From a virus (lineage: Duplodnaviria > Caudoviricetes), in IMG/VR virus record IMGVR_UViG_3300022897_000006, positions 1-42,343 of that record: 42,343 bases of DNA; one strand, written 5' to 3'. Within the stretch, counting starts at the first letter, position 1, and the number at the start of each line of letters is the position of its first letter. The notes under the pieces were generated by a model. That model saw only the letters and a program-made list of their open reading frames with translations, searched no databases and had not been told where the DNA came from. Below are positions 1 through 42,343 of this stretch, piece by piece. The position numbers and the translations under genes are program-made.

Positions 1-167
1 AGCGGCGAGCCAACAGCGTGACCGTGAGCCGGGTGGGTGGCTCCAGCGCCACGGTGACCGACGCCGCCAACGTGGCCCGCATCGGTTACTACCCGGGGCC
101 GACCCCCTCCTTGAACGTCTACACGGACGACGTGCTCCCGTGGCACGCCGGCTGGCGTGTCTACCTC
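1..167 (+). repeat. Terminal overlap, copy 1 (matches 42177..42343)
   Basis: Identical except C41 vs T42217 (synonymous GGC/GGT). Confidence 0.97.
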
Positions 168-725
168 GGAACCCGCCGGGACCTGCGCTGGCCGGGCCTG
201 TCCCTGGACCTCGCCCGCAACCCGTCCCTGTTGCCGTTCTGGCGTAAGCGCGCGTACGGCCCTCGCATCCAGGTGACCACCGGGAAGCCTCAGGTGCTCG
301 GCTCGGACCCGGACGTGATCGTGGAGGGCTACGCGGTACAGCTCTGGCCCACTGGCTGGAAAGTGAAGCTGGCGGCCAGCTCGGCCCAGGGCTGGGATGT
401 CTACACGCTGGACGATGACCTGGAGCGGATGGACGCCGACAACAGCACCTTGGACACGGCCGTCACCACTACTGTGGCCACCACCATCCAGGTGACCAAC
501 AACGGCGACGCTGGCAACACGTGGGTGCCCACCAGCCTCTACCCGGCCGAGGTGCCGTTCTATATCCGGGTGGACCAGGAGGTCATGACCGTGACCAACG
601 TGGGTGACATCTTCTCGACCACCAAACAGACTCTGACCGTGACCCGGAACGTGAACGGCGCGGCCAACACCCACGCTGCGGGCGCCGCGGTCTCCCTGGC
701 CTATCCCATGATCATCGCGCTATGA
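3..725 (+). CDS. Minor tail protein, C-terminal part (gene starts at 40193 and crosses the join)
   Basis: Same frame as the open 40193..42343 ORF; joined product ~902 aa; follows the tape measure gene. Confidence 0.85.
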   Translation, partial: RRANSVTVSRVGGSSATVTDAANVARIGYYPGPTPSLNVYTDDVLPWHAGWRVYLGTRRDLRWPGLSLDLARNPSLLPFWRKRAYGPRIQVTTGKPQVLGSDPDVIVEGYAVQLWPTGWKVKLAASSAQGWDVYTLDDDLERMDADNSTLDTAVTTTVATTIQVTNNGDAGNTWVPTSLYPAEVPFYIRVDQEVMTVTNVGDIFSTTKQTLTVTRNVNGAANTHAAGAAVSLAYPMIIAL

Positions 726-734
726 GGTGCACCC

Positions 735-1262
735 GTGGCTAAGTACCCTGTCCTCTTCGCCGGCCAGCGCTTCACGGCCTCCCTGGCCGGATCGATGGAG
801 GCCGATTTCTACCTGAAGACCACGGCGACCGCGCGCGCGAGCACTACTACGGCCACCGACGACCCGGATCTCCAGGTCCCCGTGGTGGTGGGTGAGGTGT
901 CCCTGATCGAGTTCTATGTGAAGTACGCCTCCTCCACTTCGGCCACGGCCCTGCTGAAGACCCAGTGGGGATTCCCGGCCGGAACCACCGGCAACCGCCA
1001 GGTCGGTGGCGCCGGCAGCGGCGCCACCGATGGCAGCGCCGACAACATGGCCTCACACTGGGGTGTCCACGGTTCGGGTACGGCCGAGGTCTACGGCGCC
1101 CGGGGAACATCCGGTCAGCAGCTCTGGCTCTACGAGTGGGCCGTGGTCACCGTGGGCGCGACCGCCGGTAACGTCACCTTCCAGTGGGCGCAGAACGTAT
1201 CCAATGCCGCATCCACATCCGTGGTGAACGGCTCCTTCGCTCGCCGCACCCGATTCGCATAA
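735..1262 (+). CDS. Minor tail / tail fibre-associated protein
   Basis: GAGG RBS, GTG start; MAKYPVLFAGQRFTASL N-terminus and FQWAQNVS C-terminus resemble actinophage minor tail proteins; tail-end position. Confidence 0.7.
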   Translation: MAKYPVLFAGQRFTASLAGSMEADFYLKTTATARASTTTATDDPDLQVPVVVGEVSLIEFYVKYASSTSATALLKTQWGFPAGTTGNRQVGGAGSGATDGSADNMASHWGVHGSGTAEVYGARGTSGQQLWLYEWAVVTVGATAGNVTFQWAQNVSNAASTSVVNGSFARRTRFA

Positions 1263-1270
1263 GGAGCACC

Positions 1271-1861
1271 ATGACCCAGCCCATCCCACTCCCGGCCAAC
1301 GGGGTCCCCAACTACGCTGAGTTCAACTACGGCCCCTACGACTACGAGGACGGCCTGGCCCTGCCCGTCTCCCACGGAACGAATACCTGGGTGGCCGTGC
1401 CCTGGAATGTCGAGGTCTACGATCCTCCGCTCCTCGGCCGGCCGAACGGCCAGCACGACACCAACGGCTGGACGGTACTGAACGGGCCGTGCCAGTTCTG
1501 GGGGTCGGCTTTCGTCATGGTCCAGGGCGGATACGCGGGTGACTCGATGCACCTCATGGCGCGCCGGGCCAAGCGGGTCAACGGCGCCAACACGATCATC
1601 GGTCCGCCGTTCCAGGCCAGCGAGTGGTTCGTGGGCGAGCACGAGACCCACCCCCAGCCGGACGGCTCGGTCACCTATTCCAACTCGCACCTGATGGTCG
1701 CGCTGGACGGGATGCTCCAGGAGGACGAGCGCCTCCAACTCTGGGTGGACCACTGGAACGGGCCTGCTGGGACGGATGCCCGTATCGTGTCGGCAGGGGT
1801 CACGCTGCACTACACGCCGCGCCCCACGGACATCACAACCCCGGGAGGACTGGGAGCATGA
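1271..1861 (+). CDS. Hypothetical protein, possibly minor tail
   Basis: AAGGAG RBS before ATG 1271; stop overlaps endolysin start (ATGA). Confidence 0.65.
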   Translation: MTQPIPLPANGVPNYAEFNYGPYDYEDGLALPVSHGTNTWVAVPWNVEVYDPPLLGRPNGQHDTNGWTVLNGPCQFWGSAFVMVQGGYAGDSMHLMARRAKRVNGANTIIGPPFQASEWFVGEHETHPQPDGSVTYSNSHLMVALDGMLQEDERLQLWVDHWNGPAGTDARIVSAGVTLHYTPRPTDITTPGGLGA

Positions 1862-2640
1862 GCGGGATTCTGGAAGAGGTGGTCTGGCCAGGCATGTCCC
1901 GGCTGGAGCCCAAGAGCAAACTGGGCGGCGTGCTCGCGCGCAAGCCCGGGTATCACAACAGCCGTGATCACCTACCGGCCTCGGACTACTCAGTCCGCGA
2001 GTTCAGCGTGGACCGCCAGGGCGAGGCGGACGAGGGTTGCGCCATCGACTGGACCTTTCCCGACGCCCAGGCCGGGGACTATCGCACGATCAGCAAGTAC
2101 AGCAAGCGCCTGCTGGCCGCCGGCCAGGCGGGGCGCACGGCCGACCCGCGTACGGTCTACATCCGGGAGTTCTTCGGCCAGATCGACTCGGACTCCACGG
2201 TCGAGGGCTGGGATTTCGCCAAGCACACCACCAGCTCCAGCGACTCGTCCCACCTCTGGCACATCCACATCTCACTCCACCGGGCCTACAGCCAGGACGC
2301 CAAGGCCGCCGCGGCCATCCTCTCGATCCTGTCGGGGGAGAGTGTCCAGGACTGGCAGGCCCACTACGCAAGGAAGCCCACCATGGCCGCGATCGACGGA
2401 GACCTCCCCGAGCTTCAGCAGGGAGACGAAGACCAGCCCGGCAAGACCGCCTGGATCAGGCGCGCCCAGGCTGAGCTGAATCTGCTCACGGGCGCCGAGC
2501 TGGACGTGGACGGCGCCTACGGCGCGGCCTCGGCCGCGGCCGTCAAGGAGTTGATGGCCAGCGACTCCACCCGCTCCAGCACCAACGGCTCCAAGATCGG
2601 CATCCCGGAGTGGCGTCGGCTGTACGGCATCTGGGCCTGA
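1858..2640 (+). CDS. Endolysin: M15/LAS-like Zn peptidase plus C-terminal peptidoglycan-binding domain
   Basis: GYHN...AID...HLWHIHIS motifs; C-terminal IRRAQAELN...LDVDGAYGAASAAAV; followed by small membrane proteins. Confidence 0.8.
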   Translation: MSGILEEVVWPGMSRLEPKSKLGGVLARKPGYHNSRDHLPASDYSVREFSVDRQGEADEGCAIDWTFPDAQAGDYRTISKYSKRLLAAGQAGRTADPRTVYIREFFGQIDSDSTVEGWDFAKHTTSSSDSSHLWHIHISLHRAYSQDAKAAAAILSILSGESVQDWQAHYARKPTMAAIDGDLPELQQGDEDQPGKTAWIRRAQAELNLLTGAELDVDGAYGAASAAAVKELMASDSTRSSTNGSKIGIPEWRRLYGIWA

Positions 2641-2690
2641 TCGATCTATGATCACCGCATCCCAGCCTTGATCAGATCGGTGGACTATGA

Positions 2691-2981
2691 GTGAGCGCGC
2701 GACCTGGACGGTTCACCCTCGTGCGAGACGTGACCTCGTACGTGCTGGGACTTTTGTTGATCCTGAAACAGGCCGGGATCGGATTCGACCCTCCACCCCA
2801 AACCAACCTCCCCGTCCTGGTGACGGGCGGACTGCTCGTGGGCGTGCCGGGACTGGCGCAACTCGTGATGTGGTGGCTGGGGGGCCGAGCTGGTATGGAT
2901 GGGCAGCCATCACTGCCAGCTCCCCCGCCGTTGTCGTCCTCGGGTACGCAATCGCCCGAGCCCTCGGGAGCTGACCGGTGA
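2691..2981 (+). CDS. Membrane protein of lysis cassette (holin-like)
   Basis: Two hydrophobic segments; follows endolysin; GTGA overlap with next gene. Confidence 0.6.
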   Translation: MSARPGRFTLVRDVTSYVLGLLLILKQAGIGFDPPPQTNLPVLVTGGLLVGVPGLAQLVMWWLGGRAGMDGQPSLPAPPPLSSSGTQSPEPSGADR

Positions 2982-3295
2982 GAACAGACCAGCAGATCAC
3001 CGACGAGATCCGGACCGCAGTCCACCGGTTCCAGCCCGGGGTCTACGCCTGGCTTGCCGTCATGATCTCGGCCATCACGCTCCCGCTGCTGGCTCTGTTC
3101 GTGTCGATCCAACTCAACGAGCGGGCTGTGGAGAACGAGCGGACAGCCCGCGTGGCGGGGGAGCGGGCCATGTGCATCATCGTGGTGACCCTGGACTCCG
3201 CCTATAAGGAAGATCCACCCAAGACCCCCGCCGGCAAGAACGTCGCCGAGGGCATGGCCAACCTGCGGCTGGCCTATCACTGTGACGAGAGGTAA
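2978..3295 (+). CDS. Single-pass membrane protein of lysis cassette
   Basis: TM segment VYAWLAVMISAITLPLLALFVSI, then a helical domain with two Cys. Confidence 0.65.
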   Translation: MRTDQQITDEIRTAVHRFQPGVYAWLAVMISAITLPLLALFVSIQLNERAVENERTARVAGERAMCIIVVTLDSAYKEDPPKTPAGKNVAEGMANLRLAYHCDER

Positions 3296-3299
3296 CCCG

Positions 3300-3545
3300 A
3301 TGTCGTACGTGAGTGATCCAGCGAAGACCGCCGGCCCGAGCGGGGACGGCTCCAAGAGCCTGGCCAAGGAGAGCAAGGCCGGGCTGGCCGTGTCGTTCCT
3401 CGTGTTCTGGGTGGGCCAGGGCGTGGTGGACGGAATCGGCCAGCTCGACACCTCGGCCTGGAACGGCTGGTGGGCCTCGGCCGCCGTGGGCGCGCTCGCC
3501 ACGGTCTCCGGCGTCATCACGGCCTACCTGAAGAAGAACCGGTAG
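3300..3545 (+). CDS. Putative holin
   Basis: GAGG RBS; 81 aa, two hydrophobic helices, basic C-terminus (AYLKKNR). Confidence 0.6.
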   Translation: MSYVSDPAKTAGPSGDGSKSLAKESKAGLAVSFLVFWVGQGVVDGIGQLDTSAWNGWWASAAVGALATVSGVITAYLKKNR

Positions 3546-3548
3546 CCG

Positions 3549-3740
3549 ATGCTCACCCAGCGCCTCGTCCAGGACATGGGCAGCAACTCGGGCACGCTCA
3601 CCATCACGGCCGCCGCGGGCAACCTCGCCGACCTGGCGAGCCTGGCCGAGGAGCTCAATCTGCGGATGAACATCAAGACCGAGGGCACGATCACCACCAA
3701 CCCGCCGGCCCCACCGCCGACCATGGAGGACGAGGGCTAG
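3549..3740 (+). CDS. Hypothetical protein
   Basis: Abuts previous gene, high-GC3 codon usage, ends just before a terminator. Confidence 0.6.
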   Translation: MLTQRLVQDMGSNSGTLTITAAAGNLADLASLAEELNLRMNIKTEGTITTNPPAPPPTMEDEG

Positions 3741-3757
3741 TCCCGCCCACACAGACA

Positions 3758-3797
3758 GCGGCCCCGGTACCTACCCTCGCTCGGGTACCGGGGCCGC
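3758..3797. terminator. Stem-loop between convergent genes
   Basis: 14-bp arms GCGGCCCCGGTACC / GGTACCGGGGCCGC followed by GCTTT. Confidence 0.8.
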
Positions 3798-3810
3798 GCT
3801 TTGTGCTGGG

Positions 3811-3945
3811 TCAGACGGAACGCTTGGTGGTCTTCACGGCCTTGGCCGCCTTCTTGCTTCCAGTCTTGGCCGCCGCCTTGGCCGCTTTGGAGTAGCCCTG
3901 GGGGTTGCTCTTGTTGGCGTTGCTTCCGCTGCCGAACAGATTCAC
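3811..3945 (-). CDS. Small Lys/Ala-rich basic peptide (44 aa), not in ORF track
   Basis: MNLFGSGSNANKSNPQGYSKAAKAAAKTGSKKAAKAVKTTKRSV; GGGAG RBS; own promoter motif at 3974-3996. Confidence 0.7.
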   Translation of the reverse strand: MNLFGSGSNANKSNPQGYSKAAKAAAKTGSKKAAKAVKTTKRSV

Positions 3946-3973
3946 TGTCTCGCTCCCTCGCTCTTGGCTGATG

Positions 3974-3996
3974 TACCTAGGCTATAGGATACGTAG
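3974..3996 (-). promoter_or_regulatory. Repeated phage promoter motif
   Basis: CTACGTATCCTATAGCCTAGGTA with TTGCGA upstream. Confidence 0.7.
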
Positions 3997-4019
3997 CCTT
4001 GATCGCAAGGGGGCGGGAC

Positions 4020-4370
4020 TCACGGGTTGCGGTAGTAGCTGGAGATGCTGTCGTTGAACTGGCCCGTCATCGGCCCGGAGCTGTGGGCGTAGATCAGGCC
4101 CGGCGTGCTGGAGCACGTGGAGTTGTCGAACACCACGAACGAGACGCTCGCGCCGTTGGTGATGTAGCTCGTGCGGTTGTTGGCCGAGCTGGGCATCGTG
4201 TAGCAGACGCTGGGGCTCTTGCTGGCCGCCGTGAAGCTGGTCAGCAGATCCGAGGTGTCCGCGTACCGGTAGAAGTAGATGGAGCCCGTGGGGGCAGCCT
4301 GGGCAGGACTGGCGGTCATCGCCAGCAGGGACACGAACAGCGCCAGAAGCGCCGTGATTCTCTTGATCAT
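4020..4370 (-). CDS. Secreted beta/gamma-crystallin-like (peptidase inhibitor I36-like) protein
   Basis: Sec signal peptide ending AQA-A; two Cys; paired NNRTSYI and NDSISSY motifs. Confidence 0.65.
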   Translation of the reverse strand: MIKRITALLALFVSLLAMTASPAQAAPTGSIYFYRYADTSDLLTSFTAASKSPSVCYTMPSSANNRTSYITNGASVSFVVFDNSTCSSTPGLIYAHSSGPMTGQFNDSISSYYRNP

Positions 4371-4380
4371 TTCTCTCTCC

Positions 4381-4854
4381 TCATCGGACGGAAACGGTGG
4401 TCTTCGTGGTCACCGTAACGGACGGCCGCCGGTCTCCGGTGGAGCGGACCAGCATCACCAGCGTGGCCAGGATGGCCACCAGGAGCGCGGCGAACGGCGC
4501 GGCCCCGAGCGTGGCCACGCTCCACCAGCCCAGCCCGAACAGCACGCCGGCCGGGCCGAGCACCAGGGCGGTCACTTTGGCCCGCTTACGCCACCGGCTC
4601 GGCGCCGGCCGCGCGATGATCTCGACCGGAAGTGCGTACTGGCCCGCGCGAGTGCCCATGGTGATGAGCCGGAGCGTGCCCGTCTGGGCCAGCGTGCGCC
4701 CCCTGGAGAGCCGTTTCAGCTCGGCCAGCACATCGGTCTGGGTCTTGCCGTAGATCACGGCAGGGATGCGCTCGGGGGCCGCGTGGTGGACGACCTGGGC
4801 GGGCCTTTTGTGGCGGACGAGATCCGAGGAGGAGCGCGGGACAGGCAAGGACAT
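4381..4854 (-). CDS. Membrane protein, Spd (spread)-like
   Basis: Two C-terminal TM helices after a basic patch; near a TraB-like gene; Spd call is contextual. Confidence 0.6.
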   Translation of the reverse strand: MSLPVPRSSSDLVRHKRPAQVVHHAAPERIPAVIYGKTQTDVLAELKRLSRGRTLAQTGTLRLITMGTRAGQYALPVEIIARPAPSRWRKRAKVTALVLGPAGVLFGLGWWSVATLGAAPFAALLVAILATLVMLVRSTGDRRPSVTVTTKTTVSVR

Positions 4855-4863
4855 GGCTGGGTC

Positions 4864-5016
4864 CTATCGAGAGGGCCACGGGCTGGGCGTGGCGTGGGTC
4901 GGATTGCGGCCGGGAGTGCTCCAGGCCGGGTCTTGCATGGCCGCCAGGGTGATGACCAGAAGGCCGCCCAGAATGGCGATGATGCCGGAGACGAGGATCA
5001 GGTGGGCTGGTTTCAC
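4864..5016 (-). CDS. Small single-pass membrane protein (50 aa)
   Basis: GTG start overlaps upstream TGA (GTGA); N-terminal TM helix. Confidence 0.6.
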   Translation of the reverse strand: MKPAHLILVSGIIAILGGLLVITLAAMQDPAWSTPGRNPTHATPSPWPSR

Positions 5017-5606
5017 CGGATCATCATCCAGCCGATCAGGCCCACCAGGGCGACGAGCACACCCGAGGACATGACCAGACGCCGGCCCCAGGAGATCACG
5101 GTCACGCGGGCCTGGACGTAGAACGGCATGCCGTCCCGCTGGGCGCGCTCGGCCTTGGCCGCGCTCTTGGTGATCCGCCGCGGGTTCCAGTGGTTCTTGG
5201 CATCGTTGTAGCGCGGCCAGGTGGCGAGAATGACCAGCGTCTCCAGCGGCCGGAGAACCCACTTCCAGCAGAGCCACCACGGGAGCGGGATGACCTTGTA
5301 CCAGATCGGGTCCAGGTCGGACCAGGGCTGGGCGGACGCCGGCCGCGCCCCTTTGGTGACCAGCACGCCGTCCGAGGCGTAGCGCCCGTGGCCGAGGTGC
5401 TGGCGCTGGCGCAGGTAGTAGCTGACGGTCTCGCCCACGTAGGCGGTCTCGCGCCGGAAGGCGTGCCCGTGCTTGCGTGTGCGAACGAGGTAGACGCCCC
5501 CCTTGCGGCGCCGGACCTTGCGGCCCCAGCGCTTCAGCGGCCGGTACGCCACGGCGCCCGCGAGCGTGGCCGTGCCCACGAGGCTGGCCACGATGATCGG
5601 GTCCAT
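5013..5606 (-). CDS. Membrane-anchored GIY-YIG nuclease-fold protein
   Basis: GVYLVR...AYVGET...RQRQH...LETLVI...PRYN motifs; hydrophobic helices at both ends; GGAGG RBS. Confidence 0.75.
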   Translation of the reverse strand: MDPIIVASLVGTATLAGAVAYRPLKRWGRKVRRRKGGVYLVRTRKHGHAFRRETAYVGETVSYYLRQRQHLGHGRYASDGVLVTKGARPASAQPWSDLDPIWYKVIPLPWWLCWKWVLRPLETLVILATWPRYNDAKNHWNPRRITKSAAKAERAQRDGMPFYVQARVTVISWGRRLVMSSGVLVALVGLIGWMMIR

Positions 5607-5624
5607 CTCTCCTCCTGGAGAAAC

Positions 5625-5650
5625 GGCCCGGCCCCGTGTGGGGCCGGGCC
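5625..5650 (-). terminator. Intergenic stem-loop
   Basis: GGCCCGGCCCC / GGGGCCGGGCC arms, followed on the minus strand by GTTTCT. Confidence 0.6.
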
Positions 5651-5663
5651 TGGGCTGGGTGGG

Positions 5664-6110
5664 TCAGATGTACTGACCGGGGTTGGTGGTCGACTCCACC
5701 CGGACCTCGTCCGCGGGCTTGTCCTCGGGGCCGTGCCCGCGCTCGGCGTCCCGCAGGCGGATGGCCAGCATCATGAGGGCCATGGCGATCGAGCTGGGCG
5801 CCATCCGGAACATGGCCAGCGCGGCGAGGCGCTGGACCTGGCTGACCTGTTCCGCCGCGCTCTCCGGCGTGGCCGGGAGCTCCATCTCCAGGAAGGTGAA
5901 CATCTCGGCGACGACCTTGTCCAGGATCTCCTGGGCCTTCTCGTCCGCGCTCTTGACCGGACCCTTTCCGCCGAACAGGTCGGCAAGGAAGTCAGCGGCT
6001 TCACTGCCCACCAGTTCCTGGATCGGCACCACCGAGGGGTCGCCGGCCGCCAGAGCCTTGTCCAGCTCCTCCTGGGTCATCGCACCGATCTTGACGCACT
6101 CCTGGCACAT
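5664..6110 (-). CDS. Hypothetical protein (N-terminal CxxC)
   Basis: Start MCQEC after a purine-rich leader; promoter motif at 6191-6213. Confidence 0.75.
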   Translation of the reverse strand: MCQECVKIGAMTQEELDKALAAGDPSVVPIQELVGSEAADFLADLFGGKGPVKSADEKAQEILDKVVAEMFTFLEMELPATPESAAEQVSQVQRLAALAMFRMAPSSIAMALMMLAIRLRDAERGHGPEDKPADEVRVESTTNPGQYI

Positions 6111-6190
6111 ACCGCTCTCTTCTCTCTGGCTGGGCGTTTGGCCCACCGGGTGCGAGGTCTTCACCGTTCGACACCCGCATCCGGTGGGGA

Positions 6191-6213
6191 TACCTAGACT
6201 ATAGCCCAGGTGA
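6191..6213 (-). promoter_or_regulatory. Repeated phage promoter motif
   Basis: GGGCTATAGTCTAGGTA on minus strand. Confidence 0.7.
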
Positions 6214-6248
6214 TCACGTCCTGTCCAGGGCATGGCCGAGATCTCTCC

Positions 6249-6267
6249 TGTGCTATAGAATGGGATC
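6249..6267 (+). promoter_or_regulatory. Promoter motif, probably leaderless, for the translocase gene
   Basis: TGTGCTATAGAAT; TAGAAT lies 6 nt before ATG 6268; no SD. Confidence 0.65.
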
Positions 6268-8010
6268 ATGAGCAAGAGCACCCAGCCGTATCACGCCGCG
6301 CCCTATCCCCTGCCCCTGGGCTTCAACGGCCGCCTAGCCATGCCCTATCGGTGGTTCTCTGGCCGCCCCCTCAACGGGCACCGCTACACGGACGCCACCG
6401 GCTTTCACTACGGCACCATGGCCACGGACATCTCCGGCCGCGCGTCCACATACAAGCTGCTGCCCGGCTACAAGCGCTTTCTCTACGCGCGGTTGCCGAT
6501 CATGCTGGCGCCGGCCGTGGCCGTGGAGGGCGTCCTGGACCCGGCCGCGCTCGGCTGGGGCCTGTCCATCGCGGGTGTCCTGGCCGTCCCCAAGGTGGCC
6601 AAGGCCAGGCGTGTCCGGACCTTCCGCCGCGGCGTCATCGAGCCGGTGGCCGCCAGTGTGTCCGCTGTCCTGAAAGAGCGTTACGTGTCCGGGATGGGAC
6701 ACACCTGGGTCACTGTCCCGCTGGACTACCGGGACGACGAGGAGGCCAAGATCGTTGTCCGGCTCCCGATGGCCTGGACAGGCGACGACGGGGACAGGAC
6801 ACGGCTGGCCAAGGTGGTGGCCGAGCGCCTCCAGGTCGAGGACATCACGCCGAGCTGGACACTGTCCGGCGCCGCGCCCCACGTGACCTTCTCCGTCCCG
6901 CCCAAGCCGCCCAGGTTGGTCACCTGGGACAGTGCCGTGGCCGATCTGGCCGCCAGCAAGGACACCGCGCCGATGCTCGGGTACGGCCCCCGCCGCAAGA
7001 TCGAGACGTTTGATCTGAAGCTGGAGGCGCCGCACCTGCTGGTGGCCGGGGGGTCGGGCGCCGGCAAGAGCGAGATCATCGCCGCGATTGTGTCCCAGTT
7101 CATGCGCAAGGGCTACGGCGTGATGGTCCTGGACGCCAAGTTCACCAGCCACATGTGGCTCCGCAAGGTGCCGGGCGTGCTCTACGCCAGCGAATCCGAG
7201 GAGCTGCACGAGGCGTTGATCTGGCTCGACCAGGAGCTACTGCGCCGCGCCCGGTTCGTCGCGATGGGCGGGGACCCGGCCGAGCTGGAGCCGCTGCTGG
7301 CCGTGCTGGAGGAGATGAACGGCGCCAGCAACCGCCTGCGGGCCTACTGGAAGTCGATCAAGGACACGTCGGACCCGATGATGAGCCCGGCCCTGACCGC
7401 GCTTCAGAACCTGGCCGCCATGGGCCGTGAGCTGCGGGTTCACATCGTGCTGGCCGGTCAGAGCCTCACGGCCAAGGCCATCGGCGGCCCCGAGACCAGG
7501 GAGAACTTCGGCGGCCGGATGTTCGGCCGGGCCACGGCGGCCCAGTGGCGCATGCTGGCCCCCCAGATCAAGAAGCCGCCGGCCAAGGCGGGGCCGCCGG
7601 GACGCTGGCACATCGTGGTGGGCGAGGTGGTCCGGGAGCTTCAGGCGCCCTTCTCCGACATGAAAAACGAGGAGGCCCGCTTGATCGAGTTCGCCACCGG
7701 GGGCGCACCATTCCCGGACGTGCCGGAGATGATGGCCGCCTCCCCGGTGGAGGGTGGTGGTGGGGGTGGTGGTCAAATGACAGAGACCCCCAGTTCAGAG
7801 CTACCCCCACCCGAGGGGATCTCGCTCCGCCAGTACGCCGAGGAGGCCGGAATCGATCTCCAGCGCCTGCTGAAGTGGCGTGAGAAGCGCTCCGATTTCC
7901 CCTCCTGGGTGGCGATCGGGGGGCGCAATACCCACCTCTTCGACCGGGACCACCTCAGGGCCTACGTGCGCGAGCGGCTACGGGAGCCGGTCACCGCGGA
8001 CGAGGGCTAG
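6268..8010 (+). CDS. FtsK/SpoIIIE-family DNA translocase, TraB-like (actinomycete plasmid transfer type)
   Basis: N-terminal hydrophobic segments; PHLLVAGGSGAGKS Walker A; LLAVLEEMN Walker B; MGRELRVHIVLAGQ; C-terminal HTH-like domain. Confidence 0.88.
   Translation: MSKSTQPYHAAPYPLPLGFNGRLAMPYRWFSGRPLNGHRYTDATGFHYGTMATDISGRASTYKLLPGYKRFLYARLPIMLAPAVAVEGVLDPAALGWGLSIAGVLAVPKVAKARRVRTFRRGVIEPVAASVSAVLKERYVSGMGHTWVTVPLDYRDDEEAKIVVRLPMAWTGDDGDRTRLAKVVAERLQVEDITPSWTLSGAAPHVTFSVPPKPPRLVTWDSAVADLAASKDTAPMLGYGPRRKIETFDLKLEAPHLLVAGGSGAGKSEIIAAIVSQFMRKGYGVMVLDAKFTSHMWLRKVPGVLYASESEELHEALIWLDQELLRRARFVAMGGDPAELEPLLAVLEEMNGASNRLRAYWKSIKDTSDPMMSPALTALQNLAAMGRELRVHIVLAGQSLTAKAIGGPETRENFGGRMFGRATAAQWRMLAPQIKKPPAKAGPPGRWHIVVGEVVRELQAPFSDMKNEEARLIEFATGGAPFPDVPEMMAASPVEGGGGGGGQMTETPSSELPPPEGISLRQYAEEAGIDLQRLLKWREKRSDFPSWVAIGGRNTHLFDRDHLRAYVRERLREPVTADEG
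6563..6964. repeat. GGACA/TGTCC pentamer array inside the translocase gene
   Basis: 17 copies in ~400 bp by manual count, both orientations. Confidence 0.8.
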
Positions 8011-8016
8011 GCAGAC

Positions 8017-8046
8017 GAAAACCCCAGGCCGAGGCCTGGGGTTTTC
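8017..8046. terminator. Bidirectional intrinsic terminator
   Basis: GAAAACCCCAGGCC-GA-GGCCTGGGGTTTTC between convergent genes. Confidence 0.9.
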
Positions 8047-8063
8047 TGTGTCCCGAAGTTGAT

Positions 8064-8873
8064 CTAGCCCAGGTCCTCGGCGCCGGCCGGGGCGCCCGAG
8101 GTGGGCTGACCGTTCAGCGCGGCCCGGATGCGCCGGATGGTCCGGGTGGACACCTCGTAGTGTCCCGCCAGCAGCTCATCCACCTGGCCGGGGGTCAGGA
8201 CATCGGCGTCCTGGGCGGCCAGGATCAGGCTCTCGATCTCGGCCCGCCCGTCCTTGGCCTTGGCCACCCGTGTCCGCTGGGGAAGCTTGCCGGGGACGAC
8301 CGGGACAGCGGGCGTGCTGTCCATCGGGCCGAGCCGGTTCTCCAGGTTGGCCAGCCAGTCCGTGTCCGCCTGGGTCAAGGTGTCCGGGACCTGGGACAGA
8401 TCCTGGGTGTTGTCCAGGTTGACTGCTGGGCCGCTGTCCGGCAGGGACACGGCCACGTACTTGGCCACCTCGGGGCGGACGATGTCCACTGTCCGCGAGG
8501 CCAGCAGCATGACCGTGCAGCCGAGCATCACACCGTCGATGGCCAGCGGTCCGGTGATCTGGGCGATGCCGGGCTCGCCAGCCTTGATCATGAGCGCGTG
8601 AAGGTTCACGTACGACGTGATGGCCGTGGGCACGGTAACCGTGAGCAGCGCTCCTTGTCCGACGCGAGCCAGGAAGCCGTGGACGCCACGGTTGCGGACC
8701 AGCACCTCAACGGCGATGAACAGGAACACCGGCCAGATGACGGCCATGGGGATGCGTAGCACGATGTTGACCGTGGTCTCGGTCAGGCAGGCGTTGGCCA
8801 CGTTGCCCGCCACGCTGGCCAACACGCCGGCCACCAGTCCGGCCCTCGCCCACTTCGGTCCGTTTTCGTTCAT
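8064..8873 (-). CDS. DUF2637-like multi-pass membrane protein with C-terminal HTH (AICE/plasmid spread-protein type)
   Basis: Four TM segments with SYVNLHAL...GEP...GPLAIDG signature; C-terminal LAGHYEVSTRTIRRIR HTH; ATG 8873 after GAGAGCG. Confidence 0.8.
   Translation of the reverse strand: MNENGPKWARAGLVAGVLASVAGNVANACLTETTVNIVLRIPMAVIWPVFLFIAVEVLVRNRGVHGFLARVGQGALLTVTVPTAITSYVNLHALMIKAGEPGIAQITGPLAIDGVMLGCTVMLLASRTVDIVRPEVAKYVAVSLPDSGPAVNLDNTQDLSQVPDTLTQADTDWLANLENRLGPMDSTPAVPVVPGKLPQRTRVAKAKDGRAEIESLILAAQDADVLTPGQVDELLAGHYEVSTRTIRRIRAALNGQPTSGAPAGAEDLG
8148..8494. repeat. GGACA/TGTCC pentamer array inside the DUF2637 gene
   Basis: 14 copies in ~350 bp by manual count. Confidence 0.8.
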
Positions 8874-8896
8874 CGCTCTCTCGCTTTCTCTTGGTG

Positions 8897-8934
8897 TATC
8901 TAGACTATAGCACACGTAGCCCGTCCGCTGTCAA
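8897..8934 (-). promoter_or_regulatory. Repeated phage promoter motif with TTGACA -35
   Basis: TTGACA-N19-TATAGT; CTACGTGTGCTATAGTCTAGATA. Confidence 0.8.
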
Positions 8935-8947
8935 CCCCGAACGTGGA

Positions 8948-8976
8948 CAGGCCCCGGGGGATCAGCCCGGGGCCTG
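8948..8976 (-). terminator. Stem-loop after DUF3307 gene
   Basis: CAGGCCCCGGG / CCCGGGGCCTG arms. Confidence 0.65.
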
Positions 8977-8997
8977 CGAGAGCAGAGGCTAGGGGGG

Positions 8998-9516
8998 TCA
9001 GCTCAAGCCCGCCATGATGAGGGCCGCCACGAACACGCCCCAGAAGATGTGCCAGCTCTGGTCCAGCGCCCAGGCGCCGGTCCCCAGGCTGGGGTTGTCC
9101 AAGCGAACGGCCTCGTGATACTTGCGGACGGGCTCGGAATCGTTGGGCCAGACGGTCACGTCCCGGGGGACGCCCAGGGTTAGGAATGCGGCCTTGCCCG
9201 GGAGTGCCCGCGCCAGCCGGAACATGAGCCCGTGCTCGCGCCGGTCCGCCAGGTAGTGGGTTACGCCCGAGACCAGCAGGCCCAGAATGAATCCGAAGGC
9301 CGAGACGTAGACGCCGGTCACCACCTCCACCAAGGTCACACACAGGGCCTGGGTCACCAGGTAGCTGGCCACGTGCGCCAGGCAGTGGAGCGAGCCATCG
9401 GGTGCGCCCTTGTGCTTGGCCTGGGCGTCCGTCTGGACCCAGTAGTCCCCCACGTGATGGCCCGCGTAAAGGGCCAGGCCGTAAGCGCCGGCCGCTGCTA
9501 GTGCGGTAGTTGACAT
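8998..9516 (-). CDS. DUF3307-like membrane protein
   Basis: HHVGDYWVQT...H...THYLADRR...DQSWH motifs; AAGGAG RBS before ATG 9516. Confidence 0.8.
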   Translation of the reverse strand: MSTTALAAAGAYGLALYAGHHVGDYWVQTDAQAKHKGAPDGSLHCLAHVASYLVTQALCVTLVEVVTGVYVSAFGFILGLLVSGVTHYLADRREHGLMFRLARALPGKAAFLTLGVPRDVTVWPNDSEPVRKYHEAVRLDNPSLGTGAWALDQSWHIFWGVFVAALIMAGLS

Positions 9517-9552
9517 TGATCGCTCCTTGTTCGGTTGGTCGTCACCTAAGCC

Positions 9553-9575
9553 TACCATGGCTATAGCACACGTAA
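9553..9575 (-). promoter_or_regulatory. Repeated phage promoter motif (leftward)
   Basis: TTACGTGTGCTATAGCCATGGTA. Confidence 0.7.
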
Positions 9576-9595
9576 GTGTCGGGTGCACGACAGAC

Positions 9596-9611
9596 GAGAG
9601 AGCGCTCTCTC
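9596..9611. promoter_or_regulatory. 16-bp perfect palindrome between divergent promoters, candidate operator
   Basis: GAGAGAGCGCTCTCTC. Confidence 0.45.
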
Positions 9612-9612
9612 C

Positions 9613-9646
9613 TTGCGCTTCCGCTACGTGTGCTATAGACTAGGTA
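9613..9646 (+). promoter_or_regulatory. Repeated phage promoter motif (rightward)
   Basis: TTGCGC-N17-TAGACT; CTACGTGTGCTATAGACTAGGTA. Confidence 0.8.
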
Positions 9647-9671
9647 CATCACCAAGCGAGAGGGGCACACA

Positions 9672-9932
9672 ATGAAGACCACGGGAGCGATCATCACGGA
9701 GATCCTGGAGACGGTCGGAGGCCGGATGAACGAGTGGACCCGGATCGCAGACATCGCCCAGAGCGCCGGCCTCACCCCCGAGGAGATCAACGAGGGGATC
9801 ATGGAGCTCCTGGGGGATGAGGAGTTCCGGGCCGAGCCCGAGCCCTTCGGCCACCGGACCACCGAGGCGGACAAGATCTACGGACCGGTGATCGGGGGAG
9901 AGCAGCGCCACCTGATCAAGTGGGGGGCGTAA
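9672..9932 (+). CDS. Small acidic protein, possible winged-HTH fold
   Basis: GAGGGG RBS; RIADIAQSAGLTPEEINEGIMELL resembles an HTH. Confidence 0.7.
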   Translation: MKTTGAIITEILETVGGRMNEWTRIADIAQSAGLTPEEINEGIMELLGDEEFRAEPEPFGHRTTEADKIYGPVIGGEQRHLIKWGA

Positions 9933-9950
9933 AGATCTTGAGCGGGGGCC

Positions 9951-9987
9951 TTGCGCCCCCGCTTCTACGTGTGCTATAGTATAGATA
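9951..9987 (+). promoter_or_regulatory. Repeated phage promoter motif
   Basis: TTGCGC-N18-TATAGT; CTACGTGTGCTATAGTATAGATA. Confidence 0.8.
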
Positions 9988-10016
9988 CAAGGCGGGAACG
10001 AGAGAGGGAGACAGAG

Positions 10017-10202
10017 ATGAACCAGATCGAGAAGGCCACCGGAACCCAGACCACGATCACCCTGACCCAGATGTCCGGCCATGAGGTGGAGGTGGTCACG
10101 GTGATCGGGAACGGGGGCCCGGGGGTCCGGGTCCTGTCAGACGAGAAAGCGGCCACGCTGGCCAGTCTGGTCGCGGCCTTCCTGAAGGAGCACGGGCACT
10201 GA
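10017..10202 (+). CDS. Hypothetical protein (61 aa)
   Basis: GGGAG RBS, own promoter, terminator follows. Confidence 0.7.
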   Translation: MNQIEKATGTQTTITLTQMSGHEVEVVTVIGNGGPGVRVLSDEKAATLASLVAAFLKEHGH

Positions 10203-10211
10203 TCAAGGGGA

Positions 10212-10245
10212 AGGCCCCCGCCCGATAAGGGTGGGGGCCTCCTTT
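10212..10245. terminator. Terminator between convergent genes
   Basis: AGGCCCCCGCCC / GGGTGGGGGCCT then CCTTT. Confidence 0.8.
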
Positions 10246-10265
10246 ATGCCCTGGTTTGACACGTT

Positions 10266-10559
10266 TCAATCGTCGTACAGGTCCGTGACCCACTCCTCCA
10301 GGTCGCGCCGGCCGGTCCGCTCCGGCGCTACCCACCCCCGGCCGCCGGCCAGGCGCCTGGTGGGTTGCCTGGCGTCCTCCAGCGAGTGCCGGGCCTGCCG
10401 CATCACCTTGCGCCTCCAGCGCCTGCTGGGGCGCGGCAACGGCCGCCTGGGGAGCGGCCGGTCCGGATTGCCCAGCGTGGCCGCTCCCCAGGCGGTGAGC
10501 CCGATGGCGAACAAGAGAAGCCCGATCAGGAGCGCCTGCTCTCCCGTGAGGCCGATCAC
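10266..10559 (-). CDS. Single-pass membrane protein, Arg-rich
   Basis: GTGA overlap with upstream stop; TM LLIGLLLFAIGLTAWGAA. Confidence 0.65.
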   Translation of the reverse strand: MIGLTGEQALLIGLLLFAIGLTAWGAATLGNPDRPLPRRPLPRPSRRWRRKVMRQARHSLEDARQPTRRLAGGRGWVAPERTGRRDLEEWVTDLYDD

Positions 10560-10738
10560 GGGATGGCCGGGCACTTGAGATCGACATGATTCTCGGCATC
10601 GGCAACGGCCTCGTCCAGCGGCCGGAGGCAGTCCCCTTGCTCGTGGCAGTCCAGACACGTCCAGCGGTAGTCCCCGTCCTCGTCGGGCTCGCCCAGGGTC
10701 ACTTCCGCGTGATCGCCCTCGATCTTGATCGTTGCCAT
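10556..10738 (-). CDS. Small Zn-finger-like protein
   Basis: WTCLDC...H...C; AAGGAG RBS; promoter motif upstream. Confidence 0.7.
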   Translation of the reverse strand: MATIKIEGDHAEVTLGEPDEDGDYRWTCLDCHEQGDCLRPLDEAVADAENHVDLKCPAIP

Positions 10739-10754
10739 TCCGCTCTCCTTCCGT

Positions 10755-10777
10755 TACCTAGACTATAGCACACATAG
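10755..10777 (-). promoter_or_regulatory. Repeated phage promoter motif
   Basis: CTATGTGTGCTATAGTCTAGGTA. Confidence 0.75.
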
Positions 10778-10780
10778 CCG

Positions 10781-11500
10781 TCACGGGTACGGATGCTCGG
10801 CCGCGAAACCCCACGCCTGGACGAGGTGCTCCGCCCCGAAGAGCAAGCGGGTGGCCAGGGTGCTCGGCGTGACGCACTGGTGCGGGACGTTGACCATGAT
10901 CTCCTTGCCTGTCAGGCTCCACGCCTGGTCCGCCAGGACCGAACAGATGGCCTCCACGGGGAGGCCCGTATCCAGGTCCTGGCCAGAGGGGAGCATCACG
11001 GGGTTGCCCGACCACGGCCAGTTCTGGCGCCGGCCAATCCACGCCTCCAGTTTGGGCGTGGCGATGCCCCAGTGCCAGGCCGCCAGGGCGGCATAGCTGG
11101 CCGGGCTGTACGCCACGTTGTGCTCCACCATGAGCCGGGCGATGGCTGCCGCATCCAGCGCCTGGCTGGGGTAGTCCTCCACCGGCCGCGCGTACGCGTG
11201 CCGGGGCGTCCAGTGGGTGGCGTAGCGCATCTCGATCTCCTCGGCGCCACCCGGCATGGCCTGAACGAGGCGTGGCGCCGTGATGACGCCTGTGGGCCAC
11301 TCGCGGTCCGCCGGCCGGGTCTCGCTGGCCTCCACCACGATGCCGACGTGCCGGACATCGAGCGGCCCCACTCGGAAGCCGCCATCGCACAGCAGCTCTC
11401 CGAGGCCCACGCCCACGCCGGCCAGGCCCCCGATCGGGCCGAACATTAGGTCACCCGGGCGGAGATCCTCCAGGCGTTCGATCTTGACGAGGTTGGTCAT
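10781..11500 (-). CDS. Permuted papain-like NlpC/P60 (YiiX/YaeF-type) amidase
   Basis: LRPGDLMF...RHVGIVV...LVQA...ICSVLADQAW...VTPSTL; His before Cys. Confidence 0.8.
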   Translation of the reverse strand: MTNLVKIERLEDLRPGDLMFGPIGGLAGVGVGLGELLCDGGFRVGPLDVRHVGIVVEASETRPADREWPTGVITAPRLVQAMPGGAEEIEMRYATHWTPRHAYARPVEDYPSQALDAAAIARLMVEHNVAYSPASYAALAAWHWGIATPKLEAWIGRRQNWPWSGNPVMLPSGQDLDTGLPVEAICSVLADQAWSLTGKEIMVNVPHQCVTPSTLATRLLFGAEHLVQAWGFAAEHPYP

Positions 11501-11763
11501 TCGATCACGTCCAGGATGTTGCGCAAGGTCAGAAGGCCCTCATCTTCGTCCGGGTTGTCCAGGGCGGCCTGTGCCAGCTCCTGGATATTCCTGATCTTGG
11601 CCTCCAGCTCCTCCTGGTAGGTGTCGTACTGCGGACCGGTGATCGGTTGCCGGGCCCGCCACGCCATCTCGTCCTTGATCTGCTCCTCCGCCCTGATCTT
11701 GCGGGCCTCCCAATCGGGCTCCGGATGGTGATCCGGGTTGCTCCAGCTACCTACGCTGCTCAT
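11497..11763 (-). CDS. Hypothetical protein
   Basis: ATGA-coupled to both neighbours. Confidence 0.75.
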   Translation of the reverse strand: MSSVGSWSNPDHHPEPDWEARKIRAEEQIKDEMAWRARQPITGPQYDTYQEELEAKIRNIQELAQAALDNPDEDEGLLTLRNILDVIE

Positions 11764-12176
11764 GCTGCCTCGCTCCTGGTCAGCGGCTTGTTGCCGCGCT
11801 TCTCATTACACAGCTTGTGCGCCGGCCGTTGGTTGGCCAGCGAGTCCCGGCCGCCCAGCGAGCGCGGCCGGACGTGGTCCCGGGTGAAGCTCTGGGGGTG
11901 GGGCCACCTCAGCTCCAGGTCGATCACGGCCCGATGGTCCGTGACGCCCGCGGACCAGCAGATGTGACAGACCGGCCCCCACTTGCGGATCAACGCCTCC
12001 CGGATACGGCGCCTGGTCGCCTCCCCGGTCTTGTCCGAGGTGGAGCGCCGGGAGCTGGGCTGGGTGCGCCCGCGGTTGTGCTGGCGCCGCGCCGGCCTGG
12101 CCCACTGGGGGACCGGCATGAACGAGGGAAACTCGCACTCGGGCCGGTCCGCCAGGTAGAACAGGCCGCGCGTCAT
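11760..12176 (-). CDS. HNH endonuclease
   Basis: CHIC...TRDHVRPRSLGGRDSLANQRPAHKLCN. Confidence 0.88.
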   Translation of the reverse strand: MTRGLFYLADRPECEFPSFMPVPQWARPARRQHNRGRTQPSSRRSTSDKTGEATRRRIREALIRKWGPVCHICWSAGVTDHRAVIDLELRWPHPQSFTRDHVRPRSLGGRDSLANQRPAHKLCNEKRGNKPLTRSEAA

Positions 12177-12631
12177 TTCAGGAGCGCCCGAACGCGCTGG
12201 ACAGCGTGCTCACTCCAGCCATCCTCACCCGTGCCGTCCTCGCCAACTTCTTGGAGAAGCTCTTGAATGGCGGTCCGCAGGATGCCTAGGCGCACCGTGG
12301 CCGCCTTCTCCTGGGGGCCTTCCGGGTCCGGGGCGGCCACGAGGTCCGAGGCGCCGGAACGGACAAGCGCTTGACGCCAGCCCTTGGTCAGCGCGCCGGC
12401 CGTGCTCTGCTCGGCGAGCCAGTGGCTCTCGCCCGTGTCGTCCAGCCAGAGATAGCGAATGCCGTAAGGGGTGTCGATCGAAAACCCCTCCAGGTTCAGC
12501 GCGGGTTGATCGCCGAACGAATAGGACCGGACCGCTGGCCGCTCGGCCGCGCGCGTCGCGTCCCGGACCAGCTGGGCCAAAAAGACCTTGGCCGAATGGT
12601 CGAACTCCACGATCATTTTCTGAATCGCCAT
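12173..12631 (-). CDS. Hypothetical protein
   Basis: GGAG RBS; ATGA overlap with HNH gene. Confidence 0.7.
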   Translation of the reverse strand: MAIQKMIVEFDHSAKVFLAQLVRDATRAAERPAVRSYSFGDQPALNLEGFSIDTPYGIRYLWLDDTGESHWLAEQSTAGALTKGWRQALVRSGASDLVAAPDPEGPQEKAATVRLGILRTAIQELLQEVGEDGTGEDGWSEHAVQRVRALLK

Positions 12632-12654
12632 CGTGCTCTCCGTTCGGATACGGG

Positions 12655-12688
12655 CGAGGCCCGGACTCCCCCTCGGGTCCGGGCCTCG
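12655..12688 (-). terminator. Stem-loop after SSB-like gene
   Basis: CGAGGCCCGGAC / GTCCGGGCCTCG arms. Confidence 0.7.
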
Positions 12689-12711
12689 TCACTTCAGGGT
12701 GGCTGGGTCGG

Positions 12712-13275
12712 TTACTCGAACGCCTTGGCGTCCTCGGCGCCCTCGGCCGCTGTGGCCAGGCGCTCGTTGATCGAGATGATCAGGTCCTTGTTGGCCTTGA
12801 TGATCTCCCGGTCTGCCTCGGACGGCTCGGAGATCGAGAAGGCCGGGGAGCCCTTCTTGTACTTGGTGCTGGCCTGGGTGTTGATCCGGCCGATGACCGG
12901 GCGGAACTTCAGCGGTACCGAGGGGGCGATGACGTTGCCGTCAGCGTCCTTACGGGCCTTGCTCCAGCCGTCCACCCGGGGCTTGAGCCGGGAGTGGATA
13001 CCGGCGGTCGAGTGCTGAAGCTCCACCTCCACGGGCGCAGGCCCGACGAGGTCCGTGTACTGGTCGCCCTCGGGGCCATCGTCCAGGACCAGGGTCAGCG
13101 AGTCGGTAAAGCCATAGTCGCCGTTGTCGCCCTTGCGGGTGCCGTTGGCCTTGGCCCAGATGGCGACCAGGCGGCCGACCGTCTTGGGGTTGGAGCTGGA
13201 CGCCAGCGGAGACAGGTCGTCCACGCTGGGGAACTCGGAGCTGGCATCGTCGTAGAACTCGTCCACGTCAGACAT
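12712..13275 (-). CDS. Putative ssDNA-binding protein
   Basis: Beta-rich pattern (GRLVAIW...LVLDDG...VIGRI...PAFSI), acidic termini, downstream of exonuclease; function inferred. Confidence 0.5.
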   Translation of the reverse strand: MSDVDEFYDDASSEFPSVDDLSPLASSSNPKTVGRLVAIWAKANGTRKGDNGDYGFTDSLTLVLDDGPEGDQYTDLVGPAPVEVELQHSTAGIHSRLKPRVDGWSKARKDADGNVIAPSVPLKFRPVIGRINTQASTKYKKGSPAFSISEPSEADREIIKANKDLIISINERLATAAEGAEDAKAFE

Positions 13276-13320
13276 CTACTGCTCTTCTCTTCTCTGTGAC
13301 CAGATCATGATCGCCTGGCC

Positions 13321-13374
13321 TAGCGCCCTAGCCGGGATTCGCACCCGATTTCAGCCTGACCTCTCGCCTAGGGA
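13321..13374 (-). ncRNA. tRNA-like mini-element (acceptor stem and T-arm, truncated D and anticodon arms)
   Basis: CCCTAG/CTAGGG stem; TCGGG-TGCGAAT-CCCGG T-arm; 3' end C-G-CTA; only 19 nt between acceptor 5' strand and T-arm. Confidence 0.5.
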
Positions 13375-13499
13375 CCGTCTCGATCAACCCCAGTTGACGT
13401 CCCGCATTGGCTTCCACCTCCTCGGCTTTGGGTGTCGGGCGGGAGGCTTGCCTTATTGGGGAGTTGCCATCACATGATCCCCGCCCGACATGTATAACC

Positions 13500-14501
13500 T
13501 TACTGGGCTATAGCCCGGGGCGCAACCCCTACCGAGGCCCGAATCGGGGGCACGGGACGCATGCCGCCTACGCGCCGGCCGCCGGCAACCGAGGCACCGC
13601 GAGACCGTAGCTCGATGTTGCGCCCGGCCACCTCCATGACCTCGGCACCGAACGTCAGATCCACCTCGTGGATCTCGACCGGGAGCTGGCCGGGGCCCGG
13701 CTCCTGGGGCATGTGAGCCAGCAGCGCCACCCGGCGGCCGGGGGCCACGCCGCCCTGGACGCCCACCAGGTCCCACTTCGGCGCCCGGACCCAGGCGCCT
13801 TCGGGCGAGCGCGGGCCTTCCCACACCCACGGCGCCGAGTCGTAACCCTCCTGCTGGCCGCTGATCTCCATATATGACCAGAACTGCCGTTGGGTCTTCA
13901 GGTCCAGGATGCCGATCTGGCCGGTCCGCCGGCAGGACACCCCGAGGTCCAGGGTGCCGATGATCCCGTACCTGGGGTTGCACACCACCCGCTCCGACCA
14001 TCCGGGGAGCACGTCCAGCTCGTGGCGCTCCAGGGCCTCAAACAGGCTTTCCAGCTGAAGGCGCATGGTCCGGTGACCGGTGATCACCCCGGTCTCCATC
14101 TTCACCTGGAGCATGGTGTGCCTGGCCGTCCCGCGCCGCGCCCCCACGCCGCCGCCGGCCCGGTCGATCGCCCGCTGGGCGTGGGCCTCCAGCCAGTCCT
14201 TGGCAGCCTGGGGGTCCATGGTCTCGAGGCCCTCGGCGCACAGCTCGTCGAACAGGAGGCCCTCGTCCTCCCGGAGTCCGAGTTGGAGAAGGCGCTCGCG
14301 CCAGTTCTGGAGCCGGATCTGATCCGAGAAGGCGGACGCCTTGCGGGTACACCGCATATAGCCGCGCGGCGGCCGGACCGTGCCCGGCGGGGGCGGGAAG
14401 TCATAGCGGCCCGTGCCGGGCTTGATGCCGTAGTAGTGCTCGCCCTTGCTGGCCTTGATCCGGGGCGTGGGGGTGTCGTAGAAACCCTCGTCGTCACTCA
14501 C
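13500..14501 (-). CDS. PD-(D/E)XK Cas4/RecB-like exonuclease
   Basis: RGTARH...SERVV...GTLDL...ILDLKT...QQEGY; GTG start overlaps upstream TGA. Confidence 0.82.
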   Translation of the reverse strand: MSDDEGFYDTPTPRIKASKGEHYYGIKPGTGRYDFPPPPGTVRPPRGYMRCTRKASAFSDQIRLQNWRERLLQLGLREDEGLLFDELCAEGLETMDPQAAKDWLEAHAQRAIDRAGGGVGARRGTARHTMLQVKMETGVITGHRTMRLQLESLFEALERHELDVLPGWSERVVCNPRYGIIGTLDLGVSCRRTGQIGILDLKTQRQFWSYMEISGQQEGYDSAPWVWEGPRSPEGAWVRAPKWDLVGVQGGVAPGRRVALLAHMPQEPGPGQLPVEIHEVDLTFGAEVMEVAGRNIELRSRGASVAGGRRVGGMRPVPPIRASVGVAPRAIAQ

Positions 14502-14701
14502 TGGAGTGCCACCCTCTCGCACATCGTGTCCGCGTGAATCCAGCTACCGTGACCGTCTGCGCGGGCGTCCTCGCCCGGGAGGATGGGCTCCGGGCAGGAC
14601 TCGCAATCGGTCTCGTAGGTGGCCGTGAAGATCGGCCCGAGCTGGCCCGCGCGGACCGCAGGCGCCGGCACGGGCAGGGCCTCGTCGTAGAAGTCACTCA
14701 C
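14498..14701 (-). CDS. Small Zn-finger protein
   Basis: CESC...WIHADTMC. Confidence 0.75.
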   Translation of the reverse strand: MSDFYDEALPVPAPAVRAGQLGPIFTATYETDCESCPEPILPGEDARADGHGSWIHADTMCERVALQ

Positions 14702-14927
14702 CTAGCACCACGTCTCCCCCGATGTCCTGGCCACAGTGCAAGGCCGCCGCCCCGAAGAACCGGCCGATCTCGGCCAGGGCGTTGGCCGTGATCCCGTACC
14801 GGACGCCCCCCACGATCAGGACCACGCCGTGGGGTGCGTCCGTCTGGCACTCGATCCGGCCCTCTGCCGTGCTCACGGTCAGGCCGAGACCCTGCCAGGC
14901 CGTGTCCACCCAGAGCCCGCGGATCAT
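14694..14927 (-). CDS. Hypothetical protein
   Basis: Coupled operon position, GGAG RBS. Confidence 0.7.
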   Translation of the reverse strand: MIRGLWVDTAWQGLGLTVSTAEGRIECQTDAPHGVVLIVGGVRYGITANALAEIGRFFGAAALHCGQDIGGDVVLGE

Positions 14928-15121
14928 GCTCCGTCCCCCGCCGGCCGGATGGTGCCCAGGTCCAGCAGACGCTGGACCGTGGCAACCATCAGATCCTTGT
15001 TGTCCGCCGGGACCTCGGACCAGGGCTTGGCGCTGGCCTCTCGGGTGCGGTACCCGTGCTCCGGCGCCAGCGTCTCGTATGCCTCGTGAAACGCTTTGGC
15101 GATTCTCTCTGCCGTGCTCAT
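14924..15121 (-). CDS. Hypothetical protein
   Basis: ATGA-coupled on both sides. Confidence 0.75.
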   Translation of the reverse strand: MSTAERIAKAFHEAYETLAPEHGYRTREASAKPWSEVPADNKDLMVATVQRLLDLGTIRPAGDGA

Positions 15122-15420
15122 TTCTGGGCCTCCAGTTCTTTCGCCTTGGCTAGCAGTCCCTCAGCTTCGGCGCGGTACGCAGCAGCAACCTCGGCACGTT
15201 GCTCGCGAGCCTCAACGGCACGGTTCACCTCGGCCAGCGTGGCGAGCGGGTGATGGCCGTCCGGGATGCAGACGCCGATCTCGTCATCGATCACCGTGAC
15301 GCCCGCCTCGGTCTGGAGCCACTCGTCCGCCAGGTAGTGGTCCCCGGCGCGCTGGAGCTGTCCGTCCGCGTAGACCATGGTCCAGTCTCCGGATCGCCAA
15401 AATTGGATGTCCTTTTTCAT
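15118..15420 (-). CDS. Hypothetical protein
   Basis: ATGA-coupled to helicase stop. Confidence 0.75.
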   Translation of the reverse strand: MKKDIQFWRSGDWTMVYADGQLQRAGDHYLADEWLQTEAGVTVIDDEIGVCIPDGHHPLATLAEVNRAVEAREQRAEVAAAYRAEAEGLLAKAKELEAQK

Positions 15421-17216
15421 GCCTTGCTCCTCGCTCTGATCTTCTCCACCACGGGGTCGATGACCCGCGTGGCTTGGACCTTATCCATGAGGTCTGACAG
15501 TTTTCCGGCCTTGCCCCCGGCCTTGGTGGCGAGGATCTTCTCCAGCTCCACCGACAACCCCAGGCGCCGCGCGTGCTCTTGCATCTCGGGCGACGGGACC
15601 GCCTTGCGCCAGGCGCGGCCCTTGTCCGCGAGCATGGCGCCGATGTCCCCACCCAGCTCCTGGGCGAGATCCTCGGCCAGCGCCATGGCCAGCTCCAGGT
15701 CCGGGGCCGTGGCGGCCATGTAGGTCCGGAACGCCCCGCGGCCCTCGCCCGGGGTAGCCGGCCGCCGCGCCCAGACCTTCCACCCGCGCTCGTGGACACC
15801 CTCGTCCGGTTGCTCCACCACGAACACGTAGCCCTGCGAGCGCTTGGCCGTGGGCAGGAACGGCACTCCGGCCTCCGTGAACTTCCAGGCCTTGCTGGAC
15901 GCCTGGACTATCGCGTCCCAGCGCTCAATCTTGACCGGCCCTCGGTACTCCACCAGCTCCTCGGCGTCCAGCTCTCGGCCGAGGTCCCACTCGTCCTCCA
16001 TCTGGGCCAGGCTCTTACCGTCCTGGCCGCCGGCCAGTGGCCGGTCCGAGAGGTCCGCGTACGTGGCCAGCTGGGTGGTCGTGTCCGCGACGCACAGCAG
16101 GATGCACTGCTGCTCTTCGCGCGGGGGAGCCTCGGCCGCCAGCCACGGTCGGAGCCCGCGGCCGACCATCTGGATGAACAGGGGGGCGCTCTTGGTGGGC
16201 CTGGCCACGATGACGCACATCGTCCGCGGCGAGTCCCAGCCCTCGGTCAGGACCATGGCGTTGCACACGACCGTGGTCACGCCGGCCTCGTAGCGCTCCA
16301 GGATGGCCCGGCGCTCGGACAGCGGCACCTTGTCCGAGATGACCTCGGCCTTGATCCCCTCGGCGTTGAAGGCGTCCGCGAACCGGTGGGCGCTGGCCAC
16401 CAGGGGAGCGAACAGGACCGTGGACGGGTACTCCACGAGATTGCCCAGGAGCCTGTCCACGGCCTTGTCCAGCCACGCCTGAACGACCAACTCGGGGGCC
16501 AGGGACTCGGCCATCTGGGTGTCCAGTGCCTCGCGGCCCTCGGCCAGCGTCACGTCCGGGATGGTGATCGTGTAGGGCACGAGATCGATCAGGTGGCCCT
16601 TCCGGATGGCCCAGGAGAGCGACCGGGTGAACGGCAGCGCTTGCCAGACCTGGCCGAGAGCCGCGCCGTCCGTGCGCGCCAGCGTGGCCGTGAGGCCGAG
16701 CACGGGGACACTGGGCTGGGTCCAGCCCGTATTGCGACAGTCCCAGCACCCTTCCGGGTCGCGGTTCGCACATGTGCAGTCCGGCAGGCCCCCGAAGCGC
16801 TCCAGAATGGCCCGGTAACTGGCCGCCGTGGCGTGGTGGCACTCGTCCACGATGATCAGGCCCACGTCCGTGATCTGGTCCATGCGACCGGGCTGGGTCA
16901 GGGTCGCCACGCTGGCCACCACGATGTCCGCGTCCACCTCGTTGGCCGTGGCCTTGACCACGCCGATGGACCAGCGGCCCTTGGTCACGGCGGCCATCGT
17001 CTTGACCGTCTGCCGGACAAGCTCATCCGTGTGGACGAGGAAGAGGACACGGCCGTTCATGGCCGCCCCCAGCCACTCGTCCGCCGCGCCGGCCGCGGTC
17101 ACGGTCTTGCCCAGTCCCGTGGCCATCTCGATGGCCACCCGGTTCACGTCCTCGCCAGCTAGGGTGTCCCAGAAAGCGGCCACTGCCTGGCGCTGGTAAT
17201 CACGCAAGATCGACAT
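15417..17216 (-). CDS. Superfamily 2 DExH helicase (ResIII plus helicase C-terminal type)
   Basis: LRDYQ Q-motif, ATGLGKT, DECHH, TAT, LTEGWDSP, QMVGRGLR; start MSILRDYQ at 17216 (TGATG overlap). Confidence 0.92.
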   Translation of the reverse strand: MSILRDYQRQAVAAFWDTLAGEDVNRVAIEMATGLGKTVTAAGAADEWLGAAMNGRVLFLVHTDELVRQTVKTMAAVTKGRWSIGVVKATANEVDADIVVASVATLTQPGRMDQITDVGLIIVDECHHATAASYRAILERFGGLPDCTCANRDPEGCWDCRNTGWTQPSVPVLGLTATLARTDGAALGQVWQALPFTRSLSWAIRKGHLIDLVPYTITIPDVTLAEGREALDTQMAESLAPELVVQAWLDKAVDRLLGNLVEYPSTVLFAPLVASAHRFADAFNAEGIKAEVISDKVPLSERRAILERYEAGVTTVVCNAMVLTEGWDSPRTMCVIVARPTKSAPLFIQMVGRGLRPWLAAEAPPREEQQCILLCVADTTTQLATYADLSDRPLAGGQDGKSLAQMEDEWDLGRELDAEELVEYRGPVKIERWDAIVQASSKAWKFTEAGVPFLPTAKRSQGYVFVVEQPDEGVHERGWKVWARRPATPGEGRGAFRTYMAATAPDLELAMALAEDLAQELGGDIGAMLADKGRAWRKAVPSPEMQEHARRLGLSVELEKILATKAGGKAGKLSDLMDKVQATRVIDPVVEKIRARSKA

Positions 17217-17653
17217 CAGAGCCTCACCATCATCAGGGACAGCTCGGCCACCACGCGGGAGTGGAGCACGCCAGCCGTGGAGCCGGAGCAGAACGGGTAG
17301 CCGGGAACGGGCTCGCCATAGCAGACCAGGCAGGGCTTCTCGCTCTCGCCGGCCATGCCCATGAGTCCGCCCGGGAGCACGGTCCCGAGTGGGATCTCCG
17401 GCTCTACGATGCCGAGGCTCTGGTGGACGTAAAAGACCAGCGGGAACGCCCAGCCTGGCATGACGAATCGCCGCGGGACATAAGTCGTGATCGGTGGCAG
17501 CTCCATCACATCGATCGTGGCCAGGGTGTCCCAGGCCACCAGACCGGGGAACGAGTCGGCCGTCTGGACCGCGCGCCATTTGTGCGTAGTGATCCACTCC
17601 CCATGGAGGCGGCCACCCAGCGCCAGGCACGTCCACTGGCTGAAGGGGTCCAT
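17216..17653 (-). CDS. Hypothetical protein with C-terminal Cys/His cluster
   Basis: CLVC...C...H; coupled to neighbours. Confidence 0.7.
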   Translation of the reverse strand: MDPFSQWTCLALGGRLHGEWITTHKWRAVQTADSFPGLVAWDTLATIDVMELPPITTYVPRRFVMPGWAFPLVFYVHQSLGIVEPEIPLGTVLPGGLMGMAGESEKPCLVCYGEPVPGYPFCSGSTAGVLHSRVVAELSLMMVRL

Positions 17654-18201
17654 TACTCGCCCTCCTCGTCCTCGGGGACGGCCTCAGGCTCGGCCGCCTC
17701 CGGGTCCTGGGTGATATCCAGCTCCAGGTCCAGGCCGGGCTCCTCGTCCGTCTGCTCACGGATCTTGTCCGGCATGCTCCAGAGCACGCTGGCGAACATG
17801 TCCACGGCCTGGCCGGTATCGCCGCGCCGCACCCGGCAGGGTGTGGCCGCATCGAAGTCGTGCCAGGCGTTGACCTGAGGCTTACCGCCGGCCGCCGGCC
17901 GCCCGGTCTTGGGCATCGTGATCCGCACCTTGCCGGGCCTGTCCCAGGTACCCAGCGGGACCACGGCCGTGACCTCATACCAGCGGCCGAGCTTGGGCGA
18001 GAGGATCTGGTCACCCTCAACCACCTGGCCGTAGGTGATGTCCAGCTCCTGGAGCTGGGCGGGGGTCTTGGCCGCGCGCTCGGCCTGGAGCGCCTGGACG
18101 GTATCCCAGAGGGCACCCGACTGGATCAGAGACGGTCGCCGTTTCCAGGAGGCCGCCCAGCGCTCGGCCGCCGCAATCACCACGCGCTCGGCCGGGGTCA
18201 C
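17653..18201 (-). CDS. Hypothetical protein, acidic C-terminus
   Basis: GTGA overlap at 18198-18201. Confidence 0.7.
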   Translation of the reverse strand: MTPAERVVIAAAERWAASWKRRPSLIQSGALWDTVQALQAERAAKTPAQLQELDITYGQVVEGDQILSPKLGRWYEVTAVVPLGTWDRPGKVRITMPKTGRPAAGGKPQVNAWHDFDAATPCRVRRGDTGQAVDMFASVLWSMPDKIREQTDEEPGLDLELDITQDPEAAEPEAVPEDEEGE

Positions 18202-18434
18202 GGCCGCACCTGGCGGTCCACGTTCTGGGCTTCTACATTGCGCCCGAGCTGGATGGCCCGGTTGAGGGCGTTCACGTACTCCTGGAGCGCATCCAGGCCC
18301 CACAAGCGCTCGTATTCGGTGGACTGGTCCTTGATCTCGATCACGACCTCGCCCTGGGTCTTGCTCGGGCGCACCTGGATGTACTCCTGGCCGGGCACGT
18401 CCGTGATCGTGTAGCCCTCATCCTTGATGATCAT
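18198..18434 (-). CDS. Hypothetical protein
   Basis: ATGA-coupled. Confidence 0.7.
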   Translation of the reverse strand: MIIKDEGYTITDVPGQEYIQVRPSKTQGEVVIEIKDQSTEYERLWGLDALQEYVNALNRAIQLGRNVEAQNVDRQVRP

Positions 18435-18655
18435 GCTGCCCTGCTCCTCGGCTGGTAGGTCTTACGGCTGTAGGTCTTGCTCTGCTGGCGCCGGCAGGAC
18501 TTGCACCCGCCGTGATAGAAGCCCCGCCCGCGGCGCCGGTCCGGGTAGAACTCGTCCAGCGGCTGGGTCCGCTTGCACTGGTGACAGTGCATCTGGCCCC
18601 AGGGGGCCCGAGCGCAGGACTGGCAGTGCGGATAGCGAATGCGAATATCGGTCAC
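18431..18655 (-). CDS. Small Zn-finger protein (three CxxC pairs)
   Basis: CQSC, CHQC, CKSC; GTGA overlap. Confidence 0.7.
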   Translation of the reverse strand: MTDIRIRYPHCQSCARAPWGQMHCHQCKRTQPLDEFYPDRRRGRGFYHGGCKSCRRQQSKTYSRKTYQPRSRAA

Positions 18656-18864
18656 CGGGTGTTCACCTCGAACACGTAGGCGTCTGCCAACAGGTCGTAG
18701 CAGACCTGGCACATCGGCGTGTAGCGGTTGGGCAACTCGGAGTCCGGCAGCATCGCCAGGGGGTTGAGGCGCTCCCCCTGGGCCTCGCCCGTACACATCA
18801 CGGACGCTTGCGCCTGGCAGGGGCCGGTAACGGTGGGATCAGGAAGCGTGCTCGTGATTGCCAT
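18652..18864 (-). CDS. Small Cys-containing protein, first gene of the leftward operon
   Basis: ATG 18864 lies 6 nt after TATAGT; CQVC motif. Confidence 0.7.
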   Translation of the reverse strand: MAITSTLPDPTVTGPCQAQASVMCTGEAQGERLNPLAMLPDSELPNRYTPMCQVCYDLLADAYVFEVNTR

Positions 18865-18951
18865 ACGATCACTATAGCACAGGGAAGGGGTCTGACAAGA
18901 ACTATCCGGAGCAGTGCTGGCAACGGATCTACCTATGCTATAGTCAGCGGC
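18865..18951. promoter_or_regulatory. Divergent, probably leaderless promoter pair
   Basis: Minus strand TTGTCA-N16-TATAGT-N6-ATG; plus strand TGCTATAGT-N7-ATG. Confidence 0.75.
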
Positions 18952-20238
18952 ATGATAAACCTCAGTGACCAGCAACAGGCAGGCATCGACAAGATCAGGG
19001 CCTGGTACTCAGGTGCCGGGGACGGCTTTAGCGCGGACGTGTTCCGCCTGTTCGGTCCCGCCGGCACGGGCAAGACCACGATGGCCAAGGCCATCCCCGA
19101 GGCGCTCGGCGCCAAGACCGTATTCGGCGCCTTCACCGGCAAGGCCGCCCACGTACTGCGGACCAAGGGCGCCAGCCCGGTCTCCACCATCCACTCGGCC
19201 ATCTACTTTCCCACCACCAGCAAGGAGGCCGTGGACGCTCTCCGGGCCGCTCGGAGTGAGCTGTACGAGCTGGAGCAGGCGCTGGACCGCCTCGGGGACG
19301 GCGCCGTGGCAACACGAAAGGCCGAGCTGGAGGCCCAACTCCCCGCCCTGGAGCACGCCGCGCGGCAGATCGGCTGGGAGCTGAACCTGGAGAGCGAGTG
19401 GGCCCAGGCGGACCTCATCATCCTGGACGAGGTGTCCATGGTCGGCGCCAAGCTGGCGGCCGACATCGAGGCCCTGGAGGTGCCCATCCTCGTGCTGGGC
19501 GACCCTGCCCAGTTGCCGCCGGTCGAGGGGGGCGGCTACTACACGGACGCCGAGCCGGACTACCTGTTGACCGAGCCGCACCGGTTCTTCCTGGAAAGCC
19601 AGGTCGGCGAAAAGGCCACCCGGGTGCGACTCAGTCAAGGACCCGAACTGGGCATGACGCCGGCCGACCGGGAGGCCCCAAGCGTGCGTGCGGCCATGGA
19701 GGCGGATCAGGTGCTGGTCTGGAGCAACAAACGCCGCTGGACCATGGTCAACGCCATCCGTAAGAACCTGGACCGTCCGCTGGACCAGGTGGTGGCTGGG
19801 GACCGCATCATGTGCCTGACCAACAACAAGGACCTGGCGGTCTTCAACGGCCAGCAATTCCAGGTGCTCGACACCCAGCCCGGGGCGCTCGGCCCCACGC
19901 TGACCGTGCTCGACCTGGACAACGGCGTGGAGCGGACCATCCCGGTCTACGCGGACGGGTTCCAGGGCCAGGAAGCCCAGGTGGCCGCCAAGAACTCGGG
20001 CGCCGGGATGCGGTCGCAGCGGATGCTCGCGACGTTCGCCCAGGCCATCACCGTGCACAAGGCCCAGGGCAGCCAGTGGGGGCACGTCTACGTGGTGGAC
20101 GAGACACCCACGATGATCTGGGCCGCCGGCAAGAAGGAGGGGCCGCGCCGCGCGGTCGACCAGGCGCGGCAGTGGATGTATACGGCCGTCACCCGCGCGT
20201 CTGATCGAGTGACCGTCAGCCAGCCCGGCAGGCGGTAG
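18952..20238 (+). CDS. RecD/Dda-like superfamily 1B helicase
   Basis: GPAGTGKTT, AFTGKAA, STIHS, DEVSMV, GDPAQLPPV, AITVHKAQGSQW, YTAVTRA. Confidence 0.93.
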   Translation: MINLSDQQQAGIDKIRAWYSGAGDGFSADVFRLFGPAGTGKTTMAKAIPEALGAKTVFGAFTGKAAHVLRTKGASPVSTIHSAIYFPTTSKEAVDALRAARSELYELEQALDRLGDGAVATRKAELEAQLPALEHAARQIGWELNLESEWAQADLIILDEVSMVGAKLAADIEALEVPILVLGDPAQLPPVEGGGYYTDAEPDYLLTEPHRFFLESQVGEKATRVRLSQGPELGMTPADREAPSVRAAMEADQVLVWSNKRRWTMVNAIRKNLDRPLDQVVAGDRIMCLTNNKDLAVFNGQQFQVLDTQPGALGPTLTVLDLDNGVERTIPVYADGFQGQEAQVAAKNSGAGMRSQRMLATFAQAITVHKAQGSQWGHVYVVDETPTMIWAAGKKEGPRRAVDQARQWMYTAVTRASDRVTVSQPGRR

Positions 20239-20261
20239 GGTCAGGCACCCGAGACAAGGAG

Positions 20262-20292
20262 AAGGCCCCGGGGCGGTCAACCCCGGGGCCTT
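20262..20292 (+). terminator. Stem-loop after helicase
   Basis: AAGGCCCCGGGG / CCCCGGGGCCTT arms. Confidence 0.7.
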
Positions 20293-20340
20293 GCACGCAC
20301 GCACAACAGCGTCACCAACCAGCAGGGAGCGTACCCAACT

Positions 20341-22974
20341 GTGACCGATCTGTCACATGAACAAGAGCGAGCACTGAAAATCGCGGCCGGGCTCGCCCTG
20401 GCCGGAGCGCCGATCTTCTCGGCCTACCGCAACTCCTCCGAGCCGGGTGAGTTTCTCTACCCGAGCGGGTGGCAGGACATCCGGGGCGGAGAGCAGAGCC
20501 TCAACTGGATCAACCGCTGGCGACCCGGCATGGCCTTGTGCATGGTCACCGGCGTGCTGCTGGACGTGCTCGACGTGGACCCCCGCAATGGCGGCCTGGA
20601 CGGCTACCGGGAGCTGGTGGACGCCGATGCCTGGCCGCCCTCGATCGGCCAGACGCGCACACCCAGCGCCGGCAACCATCACCTGATCCCGCGGACACAC
20701 CTCGCCAAGGGAAAGCCCGCCCAGGGCATCGACCTTCAGGCGGGCGCCGATGACGGGAGTGGCCGTGGCTTCGTGTTCCTGCCGCCCACGGTGCGCCCCA
20801 GCAAGTACGGCGAGCACCTGGGCCAGGACAGGGCCTACGAGTGGGAGATCGAGCCCGACGTGAGCAGCGATGTCATGGAGCTGGCAGCCGCCGCGCCGGC
20901 CCACCGGCAGTTGATCATCGTATCCACCCGGGCCAGGGCGCCCAAGCGGGTGGTCCGGCCGCCCACTGACGACCGGGACGATTCGGACGCCTTCTACGAC
21001 GATGCCGAAGCAGGGATCTGGAGCGCGGCCGAGGCCGATCGGATCATCACGGGCCAGCTGGCGGCCGTGGCCGCCGCCAGGGAGGGGGAGATCAACAGCG
21101 CGCTGGGGGGCGCGGCCAGGGTGCTCGGGCGCTTCGTGGCCGGAGGCTGGCTGGCTGAAGATCGCGCGGCGGAGATGCTGCTGGACGCTCTGGAGGCTGG
21201 TGGCGTCCACTCGGACCGCTGGAACCGGGAGCACGGCAAGAGTTGGACGGCGGCCACGTGCATCGGCGCAGGCCTGGCTCGCGGCGCCGAGGAGCCCTGG
21301 ACGGTAGTGTCCGAGTCGGCGCCCGCTCCGGTGGCTGGAGCCCCCGTCGTAGACGCGGCCCCGGAGCGGGTTGTCCCGTCCGTGGCGTTCCCGCGCCTGA
21401 TGATCACCAGCGCGGCCGAGATGACCTACTGGCTCCAGAGCGTGCTGGGCTCGGGCTCGCTCTCGGGTTTCTTCCTGCGCAACGGGGCCGTGGTCCACAC
21501 GCCGCTGGTCAACGAGATCGGTTACGTGGAGCCGCGCGACGACGCCGACGACAACGGTCCGGCCCAGATCCAGGCAGTCTCCGCCGGCCAGCTCACAGCC
21601 AAGATCCAGTACGCGCACGCGTGCTACAAGAGCGTGGACGTGAAGGACGAGGCGGGCAAGAAGACCGGGGAGAAGACGGACGTGCCCGCCCTGTTCCCGC
21701 TGGAGGCCAGCAAGCGCGCCGTGGACGCGCCGGAGGCCATGGGGATGCTGCGGACACTGCGGGGGATCACGCACACGCCGATGGTGCGCGCGGACGGGAC
21801 CGTGCTCGCGGCCCCGGGCTACGACCGGGCCAGTGGATACCTCTTCCTGCCAGGGCCAGGAGTCAAGGTGCCGCCGGTGCCCGAGGCGCCCACGCCGGCC
21901 GAGGTGGAGGCGGCGGTCGCGCTGCTGGACGAGATGACCGCGGGATTCCCGTGGGTGGGCCCCGATGACAAGATCAACTATTACGGGGCTCTGCTCACAC
22001 CGCTGCTGCGGCTGGTCTGCCCGCCCACCTACAAGATGTTCGGCATCGGCGCCCACCAACCGGGCTCGGGCAAGACCCTGCTGGCGGACGTGCTCACCAT
22101 CCTGCACGGCGGCGTGTTGCGCTCGGAGATGCCCGAGGACGAGGCCGAGATGCGCAAACAGGCGACCAGCATCCTGGCCGGGACCTCGGCGCCGGTGGTG
22201 CACATCGACAACGTCACGGGGGTACTCCGGAGCTCCACCCTGGCCGGGCTACTGACCGCCGGCCAGGCCACCAGTGACCGGGAGCTGGGCTCGACCAGGA
22301 TGCTGACCACGGTCAACGACCGTATGTGGGTGGTCACCGGCAACAACCTGTCCCTGGGCGGAGACCTCGTCCGGCGCACGATCATCATCACGATCGATCC
22401 CGACATGGCCAACCCGGAGACCAGGTCATTCGCGATCAAGGACCTCAAGGCGTGGACCAACACCAACCGCAACCGGGTGCTGCACGCGCTGTTGACCATC
22501 ATCCGGGCGTGGGTGGCCGCCGGCCGCCCGCTCCAGGACCGGGCACAGTCGGACTCGTTCGCGACCTGGGAGGCGACCGTGGGCGGCATTCTGGCCGTGG
22601 CGGGCGTGCCGGGCTCGTTCGACGCCGAGAGCGGCAAGAAGGCGGCCGTGGGTGGCGATGACGATGGGCTGGCCGTGCTGCTGGAGACGCTGCACGAGCG
22701 TTTCGGGAGTGGGACCTGGACCGTGGCCGACGCCCTCTCAGCGACCGTGAGCGGCGACGTGGGCGATTTCGTGACCGAGAACCGGGACTGGCTCCCCAGC
22801 TCCGTCCTGGACAAGCTGGCGCGCTCCGAGCCGAGCGGGCGCAAGTCGTTCGGCAGATGGCTCCTGAACCGGCTCGGGCGCTGGGTCTCCACCGAGGAGG
22901 GCGCCGCTCTCGTGCTCCGGGAGGCGGGCAAGGACCCGTACAAGGTCAGGCTCTGGAAGATCGAACAGCGGTAG
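20341..22974 (+). CDS. Bifunctional primase-polymerase (Prim-Pol) fused to a P-loop helicase
   Basis: LDVLDVDPRNGG and RTPSAGNHH AEP motifs; QPGSGKTLL Walker A; HIDNV; VTGNN. Confidence 0.9.
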   Translation: MTDLSHEQERALKIAAGLALAGAPIFSAYRNSSEPGEFLYPSGWQDIRGGEQSLNWINRWRPGMALCMVTGVLLDVLDVDPRNGGLDGYRELVDADAWPPSIGQTRTPSAGNHHLIPRTHLAKGKPAQGIDLQAGADDGSGRGFVFLPPTVRPSKYGEHLGQDRAYEWEIEPDVSSDVMELAAAAPAHRQLIIVSTRARAPKRVVRPPTDDRDDSDAFYDDAEAGIWSAAEADRIITGQLAAVAAAREGEINSALGGAARVLGRFVAGGWLAEDRAAEMLLDALEAGGVHSDRWNREHGKSWTAATCIGAGLARGAEEPWTVVSESAPAPVAGAPVVDAAPERVVPSVAFPRLMITSAAEMTYWLQSVLGSGSLSGFFLRNGAVVHTPLVNEIGYVEPRDDADDNGPAQIQAVSAGQLTAKIQYAHACYKSVDVKDEAGKKTGEKTDVPALFPLEASKRAVDAPEAMGMLRTLRGITHTPMVRADGTVLAAPGYDRASGYLFLPGPGVKVPPVPEAPTPAEVEAAVALLDEMTAGFPWVGPDDKINYYGALLTPLLRLVCPPTYKMFGIGAHQPGSGKTLLADVLTILHGGVLRSEMPEDEAEMRKQATSILAGTSAPVVHIDNVTGVLRSSTLAGLLTAGQATSDRELGSTRMLTTVNDRMWVVTGNNLSLGGDLVRRTIIITIDPDMANPETRSFAIKDLKAWTNTNRNRVLHALLTIIRAWVAAGRPLQDRAQSDSFATWEATVGGILAVAGVPGSFDAESGKKAAVGGDDDGLAVLLETLHERFGSGTWTVADALSATVSGDVGDFVTENRDWLPSSVLDKLARSEPSGRKSFGRWLLNRLGRWVSTEEGAALVLREAGKDPYKVRLWKIEQR

Positions 22975-23021
22975 GCGGTATGTACGGATTGGCCCCTGTC
23001 TCGGACGAGATGGGGGCCTTT

Positions 23022-23174
23022 TCGATCTGGGGGTTACGGGGGTTTCGGGGGTTTTATTTGGCGGAGGCCCGACCAGTATTCGGACTATCATCACATTTTG
23101 GAGACACACCCGCGTAGAAGTGGTGGCAGGGGGACCAAATAAAACCCCCGAAACCCCCGTAACCCCCAGATCGA
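23022..23174. repeat. Perfect 40-bp inverted repeat with 9-bp iterons; candidate replication origin
   Basis: TCGATCTGGGGGTTACGGGGGTTTCGGGGGTTTTATTTGG at 23022-23061 and its reverse complement at 23135-23174; directly after primase-helicase. Confidence 0.85.
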
Positions 23175-23229
23175 GGTCCACCAGGTTTTGACGTGCCCGG
23201 CCTGGCTCGCATGCGTTGAGGGGGAAGGG

Positions 23230-23250
23230 TTCGTGTGCTATAGTCTAGGT
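23230..23250 (+). promoter_or_regulatory. Repeated phage promoter motif, probably leaderless
   Basis: TCGTGTGCTATAGTCTAGGT directly followed by ATG 23251. Confidence 0.75.
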
Positions 23251-23715
23251 ATGGAGATTAAGACACTGGACGAGGCGGACCAGCGCTGGGCGGACCGGGC
23301 CGTGGCCCACGTGGGTGATGAGTTCGTCCTGCGCCGCGCCCAGCGGTTCGCCGGGTACGTGAGTGAACTGGCGACCGCGCGAGTCATGCTGGCCATCGAG
23401 CGCGGCACCGTGATCAAGAAGACCGCCACGGGCTGGAAGGCGCCGGCCGGTAGCCCGCTCCCCAAGAACCTGGGGACCATCGTCAACGAGATGATCCGTA
23501 CGGGCCTGCTCCGGGACTACCGCGATCCGCGCACGGACAAGCACACGCTCATCCCGGCCAAGACCCACCTGGATGACGGGTACCGGACCAGCCTGTGTCT
23601 GTTCGCCGGTGAAGACCTGGGGCCGATGCGGGCGCGACTGGTCAAGGATCTGGACCTCGTGGACTGCCTGGAGTGTGAGGCGGTCTATATCGCTCGCGGG
23701 ATTCCTAGGCTATAG
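23251..23715 (+). CDS. Hypothetical protein (C-terminal CxxC)
   Basis: Start chosen from promoter spacing; high-GC3 codon usage. Confidence 0.75.
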   Translation: MEIKTLDEADQRWADRAVAHVGDEFVLRRAQRFAGYVSELATARVMLAIERGTVIKKTATGWKAPAGSPLPKNLGTIVNEMIRTGLLRDYRDPRTDKHTLIPAKTHLDDGYRTSLCLFAGEDLGPMRARLVKDLDLVDCLECEAVYIARGIPRL

Positions 23716-23722
23716 TGTACCT
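23708..23722 (+). promoter_or_regulatory. Promoter motif core, probably leaderless
   Basis: GGCTATAGT-N6-ATG 23723. Confidence 0.6.
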
Positions 23723-24043
23723 ATGACTACCAAGACCAAGGCGCCGGACATCCCCAACGCGGCGTACCCGAACGGTGGCTACCCGAGTAAGGGCGCCCGC
23801 CTCGGTCCCGCGTGGGCGGATATCTGGCGAGCCTTCGCCAAGGACCCTGAGGCGTTTCACGACGCCTACCCCATCGCCGAGCGCGTGGCGGCCAAGCACG
23901 AGTTGGCCACCTCCACGCTCATCGGCCTGATCAAGCGAGCCGCAACCGCCGGCCTTCTCGACCGCGAGGCCAAGATGGTCAACACCGGCAAGCGCGGCAA
24001 CCGTGCCCGGACGCATTACCGCATCCACGAGGATGCCTCGTGA
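23723..24043 (+). CDS. Putative winged-helix DNA-binding protein
   Basis: VAAKHELATSTLIGLIKRAATAGLLDRE...RTHYRI pattern. Confidence 0.6.
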   Translation: MTTKTKAPDIPNAAYPNGGYPSKGARLGPAWADIWRAFAKDPEAFHDAYPIAERVAAKHELATSTLIGLIKRAATAGLLDREAKMVNTGKRGNRARTHYRIHEDAS

Positions 24044-24255
24044 CCGCGCCGGCCGAGATCACCATCCCGGTGGACGAGGAGACCGCTCGGCGTCTGGGAG
24101 CAGACGCTGAGGCGGTCCACTCGTACATGATCCAGATCGGCACCATGCCTGCCGCCGGTCGCTGGTACGTGGTGGGCTGGGCGGGCCTGCTGGGTGGCTC
24201 GATCATGGTCACCTTGCGGCAGGAGACCGAGGACCAGCCGGAGATCGTGCGATGA
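24040..24255 (+). CDS. Hypothetical protein
   Basis: GTGA/ATGA coupling on both sides. Confidence 0.7.
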   Translation: MTAPAEITIPVDEETARRLGADAEAVHSYMIQIGTMPAAGRWYVVGWAGLLGGSIMVTLRQETEDQPEIVR

Positions 24256-24746
24256 CCGCCACCGTGGATCTCTGGACGCCCCCGGCCGGGATGCGGCCCG
24301 CGGACGTGACCGCGTGGCGGGCCTTCTATCGCCGCGGGCTCTCGGGCGAGGCGGGCTACACGATCACGCCCGCCCAGTACCGGCTGCTGTACGTGGCCCA
24401 GAAAGGCCGCTGCTGGATCTGCCGCAAGGCCAAGGGCATCCACCCGGATGATCCCAACGCCCGCGGCACGCGGCGCCTGGGCGTGGACCACGATCACTTC
24501 ACCGGCCAGGTCCGTGGGCTGCTCTGCACGGGCGGGGACAAGACCTGTAACCGCATCATCGGGTGGTTGAGTCACGCGGCCCTGGAGCGCGCCGTGGGCT
24601 ACCTGGAGCGCCCGCCGGCTAGGGTGCTCTCCTGGGTGCGCGACCAGGAGCAACGGGCCAACCGTGACGGGATCGGCCTCGATCAGGAGAGCTTGGACGG
24701 CCTCGTGGTGGCATATCTCTGGGGTGTCGAGGAGCCCGAGGACTGA
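24252..24746 (+). CDS. Endonuclease VII-like Holliday junction resolvase
   Basis: QKGRCWIC...LGVDHDHFTGQVRGLLC...CNRIIG. Confidence 0.9.
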   Translation: MTATVDLWTPPAGMRPADVTAWRAFYRRGLSGEAGYTITPAQYRLLYVAQKGRCWICRKAKGIHPDDPNARGTRRLGVDHDHFTGQVRGLLCTGGDKTCNRIIGWLSHAALERAVGYLERPPARVLSWVRDQEQRANRDGIGLDQESLDGLVVAYLWGVEEPED

Positions 24747-24892
24747 TGATCGAACCAGGGCTCGGAGACCGCTTGTGCTTCTGCTGCAATCGGCCGGAAT
24801 CCAAGATCAACCATGTCCGTGTCGGGCGTGAGGGTAAGCCCATGGCGGAGCGGATGCGCAGGCTGATGTCTTGGTATGGAGGCCGGTCATGA
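24746..24892 (+). CDS. Small hypothetical protein (48 aa), not in ORF track
   Basis: MIEPGLGDRLCFCCNRPE...; TGATG and ATGA overlaps fill the gap exactly. Confidence 0.55.
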   Translation: MIEPGLGDRLCFCCNRPESKINHVRVGREGKPMAERMRRLMSWYGGRS

Positions 24893-25404
24893 TCGAGATC
24901 TCGTCCATCGAGACCTACAACCAGGGCTGGGACCAGTGGCCGCTAGGCGTGCGGCAGATGATCGCCATGGCCGAGGTCCACGGTTGGGCGGTCCGTACGG
25001 GCTTCAGCCGTGGTGAGGTCCCCGGCCGCAAGCGGGACACGTGGGCCATGCGGGACATGATCGGCGTCTGGGTGGACGGCTACGGCCATCGTGCGGTGGC
25101 TTGGTGGGAGCGCAATCCTGACTCGGACACCGTGTCCGGGTACTCCTGGAAGGCGGCCGGCACGGCTATCTGGCCTGGTGGGCGGCCAAGTCCGGGGACG
25201 CCCGCTTTCCCGTACGCCAACGTGGCCGACTTCAAGGAGTGGCTCACCATGCGCGGCGTGATGGCGGCCGATTTCATGAACCGGCACATTGTGCGGGAGT
25301 GCCCGCTCCAGGACGTGCCCTTGCCGCCCATCCAGGGATGCGAGTTGCCGCCGGCCATGCGCAAGCCCGCTAAGGTGGGCCGCAAGTCGGCCGAGGCGTC
25401 CTGA
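24889..25404 (+). CDS. Hypothetical protein
   Basis: GGAGG RBS before ATG 24889. Confidence 0.75.
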   Translation: MIEISSIETYNQGWDQWPLGVRQMIAMAEVHGWAVRTGFSRGEVPGRKRDTWAMRDMIGVWVDGYGHRAVAWWERNPDSDTVSGYSWKAAGTAIWPGGRPSPGTPAFPYANVADFKEWLTMRGVMAADFMNRHIVRECPLQDVPLPPIQGCELPPAMRKPAKVGRKSAEAS

Positions 25405-25418
25405 CACCGTACGACCAG

Positions 25419-25450
25419 GGAAAGGCCCGTCCATGGTGGCGGGCCTTTCC
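25419..25450 (+). terminator. Intrinsic terminator
   Basis: GGAAAGGCCCG / CGGGCCTTTCC arms. Confidence 0.75.
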
Positions 25451-25475
25451 TGTGTCCGGGCCTACCATGGTGACC

Positions 25476-25781
25476 ATGGCTGGCAGGGGGCGCTCACAAG
25501 GGGGGCGCCATGATCTGCACGGTGACTGGGCGGAACGTGCACGGCGCAAGGCCACGGTGGATGCGTGGGTGGGGCAGTGGGGATGGGTGTGCCCTGGGTG
25601 GCAGTGTGACATGCACCCAGCACGGGACCTGACCGCTGACCACGTGCTACCTGTGGGTGCTGGTGGTGAGACAGGTGGCGCACTAGGTGTGCTATGTAGG
25701 TCATGCAATGGACGCAAGGCAGCGCGAGTGCAGAGCACACCTAGTGTGCCCAGTGTTAGATCGAGAGATTGGCTCACATGA
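25476..25781 (+). CDS. HNH endonuclease, packaging-associated type
   Basis: CPGW...H...LTADHVLP...GG...LCRSCNGRK; upstream of terminase genes. Confidence 0.8.
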   Translation: MAGRGRSQGGRHDLHGDWAERARRKATVDAWVGQWGWVCPGWQCDMHPARDLTADHVLPVGAGGETGGALGVLCRSCNGRKAARVQSTPSVPSVRSRDWLT

Positions 25782-25794
25782 TGCGCGATGTGAC

Positions 25795-25875
25795 GGAGGG
25801 TAGGGGGGTGGGTAGCCATCGTCAAAACGGACATATCTCGACCCCACGCACCTATCGAGGGATTTCCCCCCGCCC
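25795..25875. other. Putative cos / genome-end region
   Basis: Non-coding gap between HNH and terminase operon with G-run (GGGGGGTGGG) then C-runs; exact cut site not determined. Confidence 0.45.
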
Positions 25876-25897
25876 AGCGATCGAGGAGTGACCTGGA

Positions 25898-26122
25898 GTG
25901 ACTGCACAGCGTGACCCATTGGGTCTGACCGATGAGCAGCGGCGGATCTCGGACGCAAACGAGCGTTACGGCCCCTGGATCGGCAAGATGTTGGTCGACT
26001 TCCCCGAGGGTGCCTCCGGTCTCCTGACCGTGCTCGATGCCTGCCCGCACTGCCGACAGATCCAGGGGCATGCGCCGGGTTGCCTCACCAACCTGACCAT
26101 TGATGGCGAGTGGTTTTCATGA
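25898..26122 (+). CDS. Hypothetical protein (CPHC...H...C)
   Basis: First ORF after the putative end region; GAGGAG upstream. Confidence 0.55.
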   Translation: MTAQRDPLGLTDEQRRISDANERYGPWIGKMLVDFPEGASGLLTVLDACPHCRQIQGHAPGCLTNLTIDGEWFS

Positions 26123-26135
26123 AAGCGGGCATTCC

Positions 26136-26417
26136 GTGCAGTTCTCCACCACGATCACCGGCATCATCACGGCGTTTGCCAGCGTCCTGACCGCGCTCGG
26201 GCTGGTGATCACGGCGTACGCCGGCCTCCAGCGCTCCCGTAAGGTCGAGACCAAGATCGACATCGTTCACAAGATCGTGAATCAGCAGCGCACGGACATG
26301 GGAAACTACCAGCGGGCCCTGATTCGGACCTTGGTCCAGCACGGGATCGAGGTCCCGGCGGACCAGAGTGTCCAGCCGGTGGAGCAAGGAGTGAGCGATG
26401 GCGTTCAAGATCGTTAA
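26136..26417 (+). CDS. Membrane protein with N-terminal TM and coiled coil
   Basis: TM IITAFASVLTALGLVITAYAGL; start uncertain. Confidence 0.65.
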   Translation: MQFSTTITGIITAFASVLTALGLVITAYAGLQRSRKVETKIDIVHKIVNQQRTDMGNYQRALIRTLVQHGIEVPADQSVQPVEQGVSDGVQDR

Positions 26418-26676
26418 GAACGGTGACGAGACGGAGATCCAGGCGGCCGTGGCCTGGATCGAGAGTCTGGGCATTTCCCGCAACGTGATCCGCGGCATCA
26501 CCGTGGATGCCCAGGTGGGCCAGCCGCTCACGGTCACAGCCACGCTCATGGTCCCCGAGCCGGAGGATTATTCGGTGCCGCGTCCCGTGGTCCACGGCGA
26601 TGAGGCGGTCAATGAGGCCGCCCGGCTGGAGCGCGAGTATGACGAGGTTGATCCGCGCGACAAGGGCCGATACTGA
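26398..26676 (+). CDS. Hypothetical protein
   Basis: AAGGAG RBS. Confidence 0.7.
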   Translation: MAFKIVKNGDETEIQAAVAWIESLGISRNVIRGITVDAQVGQPLTVTATLMVPEPEDYSVPRPVVHGDEAVNEAARLEREYDEVDPRDKGRY

Positions 26677-26677
26677 G

Positions 26678-26797
26678 ATGATCACGATCAAGTGGGCAAT
26701 CTGGCGTGTCGGTTACTGGGTCAGGCCCTATGACATGCTGCTGGATGCCCGGCGCTGGTTCTGGCAACCGCGCGGCCGATGCGGCTGGCCCTCGTGA
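26678..26797 (+). CDS. Small Trp/Arg-rich hypothetical protein (39 aa)
   Basis: Fills the gap; stop overlaps small terminase GTG. Confidence 0.45.
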   Translation: MITIKWAIWRVGYWVRPYDMLLDARRWFWQPRGRCGWPS

Positions 26798-27123
26798 CTC
26801 GCACCGAGCGCCTGGCCCACCTGGAGGTGGAGGCCGAGCGGCTCAAGGAGCGCCTGGACGTGCTGGACCGGCAGATCCAGGGTGACCCGGACGCCTGGCT
26901 CCAGATTCAGCTCCGGATGCCGGACACGGTGGCCGAGGTCTTCGTGGACAAGCTCCTTGCCGAGGCCCGCCAGCAGGCCCTGGCGTACGCGACCATTGTC
27001 AAGACCATCGAGCAACTGGCCGGGGAGGCGGGCGCCGGCAATACGGGTTCGCCGGAGGATGAGCTGGAGCAACGGCGCCGGGAGCGCGAGGCCGAGCGCC
27101 AGGCCGCGGCGGCCCGGGGATGA
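26794..27123 (+). CDS. terS: Terminase small subunit
   Basis: LLAEARQQ and DELEQRRRER motifs; directly precedes large terminase. Confidence 0.75.
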   Translation: MTRTERLAHLEVEAERLKERLDVLDRQIQGDPDAWLQIQLRMPDTVAEVFVDKLLAEARQQALAYATIVKTIEQLAGEAGAGNTGSPEDELEQRRREREAERQAAAARG

Positions 27124-28739
27124 CCATCACGGCCGAGCCCGGCCAGCTCTGGACGCCACCCCATGACCTCGTGCTGCCCGAGGACGTGGACTGGGACCTG
27201 GTGGTCCCGCGGGTCTGCCACTACCCGGTGGAGACCTACGCCTACAGCGCCGGCCTGGACGCCATCGAGTTGGCCGCGAGCGCCAGCCTGACCCTGGACA
27301 CCTGGCAACAGTTGGTCATTCAGCTCGGCCTGGGCAAGACGGCCGCCGGCCGCTGGGCAGCCTTCCAGGTGGCCCTGATCGTGGCCAGGCAGAACGGCAA
27401 GGGCGCGATCCTGGAGGCGCTGGAGCTCTACTGGCTGTTCATCTCCAACGAGCCGATGGTGGGCCACTCGGCGCACGAGTACAAGACCGCGATGGAGGCC
27501 TTCCGGCGGGTCCTGTTCTTGATCACCAACACGGATTGGCTCCGTAAGAAGGTCAAGAAGGTGATCAACACCAACGGCGAGGAGGGGATCGAGCTTCTCA
27601 ACGGCAACCGGCTGCGGTTCATGGCCCGCTCCAAGGGCGCCGGCCGCGGCTTCAGCTTCCACAAGCTGGTCTGGGACGAGGCGTACGCGCTCACGGGTGA
27701 GCAGCAGGACGCCCAGCTCCCCACGATGTCCGCCATGCCGGACCCCCAGGTCTGGCTGACCAGCTCCCCACCCCTGGATGCGGCCTCGGGCGCGGCCCTC
27801 TTCAGGCTCCGGCGCCTCGCGCTAGCCGCCGCACGGGATCTCGTGTTCCTGGACTACGGCGCCGCGGGCTCGCTCGATGATCTCTCGTCCATCGCGCTCG
27901 ATGACCGCGAGACGTGGAAGCGGACCAACCCGGCCTACGGCCAGCGAATCTCCATGATGGCCATCGAGCGCGAGCGCAACACGATGTCCGATATCGGATT
28001 CGCCCGCGAGCGCCTGTGCGTCTGGCCGCCCGACTTGACCGAGGGTTTCACGGTCATCTCCAAGGCCCAGTGGGACGCCATGGAGGACAGACGCTCGGGA
28101 TCGGGCCAGTGGGCGCCCGAGGACTTCCCGCACCCGGCCACACCGATGGCCGAACTGGCCAAGATGCGCCCCCCGACCCAACTCGTGGGCCGCCCCGCCC
28201 TGGCTCTCCACGTCTCGGCCCGTAATGCGGGCTCGGTCCGATCCTCGATCGGGCTGGCCAGCAAGCGCGCGGACGGCAAAGAGCACGTGGAGTTGATCAA
28301 GAACGGGCCGGGCTCGGGCTGGACGGTGGCCGATATCGTCAAACTGGCCATCAAGGTCAACGCCTGTGCCATCGTGATCGACCCCGGATCGCCGGCCGGG
28401 TCACTGCTGGCCGAGCTGGAGAATGCCGTCACCATCCCTCTCCCGATCGAGATCATCAAGAAGACCACGGCCGGGGACGTGGCCCGCGCTTTCGGCATGA
28501 TCTATGATGCGGCCACCAGCGATGACCCGAAAGACCACACCGTGGTCCACCTCGGCCAGAAGGAGCTGGGCCTGGCAGTCGGGGGAGCAGTGAAGCGCAA
28601 CGTGGGTGACGGGCACGCCTGGGACTCGCGCAACGCCACCACGGATCTGACCGGGCTCGTATCGATCACACATGCTCTCTGGGGCCTCCGGGAGTTCGGC
28701 AACGAGGATGAGGCGGTCCCGCTGGTGGTCTGGGCATGA
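27120..28739 (+). CDS. terL: Terminase large subunit
   Basis: VARQNGKG Walker A, LVWDEAY Walker B, LTSS, TNPAYG. Confidence 0.95.
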   Translation: MTITAEPGQLWTPPHDLVLPEDVDWDLVVPRVCHYPVETYAYSAGLDAIELAASASLTLDTWQQLVIQLGLGKTAAGRWAAFQVALIVARQNGKGAILEALELYWLFISNEPMVGHSAHEYKTAMEAFRRVLFLITNTDWLRKKVKKVINTNGEEGIELLNGNRLRFMARSKGAGRGFSFHKLVWDEAYALTGEQQDAQLPTMSAMPDPQVWLTSSPPLDAASGAALFRLRRLALAAARDLVFLDYGAAGSLDDLSSIALDDRETWKRTNPAYGQRISMMAIERERNTMSDIGFARERLCVWPPDLTEGFTVISKAQWDAMEDRRSGSGQWAPEDFPHPATPMAELAKMRPPTQLVGRPALALHVSARNAGSVRSSIGLASKRADGKEHVELIKNGPGSGWTVADIVKLAIKVNACAIVIDPGSPAGSLLAELENAVTIPLPIEIIKKTTAGDVARAFGMIYDAATSDDPKDHTVVHLGQKELGLAVGGAVKRNVGDGHAWDSRNATTDLTGLVSITHALWGLREFGNEDEAVPLVVWA

Positions 28740-30346
28740 GCGCGGGGAGCGAGATTGTACGGTTCGCCCGCGAACTTTCTAGGTGGACACCCGAGCCTGA
28801 CCCCACGGAGAAAGCCCGGGAAATCTTCGTTCAGCGCATGGGAGATCCCACCTTTCAGGGCTGGGTGGACTCGTTCCTGACCTTCCAGGGCCAGATCTAC
28901 CAGCCCAGCCACACGACCACCTACGCCGGCCAGAAGGCCGAGCCGGTCCTGGACACTTTTCTGGGCTACGTCTCCGGCGCCTACAAGAAGAACGGCGTCA
29001 TCTTCGCCACCTCCATGGCGCGGGCCCGGCTCTTTAGCGAGGCCCGCTTCAAGTTCCGCAAGCTTGGCTCCACCGGGGGCGGTAACGACCTGTTCGGCAA
29101 CCAGTCGCTGAAGCCGCTGGAGACCCCCTGGCCGGGCGGGACCACCCAGTCACTGCTCATGCGGGCAGAGCAGGACGTGACCGCTGGTGGAACGTTCTTC
29201 CTGGCCGAGTCCGAGCGTGGGGACCGCCTTCTCCGGCGCCGGCCGGACTGGATGGAATTCATCCTGGACGCGCCCCCCGATGAGGCGGTGGAAGCCAACA
29301 TCGTGGGCTATAAGTACACCGTGGGCGGGCCTTGGGCTGGCGGCAAGAGCAAGCTCTATCTCCTGGACGAGTGCATCCACTGGGCGCCGATCCCGGACCC
29401 GGACGCGATGTATCGCGGCATGTCCTGGTTGACTCCGATCATCACGGAGCTTCAGGGCGACACCATGGCCACCCAGCACAAGCTCTCATTCTTCGAGAAT
29501 GCGGCCACGCCGAATCTGTCCGTCAGTCTCAAGGAGAACATCGGCCCGGACGCTTTCGCCGAGTTTGTCCGCAAGATGCAGGAGGCCACCCGCGGACCCG
29601 AGAAGGCGTACGAAACGCTCTATACGGGCGGCGGGGCGGACGTTCGCGTGGTCGGCGCCAACATGCAACAGCTTTCGTTCGCCGAGACCATCGGTCACGG
29701 GGAGACCCGGATCGCTGCGGCCGGGGGCGTACCTCCGATCATCATCGGCCTGTCCGAGGGCCTGGCCGCCGCCACGTACTCCAACTACGGGCAGGCGCGG
29801 CGCGCCTTCGGGGACACCTGGGGGAGCAATCAGTGGCGCTCCTTCTGTGCGGCCGTGGCGCCCCTGGTCGAAGTGCCTGCGGACGCCGAGCTCTGGTATG
29901 ACACCCGGGATATCCCGTTCCTGCGCGAGGACCAGAAAGACCTGGCCGAGGTGGCCTCGGTCAACGCCGGCACACTGTCCACGCTGCTGGCCTCCGGCTG
30001 GACTCCGGAGAGCGCCCTGGCAGCCATGCTCGCCGAGGACTTCTCGCTCCTGGTCCACTCGGGCCTGATGAGTGTTCAGCTCCAGGCTCCGGGCGCCCAG
30101 GACGCCGAGACCGGCCCCACGCCGGCCGATGACGCCGCGGTCTTCTCCAGCAAGGTGGGTGACGTGGTCGCCCTGGCCGGGTCCTTCGATCCGGACTCGG
30201 CCGTGGCCGCGGCGGACGCCCAGGATCTCTCGCTCTTGGTGGTCCCCGAGCCTGAGGTGGACCCGAGCGTGGACCCGGAGACCGGCCTTCCTATCGATCC
30301 AGCAGCAGCAGACCCGGCCGTGGCCGAGGAGGGGACGCCAGGATGA
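28736..30346 (+). CDS. Portal protein (HK97-like)
   Basis: YRGMSWL...FFENAATP...RIAAAGGVPPIIIG...ATYSN; follows terminase. Confidence 0.93.
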   Translation: MSAGSEIVRFARELSRWTPEPDPTEKAREIFVQRMGDPTFQGWVDSFLTFQGQIYQPSHTTTYAGQKAEPVLDTFLGYVSGAYKKNGVIFATSMARARLFSEARFKFRKLGSTGGGNDLFGNQSLKPLETPWPGGTTQSLLMRAEQDVTAGGTFFLAESERGDRLLRRRPDWMEFILDAPPDEAVEANIVGYKYTVGGPWAGGKSKLYLLDECIHWAPIPDPDAMYRGMSWLTPIITELQGDTMATQHKLSFFENAATPNLSVSLKENIGPDAFAEFVRKMQEATRGPEKAYETLYTGGGADVRVVGANMQQLSFAETIGHGETRIAAAGGVPPIIIGLSEGLAAATYSNYGQARRAFGDTWGSNQWRSFCAAVAPLVEVPADAELWYDTRDIPFLREDQKDLAEVASVNAGTLSTLLASGWTPESALAAMLAEDFSLLVHSGLMSVQLQAPGAQDAETGPTPADDAAVFSSKVGDVVALAGSFDPDSAVAAADAQDLSLLVVPEPEVDPSVDPETGLPIDPAAADPAVAEEGTPG

Positions 30347-30915
30347 CCGACGTTACGCGCGCATTCACTGAGGCTCTCCATCCCCGGGACGCCGGCAAGT
30401 TCGCGGTCGCCCCCGGCTCGGGCAACAAGACCGTCAAGCCCAACACCCAACCCGCCGGCAAGGGCGGCAAGGGTAAGGGGAAAGGCAAGGGGGGCGGGGC
30501 CGCGGGCAAGAAGGCGCCAGCCGGGTCTCTGTCCTTCGACGGTAAGCGCGGCGCCGGGTACGGCACGCCGGGTGGGGACAAGCGGGTCCACTCGCTCCAG
30601 CAGGCCCTCAACCGGTTGGGGTTCGGCGATGCGGCCAACGCCAAACTAAAGGATGACGGCAAGCTGGGGCCCAAGACCACGGCCGCGATCAAGAAGGTTC
30701 AGCGGGCCATGGGGTTGAAGGCGGACGGCGTGGTGACCCCAGCGCTGCTCTCCAAGATCACCAAGGCCAAGAGCGCCAAGGACCTGAAGCCGCTCGCCAA
30801 GAAGGTGGCGGCCGCCAAGAAGATGCCGGACCGCGTGAAATCCGCCACGCCCACTCAGCGGACGGGCAAGAGCCCGGCCAAGAAGGCCGCCCCCGTTTCG
30901 TACAGCAGGAGCTGA
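30343..30915 (+). CDS. Lys-rich protein with peptidoglycan-binding domain, in head module
   Basis: VHSLQQALNRLG...DGKLGPKTTAAIKKVQRAMGLKADGVV; N-terminal HPRDAGKF. Confidence 0.8.
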   Translation: MTDVTRAFTEALHPRDAGKFAVAPGSGNKTVKPNTQPAGKGGKGKGKGKGGGAAGKKAPAGSLSFDGKRGAGYGTPGGDKRVHSLQQALNRLGFGDAANAKLKDDGKLGPKTTAAIKKVQRAMGLKADGVVTPALLSKITKAKSAKDLKPLAKKVAAAKKMPDRVKSATPTQRTGKSPAKKAAPVSYSRS

Positions 30916-30917
30916 TC

Positions 30918-31673
30918 ATGCCCGTCGAACTGATCGAGCGCACGTTTGAGCTGGACGATTTCGAGGTCAAGCGGTCCGACTCGCGCGGCCGGACCGTGAC
31001 CGCCTACGCGGCTGTCTTCGATCAGGAGACTGAGATCCGCGACCAGCACGGCCACTACTGGGAGGGCATCCACCGGTCCTCGTTCAACCGCACCCTGACC
31101 CGCGGCATCGAGCGGGTGGGCGTCTACTACAACCACGGCTATGACCTCTCCGGAAAGCCCAACGGGCTCCTGGCCGTCCCGTTCGCCACGCCGCTGGAGA
31201 TCAAGCCGGACGGCCGGGGTCTCTTGACCATTTCCCGCTACAACGATGGCGAGCTGGCGGACGCCGTGCTGGCCGCCTGGGAGGGTGGGCAGATCAAGGG
31301 CCAGAGCTTCCGCGGCCGGGTCTTCGACTCCCGCAAGCGTGGTCGCCGGGCGGGTGTGGAACGCATCGAACGCACCGAGCTGGGCCTGAAGGAGTACGGC
31401 CCCACACCCACGCCGGCCTACGACGGCGCCGGCCTGGTGGCGATTCGGTCCCGCCAGGACCTGGAGGAGCTTGTTCGGTCTATGATCAGCGACATCACGG
31501 GCACGCCCAGCGCCTCGCCCGCGAACAGTGCCACCTCGGCGACCGCCGAGCCCGGCACGTCTGGAGGATCGGTCGCCGAGGGCGACTCCCCTACCCGGAC
31601 TCGTCAGCGAATTCTCGCCATCAAGCGAGGCGCTCATGATCTGGGAGTGACCAGGAATGGCACGCAAGCGTAA
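30918..31673 (+). CDS. Prohead (capsid maturation) protease, HK97 family
   Basis: AYAAVFD...YNHG...GQSFRG...PAY. Confidence 0.9.
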   Translation: MPVELIERTFELDDFEVKRSDSRGRTVTAYAAVFDQETEIRDQHGHYWEGIHRSSFNRTLTRGIERVGVYYNHGYDLSGKPNGLLAVPFATPLEIKPDGRGLLTISRYNDGELADAVLAAWEGGQIKGQSFRGRVFDSRKRGRRAGVERIERTELGLKEYGPTPTPAYDGAGLVAIRSRQDLEELVRSMISDITGTPSASPANSATSATAEPGTSGGSVAEGDSPTRTRQRILAIKRGAHDLGVTRNGTQA

Positions 31674-33114
31674 GAGCACAGAGATCGAAGCGGATCTGGA
31701 GATCCGCCGTTCCGCCGTCCTGGCGGTCGAAGACGCCGAAGACCCATCGGACGAGGAGCTGACCCGCGCGGAGACCGCGCTGGCCGAGATCCCGGACCTG
31801 GAGGTGGAACGGGCCGCCGCGATCGAGCGCGAGGACGAGATCGAGCGTCTCCGTGGCCTCTCGTTCACCGAGGGTGCGACCGAGCCGGGCGACCAGCGGC
31901 CCACCGATGTCCAGCGGCGCCGGCCGGAGGCCCCCGAGGTGAAGCGCAACGTCGATCCGTTCGACGTGCTGCGCAGCAACACCAGTCACATGGGCGAGAA
32001 GGAGATCGTTCGCGCCCTCGCGGACGCGAACCTGAAGGCCATGGAAGACAAGGAGATGCCGGAAGGCTACGAAGACTCCTTCAAGAAGATGATCAAGCGT
32101 CACGGCAAGGACGTCTCCTGGGCCAAGAATCTGCTGGGTCGCCAGCGCCCGGAGTATGCCGAGGCGTGGGAGAAGGCCATGACCGGCCAGGAGATGCTCC
32201 TGTCCGACGTCGAGCGCGCGGCCATTGCCGTGGGCACCAACACAGCGGGCGGCTACCTCGTGCCGACCCACCTGGACCCCACCCTGATCCTGACCAACTC
32301 GGGCGCGTCCAACGTCATCCGCGGGATCTCGCGGGTGGTCACCCTGACCGGTGGCGCCAACAAGTGGAACGGTGTCACCACGGCGGGCTCCACGGCCTCC
32401 TGGGACGCCGAGCTGACTGAGGTCTCGGATGACACGCCGCCCGTGGGTCCGGCCCAGGTGCCGGTCTTCTCGGCCAAGAGCCTGATCATGGCCTCGATCG
32501 AGAGCTTCGAAGACATCACCGGCCTGGCCTCGGACGTCCAGATGCTGCTGGCCGATTCCAAGGACCGGCTGGAGGCCGTGGCGCACGCCACCGGCACCGG
32601 TTCGGGTCAGCCGACCGGCATCGTGACCGCGCTCACGGGCGTGGGTGCGAGCACGGTCTCCCTGGCCACCGGCGCCACGATCACCCTGGCGGACTTGCAG
32701 GCTGTCTGGCGGGCGCTGGGTGTCCGGTTCCGCGGCAAGGGCACCTGGGCGATGAACCCGCTTTTCCACGGCGCGATCCAGGCCCTGGGCACCGCGGTCT
32801 CGGCCAGCTACTCGACGGACATCACCCAGCCCTACACGGACCGGCTCCTGGGCCGCCCCGTGCTGGAGTCCGACGAGATGCCCTCCCTTCAGCAGACCAC
32901 CACGATCGACCCCATCTTGGTCTACGGCGACTTCAGTAACTTCGTCATCGTGGACAAGCCGGGCTCCACCTCGGTCGAGTTCATCCCGCATTTCTTCAAC
33001 ACGAGCAACAACCTCCCGGACGGCCGCCGCGGTTGGTACATGCATTTCCGGGGCGGTTCGGACTCCGTGAACGACGCTGCTTTCCGGCTCCTGGTCGACA
33101 AGACCACGGCGTAA
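31657..33114 (+). CDS. Major capsid protein, HK97 fold
   Basis: N-terminal coiled delta domain, AGGYLVP, GTGSGQPTGI, LLGRPV, YGDFSNF. Confidence 0.95.
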   Translation: MARKRKSTEIEADLEIRRSAVLAVEDAEDPSDEELTRAETALAEIPDLEVERAAAIEREDEIERLRGLSFTEGATEPGDQRPTDVQRRRPEAPEVKRNVDPFDVLRSNTSHMGEKEIVRALADANLKAMEDKEMPEGYEDSFKKMIKRHGKDVSWAKNLLGRQRPEYAEAWEKAMTGQEMLLSDVERAAIAVGTNTAGGYLVPTHLDPTLILTNSGASNVIRGISRVVTLTGGANKWNGVTTAGSTASWDAELTEVSDDTPPVGPAQVPVFSAKSLIMASIESFEDITGLASDVQMLLADSKDRLEAVAHATGTGSGQPTGIVTALTGVGASTVSLATGATITLADLQAVWRALGVRFRGKGTWAMNPLFHGAIQALGTAVSASYSTDITQPYTDRLLGRPVLESDEMPSLQQTTTIDPILVYGDFSNFVIVDKPGSTSVEFIPHFFNTSNNLPDGRRGWYMHFRGGSDSVNDAAFRLLVDKTTA

Positions 33115-33120
33115 CAAGCC

Positions 33121-33173
33121 CTAGGCCCTGGGTACCGAGATCCGTTAGAGCCGGACCTTTACCCAGGGCCTAG
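33121..33173 (+). terminator. Stem-loop after capsid gene
   Basis: CTAGGCCCTGGGTA / TACCCAGGGCCTAG arms. Confidence 0.65.
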
Positions 33174-33210
33174 GCCCCTACCCAGATCCGATCCGATCAA
33201 GGAGCCAGCG

Positions 33211-33627
33211 ATGGTGTACGACAAGAAGCGTTCCGGAGACCCGGACTACGACGATAAGGTTCCGCCGGCCGAGCACACCGCGGTCCAGACGGCGCCGGAC
33301 GGTACCAAGTACCGGGTCTACAAGGACCAGGGCCCGACCACCATGGACGGCGAGCACTTCAACCTCGCCGATCACGATCTGGCGGACCTGGACGGGGACA
33401 ACCGCCCGGCGCCGGGCGAGGTGGCCACCGAGGCCAGCTCGGTTCAGAGCTACGACCCGGCGGACGCCCCGAGCAACGAGGTGGACCCGTCCAGTCAGGA
33501 ACCGGCCTACTCGGGTGCGGACGTTCCGGTCCCGGCCGAGACTCCGGCCTCCGTGTTCGGGGGCGCCTCGGACGACTCGGGCGAGAAGCCCGCGCCGGCC
33601 AAGCGGACCAGCGCGGCCAAGAAGTAG
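33211..33627 (+). CDS. Acidic low-complexity hypothetical protein
   Basis: AAGGAG RBS; Pro/Asp/Ser-rich with basic tail. Confidence 0.75.
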   Translation: MVYDKKRSGDPDYDDKVPPAEHTAVQTAPDGTKYRVYKDQGPTTMDGEHFNLADHDLADLDGDNRPAPGEVATEASSVQSYDPADAPSNEVDPSSQEPAYSGADVPVPAETPASVFGGASDDSGEKPAPAKRTSAAKK

Positions 33628-33707
33628 TGATCTCCGGGGGCGCGTACCTGGCTGGGTTGCGCGCTCCCGGCTCTACCCAGCCTCACCCGGCCAGCGAGGA
33701 CGAGACC

Positions 33708-34574
33708 ATGAGCGAGCAAGGGGATACCGTGGACAACGAGGCGCCGGCCTATACGCCTGGCACCGTTGTCCCTGCGATCATCGACGGACAGGACTGGGCC
33801 GCGTGCTTCGGCCTGTCCTGGGCGGACATGCTGCTCCATGACCAGGCCGTGTCCGGCAAGATCATCCGGCCGGGCGGGACATACTTCCGTCGGGTGGCCG
33901 GAACCATGGGCGTGGCCGCCGCTCGCAACCAGAACGTGGCCAGCTTCCTGGCCACGGACGCCGAGTGGCTGTTCATGGTGGACACGGACATGGGCTTCGC
34001 CGCGGACACCGTGGACAGGCTCCTGGCCAGCGCCGTGGCCAACAATGTGGGTGTCCTGGGTGCGCTGGCCTTCAGCCAGAGCCGGGACGCCGATGTGGTC
34101 CCGGGCGACTTCTACGCCCAGCGCTTCCGCATCCAGCCCACCATCTACTCCTACGCCCGCATCGAGTCCACGGGCGAGGTGGGTTTCCGGCCGGTCACCA
34201 AGTACAAGCGGGACGCCTTCCAACCCGTGGCGGGCACTGGGGCGGCCTGTGTGCTCATCCACCGGGATGTCCTGACCGATGTGGGGCCCGAGCCGTTCAT
34301 GCCCATCACGGACCCCAAGGGGGGCGGCAACGGCACGCCCCGCACCTTCAGCGAGGATCTCTCGTTCTGTATCCGGGTCCAGGGCGCCGGCCTCGAGATT
34401 GGCGTGGACACGTCGATCAAGACCACCCACTACAAGGGCGGGATCTTCCTGGACGAGACGACGTTCGCCATGCAACAGGAGACCTTGATCCAGGCCCGCG
34501 GGCACGCCATCGCGCGCCAGGTCGAGGCGTACACGCGCGCCGGCCTTGTCATCCCCAGGGGAGCATCGCTGTGA
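33708..34574 (+). CDS. Glycosyltransferase, GT-A / family 2-like
   Basis: AARN...WLFMVDTD...GAACVLIHR...SEDLSFC...H. Confidence 0.88.
   Translation: MSEQGDTVDNEAPAYTPGTVVPAIIDGQDWAACFGLSWADMLLHDQAVSGKIIRPGGTYFRRVAGTMGVAAARNQNVASFLATDAEWLFMVDTDMGFAADTVDRLLASAVANNVGVLGALAFSQSRDADVVPGDFYAQRFRIQPTIYSYARIESTGEVGFRPVTKYKRDAFQPVAGTGAACVLIHRDVLTDVGPEPFMPITDPKGGGNGTPRTFSEDLSFCIRVQGAGLEIGVDTSIKTTHYKGGIFLDETTFAMQQETLIQARGHAIARQVEAYTRAGLVIPRGASL
33731..34056. repeat. GGACA/TGTCC pentamer array inside the glycosyltransferase gene
   Basis: 12 copies in ~330 bp by manual count. Confidence 0.6.
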
Positions 34575-34702
34575 GCGTTCCCCCGTATTGCATCCGCCCA
34601 TGGCCGCGCGGCTGGCGTTGCACCCGAGAGTGCGACCACGCCGGCCCGTGCGCTCTCACCCCCCGCTGGTGGAATCTCAAGGGAAAGCGGGCCATGCGAT
34701 GA
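34571..34702 (+). CDS. Small Cys/His peptide (43 aa)
   Basis: GTGA and ATGA overlaps; CTRECDHAGPC. Confidence 0.55.
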   Translation: MSVPPYCIRPWPRGWRCTRECDHAGPCALTPRWWNLKGKRAMR

Positions 34703-35313
34703 CCGCTGTTGCGATCGGCGCCAGCTACGCCACGGTTGCCCAGCTCAAGTACCGGCTGGGCATCCCGGACTCGGACACGAGCAAGGACGCCGATCTCCAG
34801 GACAAGCTGAACAGCGCGTCGTCCGACGTCAACCTCTACACGGGCCGCCAGTTCGGCCGGGACGAGGTGGTCAGCGAGCGGACGTTCGCTCCTGGCCGGA
34901 CCGGGGTGGACACCCACGATTTCTGGACATCAACCGGCCTGGCCATTGTCCCGTACCTCGGACAGACCGCTGGGACACCCTGGACCGTGGCCGGGCTGGA
35001 GCTCTTCCCCACGGACGGGATCTGGGAGCAACAGCCCGGCTGGCCGTTCTGGCGGATCTGCTACGGCTGGTCCATGTCCGCCTTCTACTCGGCGTCCAAG
35101 GTGAAGGTCACGGCCAAGTGGGGATGGGCCGCCGTCCCGACCCCGGTCATCACGGCCACGCTGCTGTTGGCCGCGATGGACAACAAGGCCGGGGACGCCC
35201 CGTTCGGCGTGGCCGGGTTCGGGGACTACGCGGTCCGGGTGAAGAGCAACCCCATGGCCGAGGAGAAGCTCCGCCCGTACGTCAAGGACCCGATCAAGGT
35301 CGCGGGCTCGTGA
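34699..35313 (+). CDS. Head-to-tail adaptor
   Basis: YATVAQLK...ASSDVNLYTGRQF...VTAKWGWAAVP. Confidence 0.85.
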   Translation: MTAVAIGASYATVAQLKYRLGIPDSDTSKDADLQDKLNSASSDVNLYTGRQFGRDEVVSERTFAPGRTGVDTHDFWTSTGLAIVPYLGQTAGTPWTVAGLELFPTDGIWEQQPGWPFWRICYGWSMSAFYSASKVKVTAKWGWAAVPTPVITATLLLAAMDNKAGDAPFGVAGFGDYAVRVKSNPMAEEKLRPYVKDPIKVAGS

Positions 35314-35492
35314 TGGCCACCTTGACGGAACAGGTGGAAGAGCTGATCCAGATGGCTCACAAGATGGCCGAGGACACGGGCGTCCGTCAGCGCGTAGAGG
35401 CCGTTCGGGCACCGCAGGGTTTCTGGTACTACCAGACCCGGCAAACCGTCGCCTGGCCGCGCCGGCTTATGCGAATGGTCGCTGGCTCGTGA
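35313..35492 (+). CDS. Hypothetical protein (59 aa)
   Basis: TGATG and GTGA coupling. Confidence 0.6.
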   Translation: MATLTEQVEELIQMAHKMAEDTGVRQRVEAVRAPQGFWYYQTRQTVAWPRRLMRMVAGS

Positions 35493-35947
35493 GTGCACCG
35501 GCCGCTTACGACCTGAATGCGGTCTTCGACGCCCTGGCCGCCACCTGGAACAACCTGACCACCGGGGACGCCTACGGCGCCGTGGCCGAGAAGCTCACGT
35601 GCTACGCCGAGGTGGTTGGCCAGGTCAACGTCCCGGCGGTCGTCCTGGAGCTGGACGACCTGGACTGGGACCTGAACATGGCCGATGGGGCGGACGCCTT
35701 CACCATCGTGGCCACGATCCTGATCAAGACCCAGGAGACCAAGGGCGCCCAGCGGGCGCTCCGGCGCTTCCTGTCCCGGTCCCCGGGCGCTGGGGTGGCC
35801 AAGCTCAAAAAGGCACTCAAGGACAACCAGACGTTGGGTGGCCTCGTGTCCTACGCGGACATGACCACTGTCCGCCGGGTAGGCCTGATCAACTACGATG
35901 CCGTGGACTACCAGGGCGCCGAGCTAGTGATTGAGGTGGTCTCGTAA
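35489..35947 (+). CDS. Putative tail terminator
   Basis: Position; PAVVLE...QTLGGLV...YQGAELVIEV pattern. Confidence 0.65.
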   Translation: MSAPAAYDLNAVFDALAATWNNLTTGDAYGAVAEKLTCYAEVVGQVNVPAVVLELDDLDWDLNMADGADAFTIVATILIKTQETKGAQRALRRFLSRSPGAGVAKLKKALKDNQTLGGLVSYADMTTVRRVGLINYDAVDYQGAELVIEVVS

Positions 35948-36690
35948 TGACCTTCCTGCCCGGCTACGGCGTCAAGGTGCTGGCCAATGAGGTGTCCGTG
36001 TCCACCCTCGTGTCCGGCGTGGCCATGACCCACTCTCGGGGGGTGTCCGAGGTGACCACCGGCGGTCAGGTCATTGCGACCGCGGGCGCCTCGTTCGTAC
36101 CCGGCCTGATGTCCGGCACCATGGCGCTGCGGGGCCCGCAGGACAGCGTGGGCGCCACCGGGCTGCACGCCGAGATCGCCTCGGCCATCGGCGTGCACAG
36201 CGCGCTGCTGCTGACCGCGCTCCCGGGTGGGGATGCCCTCGGCGCGCCGGCCCTGTTCGCCATGGGTGACCCCACGGACTGGGGCATAGACGCATCCGTG
36301 TCCGACGCTGTGGGCTTCACGATGTCCGCCGCCGCAGACGAGTCCGTGGAGATGGGCTGGGTCCTGCACTCGCTGGCGGCCGAGACTGCGGACGGCAACT
36401 CGGCCAGCATCGACCGCGGCGCCGCGCCGAGCACGCCCACCACCCATGGGGGCGCTTTCGGTCTCCACGTCACGGCCTTCTCCGGCCTGACCTCGGCCGC
36501 ACTGAAGGTCCAGCACTCTCCGGACAACAGCGCGTGGGCCGACCTGGCCTCGTTCGTGTCCGTGACCGCCGTGGGATTCCAGCTGGTGAAACTGGCGCCC
36601 ACGGTCACGGTCAACCGTTATCTCCGTTGCGTCACCGACGTGACGGGTACCGGCTCGGTCACCTTCCTGATGACCGCGGCTCCCCGCTAG
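35947..36690 (+). CDS. Tail tube-like protein with extra C-terminal domain
   Basis: Shares SEVT..G...P.L and DA.VSD.V motifs with the next gene. Confidence 0.6.
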   Translation: MTFLPGYGVKVLANEVSVSTLVSGVAMTHSRGVSEVTTGGQVIATAGASFVPGLMSGTMALRGPQDSVGATGLHAEIASAIGVHSALLLTALPGGDALGAPALFAMGDPTDWGIDASVSDAVGFTMSAAADESVEMGWVLHSLAAETADGNSASIDRGAAPSTPTTHGGAFGLHVTAFSGLTSAALKVQHSPDNSAWADLASFVSVTAVGFQLVKLAPTVTVNRYLRCVTDVTGTGSVTFLMTAAPR

Positions 36691-36705
36691 GAAAGGTCCG
36701 CACTC

Positions 36706-37131
36706 ATGTCTTTCGTCCACGGTAAGGACGCTGTCTTCTCGCTGGACGATGGCGGGGGCGTGCTGCGAAACATCGCCATCTACCTCAACGGCGTGTCCGG
36801 CCTCCCGGGCGCCCGCGCGCTGTCCGAGGTGACCGCCTTCGGAGACCAGGGCGTCAAGAGCATCCCCTCCCTGGCCAATGTCCAGTTCTCCCTCACTGGC
36901 CACTTCGACGCGACCGCCACCACGGGCTCCTTCACCGTGCTCAACAGTCTGCGGACCGCGACTGCCACAGCGACCGCCCAATACGGTCCCGCTGGCAGCA
37001 CGGTCGGCAACGTCAAGATGACGGCCGAATGCTGGATGACCGAGTTGTCCGTGGACGCCACGGTCTCGGACCGGGTGCCCATCGCGGCCAGCTTCCAGGT
37101 GGACGGCGTTCCGACCGTGGGTGTGTTCTAG
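36706..37131 (+). CDS. Major tail (tube) protein
   Basis: MSFVHGKD...SEVTAFGD...SFQVDG; size and position. Confidence 0.75.
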   Translation: MSFVHGKDAVFSLDDGGGVLRNIAIYLNGVSGLPGARALSEVTAFGDQGVKSIPSLANVQFSLTGHFDATATTGSFTVLNSLRTATATATAQYGPAGSTVGNVKMTAECWMTELSVDATVSDRVPIAASFQVDGVPTVGVF

Positions 37132-37133
37132 GC

Positions 37134-37604
37134 ATGGCGTTGGAGGTACGGATCTCGGGCGCCCAGGACTTCAAGAAGCTGGCTGCCCAGATCCGTACCG
37201 AGGGCCGCAAGGATCTCTCCAGGCAACTGGACAAGGCCCTGGCCCGTACTGTGGTTCCGGTGGAGAAGTCGATCAAGCTGGAGTCCGCCCAGACCATGCC
37301 CAAGTCGGGCGGGTATGCGGGGGAGATGAGCCGGTCTCTGCGGTTCAAGACCCAGAAGCGGACGGGCGGCAACTCGGCCAGCTACAGCTTGATCACCTAC
37401 GCGGACGGCAAGGCGGAACGCCGGGATATCCGGGCGCTGGAGGCGGGTAACCTCCGGCACCCAATCTTCGGCAACCGCAAGACCTGGGCGTTGACTAAGA
37501 TCCGCCCAGGGTTCCACAAGCGGGGAACGGACAACGCGGCAGACGAGGCCGCGCAGCAGATGGACGAGGTGGTCCGCGAGTTCGCGGCCCGCCTGATCAA
37601 GTAA
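37134..37604 (+). CDS. Neck/tail completion protein (HK97 gp10-like)
   Basis: Basic helical protein, LRHPIFGNR...W...PGF. Confidence 0.6.
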   Translation: MALEVRISGAQDFKKLAAQIRTEGRKDLSRQLDKALARTVVPVEKSIKLESAQTMPKSGGYAGEMSRSLRFKTQKRTGGNSASYSLITYADGKAERRDIRALEAGNLRHPIFGNRKTWALTKIRPGFHKRGTDNAADEAAQQMDEVVREFAARLIK

Positions 37605-37621
37605 CGAGCGAGGAGAGCGAG

Positions 37622-38074
37622 ATGGACGAGAAGAGGTTGTTGGCGCCGATGCGCTTCCGGTTCACGGAGCCGGAGGACGTCAAGCGCTGGGGGGACCGTT
37701 GGTACGTCTACGACGAGCACAAGATCGTACGGGCGCCGGCCCGAGACCTGGTGGCCCTGGAGGCCGAGCTGGGCATGAGCCTCGTGGCGGCCATGAACGG
37801 CTTCCGGTCGGACACCGCGCTGGGCAACCTGGCCGGGTGCTGGATGGCGGTCCGGGACGTGGACCCGAACCTGGCCGGGCCGTTTGACGACTTCAGTCCG
37901 ATGATCATGCTCATTACCTACGAGGCCGTTCCGGCCGAGGAGGCCGAGGACTCGGGAAAAGCCGCGGACCCGGTGGAGGACTCGCCTATCTCGCAGGCCT
38001 CCAGCGAGTCCGCCCCAGCCTCGGCGCCGCCGCCTACAGTCGTTTTGCAGACCTTGCCGCCAGCGGCATTGTGA
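37622..38074 (+). CDS. Tail assembly chaperone
   Basis: Precedes tape measure; in-frame slippery G GGA AAA at 37954-37960. Confidence 0.85.
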   Translation: MDEKRLLAPMRFRFTEPEDVKRWGDRWYVYDEHKIVRAPARDLVALEAELGMSLVAAMNGFRSDTALGNLAGCWMAVRDVDPNLAGPFDDFSPMIMLITYEAVPAEEAEDSGKAADPVEDSPISQASSESAPASAPPPTVVLQTLPPAAL

Positions 38075-38205
38075 CGTTGCTCGATGCCTGGGCTCCGGTG
38101 TTCGCCGTGAGTCTGGGCATCGATCGGGACCAGATGGAGGCCATGAACATCCCCCAGATGGTGGATCATCTTGACTACTGGCACGAGATCCACGAGAAGA
38201 GGTAG
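37622..38205 (+). CDS. Tail assembly chaperone, -1 frameshifted long form
   Basis: -1 frame is open from 37960 to TAG 38203-38205, ending 2 nt before tape measure ATG. Confidence 0.8.
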
Positions 38206-38207
38206 CC

Positions 38208-40193
38208 ATGGCCGCGAGTGAAAAGCGCCAGCTCATCCTGGATCTCCTCGCCCGCAACAAGATGGGCGGGGACACGGCCGCCGCCGCCCGGGACATCGAC
38301 AAGGTGGGGGATGCGGCCGAGGAGGCCAGCCGGGATACGGAGAAGTTCGGCAAGGAATCGGTCATCGCCGGCCAGGGCGCGGCGCGCCTGGGCAAGGAGT
38401 CGGACAAGACCGGCCGCCAGGTCGGCAAGCTCTCGGCGGAGATTGAGCTGGCCAAGCGGGAGCTGGAGAGCCTCGCCCGATCGTTCGCGGACACCGACGA
38501 TGCGGCCGAGCGGCTGGACATCAGTAAGGGCATCCGCAAGGGCGAGAACGACATCCGGCGCCTGACCAAGAGCAAGAGCCTGCTGGAGGATCTCCTCCCG
38601 GACCCCAACCCGGCCGATACCCGTAAGTGGACCCAGAAGCTGGGCGACCAGATCAAATCCGGCCTGGAGGCGTTCAAGGGCTCTCTGCCCCTGCTGGGGA
38701 CCGGGCTGGGTGCGGCCCTCGCTCCCGGCCTGGCGGTCACCCTGGCCTCGGCCGTGACTGGGGGCGTAGGCCTGGGCGGGATCATCGGCGGCGTGGCCAT
38801 CGCGGCCCAGGACCCGGCGGTCACAGCCAAGGCCACAGACATCGGGACCCGGTTCTCCAAGAGCGTCCAGGACTCAGCCAAGAATGCTTTCCTGGGTCCC
38901 GTTCTCGAGAGTCTGGACCAGCTGGGCAAGTTGGCCGATCGCAGCGCCCCCAAGTTGGGCAGGATCTTCGATCTCACGGCGCCGAGCGTGCAGCACCTCA
39001 CGGACAACGTGACCCGGCTCGGGGACAGCCTGCTGGATGACCTGGAGTACGCCGCCGGCAAGAGCGGCTCCTCCATCAACGCCCTCGGTGACCTGGTGGA
39101 GCACACCGGGGAGAGCGTGGGCAACCTGGTCGCCACCTTGTCCGACAACGCCGATTCCGGCGCCAGTGCGATCGGCCTACTGGACAAGGGCATCCAGCAG
39201 ACCATCGGGGACGTGGGAACGATCCTGGACGTTCTGGGCAAGCTCTACGGCGTGTTCGGCAGCGTCAACGACAAGGTGACAGAACTGACCGGGGGACTGG
39301 GCATCCTCCAGGCCCTCGATCCGGTGGAGCCCTTCCGCCTGCTCTACGACGGGATCAAGGGCGCTGACGAGGAGATGGGCACCTTCACCCGTCACGTTCC
39401 GCCTGCCGTGGACGCCACCGGCAAGCTGACGGAGAGCTCGGAGAATGCGGCCAAGGCCGCGGACGGCCACCGGGACGCCCTGGTGGGCCTGTCCAATGAG
39501 CTGAAGGCCGAAACTGATCCGGTGTTCGGACTGCTCAACGCCCAGCAGAAGCTGAAGAACGCCCAGGACGATGTGGCCGAGTCGACCAAGGAGCACGGCC
39601 GCAACAGCGCCGAGACCAAGGCCGCCCTGCGGGATCTCGCCCTGGCCGCCATCGATCTCCAGGGCCGCGCCGGTGGGTTGGCCGGATCGTTCAACGGCAA
39701 CCTGACTCCGGCCATGCGCTCCACCCTGAAGGCCGCCGGCCTGACCGAGGACCAGATCAACGACATCGCCGGGGAGTTCAAGAGCGCCAAGAAGGCCGGG
39801 GACGCCTACGCGCGCACGTACGCGGCCACGGCCAAGCTGACTACGGTCTACAAGACCATCTATTCCACCAACAACGAGAACAGCCCGGGGGTGGGCTCGG
39901 CCGTTCGCGACCGCCGGGCCTCGGGTGGTCCGATCATGCGCGGCACGCCCTACCTCGTGGGCGAGAACGGACCGGAGGTGGTAGTGCCCAACGCAGCCGG
40001 CCGCGTGCTCTCGGCTGCCTCCTCGCGTGGTTTCGCCTCGGCTGGGGGCTCCCCGGTCGGTGGCGGGGGCGGCTGGTCCGCCGGCCCGATGACCGTCAAG
40101 CTGGAGCTGGTGGGGCAGCACGAGGTGGTCTCCGCTTTCCGTGGCCTGATCCGCACCGCCAACCTTCTCCAGGACGGCCAGGTGGCCAGCTGA
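38208..40193 (+). CDS. Tape measure protein
   Basis: 661 aa Ala/Gly/Leu-rich helical; C-terminal RASGGP...YLVGENGPE. Confidence 0.92.
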   Translation: MAASEKRQLILDLLARNKMGGDTAAAARDIDKVGDAAEEASRDTEKFGKESVIAGQGAARLGKESDKTGRQVGKLSAEIELAKRELESLARSFADTDDAAERLDISKGIRKGENDIRRLTKSKSLLEDLLPDPNPADTRKWTQKLGDQIKSGLEAFKGSLPLLGTGLGAALAPGLAVTLASAVTGGVGLGGIIGGVAIAAQDPAVTAKATDIGTRFSKSVQDSAKNAFLGPVLESLDQLGKLADRSAPKLGRIFDLTAPSVQHLTDNVTRLGDSLLDDLEYAAGKSGSSINALGDLVEHTGESVGNLVATLSDNADSGASAIGLLDKGIQQTIGDVGTILDVLGKLYGVFGSVNDKVTELTGGLGILQALDPVEPFRLLYDGIKGADEEMGTFTRHVPPAVDATGKLTESSENAAKAADGHRDALVGLSNELKAETDPVFGLLNAQQKLKNAQDDVAESTKEHGRNSAETKAALRDLALAAIDLQGRAGGLAGSFNGNLTPAMRSTLKAAGLTEDQINDIAGEFKSAKKAGDAYARTYAATAKLTTVYKTIYSTNNENSPGVGSAVRDRRASGGPIMRGTPYLVGENGPEVVVPNAAGRVLSAASSRGFASAGGSPVGGGGGWSAGPMTVKLELVGQHEVVSAFRGLIRTANLLQDGQVAS

Positions 40194-42343
40194 TGGCGGT
40201 TCCCCCGTTCACGGTCAAGCTGTGGATCTACCCCGGCGCCAACCCGGCTGCCTCCCCCAGCGCCTGGGGCCTCCAGCAGGATGTCTCGGCCTACATCCGG
40301 CACCCGGGTAGCGACGGCGGTCAGCCGGTCAGCTACACGGCTGGACGCCAGGACGAGGCCGCCCAGGTGGACGCCGGAACCATCAGCCTGACCCTGGACA
40401 ACCGGGACGGCCGCTTCTCCACCCATAACGCGCTGGGGCCGTGGGCCGGCCTGCTGGACACCAACACGCCGTATCGGTTCGGCGTGCAGTCCGGCTACGA
40501 CTCCTTCAACCGGACCGCCAGCTCCCTGGGCACGTCGGACTCCGGCCTGGTCTGGGGAGGCAACACCTACGCCACCAACGGCTCTGTAGCGCTGGGCTCG
40601 CTCGCCAGCGCGAACACGGCCAACCAGGTCCGCCTGATCGATTCCGGCTCGGCCGATTACGAAATGCTCTTCACCGCCTCCTGCTCTGTGGTCACCACCG
40701 GTGGGGCGTTCATCGCGAGCGGTCAGCAGTGGGCGGACCCCAACAACATCCTGATCTACGGACTGGAGTTCTCTCCGGCCGGAGTCCTGGTAGCCAAGAT
40801 CCAGAGCTATGTGAACGCGGTCGGATACAACCAGGTGGGCAGCAGCAGCACCCTGCCTTATACGTACGCCGCCGGGGACCGGTTCCGGGTGCGATGCCAG
40901 CGGGACGGCGCCGAGGTCAGGATGAAAGCCTGGCCGGAATTGGGCACCGAACCTGTGGCGTGGCAGGCCGTGGGAACGGAGAGCGCGCTCCCGCCAGGAG
41001 ACCTCGGTTTCTACACCTGGCGCACGTCGGGCGTGACCAATGTGGGTGTGATCGTTGCCTCGTATGACAATTTCGAGACCACGGCCATTGAGCAGAGCGG
41101 CACCGTGGTTCAGTGGCCGGTCCGCTGGGACAAGAGCGGCAACAACTCGTGGGCGCCCATCTCCGGCGCCGGCATCCTGCGGCGCCTTCAGAACGGCAAG
41201 ACCAATCGCAAGAGCCCGCTGACCAGGCAGTTGGCCGCCTACTCGCCCACCGGCTTCTGGCCGCTGGAGGACGCCACTGGCTCGGTCTCGTTCGCCGCCA
41301 CGGTGCCGGGCACCCAACCGGGTTTGTTCAAGAACGTCAACCTCGCGGCCGATTCCACTCTGCCTGGGTCATCGGTTTCCCCGGTGTTCGCCAATGACGC
41401 CGGATGGATCAAGGTAAGCAGTAACAAGAACCACAGCTCTGACGGTTTCTCAGCCATGTTCTTTACCAAGTTCTCTGCCATCCCCTCGGGCAAGACCGCT
41501 TTCTGCACATTGCAGACCACGGGCCGCGCGGTCCGCTGGGTCATATCGATCGACTCGGCCAACACCTACGTGGACGCCTACGACTCGGACGACAACTTGT
41601 TGTCCTCTGCGGTGAATGCCTTCGCTCCCCAGGACCCTTTGCAATGGATGTCCTGGCAATTGGAGACCGCCATTTCCGGCGGCAATACCTCGTGGTCGTT
41701 CCTGTCCAATCAGGTGGGCCAGGCAACCTATTACGTCCAGGCCGGTTCGCATTCCAGCACGGTCATCAGCCAGGTCCGATCCATGGTGATCGGCTCCAAG
41801 ACCTTGTCCGGCCTGGCCGTGGCCGATCTCTGGATGGGGCCCAATACCCTGCCGTTCGTCACGGACTCCTTCTCGCTGGTCTCGGACGGCTACCGCTCCG
41901 AGCTGGCCTCGGACCGCATCCGGCGGATCTGCCTGGAGGAGGGCATCCCGGTCACGATCGAGGCGGGCGTGTCCGACCCCTGCGGACCCCAGCAGGAGGC
42001 CAGCGCCCTGGACAGCCTCCGGGCGGCCGAGGCCGCGGACATGGGCATCCTCTACGAGCGGGGGACCGGCCTCGGATATCGGCCGCGCTCGGCCCGGTAC
42101 CGCCAGAGCGTGCTCATGGCGCTGACCGTGGCCGCCGGCCAGATCGATGATCCACCCGAGCCGATCATGGATGACCAGCGGCGAGCCAACAGCGTGACCG
42201 TGAGCCGGGTGGGTGGTTCCAGCGCCACGGTGACCGACGCCGCCAACGTGGCCCGCATCGGTTACTACCCGGGGCCGACCCCCTCCTTGAACGTCTACAC
42301 GGACGACGTGCTCCCGTGGCACGCCGGCTGGCGTGTCTACCTC
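40193..42343 (+). CDS. Minor tail protein (continues across the join to 725), not in ORF track
   Basis: TGATG overlap with tape measure; MAVPPFTVKLWIY...LTLDNRDGRFS...FWPLED; no stop before window end. Confidence 0.85.
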   Translation, partial: MAVPPFTVKLWIYPGANPAASPSAWGLQQDVSAYIRHPGSDGGQPVSYTAGRQDEAAQVDAGTISLTLDNRDGRFSTHNALGPWAGLLDTNTPYRFGVQSGYDSFNRTASSLGTSDSGLVWGGNTYATNGSVALGSLASANTANQVRLIDSGSADYEMLFTASCSVVTTGGAFIASGQQWADPNNILIYGLEFSPAGVLVAKIQSYVNAVGYNQVGSSSTLPYTYAAGDRFRVRCQRDGAEVRMKAWPELGTEPVAWQAVGTESALPPGDLGFYTWRTSGVTNVGVIVASYDNFETTAIEQSGTVVQWPVRWDKSGNNSWAPISGAGILRRLQNGKTNRKSPLTRQLAAYSPTGFWPLEDATGSVSFAATVPGTQPGLFKNVNLAADSTLPGSSVSPVFANDAGWIKVSSNKNHSSDGFSAMFFTKFSAIPSGKTAFCTLQTTGRAVRWVISIDSANTYVDAYDSDDNLLSSAVNAFAPQDPLQWMSWQLETAISGGNTSWSFLSNQVGQATYYVQAGSHSSTVISQVRSMVIGSKTLSGLAVADLWMGPNTLPFVTDSFSLVSDGYRSELASDRIRRICLEEGIPVTIEAGVSDPCGPQQEASALDSLRAAEAADMGILYERGTGLGYRPRSARYRQSVLMALTVAAGQIDDPPEPIMDDQRRANSVTVSRVGGSSATVTDAANVARIGYYPGPTPSLNVYTDDVLPWHAGWRVYL
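42177..42343 (+). repeat. Terminal overlap, copy 2
   Basis: Direct repeat of 1..167 with one mismatch; lies inside a coding sequence, so probably a circular-assembly overlap. Confidence 0.97.

What the first reader, a model, noticed from the sequence alone, without database searches (positions are those of the whole stretch)
4020..9516. Phage-encoded TraB/Spd-like DNA transfer-and-spread module in an integrase-less virion genome
Seen: a complete phage genome with a contiguous block encoding an FtsK/SpoIIIE ATPase with membrane anchor and C-terminal HTH, a convergent DUF2637-like membrane-HTH protein, a DUF3307-like protein, a membrane GIY-YIG protein, small membrane proteins and a secreted protein. 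Several of these genes have their own copy of the phage promoter motif, so the block is wired into phage regulation. Established: in filamentous actinomycetes a single TraB translocase moves double-stranded plasmid/AICE DNA between hyphae, and Spd membrane proteins spread it within mycelium; a conjugative Streptomyces plasmid-phage (pZL12) is a partial precedent. Inference: this small phage, with no visible integrase or ParAB, may pump its own DNA across cross-walls or into neighbouring hyphae without a virion.
Basis: partly seen in the sequence, partly recalled or inferred. Interest (0 to 1): 0.9.

Follow-up and report, generated by a model that had tools for sequence, protein, structure and literature searches.

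The report
Plasmid-type DNA pump in lytic actinophages
A family of small soil phages with no detectable integrase or partition gene keeps a membrane DNA-pump gene of the kind carried by actinomycete linear plasmids in every near-complete genome examined, and likely uses it to push phage DNA between compartments of a filamentous host, which is untested.

Summary
The genes are real. ORF 6268-8010 is an intact FtsK-type translocase. It belongs to an untested subfamily (pRL2-11 type) whose plasmid members sat on linear actinomycete plasmids in 11 of 11 records opened. It groups apart from tested TraBs and from chromosomal FtsK. It is a core gene: 7 of 7 terminase-picked relatives at least 76% complete carry it, and 0 of 17 carriers have an integrase. 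The DUF2637 protein (13 of 14), GIY-YIG protein (12 of 14) and one membrane protein (10 of 14) travel with it; the DUF3307 and secreted genes do not. The 'phage promoter' looks like an extended -10 box. The host is probably filamentous (Micromonosporaceae). No clt site and no SpdB2 homology were found, and the C-terminal domain is excisionase-like. Best reading (0.5): it spreads replicating phage DNA across cross-walls during lytic growth. Precedents exist: pZL12, SpdB2-like genes in phiC31, and cultured virulent Streptomyces phages with a pIJ101-type Tra. This scan noted phage TraB/DUF2637 modules on at least seven other genomes. Unexpected: CGCCGGC occurs 84:0 by strand genome-wide, but this polarity does not track the translocase.

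The parts
6268..8010 (+). Tra: FtsK-type ATPase of the pRL2-11 (linear-plasmid) subfamily; N-terminal hydrophobic helices, motor domain, C-terminal excisionase/MerR-like HTH
8064..8873 (-). DUF2637-like membrane protein with C-terminal HTH; convergent with tra; conserved in 13 of 14 near-complete carriers
8017..8046 (.). GC hairpin flanked by A and T runs: likely bidirectional terminator between tra and the DUF2637 gene
   Evidence: read from sequence
5013..5606 (-). GIY-YIG nuclease-like protein with terminal hydrophobic helices; 12 of 14 genomes; co-varies with the phage backbone, not with Tra
4381..4854 (-). Membrane protein with C-terminal hydrophobic hairpin; 10 of 14 genomes; only a weak hydrophobic match to pIJ101 SpdA
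4864..5016 (-). 50-aa membrane protein overlapping the GIY-YIG stop (GTGA); conservation not assessed (not called by my ORF finder)
4020..4370 (-). Secreted-type protein; found only in this genome among 14; not core
5664..6110 (-). 148-aa hypothetical protein, first gene of the leftward run; 2 of 14 genomes
8998..9516 (-). DUF3307-like membrane protein; 2 of 14 genomes; the family also occurs on linear plasmids; accessory
6199..6260 (.). Divergent pair of extended -10 promoter motifs (GCTATAG at 6205 on -, 6252 on +); tra likely nearly leaderless
8892..8920 (-). Promoter motif of the DUF2637 gene
9555..9575 (-). Promoter motif of the DUF3307 gene
758..42140 (+). Genome-wide polar 7-mer CGCCGGC, 84 copies on +, 0 on -; link to Tra not shown

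Best explanation
The phage encodes an intact membrane-type FtsK DNA translocase related to transfer proteins of actinomycete linear plasmids, and it likely uses this pump, with the DUF2637 membrane protein as a probable helper, to move replicating phage DNA across hyphal cross-walls of a probably filamentous host during lytic growth. Shown: genes, intact motor motifs, fold, subfamily, retention across the clade, and no detectable integrase or ParA. Inferred: early expression from strong host-type promoters; a hexameric pump at the septal membrane; loading through the excisionase-like C-terminal domain or at free DNA ends (the 'end first' idea for linear plasmids); neighbouring compartments become virion factories without a new adsorption step. 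The gain would be access to a whole mycelium from one infection.
For: Motor: Walker A, Walker B variant (EE, shared with plasmid members), G386-R387 and Q398 are invariant in 48 homologues. The model (pLDDT 81.7) matches TcpA and FtsK motors best.

Relatives: best plasmid hits are 32-33% over 70-94% of the length, 56 of 82 records Streptomyces. 11 of 11 records opened are linear; in pRL2, pFRL6 and pPR2 a DUF2637 gene lies just upstream. The family is in 14 of 301 Micromonosporaceae genomes. Of 12 contexts fetched, 4 have a DUF2637-like gene directly upstream and 4 lie beside phage tail or lysis genes.

Retention: 7 of 7 terminase-picked records at least 76% complete carry it; 0 of 15 more distant terminase relatives do. 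Integrase in 0 of 17 carriers against 7 of 7 non-carriers tested. Three deep Tra lineages occupy the same locus and do not track capsid, portal or helicase (Mantel rho -0.01 to 0.15, n.s.), so alleles are swapped but never lost in the set examined.

Convergence: TP1604 and Geonosis carry a different Tra, 43-46% identical to pIJ101 Tra; Geonosis is described as virulent (PMC11536984, passages). Thoma 2015 (PMC4447253, passages) shows TraB/Spd-dependent spreading in mycelium and suggests phage SpdB2 homologues may spread phage DNA.
Against: No member of this subfamily has been tested in the papers found; SAP1, SLP2 and pZL12 lack it. It groups apart from pIJ101, pSG5, pJV1 and SLP2 Tra (98/97). 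The C-terminal domain is not FtsK-gamma-like. No clt-like repeat cluster lies near tra (low sensitivity). The DUF2637 family does not match SpdB/SpdB2 candidates or phiC31 gp25, and my phage DUF2637 profile did not hit the plasmid DUF2637 proteins. 8 of 11 plasmids lack an annotated DUF2637 gene next to this Tra; in two 54-kb plasmids DUF2637 sits with a different FtsK while this subfamily lies near a MobF relaxase. Tra and DUF2637 co-vary only weakly (rho 0.25, p 0.037) and are transcribed convergently. FtsK-like genes are common in phages of unicellular Mycobacterium and Bacillus (41 of 61 and 155 of 260 records). The host is inferred only from capsid and lysin relatives.
Confidence: 0.5

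Rival explanations
1. The ATPase handles DNA inside the infected compartment only: it anchors or moves replicating phage DNA at the membrane, pulls in the entering genome, or clears host DNA together with the membrane GIY-YIG nuclease.
For: FtsK-like genes occur in phages of unicellular hosts. Universal retention fits an essential replication role as well. Geonosis' FtsK is suggested to act in replication (PMC11536984, passage). No clt and no SpdB2 homology were found.
Against: Closely related temperate phages manage without it (G035 and 15 terminase relatives). Its nearest relatives are plasmid transfer-region genes and it keeps a DUF2637 neighbour. The GIY-YIG gene does not co-vary with Tra (rho -0.08).
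Confidence: 0.23
2. The phage persists as a plasmid-like carrier state and transfers conjugatively to other mycelia, like pZL12; the Tra replaces integration and partition.
For: Integrase and Tra are mutually exclusive in the records tested. Linear plasmids are maintained partly by intrahyphal spread (Hsu and Chen, seen only as a cited title in PMC13492992).
Against: No ParA in 14 carriers; an Xre repressor over cut-off in only 1 of 14. A scan of named genomes with the capsid protein found one MAG contig, of the integrase-bearing sister type.
Confidence: 0.12
3. The membrane proteins act in exclusion or host control: they block superinfecting phages or incoming conjugative elements, or interfere with host FtsK and septation.
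For: The block lies in a variable region of small membrane genes with individual strong promoters. PHROGs files the ATPase and DUF3307 under moron/host takeover.
Against: Exclusion genes are usually small and patchy (own knowledge); a 580-aa ATPase with invariant catalytic residues in every near-complete genome is not typical. No direct evidence.
Confidence: 0.12
4. A recently captured plasmid fragment without a role.
For: Dagobah carries a truncated member (309 aa, no membrane segment or HTH).
Against: The best 120 homologues are 51-100% identical, on contigs up to 45 kb, with invariant motifs; it is kept in every near-complete genome examined.
Confidence: 0.03

Closest known systems
pRL2-11-type Tra of actinomycete linear plasmids (pRL2, pFRL6, pPR2, Pseudonocardia p1)
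   Same: Near full-length homology (32-33%), shared N-terminal motif, EE Walker B, HTH_17-like C-terminus, DUF2637 neighbour in some; one supported clade.
   Different: Here in a virion-encoding genome; DUF2637 convergent rather than upstream in 12 of the 14 near-complete genomes' layout type (upstream only in G001); function untested in both settings.
Streptomyces TraB/Spd dsDNA transfer and spreading (pSVH1, pIJ101, pSG5, pJV1, pWTY27; PMC4447253, PMC3583192)
   Same: Single FtsK-type ATPase with a membrane segment and a C-terminal DNA-binding domain, next to small membrane proteins.
   Different: Separate clade; no FtsK-gamma-type winged helix; no clt found; no SpdB2 homology; no GntR TraR.
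Plasmid-phage pZL12/phiZL12 (Zhong 2010; seen via record NC_013420 and citations)
   Same: Tailed phage genes and a Tra in one replicon.
   Different: pZL12 is 90 kb with ParAB, integrase and GntR; its Tra is not of this subfamily; the present clade is 42-45 kb with none of these.
Streptomyces cluster BG phages (TP1604, Geonosis)
   Same: Phage carrying a plasmid-type Tra; Geonosis is described as virulent.
   Different: Their Tra is pIJ101-type with a MarR-like winged helix; cultured, so testable; the papers read mention no transfer role.
phiC31/VWB SpdB2-like genes (PMC4447253)
   Same: Same proposed role, spreading of phage DNA in mycelium.
   Different: Temperate phages; no Tra in the phiC31 half examined; gp25 is not DUF2637.

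Membership tests
Streptomyces TraB/Tra conjugative translocase | FtsK/SpoIIIE motor with intact Walker A/B, arginine finger and sensor | tested here: met
   Walker B reads EE, as in plasmid members
Streptomyces TraB/Tra conjugative translocase | N-terminal membrane anchor | tested here: inconclusive
   helices 67-135 in the model; hydropathy peak only 1.66, and the same scale misses pSG5 TraB
Streptomyces TraB/Tra conjugative translocase | C-terminal FtsK-gamma-like winged helix | tested here: not met
   helix-helix-strand-strand-helix order; weak HTH_17/MerR hits (E 0.007-0.12)
Streptomyces TraB/Tra conjugative translocase | clt site with short direct repeats | tested here: inconclusive
   none near tra; the scan found the pJV1 repeats but nothing clt-like in pIJ101 or pSG5
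Streptomyces TraB/Tra conjugative translocase | Groups with tested TraBs | tested here: not met
   separate clade, 98/97; long branches among the references
Streptomyces TraB/Tra conjugative translocase | Hexameric pore that transfers dsDNA between hyphae | not testable with these tools
   needs experiment
pRL2-11-type linear-plasmid Tra subfamily | Full-length homology and shared clade | tested here: met
pRL2-11-type linear-plasmid Tra subfamily | DUF2637 gene adjacent | tested here: met
   13 of 14 phages; but only 3 of 11 plasmids by annotation
SpdB2-type spread protein (for ORF 8064-8873) | Four membrane helices plus DNA-binding C-terminal part | tested here: inconclusive
   four hydrophobic segments by eye, three by hydropathy; HTH in 6 of 15 members
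SpdB2-type spread protein (for ORF 8064-8873) | Sequence homology to SpdB/SpdB2 | tested here: not met
   the pSG5 and pJV1 candidates were chosen by position and size (recalled), not by annotation
Conjugative phage-plasmid (pZL12 type) | Partition genes and repressor for a plasmid prophage | tested here: not met
   ParA 0 of 14 with pZL12 as positive control; Xre 1 of 14; no ParB family search run, none among 54 window ORFs scanned
AICE (PMC3218068) | Integrase | tested here: not met
   0 of 17 carriers
AICE (PMC3218068) | Prim-Pol or RepSA/RepAM replication gene plus Tra | tested here: met
   Prim-Pol at 20341-22974
Chromosomal FtsK/SpoIIIE | Groups with septal FtsK and bears a gamma domain | tested here: not met
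GIY-YIG nuclease (ORF 5013-5606) | GIY and YIG strands with catalytic R, H, E, N | tested here: met
   invariant in 15 members; weak Pfam and SLX1 hits

The most novel reading that the evidence does not exclude
A large uncultured clade of strictly lytic phages has replaced lysogeny with virion-free spread: a linear-plasmid-type pump moves naked phage genomes end-first through a mycelium and into touching hyphae, steered in some members by a genome-wide polar CGCCGGC signal, the first KOPS-like code in a virus.
Probability: 0.15. Interest if true: 0.92.

Novelty: new variant of a known kind. Interest (0 to 1): 0.62.

Why it matters
How a phage exploits a compartmentalised bacterial mycelium is an open question. 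If lytic phages pump their DNA through cross-walls, one infection could consume a whole colony, bypass receptor-level resistance and blur the line between phage infection and conjugation in soil actinomycetes. The survey also shows the idea can be tested now: the cultured phages TP1604 and Geonosis carry a pIJ101-type Tra, and pRL2 offers a small plasmid on which to test this untested Tra subfamily. The polar CGCCGGC motif is a sharp sequence signal that reports on either a directional motor or an orientation-dependent host defence.

Tried and rejected
1. Polar motif as a Tra loading code: found in only 3 of 14 near-complete carriers (84:0, 85:0, 47:0), whose Tra proteins are 26-65% identical to the window's. 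Two close Tra relatives (62%) lack GCCGGC altogether or are unbiased. A gapped-motif scan found no equivalent in the others; G007 and G034 show weaker skews. Not counted as support.
2. A gene cluster that seemed to track the motif (17216-17653) also has homologues in unbiased genomes.
3. CCGCCGCC skew in pRL2, pPR2 and NBC909 (22:0, 8:0, 14:0) is modest against Markov expectation and also appears in pIJ101. Weak lead only.
4. SAP1 TraA/TraB as a tested member: no match.
5. The SpdA match of the 4381-4854 family is confined to a hydrophobic stretch (E 0.005 among 2742 frames). Not accepted.
6. The named-genome scan with the Tra alignment found no confirmed relative among 20 pattern matches.
7. 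tRNA: none.
8. Cluster look-ups named only 1 of 20 outer homologues (Actinoplanes).
9. No RNA holder listed. Contigs from four runs cover the block with few differences. Contigs that jump at the promoter repeats are most simply repeat matches.
10. Phage Tra monophyly was neither shown nor rejected (p-AU 0.188, 24 rows, 9 left out).
11. A Tra-DUF2637 complex prediction and the VIA fold searches could not be run, so binding and the exact C-terminal fold stay open.
12. Look-alike stretches in earlier findings: none.
Full report
Observation. The window is a complete 42.2-kb tailed-phage genome: 167-nt end overlap, rated 100% complete, with head, tail, lysis and replication genes. The ATPase (6268-8010) passes the FtsK_SpoIIIE cut-off. 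DUF2637 and DUF3307 are sub-threshold for the window proteins, but 11 of 15 DUF2637-like members match at E<=0.05. The GIY-YIG protein keeps its catalytic residues in 15 members. The repeated motif GCTATAG (15 copies against 2.4 expected) precedes tra, DUF2637, DUF3307 and the leftward run. I read it, from general knowledge, as an extended -10 promoter.

The ATPase. A 48-sequence alignment keeps Walker A, an EE Walker B, G386-R387 and Q398 invariant; plasmid relatives share the EE. The AlphaFold model (pLDDT 81.7) matches the pCW3 coupling protein TcpA and FtsK motors best. The C-terminal domain has an excisionase/MerR-like order of elements and weak HTH_17 hits, also in the pFRL6 protein. It is not the winged helix that TraB uses to read clt repeats (PMC3583192, passages). 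Plasmid hits are 82 records, 56 of them Streptomyces, with weaker hits in unicellular genera. I opened 11 of the 82 and all are linear. Three have an annotated DUF2637 gene just upstream. Two 54-kb plasmids instead pair DUF2637 with another FtsK and keep this subfamily near a relaxase. In trees of the motor domain, the phage proteins, these plasmid proteins and Micromonosporaceae proteins form one clade (98/97), apart from pIJ101, pSG5, pJV1 and SLP2 Tra and from chromosomal FtsK (long branches among references; some rows left out). SAP1, SLP2 and pZL12 have no member, so I found no tested member.

Distribution in phages. 167 of 7,996 scored candidates are homologues; the best 120 are 51-100% identical and lie on contigs of at most 45.2 kb. 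A profile finds 570 clusters at E<=1e-30. Among 29 records searched, all 7 picked by terminase (51-58% identical) and at least 76% complete carry the gene. Three fragments under 50% complete do not, and 0 of 15 more distant terminase relatives do. Tyrosine integrase: 0 of 17 carriers against 7 of 7 non-carriers tested (6 of those 15, plus provirus G035). Serine recombinase 0 of 17; ParA 0 of 14; Xre repressor over cut-off 1 of 14. In 14 near-complete carriers (the window, 8 found through Tra and 5 through terminase), my own ORF calls give DUF2637 13, GIY-YIG 12, the 4381-4854 protein 10, DUF3307 2 and the secreted protein 1. Gene order is nearly fixed: lysis genes, then membrane and GIY-YIG genes leftward, tra rightward, DUF2637 convergent. 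The block persists across different head modules. Tra distances do not follow capsid, portal, tape measure or helicase (rho -0.01 to 0.15), whereas those genes follow each other (0.5-0.85): three deep Tra lineages have been exchanged at one locus without loss. GIY-YIG follows the backbone, and DUF2637 follows Tra only weakly (0.25).

Host. GC is 65-71% in most windows. The only capsid relative among named genomes is in a Micromonosporaceae MAG (54%), and it is closest to the temperate sister G035. Lysin relatives occur in 79 of 301 genomes of that family, best 59% (no control family was searched; one of the 79, G255, is unpublished). The Tra subfamily is in 14 of 301; of 12 contexts fetched, 4 have DUF2637 directly upstream and 4 lie beside phage genes. 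One outer homologue is named from Actinoplanes. Holders of the block are leaf-litter and soil metagenomes. A filamentous host is probable, not shown.

An unexpected signal. CGCCGGC occurs 84 times on + and never on -: 57:0 in rightward-coded and 27:0 in leftward-coded parts. Synonymous shuffles expect about 50:22. Other GCCGGC contexts are purged (5 against 31 expected). G002 (85:0) and G006 (47:0) share the pattern; G001, G003, G012 and the phiC31 half examined lack CGCCGGC on both strands; the other near-complete carriers show no such polarity. A KOPS-like loading code for the pump is attractive, but the pattern does not track Tra lineage. Avoidance in both orientations, or in one, is what an orientation-dependent restriction enzyme would produce (type III, as for T7; recalled). 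I put about 0.55 on host restriction, 0.2 on Tra and the rest on replication or packaging.

Mechanism. Most likely (0.5) the pump and the DUF2637 protein are made early, sit at cross-walls and pass linear or concatemeric phage DNA into neighbouring compartments, extending a lytic infection through the mycelium. Rivals: DNA handling inside one compartment (0.23), a conjugative carrier state (0.12), exclusion or host control (0.12), a relic (0.03). Against the main reading: no clt, no SpdB2 homology, and FtsK-like genes in phages of unicellular hosts.

What is known. [quoted passage not shown] PMC5511901 was read whole. Zhong 2010, Fukada 2025, Lee 2011 and Hsu and Chen were seen only as citations. 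No supplements were opened. Ten searches of the open library listed no paper testing a Tra in a lytic phage or a pRL2-11-type protein; subscription papers are mostly missing. TP1604 and Geonosis carry a pIJ101-type Tra, and Dagobah a truncated member of the present subfamily. Earlier notes of this scan describe similar modules in seven other genomes, mostly temperate or larger.

Verdict. A real, conserved variant of a known kind: a linear-plasmid-type translocase as a core gene of small, apparently lytic phages. It may work like TraB/Spd, but it fails membership on clade, C-terminal domain and Spd homology. Interest 0.62.

Noticed in passing
window 758-42140, whole genome: CGCCGGC 84:0 by strand, independent of coding direction; same in G002 (85:0) and G006 (47:0); absent on both strands in G001, G003, G012. 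Orientation-dependent restriction or a KOPS-like code.
   Followed up: yes
window 23022-23061 and 23135-23174: Perfect 40-nt inverted repeat with internal G-rich 9-nt repeats, 73 nt apart, right after the primase-polymerase gene; candidate replication origin.
   Followed up: no
L200:19917-21965 (Streptomyces phage TP1604); Geonosis PP750866: Cultured cluster BG phages encode a Tra 43-46% identical to pIJ101 Tra, preceded by a 338-aa HTH-ended ORF; a ready test system.
   Followed up: partly
L001:2547-3476 (Streptomyces phage Dagobah gp87): Truncated member of this Tra subfamily lacking membrane segment and HTH; similar short paralogues follow the full gene on several linear plasmids (L229-L231, L234).
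   Followed up: partly
window 35947-36690 and 36706-37131: Two adjacent major-tail-protein-like genes (PHROG 9522 and 10528).
   Followed up: no
window 30343-30915: Peptidoglycan-binding-domain protein between portal and prohead protease, present in 7 near-complete relatives including the window.
   Followed up: no
window 33627-34574: Glycosyltransferase-like gene within the head-tail region (weak PHROG hits).
   Followed up: no
window 3811-3945 (-): 44-aa Lys/Ala-rich basic peptide with its own promoter-like motif; histone-like repeat pattern.
   Followed up: no
window 10781-11500 (-): 239-aa protein conserved in 11 of 14 near-complete genomes, no Pfam hit; conserved H and C residues suggest a permuted NlpC/P60-type enzyme (label from recall).
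   Followed up: no
L239, L243, L246 (Micromonosporaceae genomes G317, G153, G311): The same Tra subfamily sits beside tail and lysis genes in long bacterial contigs, suggesting prophages that also carry it; integrase not checked.
   Followed up: partly
window 9600-10780: Cluster of very short ORFs, each with its own copy of the promoter motif: an early-gene cassette array.
   Followed up: no

What the first reader, a model, noticed from the sequence alone, without database searches (positions are those of the whole stretch)
6563..6964. Cryptic GGACA/TGTCC array written into the translocase coding sequence
17 copies by manual count (6563, 6576, 6612, 6659, 6666, 6686, 6697, 6714, 6756, 6776, 6792, 6797, 6840, 6857, 6863, 6927, 6960), about 40 per kb, against 5 in the 1.46-kb capsid gene. 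They occur on both strands and in different frames, include the palindrome GGACACTGTCC, and use codons unusual for this genome (ACA, AGG, GGA, GTT, ACT, AGT). This points to selection on DNA rather than protein. TraB proteins are known to load on short clustered repeats (clt/TRS). I infer a clt- or centromere-like cis site hidden in the gene.
Basis: partly seen in the sequence, partly recalled or inferred. Interest (0 to 1): 0.85.

Follow-up and report, generated by a model that had tools for sequence, protein, structure and literature searches.

The report
Hidden tether sites inside phage genes
A soil phage writes dense clusters of a five-letter DNA word into its DNA-pump gene and the gene next door, and these are likely landing sites for the neighbour's membrane-anchored DNA-binding protein, which would hold the phage genome at the membrane so it can be inherited or pumped through the host's filaments.

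Summary
There are 17 GGACA/TGTCC copies at 6563-6964, against 2.9 expected from synonymous codons; 17 of 20 positions where the protein allows the word carry it. It is one of a pair: a second array (14 copies) lies in the convergent DUF2637-like membrane+HTH gene 8064-8873. The window is an apparently complete 42-kb actinobacterial phage with no detectable integrase. Among 33 related tra genes, GGACA (19) or GGCCA (8) is the top enriched word. Site density is kept while positions turn over, and both arrays change word together (rho 0.88, n=29). The likely reader is the DUF2637 protein's HTH, not TraB. The word inside tra follows DUF2637 relatedness rather than Tra's. Two phages with no detectable Tra keep arrays in their DUF2637 gene. 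Among 78 mostly Streptomyces tra loci, arrays occur in 10 of 11 with such a gene and 4 of 67 without. Best model (inferred): a membrane-tethering, centromere-like site serving inheritance and Tra-driven spread of a plasmid-like prophage. No binding or function has been tested.

The parts
6563..6964 (.). Array 1: 17 GGACA/TGTCC sites plus 12 GGCCA/TGGCC matches (GGMCA), both strands, inside tra codons ~99-233
8148..8494 (.). Array 2: 14 GGACA/TGTCC sites in the linker and HTH coding part of the DUF2637-like gene
6268..8010 (+). Tra/TraB-like FtsK-SpoIIIE translocase, 580 aa: N-terminal hydrophobic helices, FtsK motor and a small C-terminal helix-helix-wing domain. Nearest annotated relatives are Tra proteins of actinomycete linear plasmids (pRL2-11 type, about 32%)
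   Evidence: Pfam PF01580 above cut-off; fold search top hit FtsK motor, E 1e-15; plasmid tblastn
8064..8873 (-). DUF2637-like (Spd-like) membrane protein, 269 aa: hydrophobic N-terminal domain, variable linker, C-terminal three-helix HTH (third helix about residues 243-254). Likely reader of the arrays
   Evidence: PF10935 E 0.0085, below cut-off; homologues carry PF10935; HTH_23 in 22 of 37 family members but not in the window's own copy; model
8017..8046 (.). 14-bp perfect inverted repeat between the convergent genes, likely a bidirectional terminator, lying between the two arrays
33731..36561 (.). Diffuse third zone of GGACA enrichment across the glycosyltransferase-like, head-tail adaptor, tail terminator and major tail genes (14, 9, 5 and 10 sites vs 3.4, 3.1, 1.9 and 2.5 expected)
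15417..17213 (-). Helicase gene with weaker GGACA enrichment (14 vs 5.7)
   Evidence: also seen in G002 and G160

Best explanation
The GGACA cluster is one of two arrays of a short DNA word (GG[A/C]CA) kept inside protein-coding genes by selection on the DNA, and it is most likely bound by the C-terminal helix-turn-helix of the neighbouring DUF2637-like membrane protein, which would tether the phage genome to the cell membrane like a centromere. SHOWN: the arrays, their excess over synonymous nulls, conservation of density with turnover of positions, concerted change of the word in both arrays, and co-occurrence of arrays with DUF2637-HTH genes, also where no Tra is detected. INFERRED: many HTH domains of a membrane-embedded oligomer each read one pentamer in either orientation, so avidity comes from about 15-30 weak sites per 0.5 kb. 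The invariant Arg248 would read the TG step and residue 244 the GG pair, by analogy with RacA. The phage would persist as a non-integrated plasmid-like prophage in a filamentous actinomycete. The tether would serve inheritance and, where Tra is present, would present the DNA to the translocase for passage across septa or into recipients. Odds by step: DNA-level site array 0.93; DUF2637 HTH as reader about 0.75; tether rather than gene regulation as the main job about 0.7 of that.
For: (1) Nulls. (2) Conservation: GGACA is the top 5-mer in 19 of 33 related tra genes and GGCCA in 8. 95 distinct site positions occur in 15 aligned genes, and the 14 relatives among them share 2-8 of the window's 17. 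(3) The word mix of the tra array and the downstream array correlate, rho 0.88, n=29. (4) The word mix of the array inside tra follows the DUF2637 protein (membrane part 0.38, HTH 0.29, helix 0.32) and not Tra (ATPase 0.03, C-terminus 0.14); the two proteins' distances are uncorrelated (-0.05), n=26. (5) G159 and G160, both rated 100% complete, show no Tra or FtsK, yet their DUF2637 genes hold arrays: TGGCCA 13 vs 4.6 and GGACA 23 vs 7.3. G160's helicase and prim-pol are 73-74% identical to the window's. (6) Among 78 mostly Streptomyces tra loci, two-strand arrays occur in 10 of 11 with a DUF2637-like gene and 4 of 67 without; in L207 gene and array both lie downstream of tra. The word is element-specific (CGGAC/GGACA, GGAAC, GCAAC, GCTAC, CTGCA) and runs on into non-coding DNA. 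(7) Loci with Lys at the position of Arg244 show little GGCCA excess (9 loci, median about 3 per kb) against Arg loci (25, median about 20), p 1.5e-4 uncorrected. (8) The best PDB sequence match of the HTH profile is RacA (E 0.001, 20 residues), whose two base-contacting residues, Lys15 and Arg19 (PMC4914108), have the same spacing as 244/248. (9) No tyrosine integrase, serine recombinase or ParA was found in G000, G001, G002 or G004. SpdB2 of pSVH1 is a four-helix membrane protein that binds DNA and TraB and is needed for spreading (PMC4447253).
Against: No binding data. In the clade where the DUF2637 gene lies upstream of tra (L005, L008, L017, L018, L019, L032), that gene has little or no array (for example 1 vs 1.0 in L018). 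The second array instead stays 0.2-0.9 kb behind the tra stop, in an unrelated gene (11 vs 2.8), so array position there is tied to tra. Mantel values are modest, and the membrane part scores as well as the HTH; single Tra C-terminal columns also reach high eta-squared in an uncorrected scan. The Lys/Arg link rests on only 3 changes on the tree plus two loci left out of it, and 5 Arg loci in that tree also lack a GGCCA excess. SpdB2 was reported to bind DNA non-specifically. 0 of 5 SCP2-type DUF2637 plasmid loci carry a two-strand array. G159 has an integrase, so arrays are not confined to plasmid-like phages. L242 has the gene and no array. The RacA match is short and the folds differ; the fold search gave nothing at E <= 0.001. 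Lysogeny, host and plasmid state are not shown.
Confidence: 0.52

Rival explanations
1. The arrays are a clt: the C-terminal domain of Tra itself recognises the pentamers and loads the translocase.
For: Tra keeps a conserved small C-terminal helical domain. In Tra-bearing phages the two arrays flank the ATPase-coding end of tra even when gene order changes. TraB/TraA bind short repeats next to or overlapping tra in pSVH1 and pWTY27 (PMC3583192).
Against: Arrays occur in phages with no detectable Tra. The word does not follow Tra: L010 and L027 have nearly the same Tra C-terminal helices but use GGACA and GGCCA; Mantel 0.14 and 0.03. 63 of 67 tra loci without a DUF2637-like gene lack arrays. 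Described clt repeats are mostly 7-9-bp direct repeats; here orientation is mixed, with no conserved polarity.
Confidence: 0.14
2. The DUF2637 HTH does bind the arrays, but mainly as an autoregulatory roadblock or silencer that caps expression of itself and of the potentially toxic tra gene (a Kor-like role; these phages show no GntR-type TraR among the genes annotated here).
For: The arrays lie in the transcribed parts of exactly these two genes, and single sites lie in both promoter regions (6222, 8945). TraR represses toxic TraB in plasmids (PMC4447253). In-gene binding sites of RepAM were proposed to be regulatory (PMC2440964).
Against: The arrays are hundreds of bases downstream of the promoters. 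They also occur in unrelated genes and in late structural genes on the far side of the genome. A membrane anchor is not needed for repression.
Confidence: 0.17
3. The word is read by a host factor or another phage protein (a nucleoid protein, a modification system, or a packaging or replication factor), and the link to DUF2637 reflects shared ancestry or shared hosts.
For: Genome-wide GGACA is about twice the codon expectation (150 vs 68 in 34 genes). Some GGACA-only phages are poor in GGCCA genome-wide, which host restriction could cause. The host is unknown.
Against: Elements within one host genus (Streptomyces) use different words, which points to an element-encoded reader. Flanks do not fit a DnaA box (no preference next to the pentamer; DnaA consensus recalled).
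Confidence: 0.12
4. The clusters are by-products of low-complexity protein linkers or local mutation bias, with no DNA-level function.
For: Array 2 lies in a variable linker, and the amino-acid sequence is enriched in residues compatible with the word.
Against: Array 1 lies in a folded part of Tra (pLDDT 80-92) and uses both strands, three phases and rare codons. It passes synonymous nulls, moves into unrelated genes, and extends into non-coding DNA in plasmids. True protein repeats, as in SCP2, give single-strand clusters (21 to 0).
Confidence: 0.03

Closest known systems
TraB with clt/TRS of Streptomyces plasmids (pSVH1, pIJ101, pJV1, pWTY27)
   Same: FtsK-like translocase with clustered short repeats in or beside its gene; the pWTY27 clt overlaps traA by 16 bp; pIJ101 has 5-bp repeats (PMC3583192, passages).
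   Different: Here there are two 0.35-0.4-kb arrays of a 5-mer in both orientations, deep inside coding sequence. The word follows the neighbouring membrane protein rather than Tra, and persists in phages with no detectable Tra.
SpdB2 of pSVH1 (plasmid-spreading membrane protein)
   Same: Membrane protein with about four helices encoded beside Tra; SpdB2 binds DNA and TraB, is needed for spreading, and has putative homologues on some actinophages (PMC4447253, passages).
   Different: SpdB2 binding was reported as non-specific, with no site array. Homology of the window protein to SpdB2 itself could not be tested (the pSVH1 record was not found).
SpdA2/sps of pIJ101 and RepAM of pMEA300
   Same: An actinomycete element protein binds sites inside its own coding sequence; for SpdA2 this affects segregational stability (PMC4170104, part 1 of 6; PMC2440964, passages).
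   Different: Those are soluble proteins with one palindrome or 8-bp repeats.
RacA/ram of Bacillus subtilis
   Same: An HTH protein binds clustered GC-rich sites ending in TG/CA and anchors DNA at the envelope; the anchor speeds SpoIIIE translocation (PMC4914108, passages; PMC6593407, abstract). Best PDB sequence hit of the HTH profile.
   Different: RacA is a MerR-like winged HTH with 14-bp palindromic sites. The protein here has a three-helix HTH and its own membrane domain. An analogy, not a family link.
Tra/DUF2637 modules of actinomycete linear plasmids (pRL2, pFRL6, pPR2) and Streptomyces plasmid-phages such as pZL12
   Same: Same gene pair; pRL2 carries the same GGACA word in its DUF2637 gene (12 vs 5.7). 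Conjugative plasmid-phages are known (mentioned in PMC4170104; pZL12 paper recalled, not read).
   Different: Here the module sits in a large uncultured siphophage-like family (167 Tra homologues, many on 41-45-kb contigs) with no close relative among 50,697 phage records (1 partial Tra hit, 0 DUF2637 hits).

Membership tests
FtsK/SpoIIIE-type Tra translocase | FtsK_SpoIIIE ATPase domain with Walker A and N-terminal membrane helices | tested here: met
   PF01580 35.3 bits over cut-off 24; fold search; model helices 67-135
clt/TRS locus | Cluster of short repeats in or next to tra | tested here: met
clt/TRS locus | Direct (same-orientation) repeats, typically 7-9 bp | tested here: not met
   9 minus and 8 plus copies, no flank consensus, no conserved polarity or longer unit
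clt/TRS locus | Specificity set by the Tra C-terminal domain | tested here: inconclusive
   Indirect tests are against it: Mantel 0.14, and arrays in phages with no detectable Tra. Binding itself is untested
clt/TRS locus | Required in cis for transfer | not testable with these tools
   needs mating assays
DUF2637 (PF10935) | Match over Pfam's gathering score | tested here: inconclusive
   Window protein 16.4 bits, cut-off 22.8; 5 of its 41 other homologues carry PF10935; hence 'DUF2637-like'
SpdB2 | Sequence homology to pSVH1 SpdB2 | not testable with these tools
   record not found
ParABS-type plasmid partition system | ParA-family NTPase | tested here: not met
   PF13614 absent in 5 of 5 phage records; ParB and other partition NTPase families were not searched
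RacA/ram anchor | MerR-like winged HTH and 14-bp palindromic site | tested here: not met
   three-helix model without a wing; 5-mer sites; only a 20-residue HTH match
Phage-plasmid (plasmid prophage) | Virion genes plus plasmid functions, no integrase | tested here: met
   terminase, portal, capsid and tail genes; prim-pol; Tra and DUF2637-like genes; no PF00589 or PF07508
Phage-plasmid (plasmid prophage) | Stable extrachromosomal lysogeny | not testable with these tools
   no isolate; no repressor identified; none of the 3 Tra hits in 401 actinomycete genomes was examined for phage genes

The most novel reading that the evidence does not exclude
A widespread, undescribed segregation and transfer code in actinomycete phages and linear plasmids. 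An integral-membrane HTH protein acts as a motor-less kinetochore on a dispersed pentamer centromere written through coding DNA, and reader and word co-evolve (GGACA, TGGCCA, GGAGC, GGAAC, GCAAC, GCTAC, CTGCA), giving each element its own address. In a family of over a hundred soil phages it feeds a conjugative FtsK pump, letting a phage genome spread cell to cell without making virions.
Probability: 0.35. Interest if true: 0.85.

Novelty: new variant of a known kind. Interest (0 to 1): 0.63.

Why it matters
How Spd proteins pick out their own element's DNA during intramycelial spread is an open question; SpdB2 binding was reported as non-specific, and no clt for this linear-plasmid Tra type turned up in my searches. 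This finding names a candidate reader, a candidate word for each element and a candidate specificity residue, and pRL2-type plasmids make them testable in Streptomyces lividans. It also points to a large uncultured phage family that would combine virions with conjugative DNA pumping. And it is a clear case of protein sequence being bent to carry DNA sites.

Tried and rejected
Helical phasing or a preferred dimer spacing: pooled spacings show only codon periodicity. Conserved polarity: the window has 2 of 10 vs 8 of 10 plus-strand sites in the two halves of tra, but pooled over 17 genes it is 85 of 173 vs 102 of 173. A longer consensus or tandem unit: none. DnaA box and sigma-70 -35 decoy readings: flanks and the word switches do not fit; one promoter-like -35 hexamer at 6222-6227 does contain the word. 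PDB sequence search with the Tra C-terminal domain: nothing meaningful. Fold search with the HTH model: only weak homeodomain/GntR-like rows. Micro-evolution test from other runs: no variants in the arrays; no RNA holder listed. GGAGC arrays in the Ala-244 phages: supported in L237 (21 vs 10.9, max 21) but not significant in L236 (20 vs 15.8). The four arrays without a detected DUF2637 gene (L166, L169, L184, L185) could not be tied to one. The two Tra relatives and one partial hit in 401 actinomycete genomes show no GGACA or TGGCCA array. A Tra-DUF2637 complex prediction was not obtained, so that contact is open. Literature: nine searches listed no paper describing such arrays; 'DUF2637' occurs in only 2 papers (listing seen). 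Most subscription papers (Vogelmann 2011, Tiffert 2007, the pZL12 and pRL2 papers) were not read, and no supplements were opened.

Full report
Context. The 42,343-base window (67.6% GC) is a tailed-phage genome with terminase, portal, protease, capsid, tail, helicases and a prim-pol gene. Its ends overlap by about 167 bases with one mismatch, so it is probably a complete circularly permuted assembly, although IMG/VR classes it as linear. Capsid relatives are Mycobacterium and Gordonia phages at about 40%, and terminase relatives lie on actinomycete plasmid records. The host is not known; a filamentous actinomycete is inferred from the Tra module. No tyrosine integrase, serine recombinase or ParA was found in it or in G001, G002, G004, and no tyrosine integrase in G003, G005, G160, G163.

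Observation. All 17 sites are real and exact. Synonymous nulls give 2.9 and 3.7, with maxima of 8 and 10 in 5000 draws. 17 of 20 positions where the protein permits the word carry it, against 97 of 526 elsewhere. Such positions are 2.5 times denser than background, and site codons are often rare ones. A second array of 14 lies at 8148-8494 in the convergent gene, and weaker enrichment covers 33.7-36.7 kb and the helicase gene. GGCCA is co-enriched in array 1 (12 of 15 possible), so the word is best written GG[A/C]CA. It has no flank preference.

The two genes. 6268-8010 is an FtsK-type translocase. Its nearest annotated relatives are Tra proteins of actinomycete linear plasmids, about 32% identical (82 plasmid records); only 1 of 50,697 phage records matches, and only in part. 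167 homologues were found, many on 41-45-kb contigs (53 aligned). 8064-8873 is a DUF2637-like membrane protein (below the Pfam cut-off itself) ending in a three-helix HTH.

Conservation. In 33 tra genes from viral and metagenome contigs (the window included; some are near-duplicates), the most over-represented 5-mer against synonymous shuffles is GGACA in 19, GGCCA in 8 and another word in 6. Positions turn over: there are 95 distinct positions in 15 genes, and the 14 relatives share 2-8 of the window's 17. Most loci show two arrays, one in tra and one 0.1-1.1 kb behind its stop; L005, L017 and L043 are weak, and L246, L252 and L255 have little inside tra. The GGACA:GGCCA mix of the two arrays correlates at rho 0.88 (n=29).

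Who reads it. Four lines favour the DUF2637 HTH. First, the mix of the array inside tra follows DUF2637 distances (0.29-0.38), not Tra's own (0.03 ATPase, 0.14 C-terminus), and the two proteins are reassorted (n=26). Second, G159 and G160 have no detectable Tra (the Pfam search alone also missed G163's Tra, the alignment search found it) yet carry arrays in their DUF2637 genes. Third, among 78 genome loci fetched for Tra, 10 of 11 with a DUF2637-like gene have a two-strand array, against 4 of 67 without. Caveats for that count: L158 and L164 are duplicates, kin are not independent, and some search seeds came from array-bearing loci. The words there are element-specific and extend into intergenic DNA. 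Fourth, the residue at window position 244, second of the third helix, is linked to the word: of 38 loci, 4 were dropped (L236 and L237 with another word, L242 with no array, L042 truncated), and 9 Lys loci show little GGCCA excess against 25 Arg loci (p 1.5e-4). On a tree this is only 3 changes plus two loci not placed, so it is suggestive. The HTH profile's best PDB hit is RacA (E 0.001), where Lys15 and Arg19 are the base-contacting residues and Arg19 reads TG/CA steps (PMC4914108, passages). Their equivalence to 244 and the invariant 248 is my inference from the alignment and an assumed tag offset.

Results against. In the clade with the DUF2637 gene upstream, that gene has little or no array, and the second array remains behind tra in an unrelated gene whose window homologue (5013-5606) has one site. 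Tra therefore seems to set where arrays lie even if it does not set the word. Five SCP2-type DUF2637 loci have no two-strand array. SpdB2 was reported to bind DNA non-specifically (PMC4447253, passages; PMC4170104, part 1 of 6). G159 encodes an integrase. Correlations are modest and cannot exclude a linked third factor.

Mechanism. I commit to a tether. A membrane oligomer binds many weak pentamers with avidity and fixes the non-integrated phage genome at the envelope, aiding inheritance and positioning it for the Tra pump. The precedents are RacA, whose anchor speeds SpoIIIE (PMC6593407, abstract), and SpdA2, which binds inside its own gene and affects stability. Autoregulation by the same reader (0.17), a true Tra-read clt (0.14), a host or third factor (0.12) and a protein by-product (0.03) are the rivals.

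Known and new. It works like clt/Spd and centromere systems, but fails the clt test of direct repeats and the ParABS test of a ParA. Nine literature searches listed nothing on such arrays. PMC3583192, PMC3218068 and PMC2440964 were seen as passages. Key subscription papers and all supplements were not seen and could mention these repeats. Verdict: a real DNA-level feature, a new variant of a known kind, interest 0.63.

Noticed in passing
window 23022-23174: Perfect 40-bp inverted repeat with a 73-nt spacer and internal 9-bp G-rich units just after the prim-pol gene; likely the replication origin (pWTY27 RepA binds a long inverted repeat). Relatives have their own short-word clusters that may be equivalents.
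   Followed up: partly
window 6194, 8900, 9632, 9973, 10758, 23237, 23705: Recurrent 12-bp intergenic motif CTAGACTATAGC (11 matches with up to 2 mismatches vs 0.57 expected); read on the other strand it contains a TATAGT -10-like hexamer ahead of small genes, so likely a phage promoter or operator.
   Followed up: partly
window 5013-5606: Conserved gene of no known family that travels with tra in relatives, on either side; in one clade it carries the second array.
   Followed up: partly
L021, L023, L026, L028, L034, L039, L006 (tra codons about 220-390): In these relatives array 1 is shifted into the ATPase-coding region, showing that even the conserved motor sequence can carry it.
   Followed up: no
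L036 tra gene: Uses TGACA/GACAA besides GGACA: a further word variant; its DUF2637 gene is not on the contig.
   Followed up: no
G160 about 3.6-4.4 kb and 26.4-27.6 kb: A phage with no detectable Tra has extra GGACA arrays near its head genes and in the helicase gene, echoing the window's secondary zones.
   Followed up: partly
L169, L184, L185 (400-1300): Strong two-strand CGCAC/GCACC arrays 2.5-3 kb upstream of tra with no DUF2637-like gene detected inside the locus.
   Followed up: partly
window 35947-37131: Two adjacent genes both match major tail protein families; a glycosyltransferase-like gene (33708-34574) and a peptidoglycan-binding-like protein (30343-30915) sit within the structural operon.
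   Followed up: no
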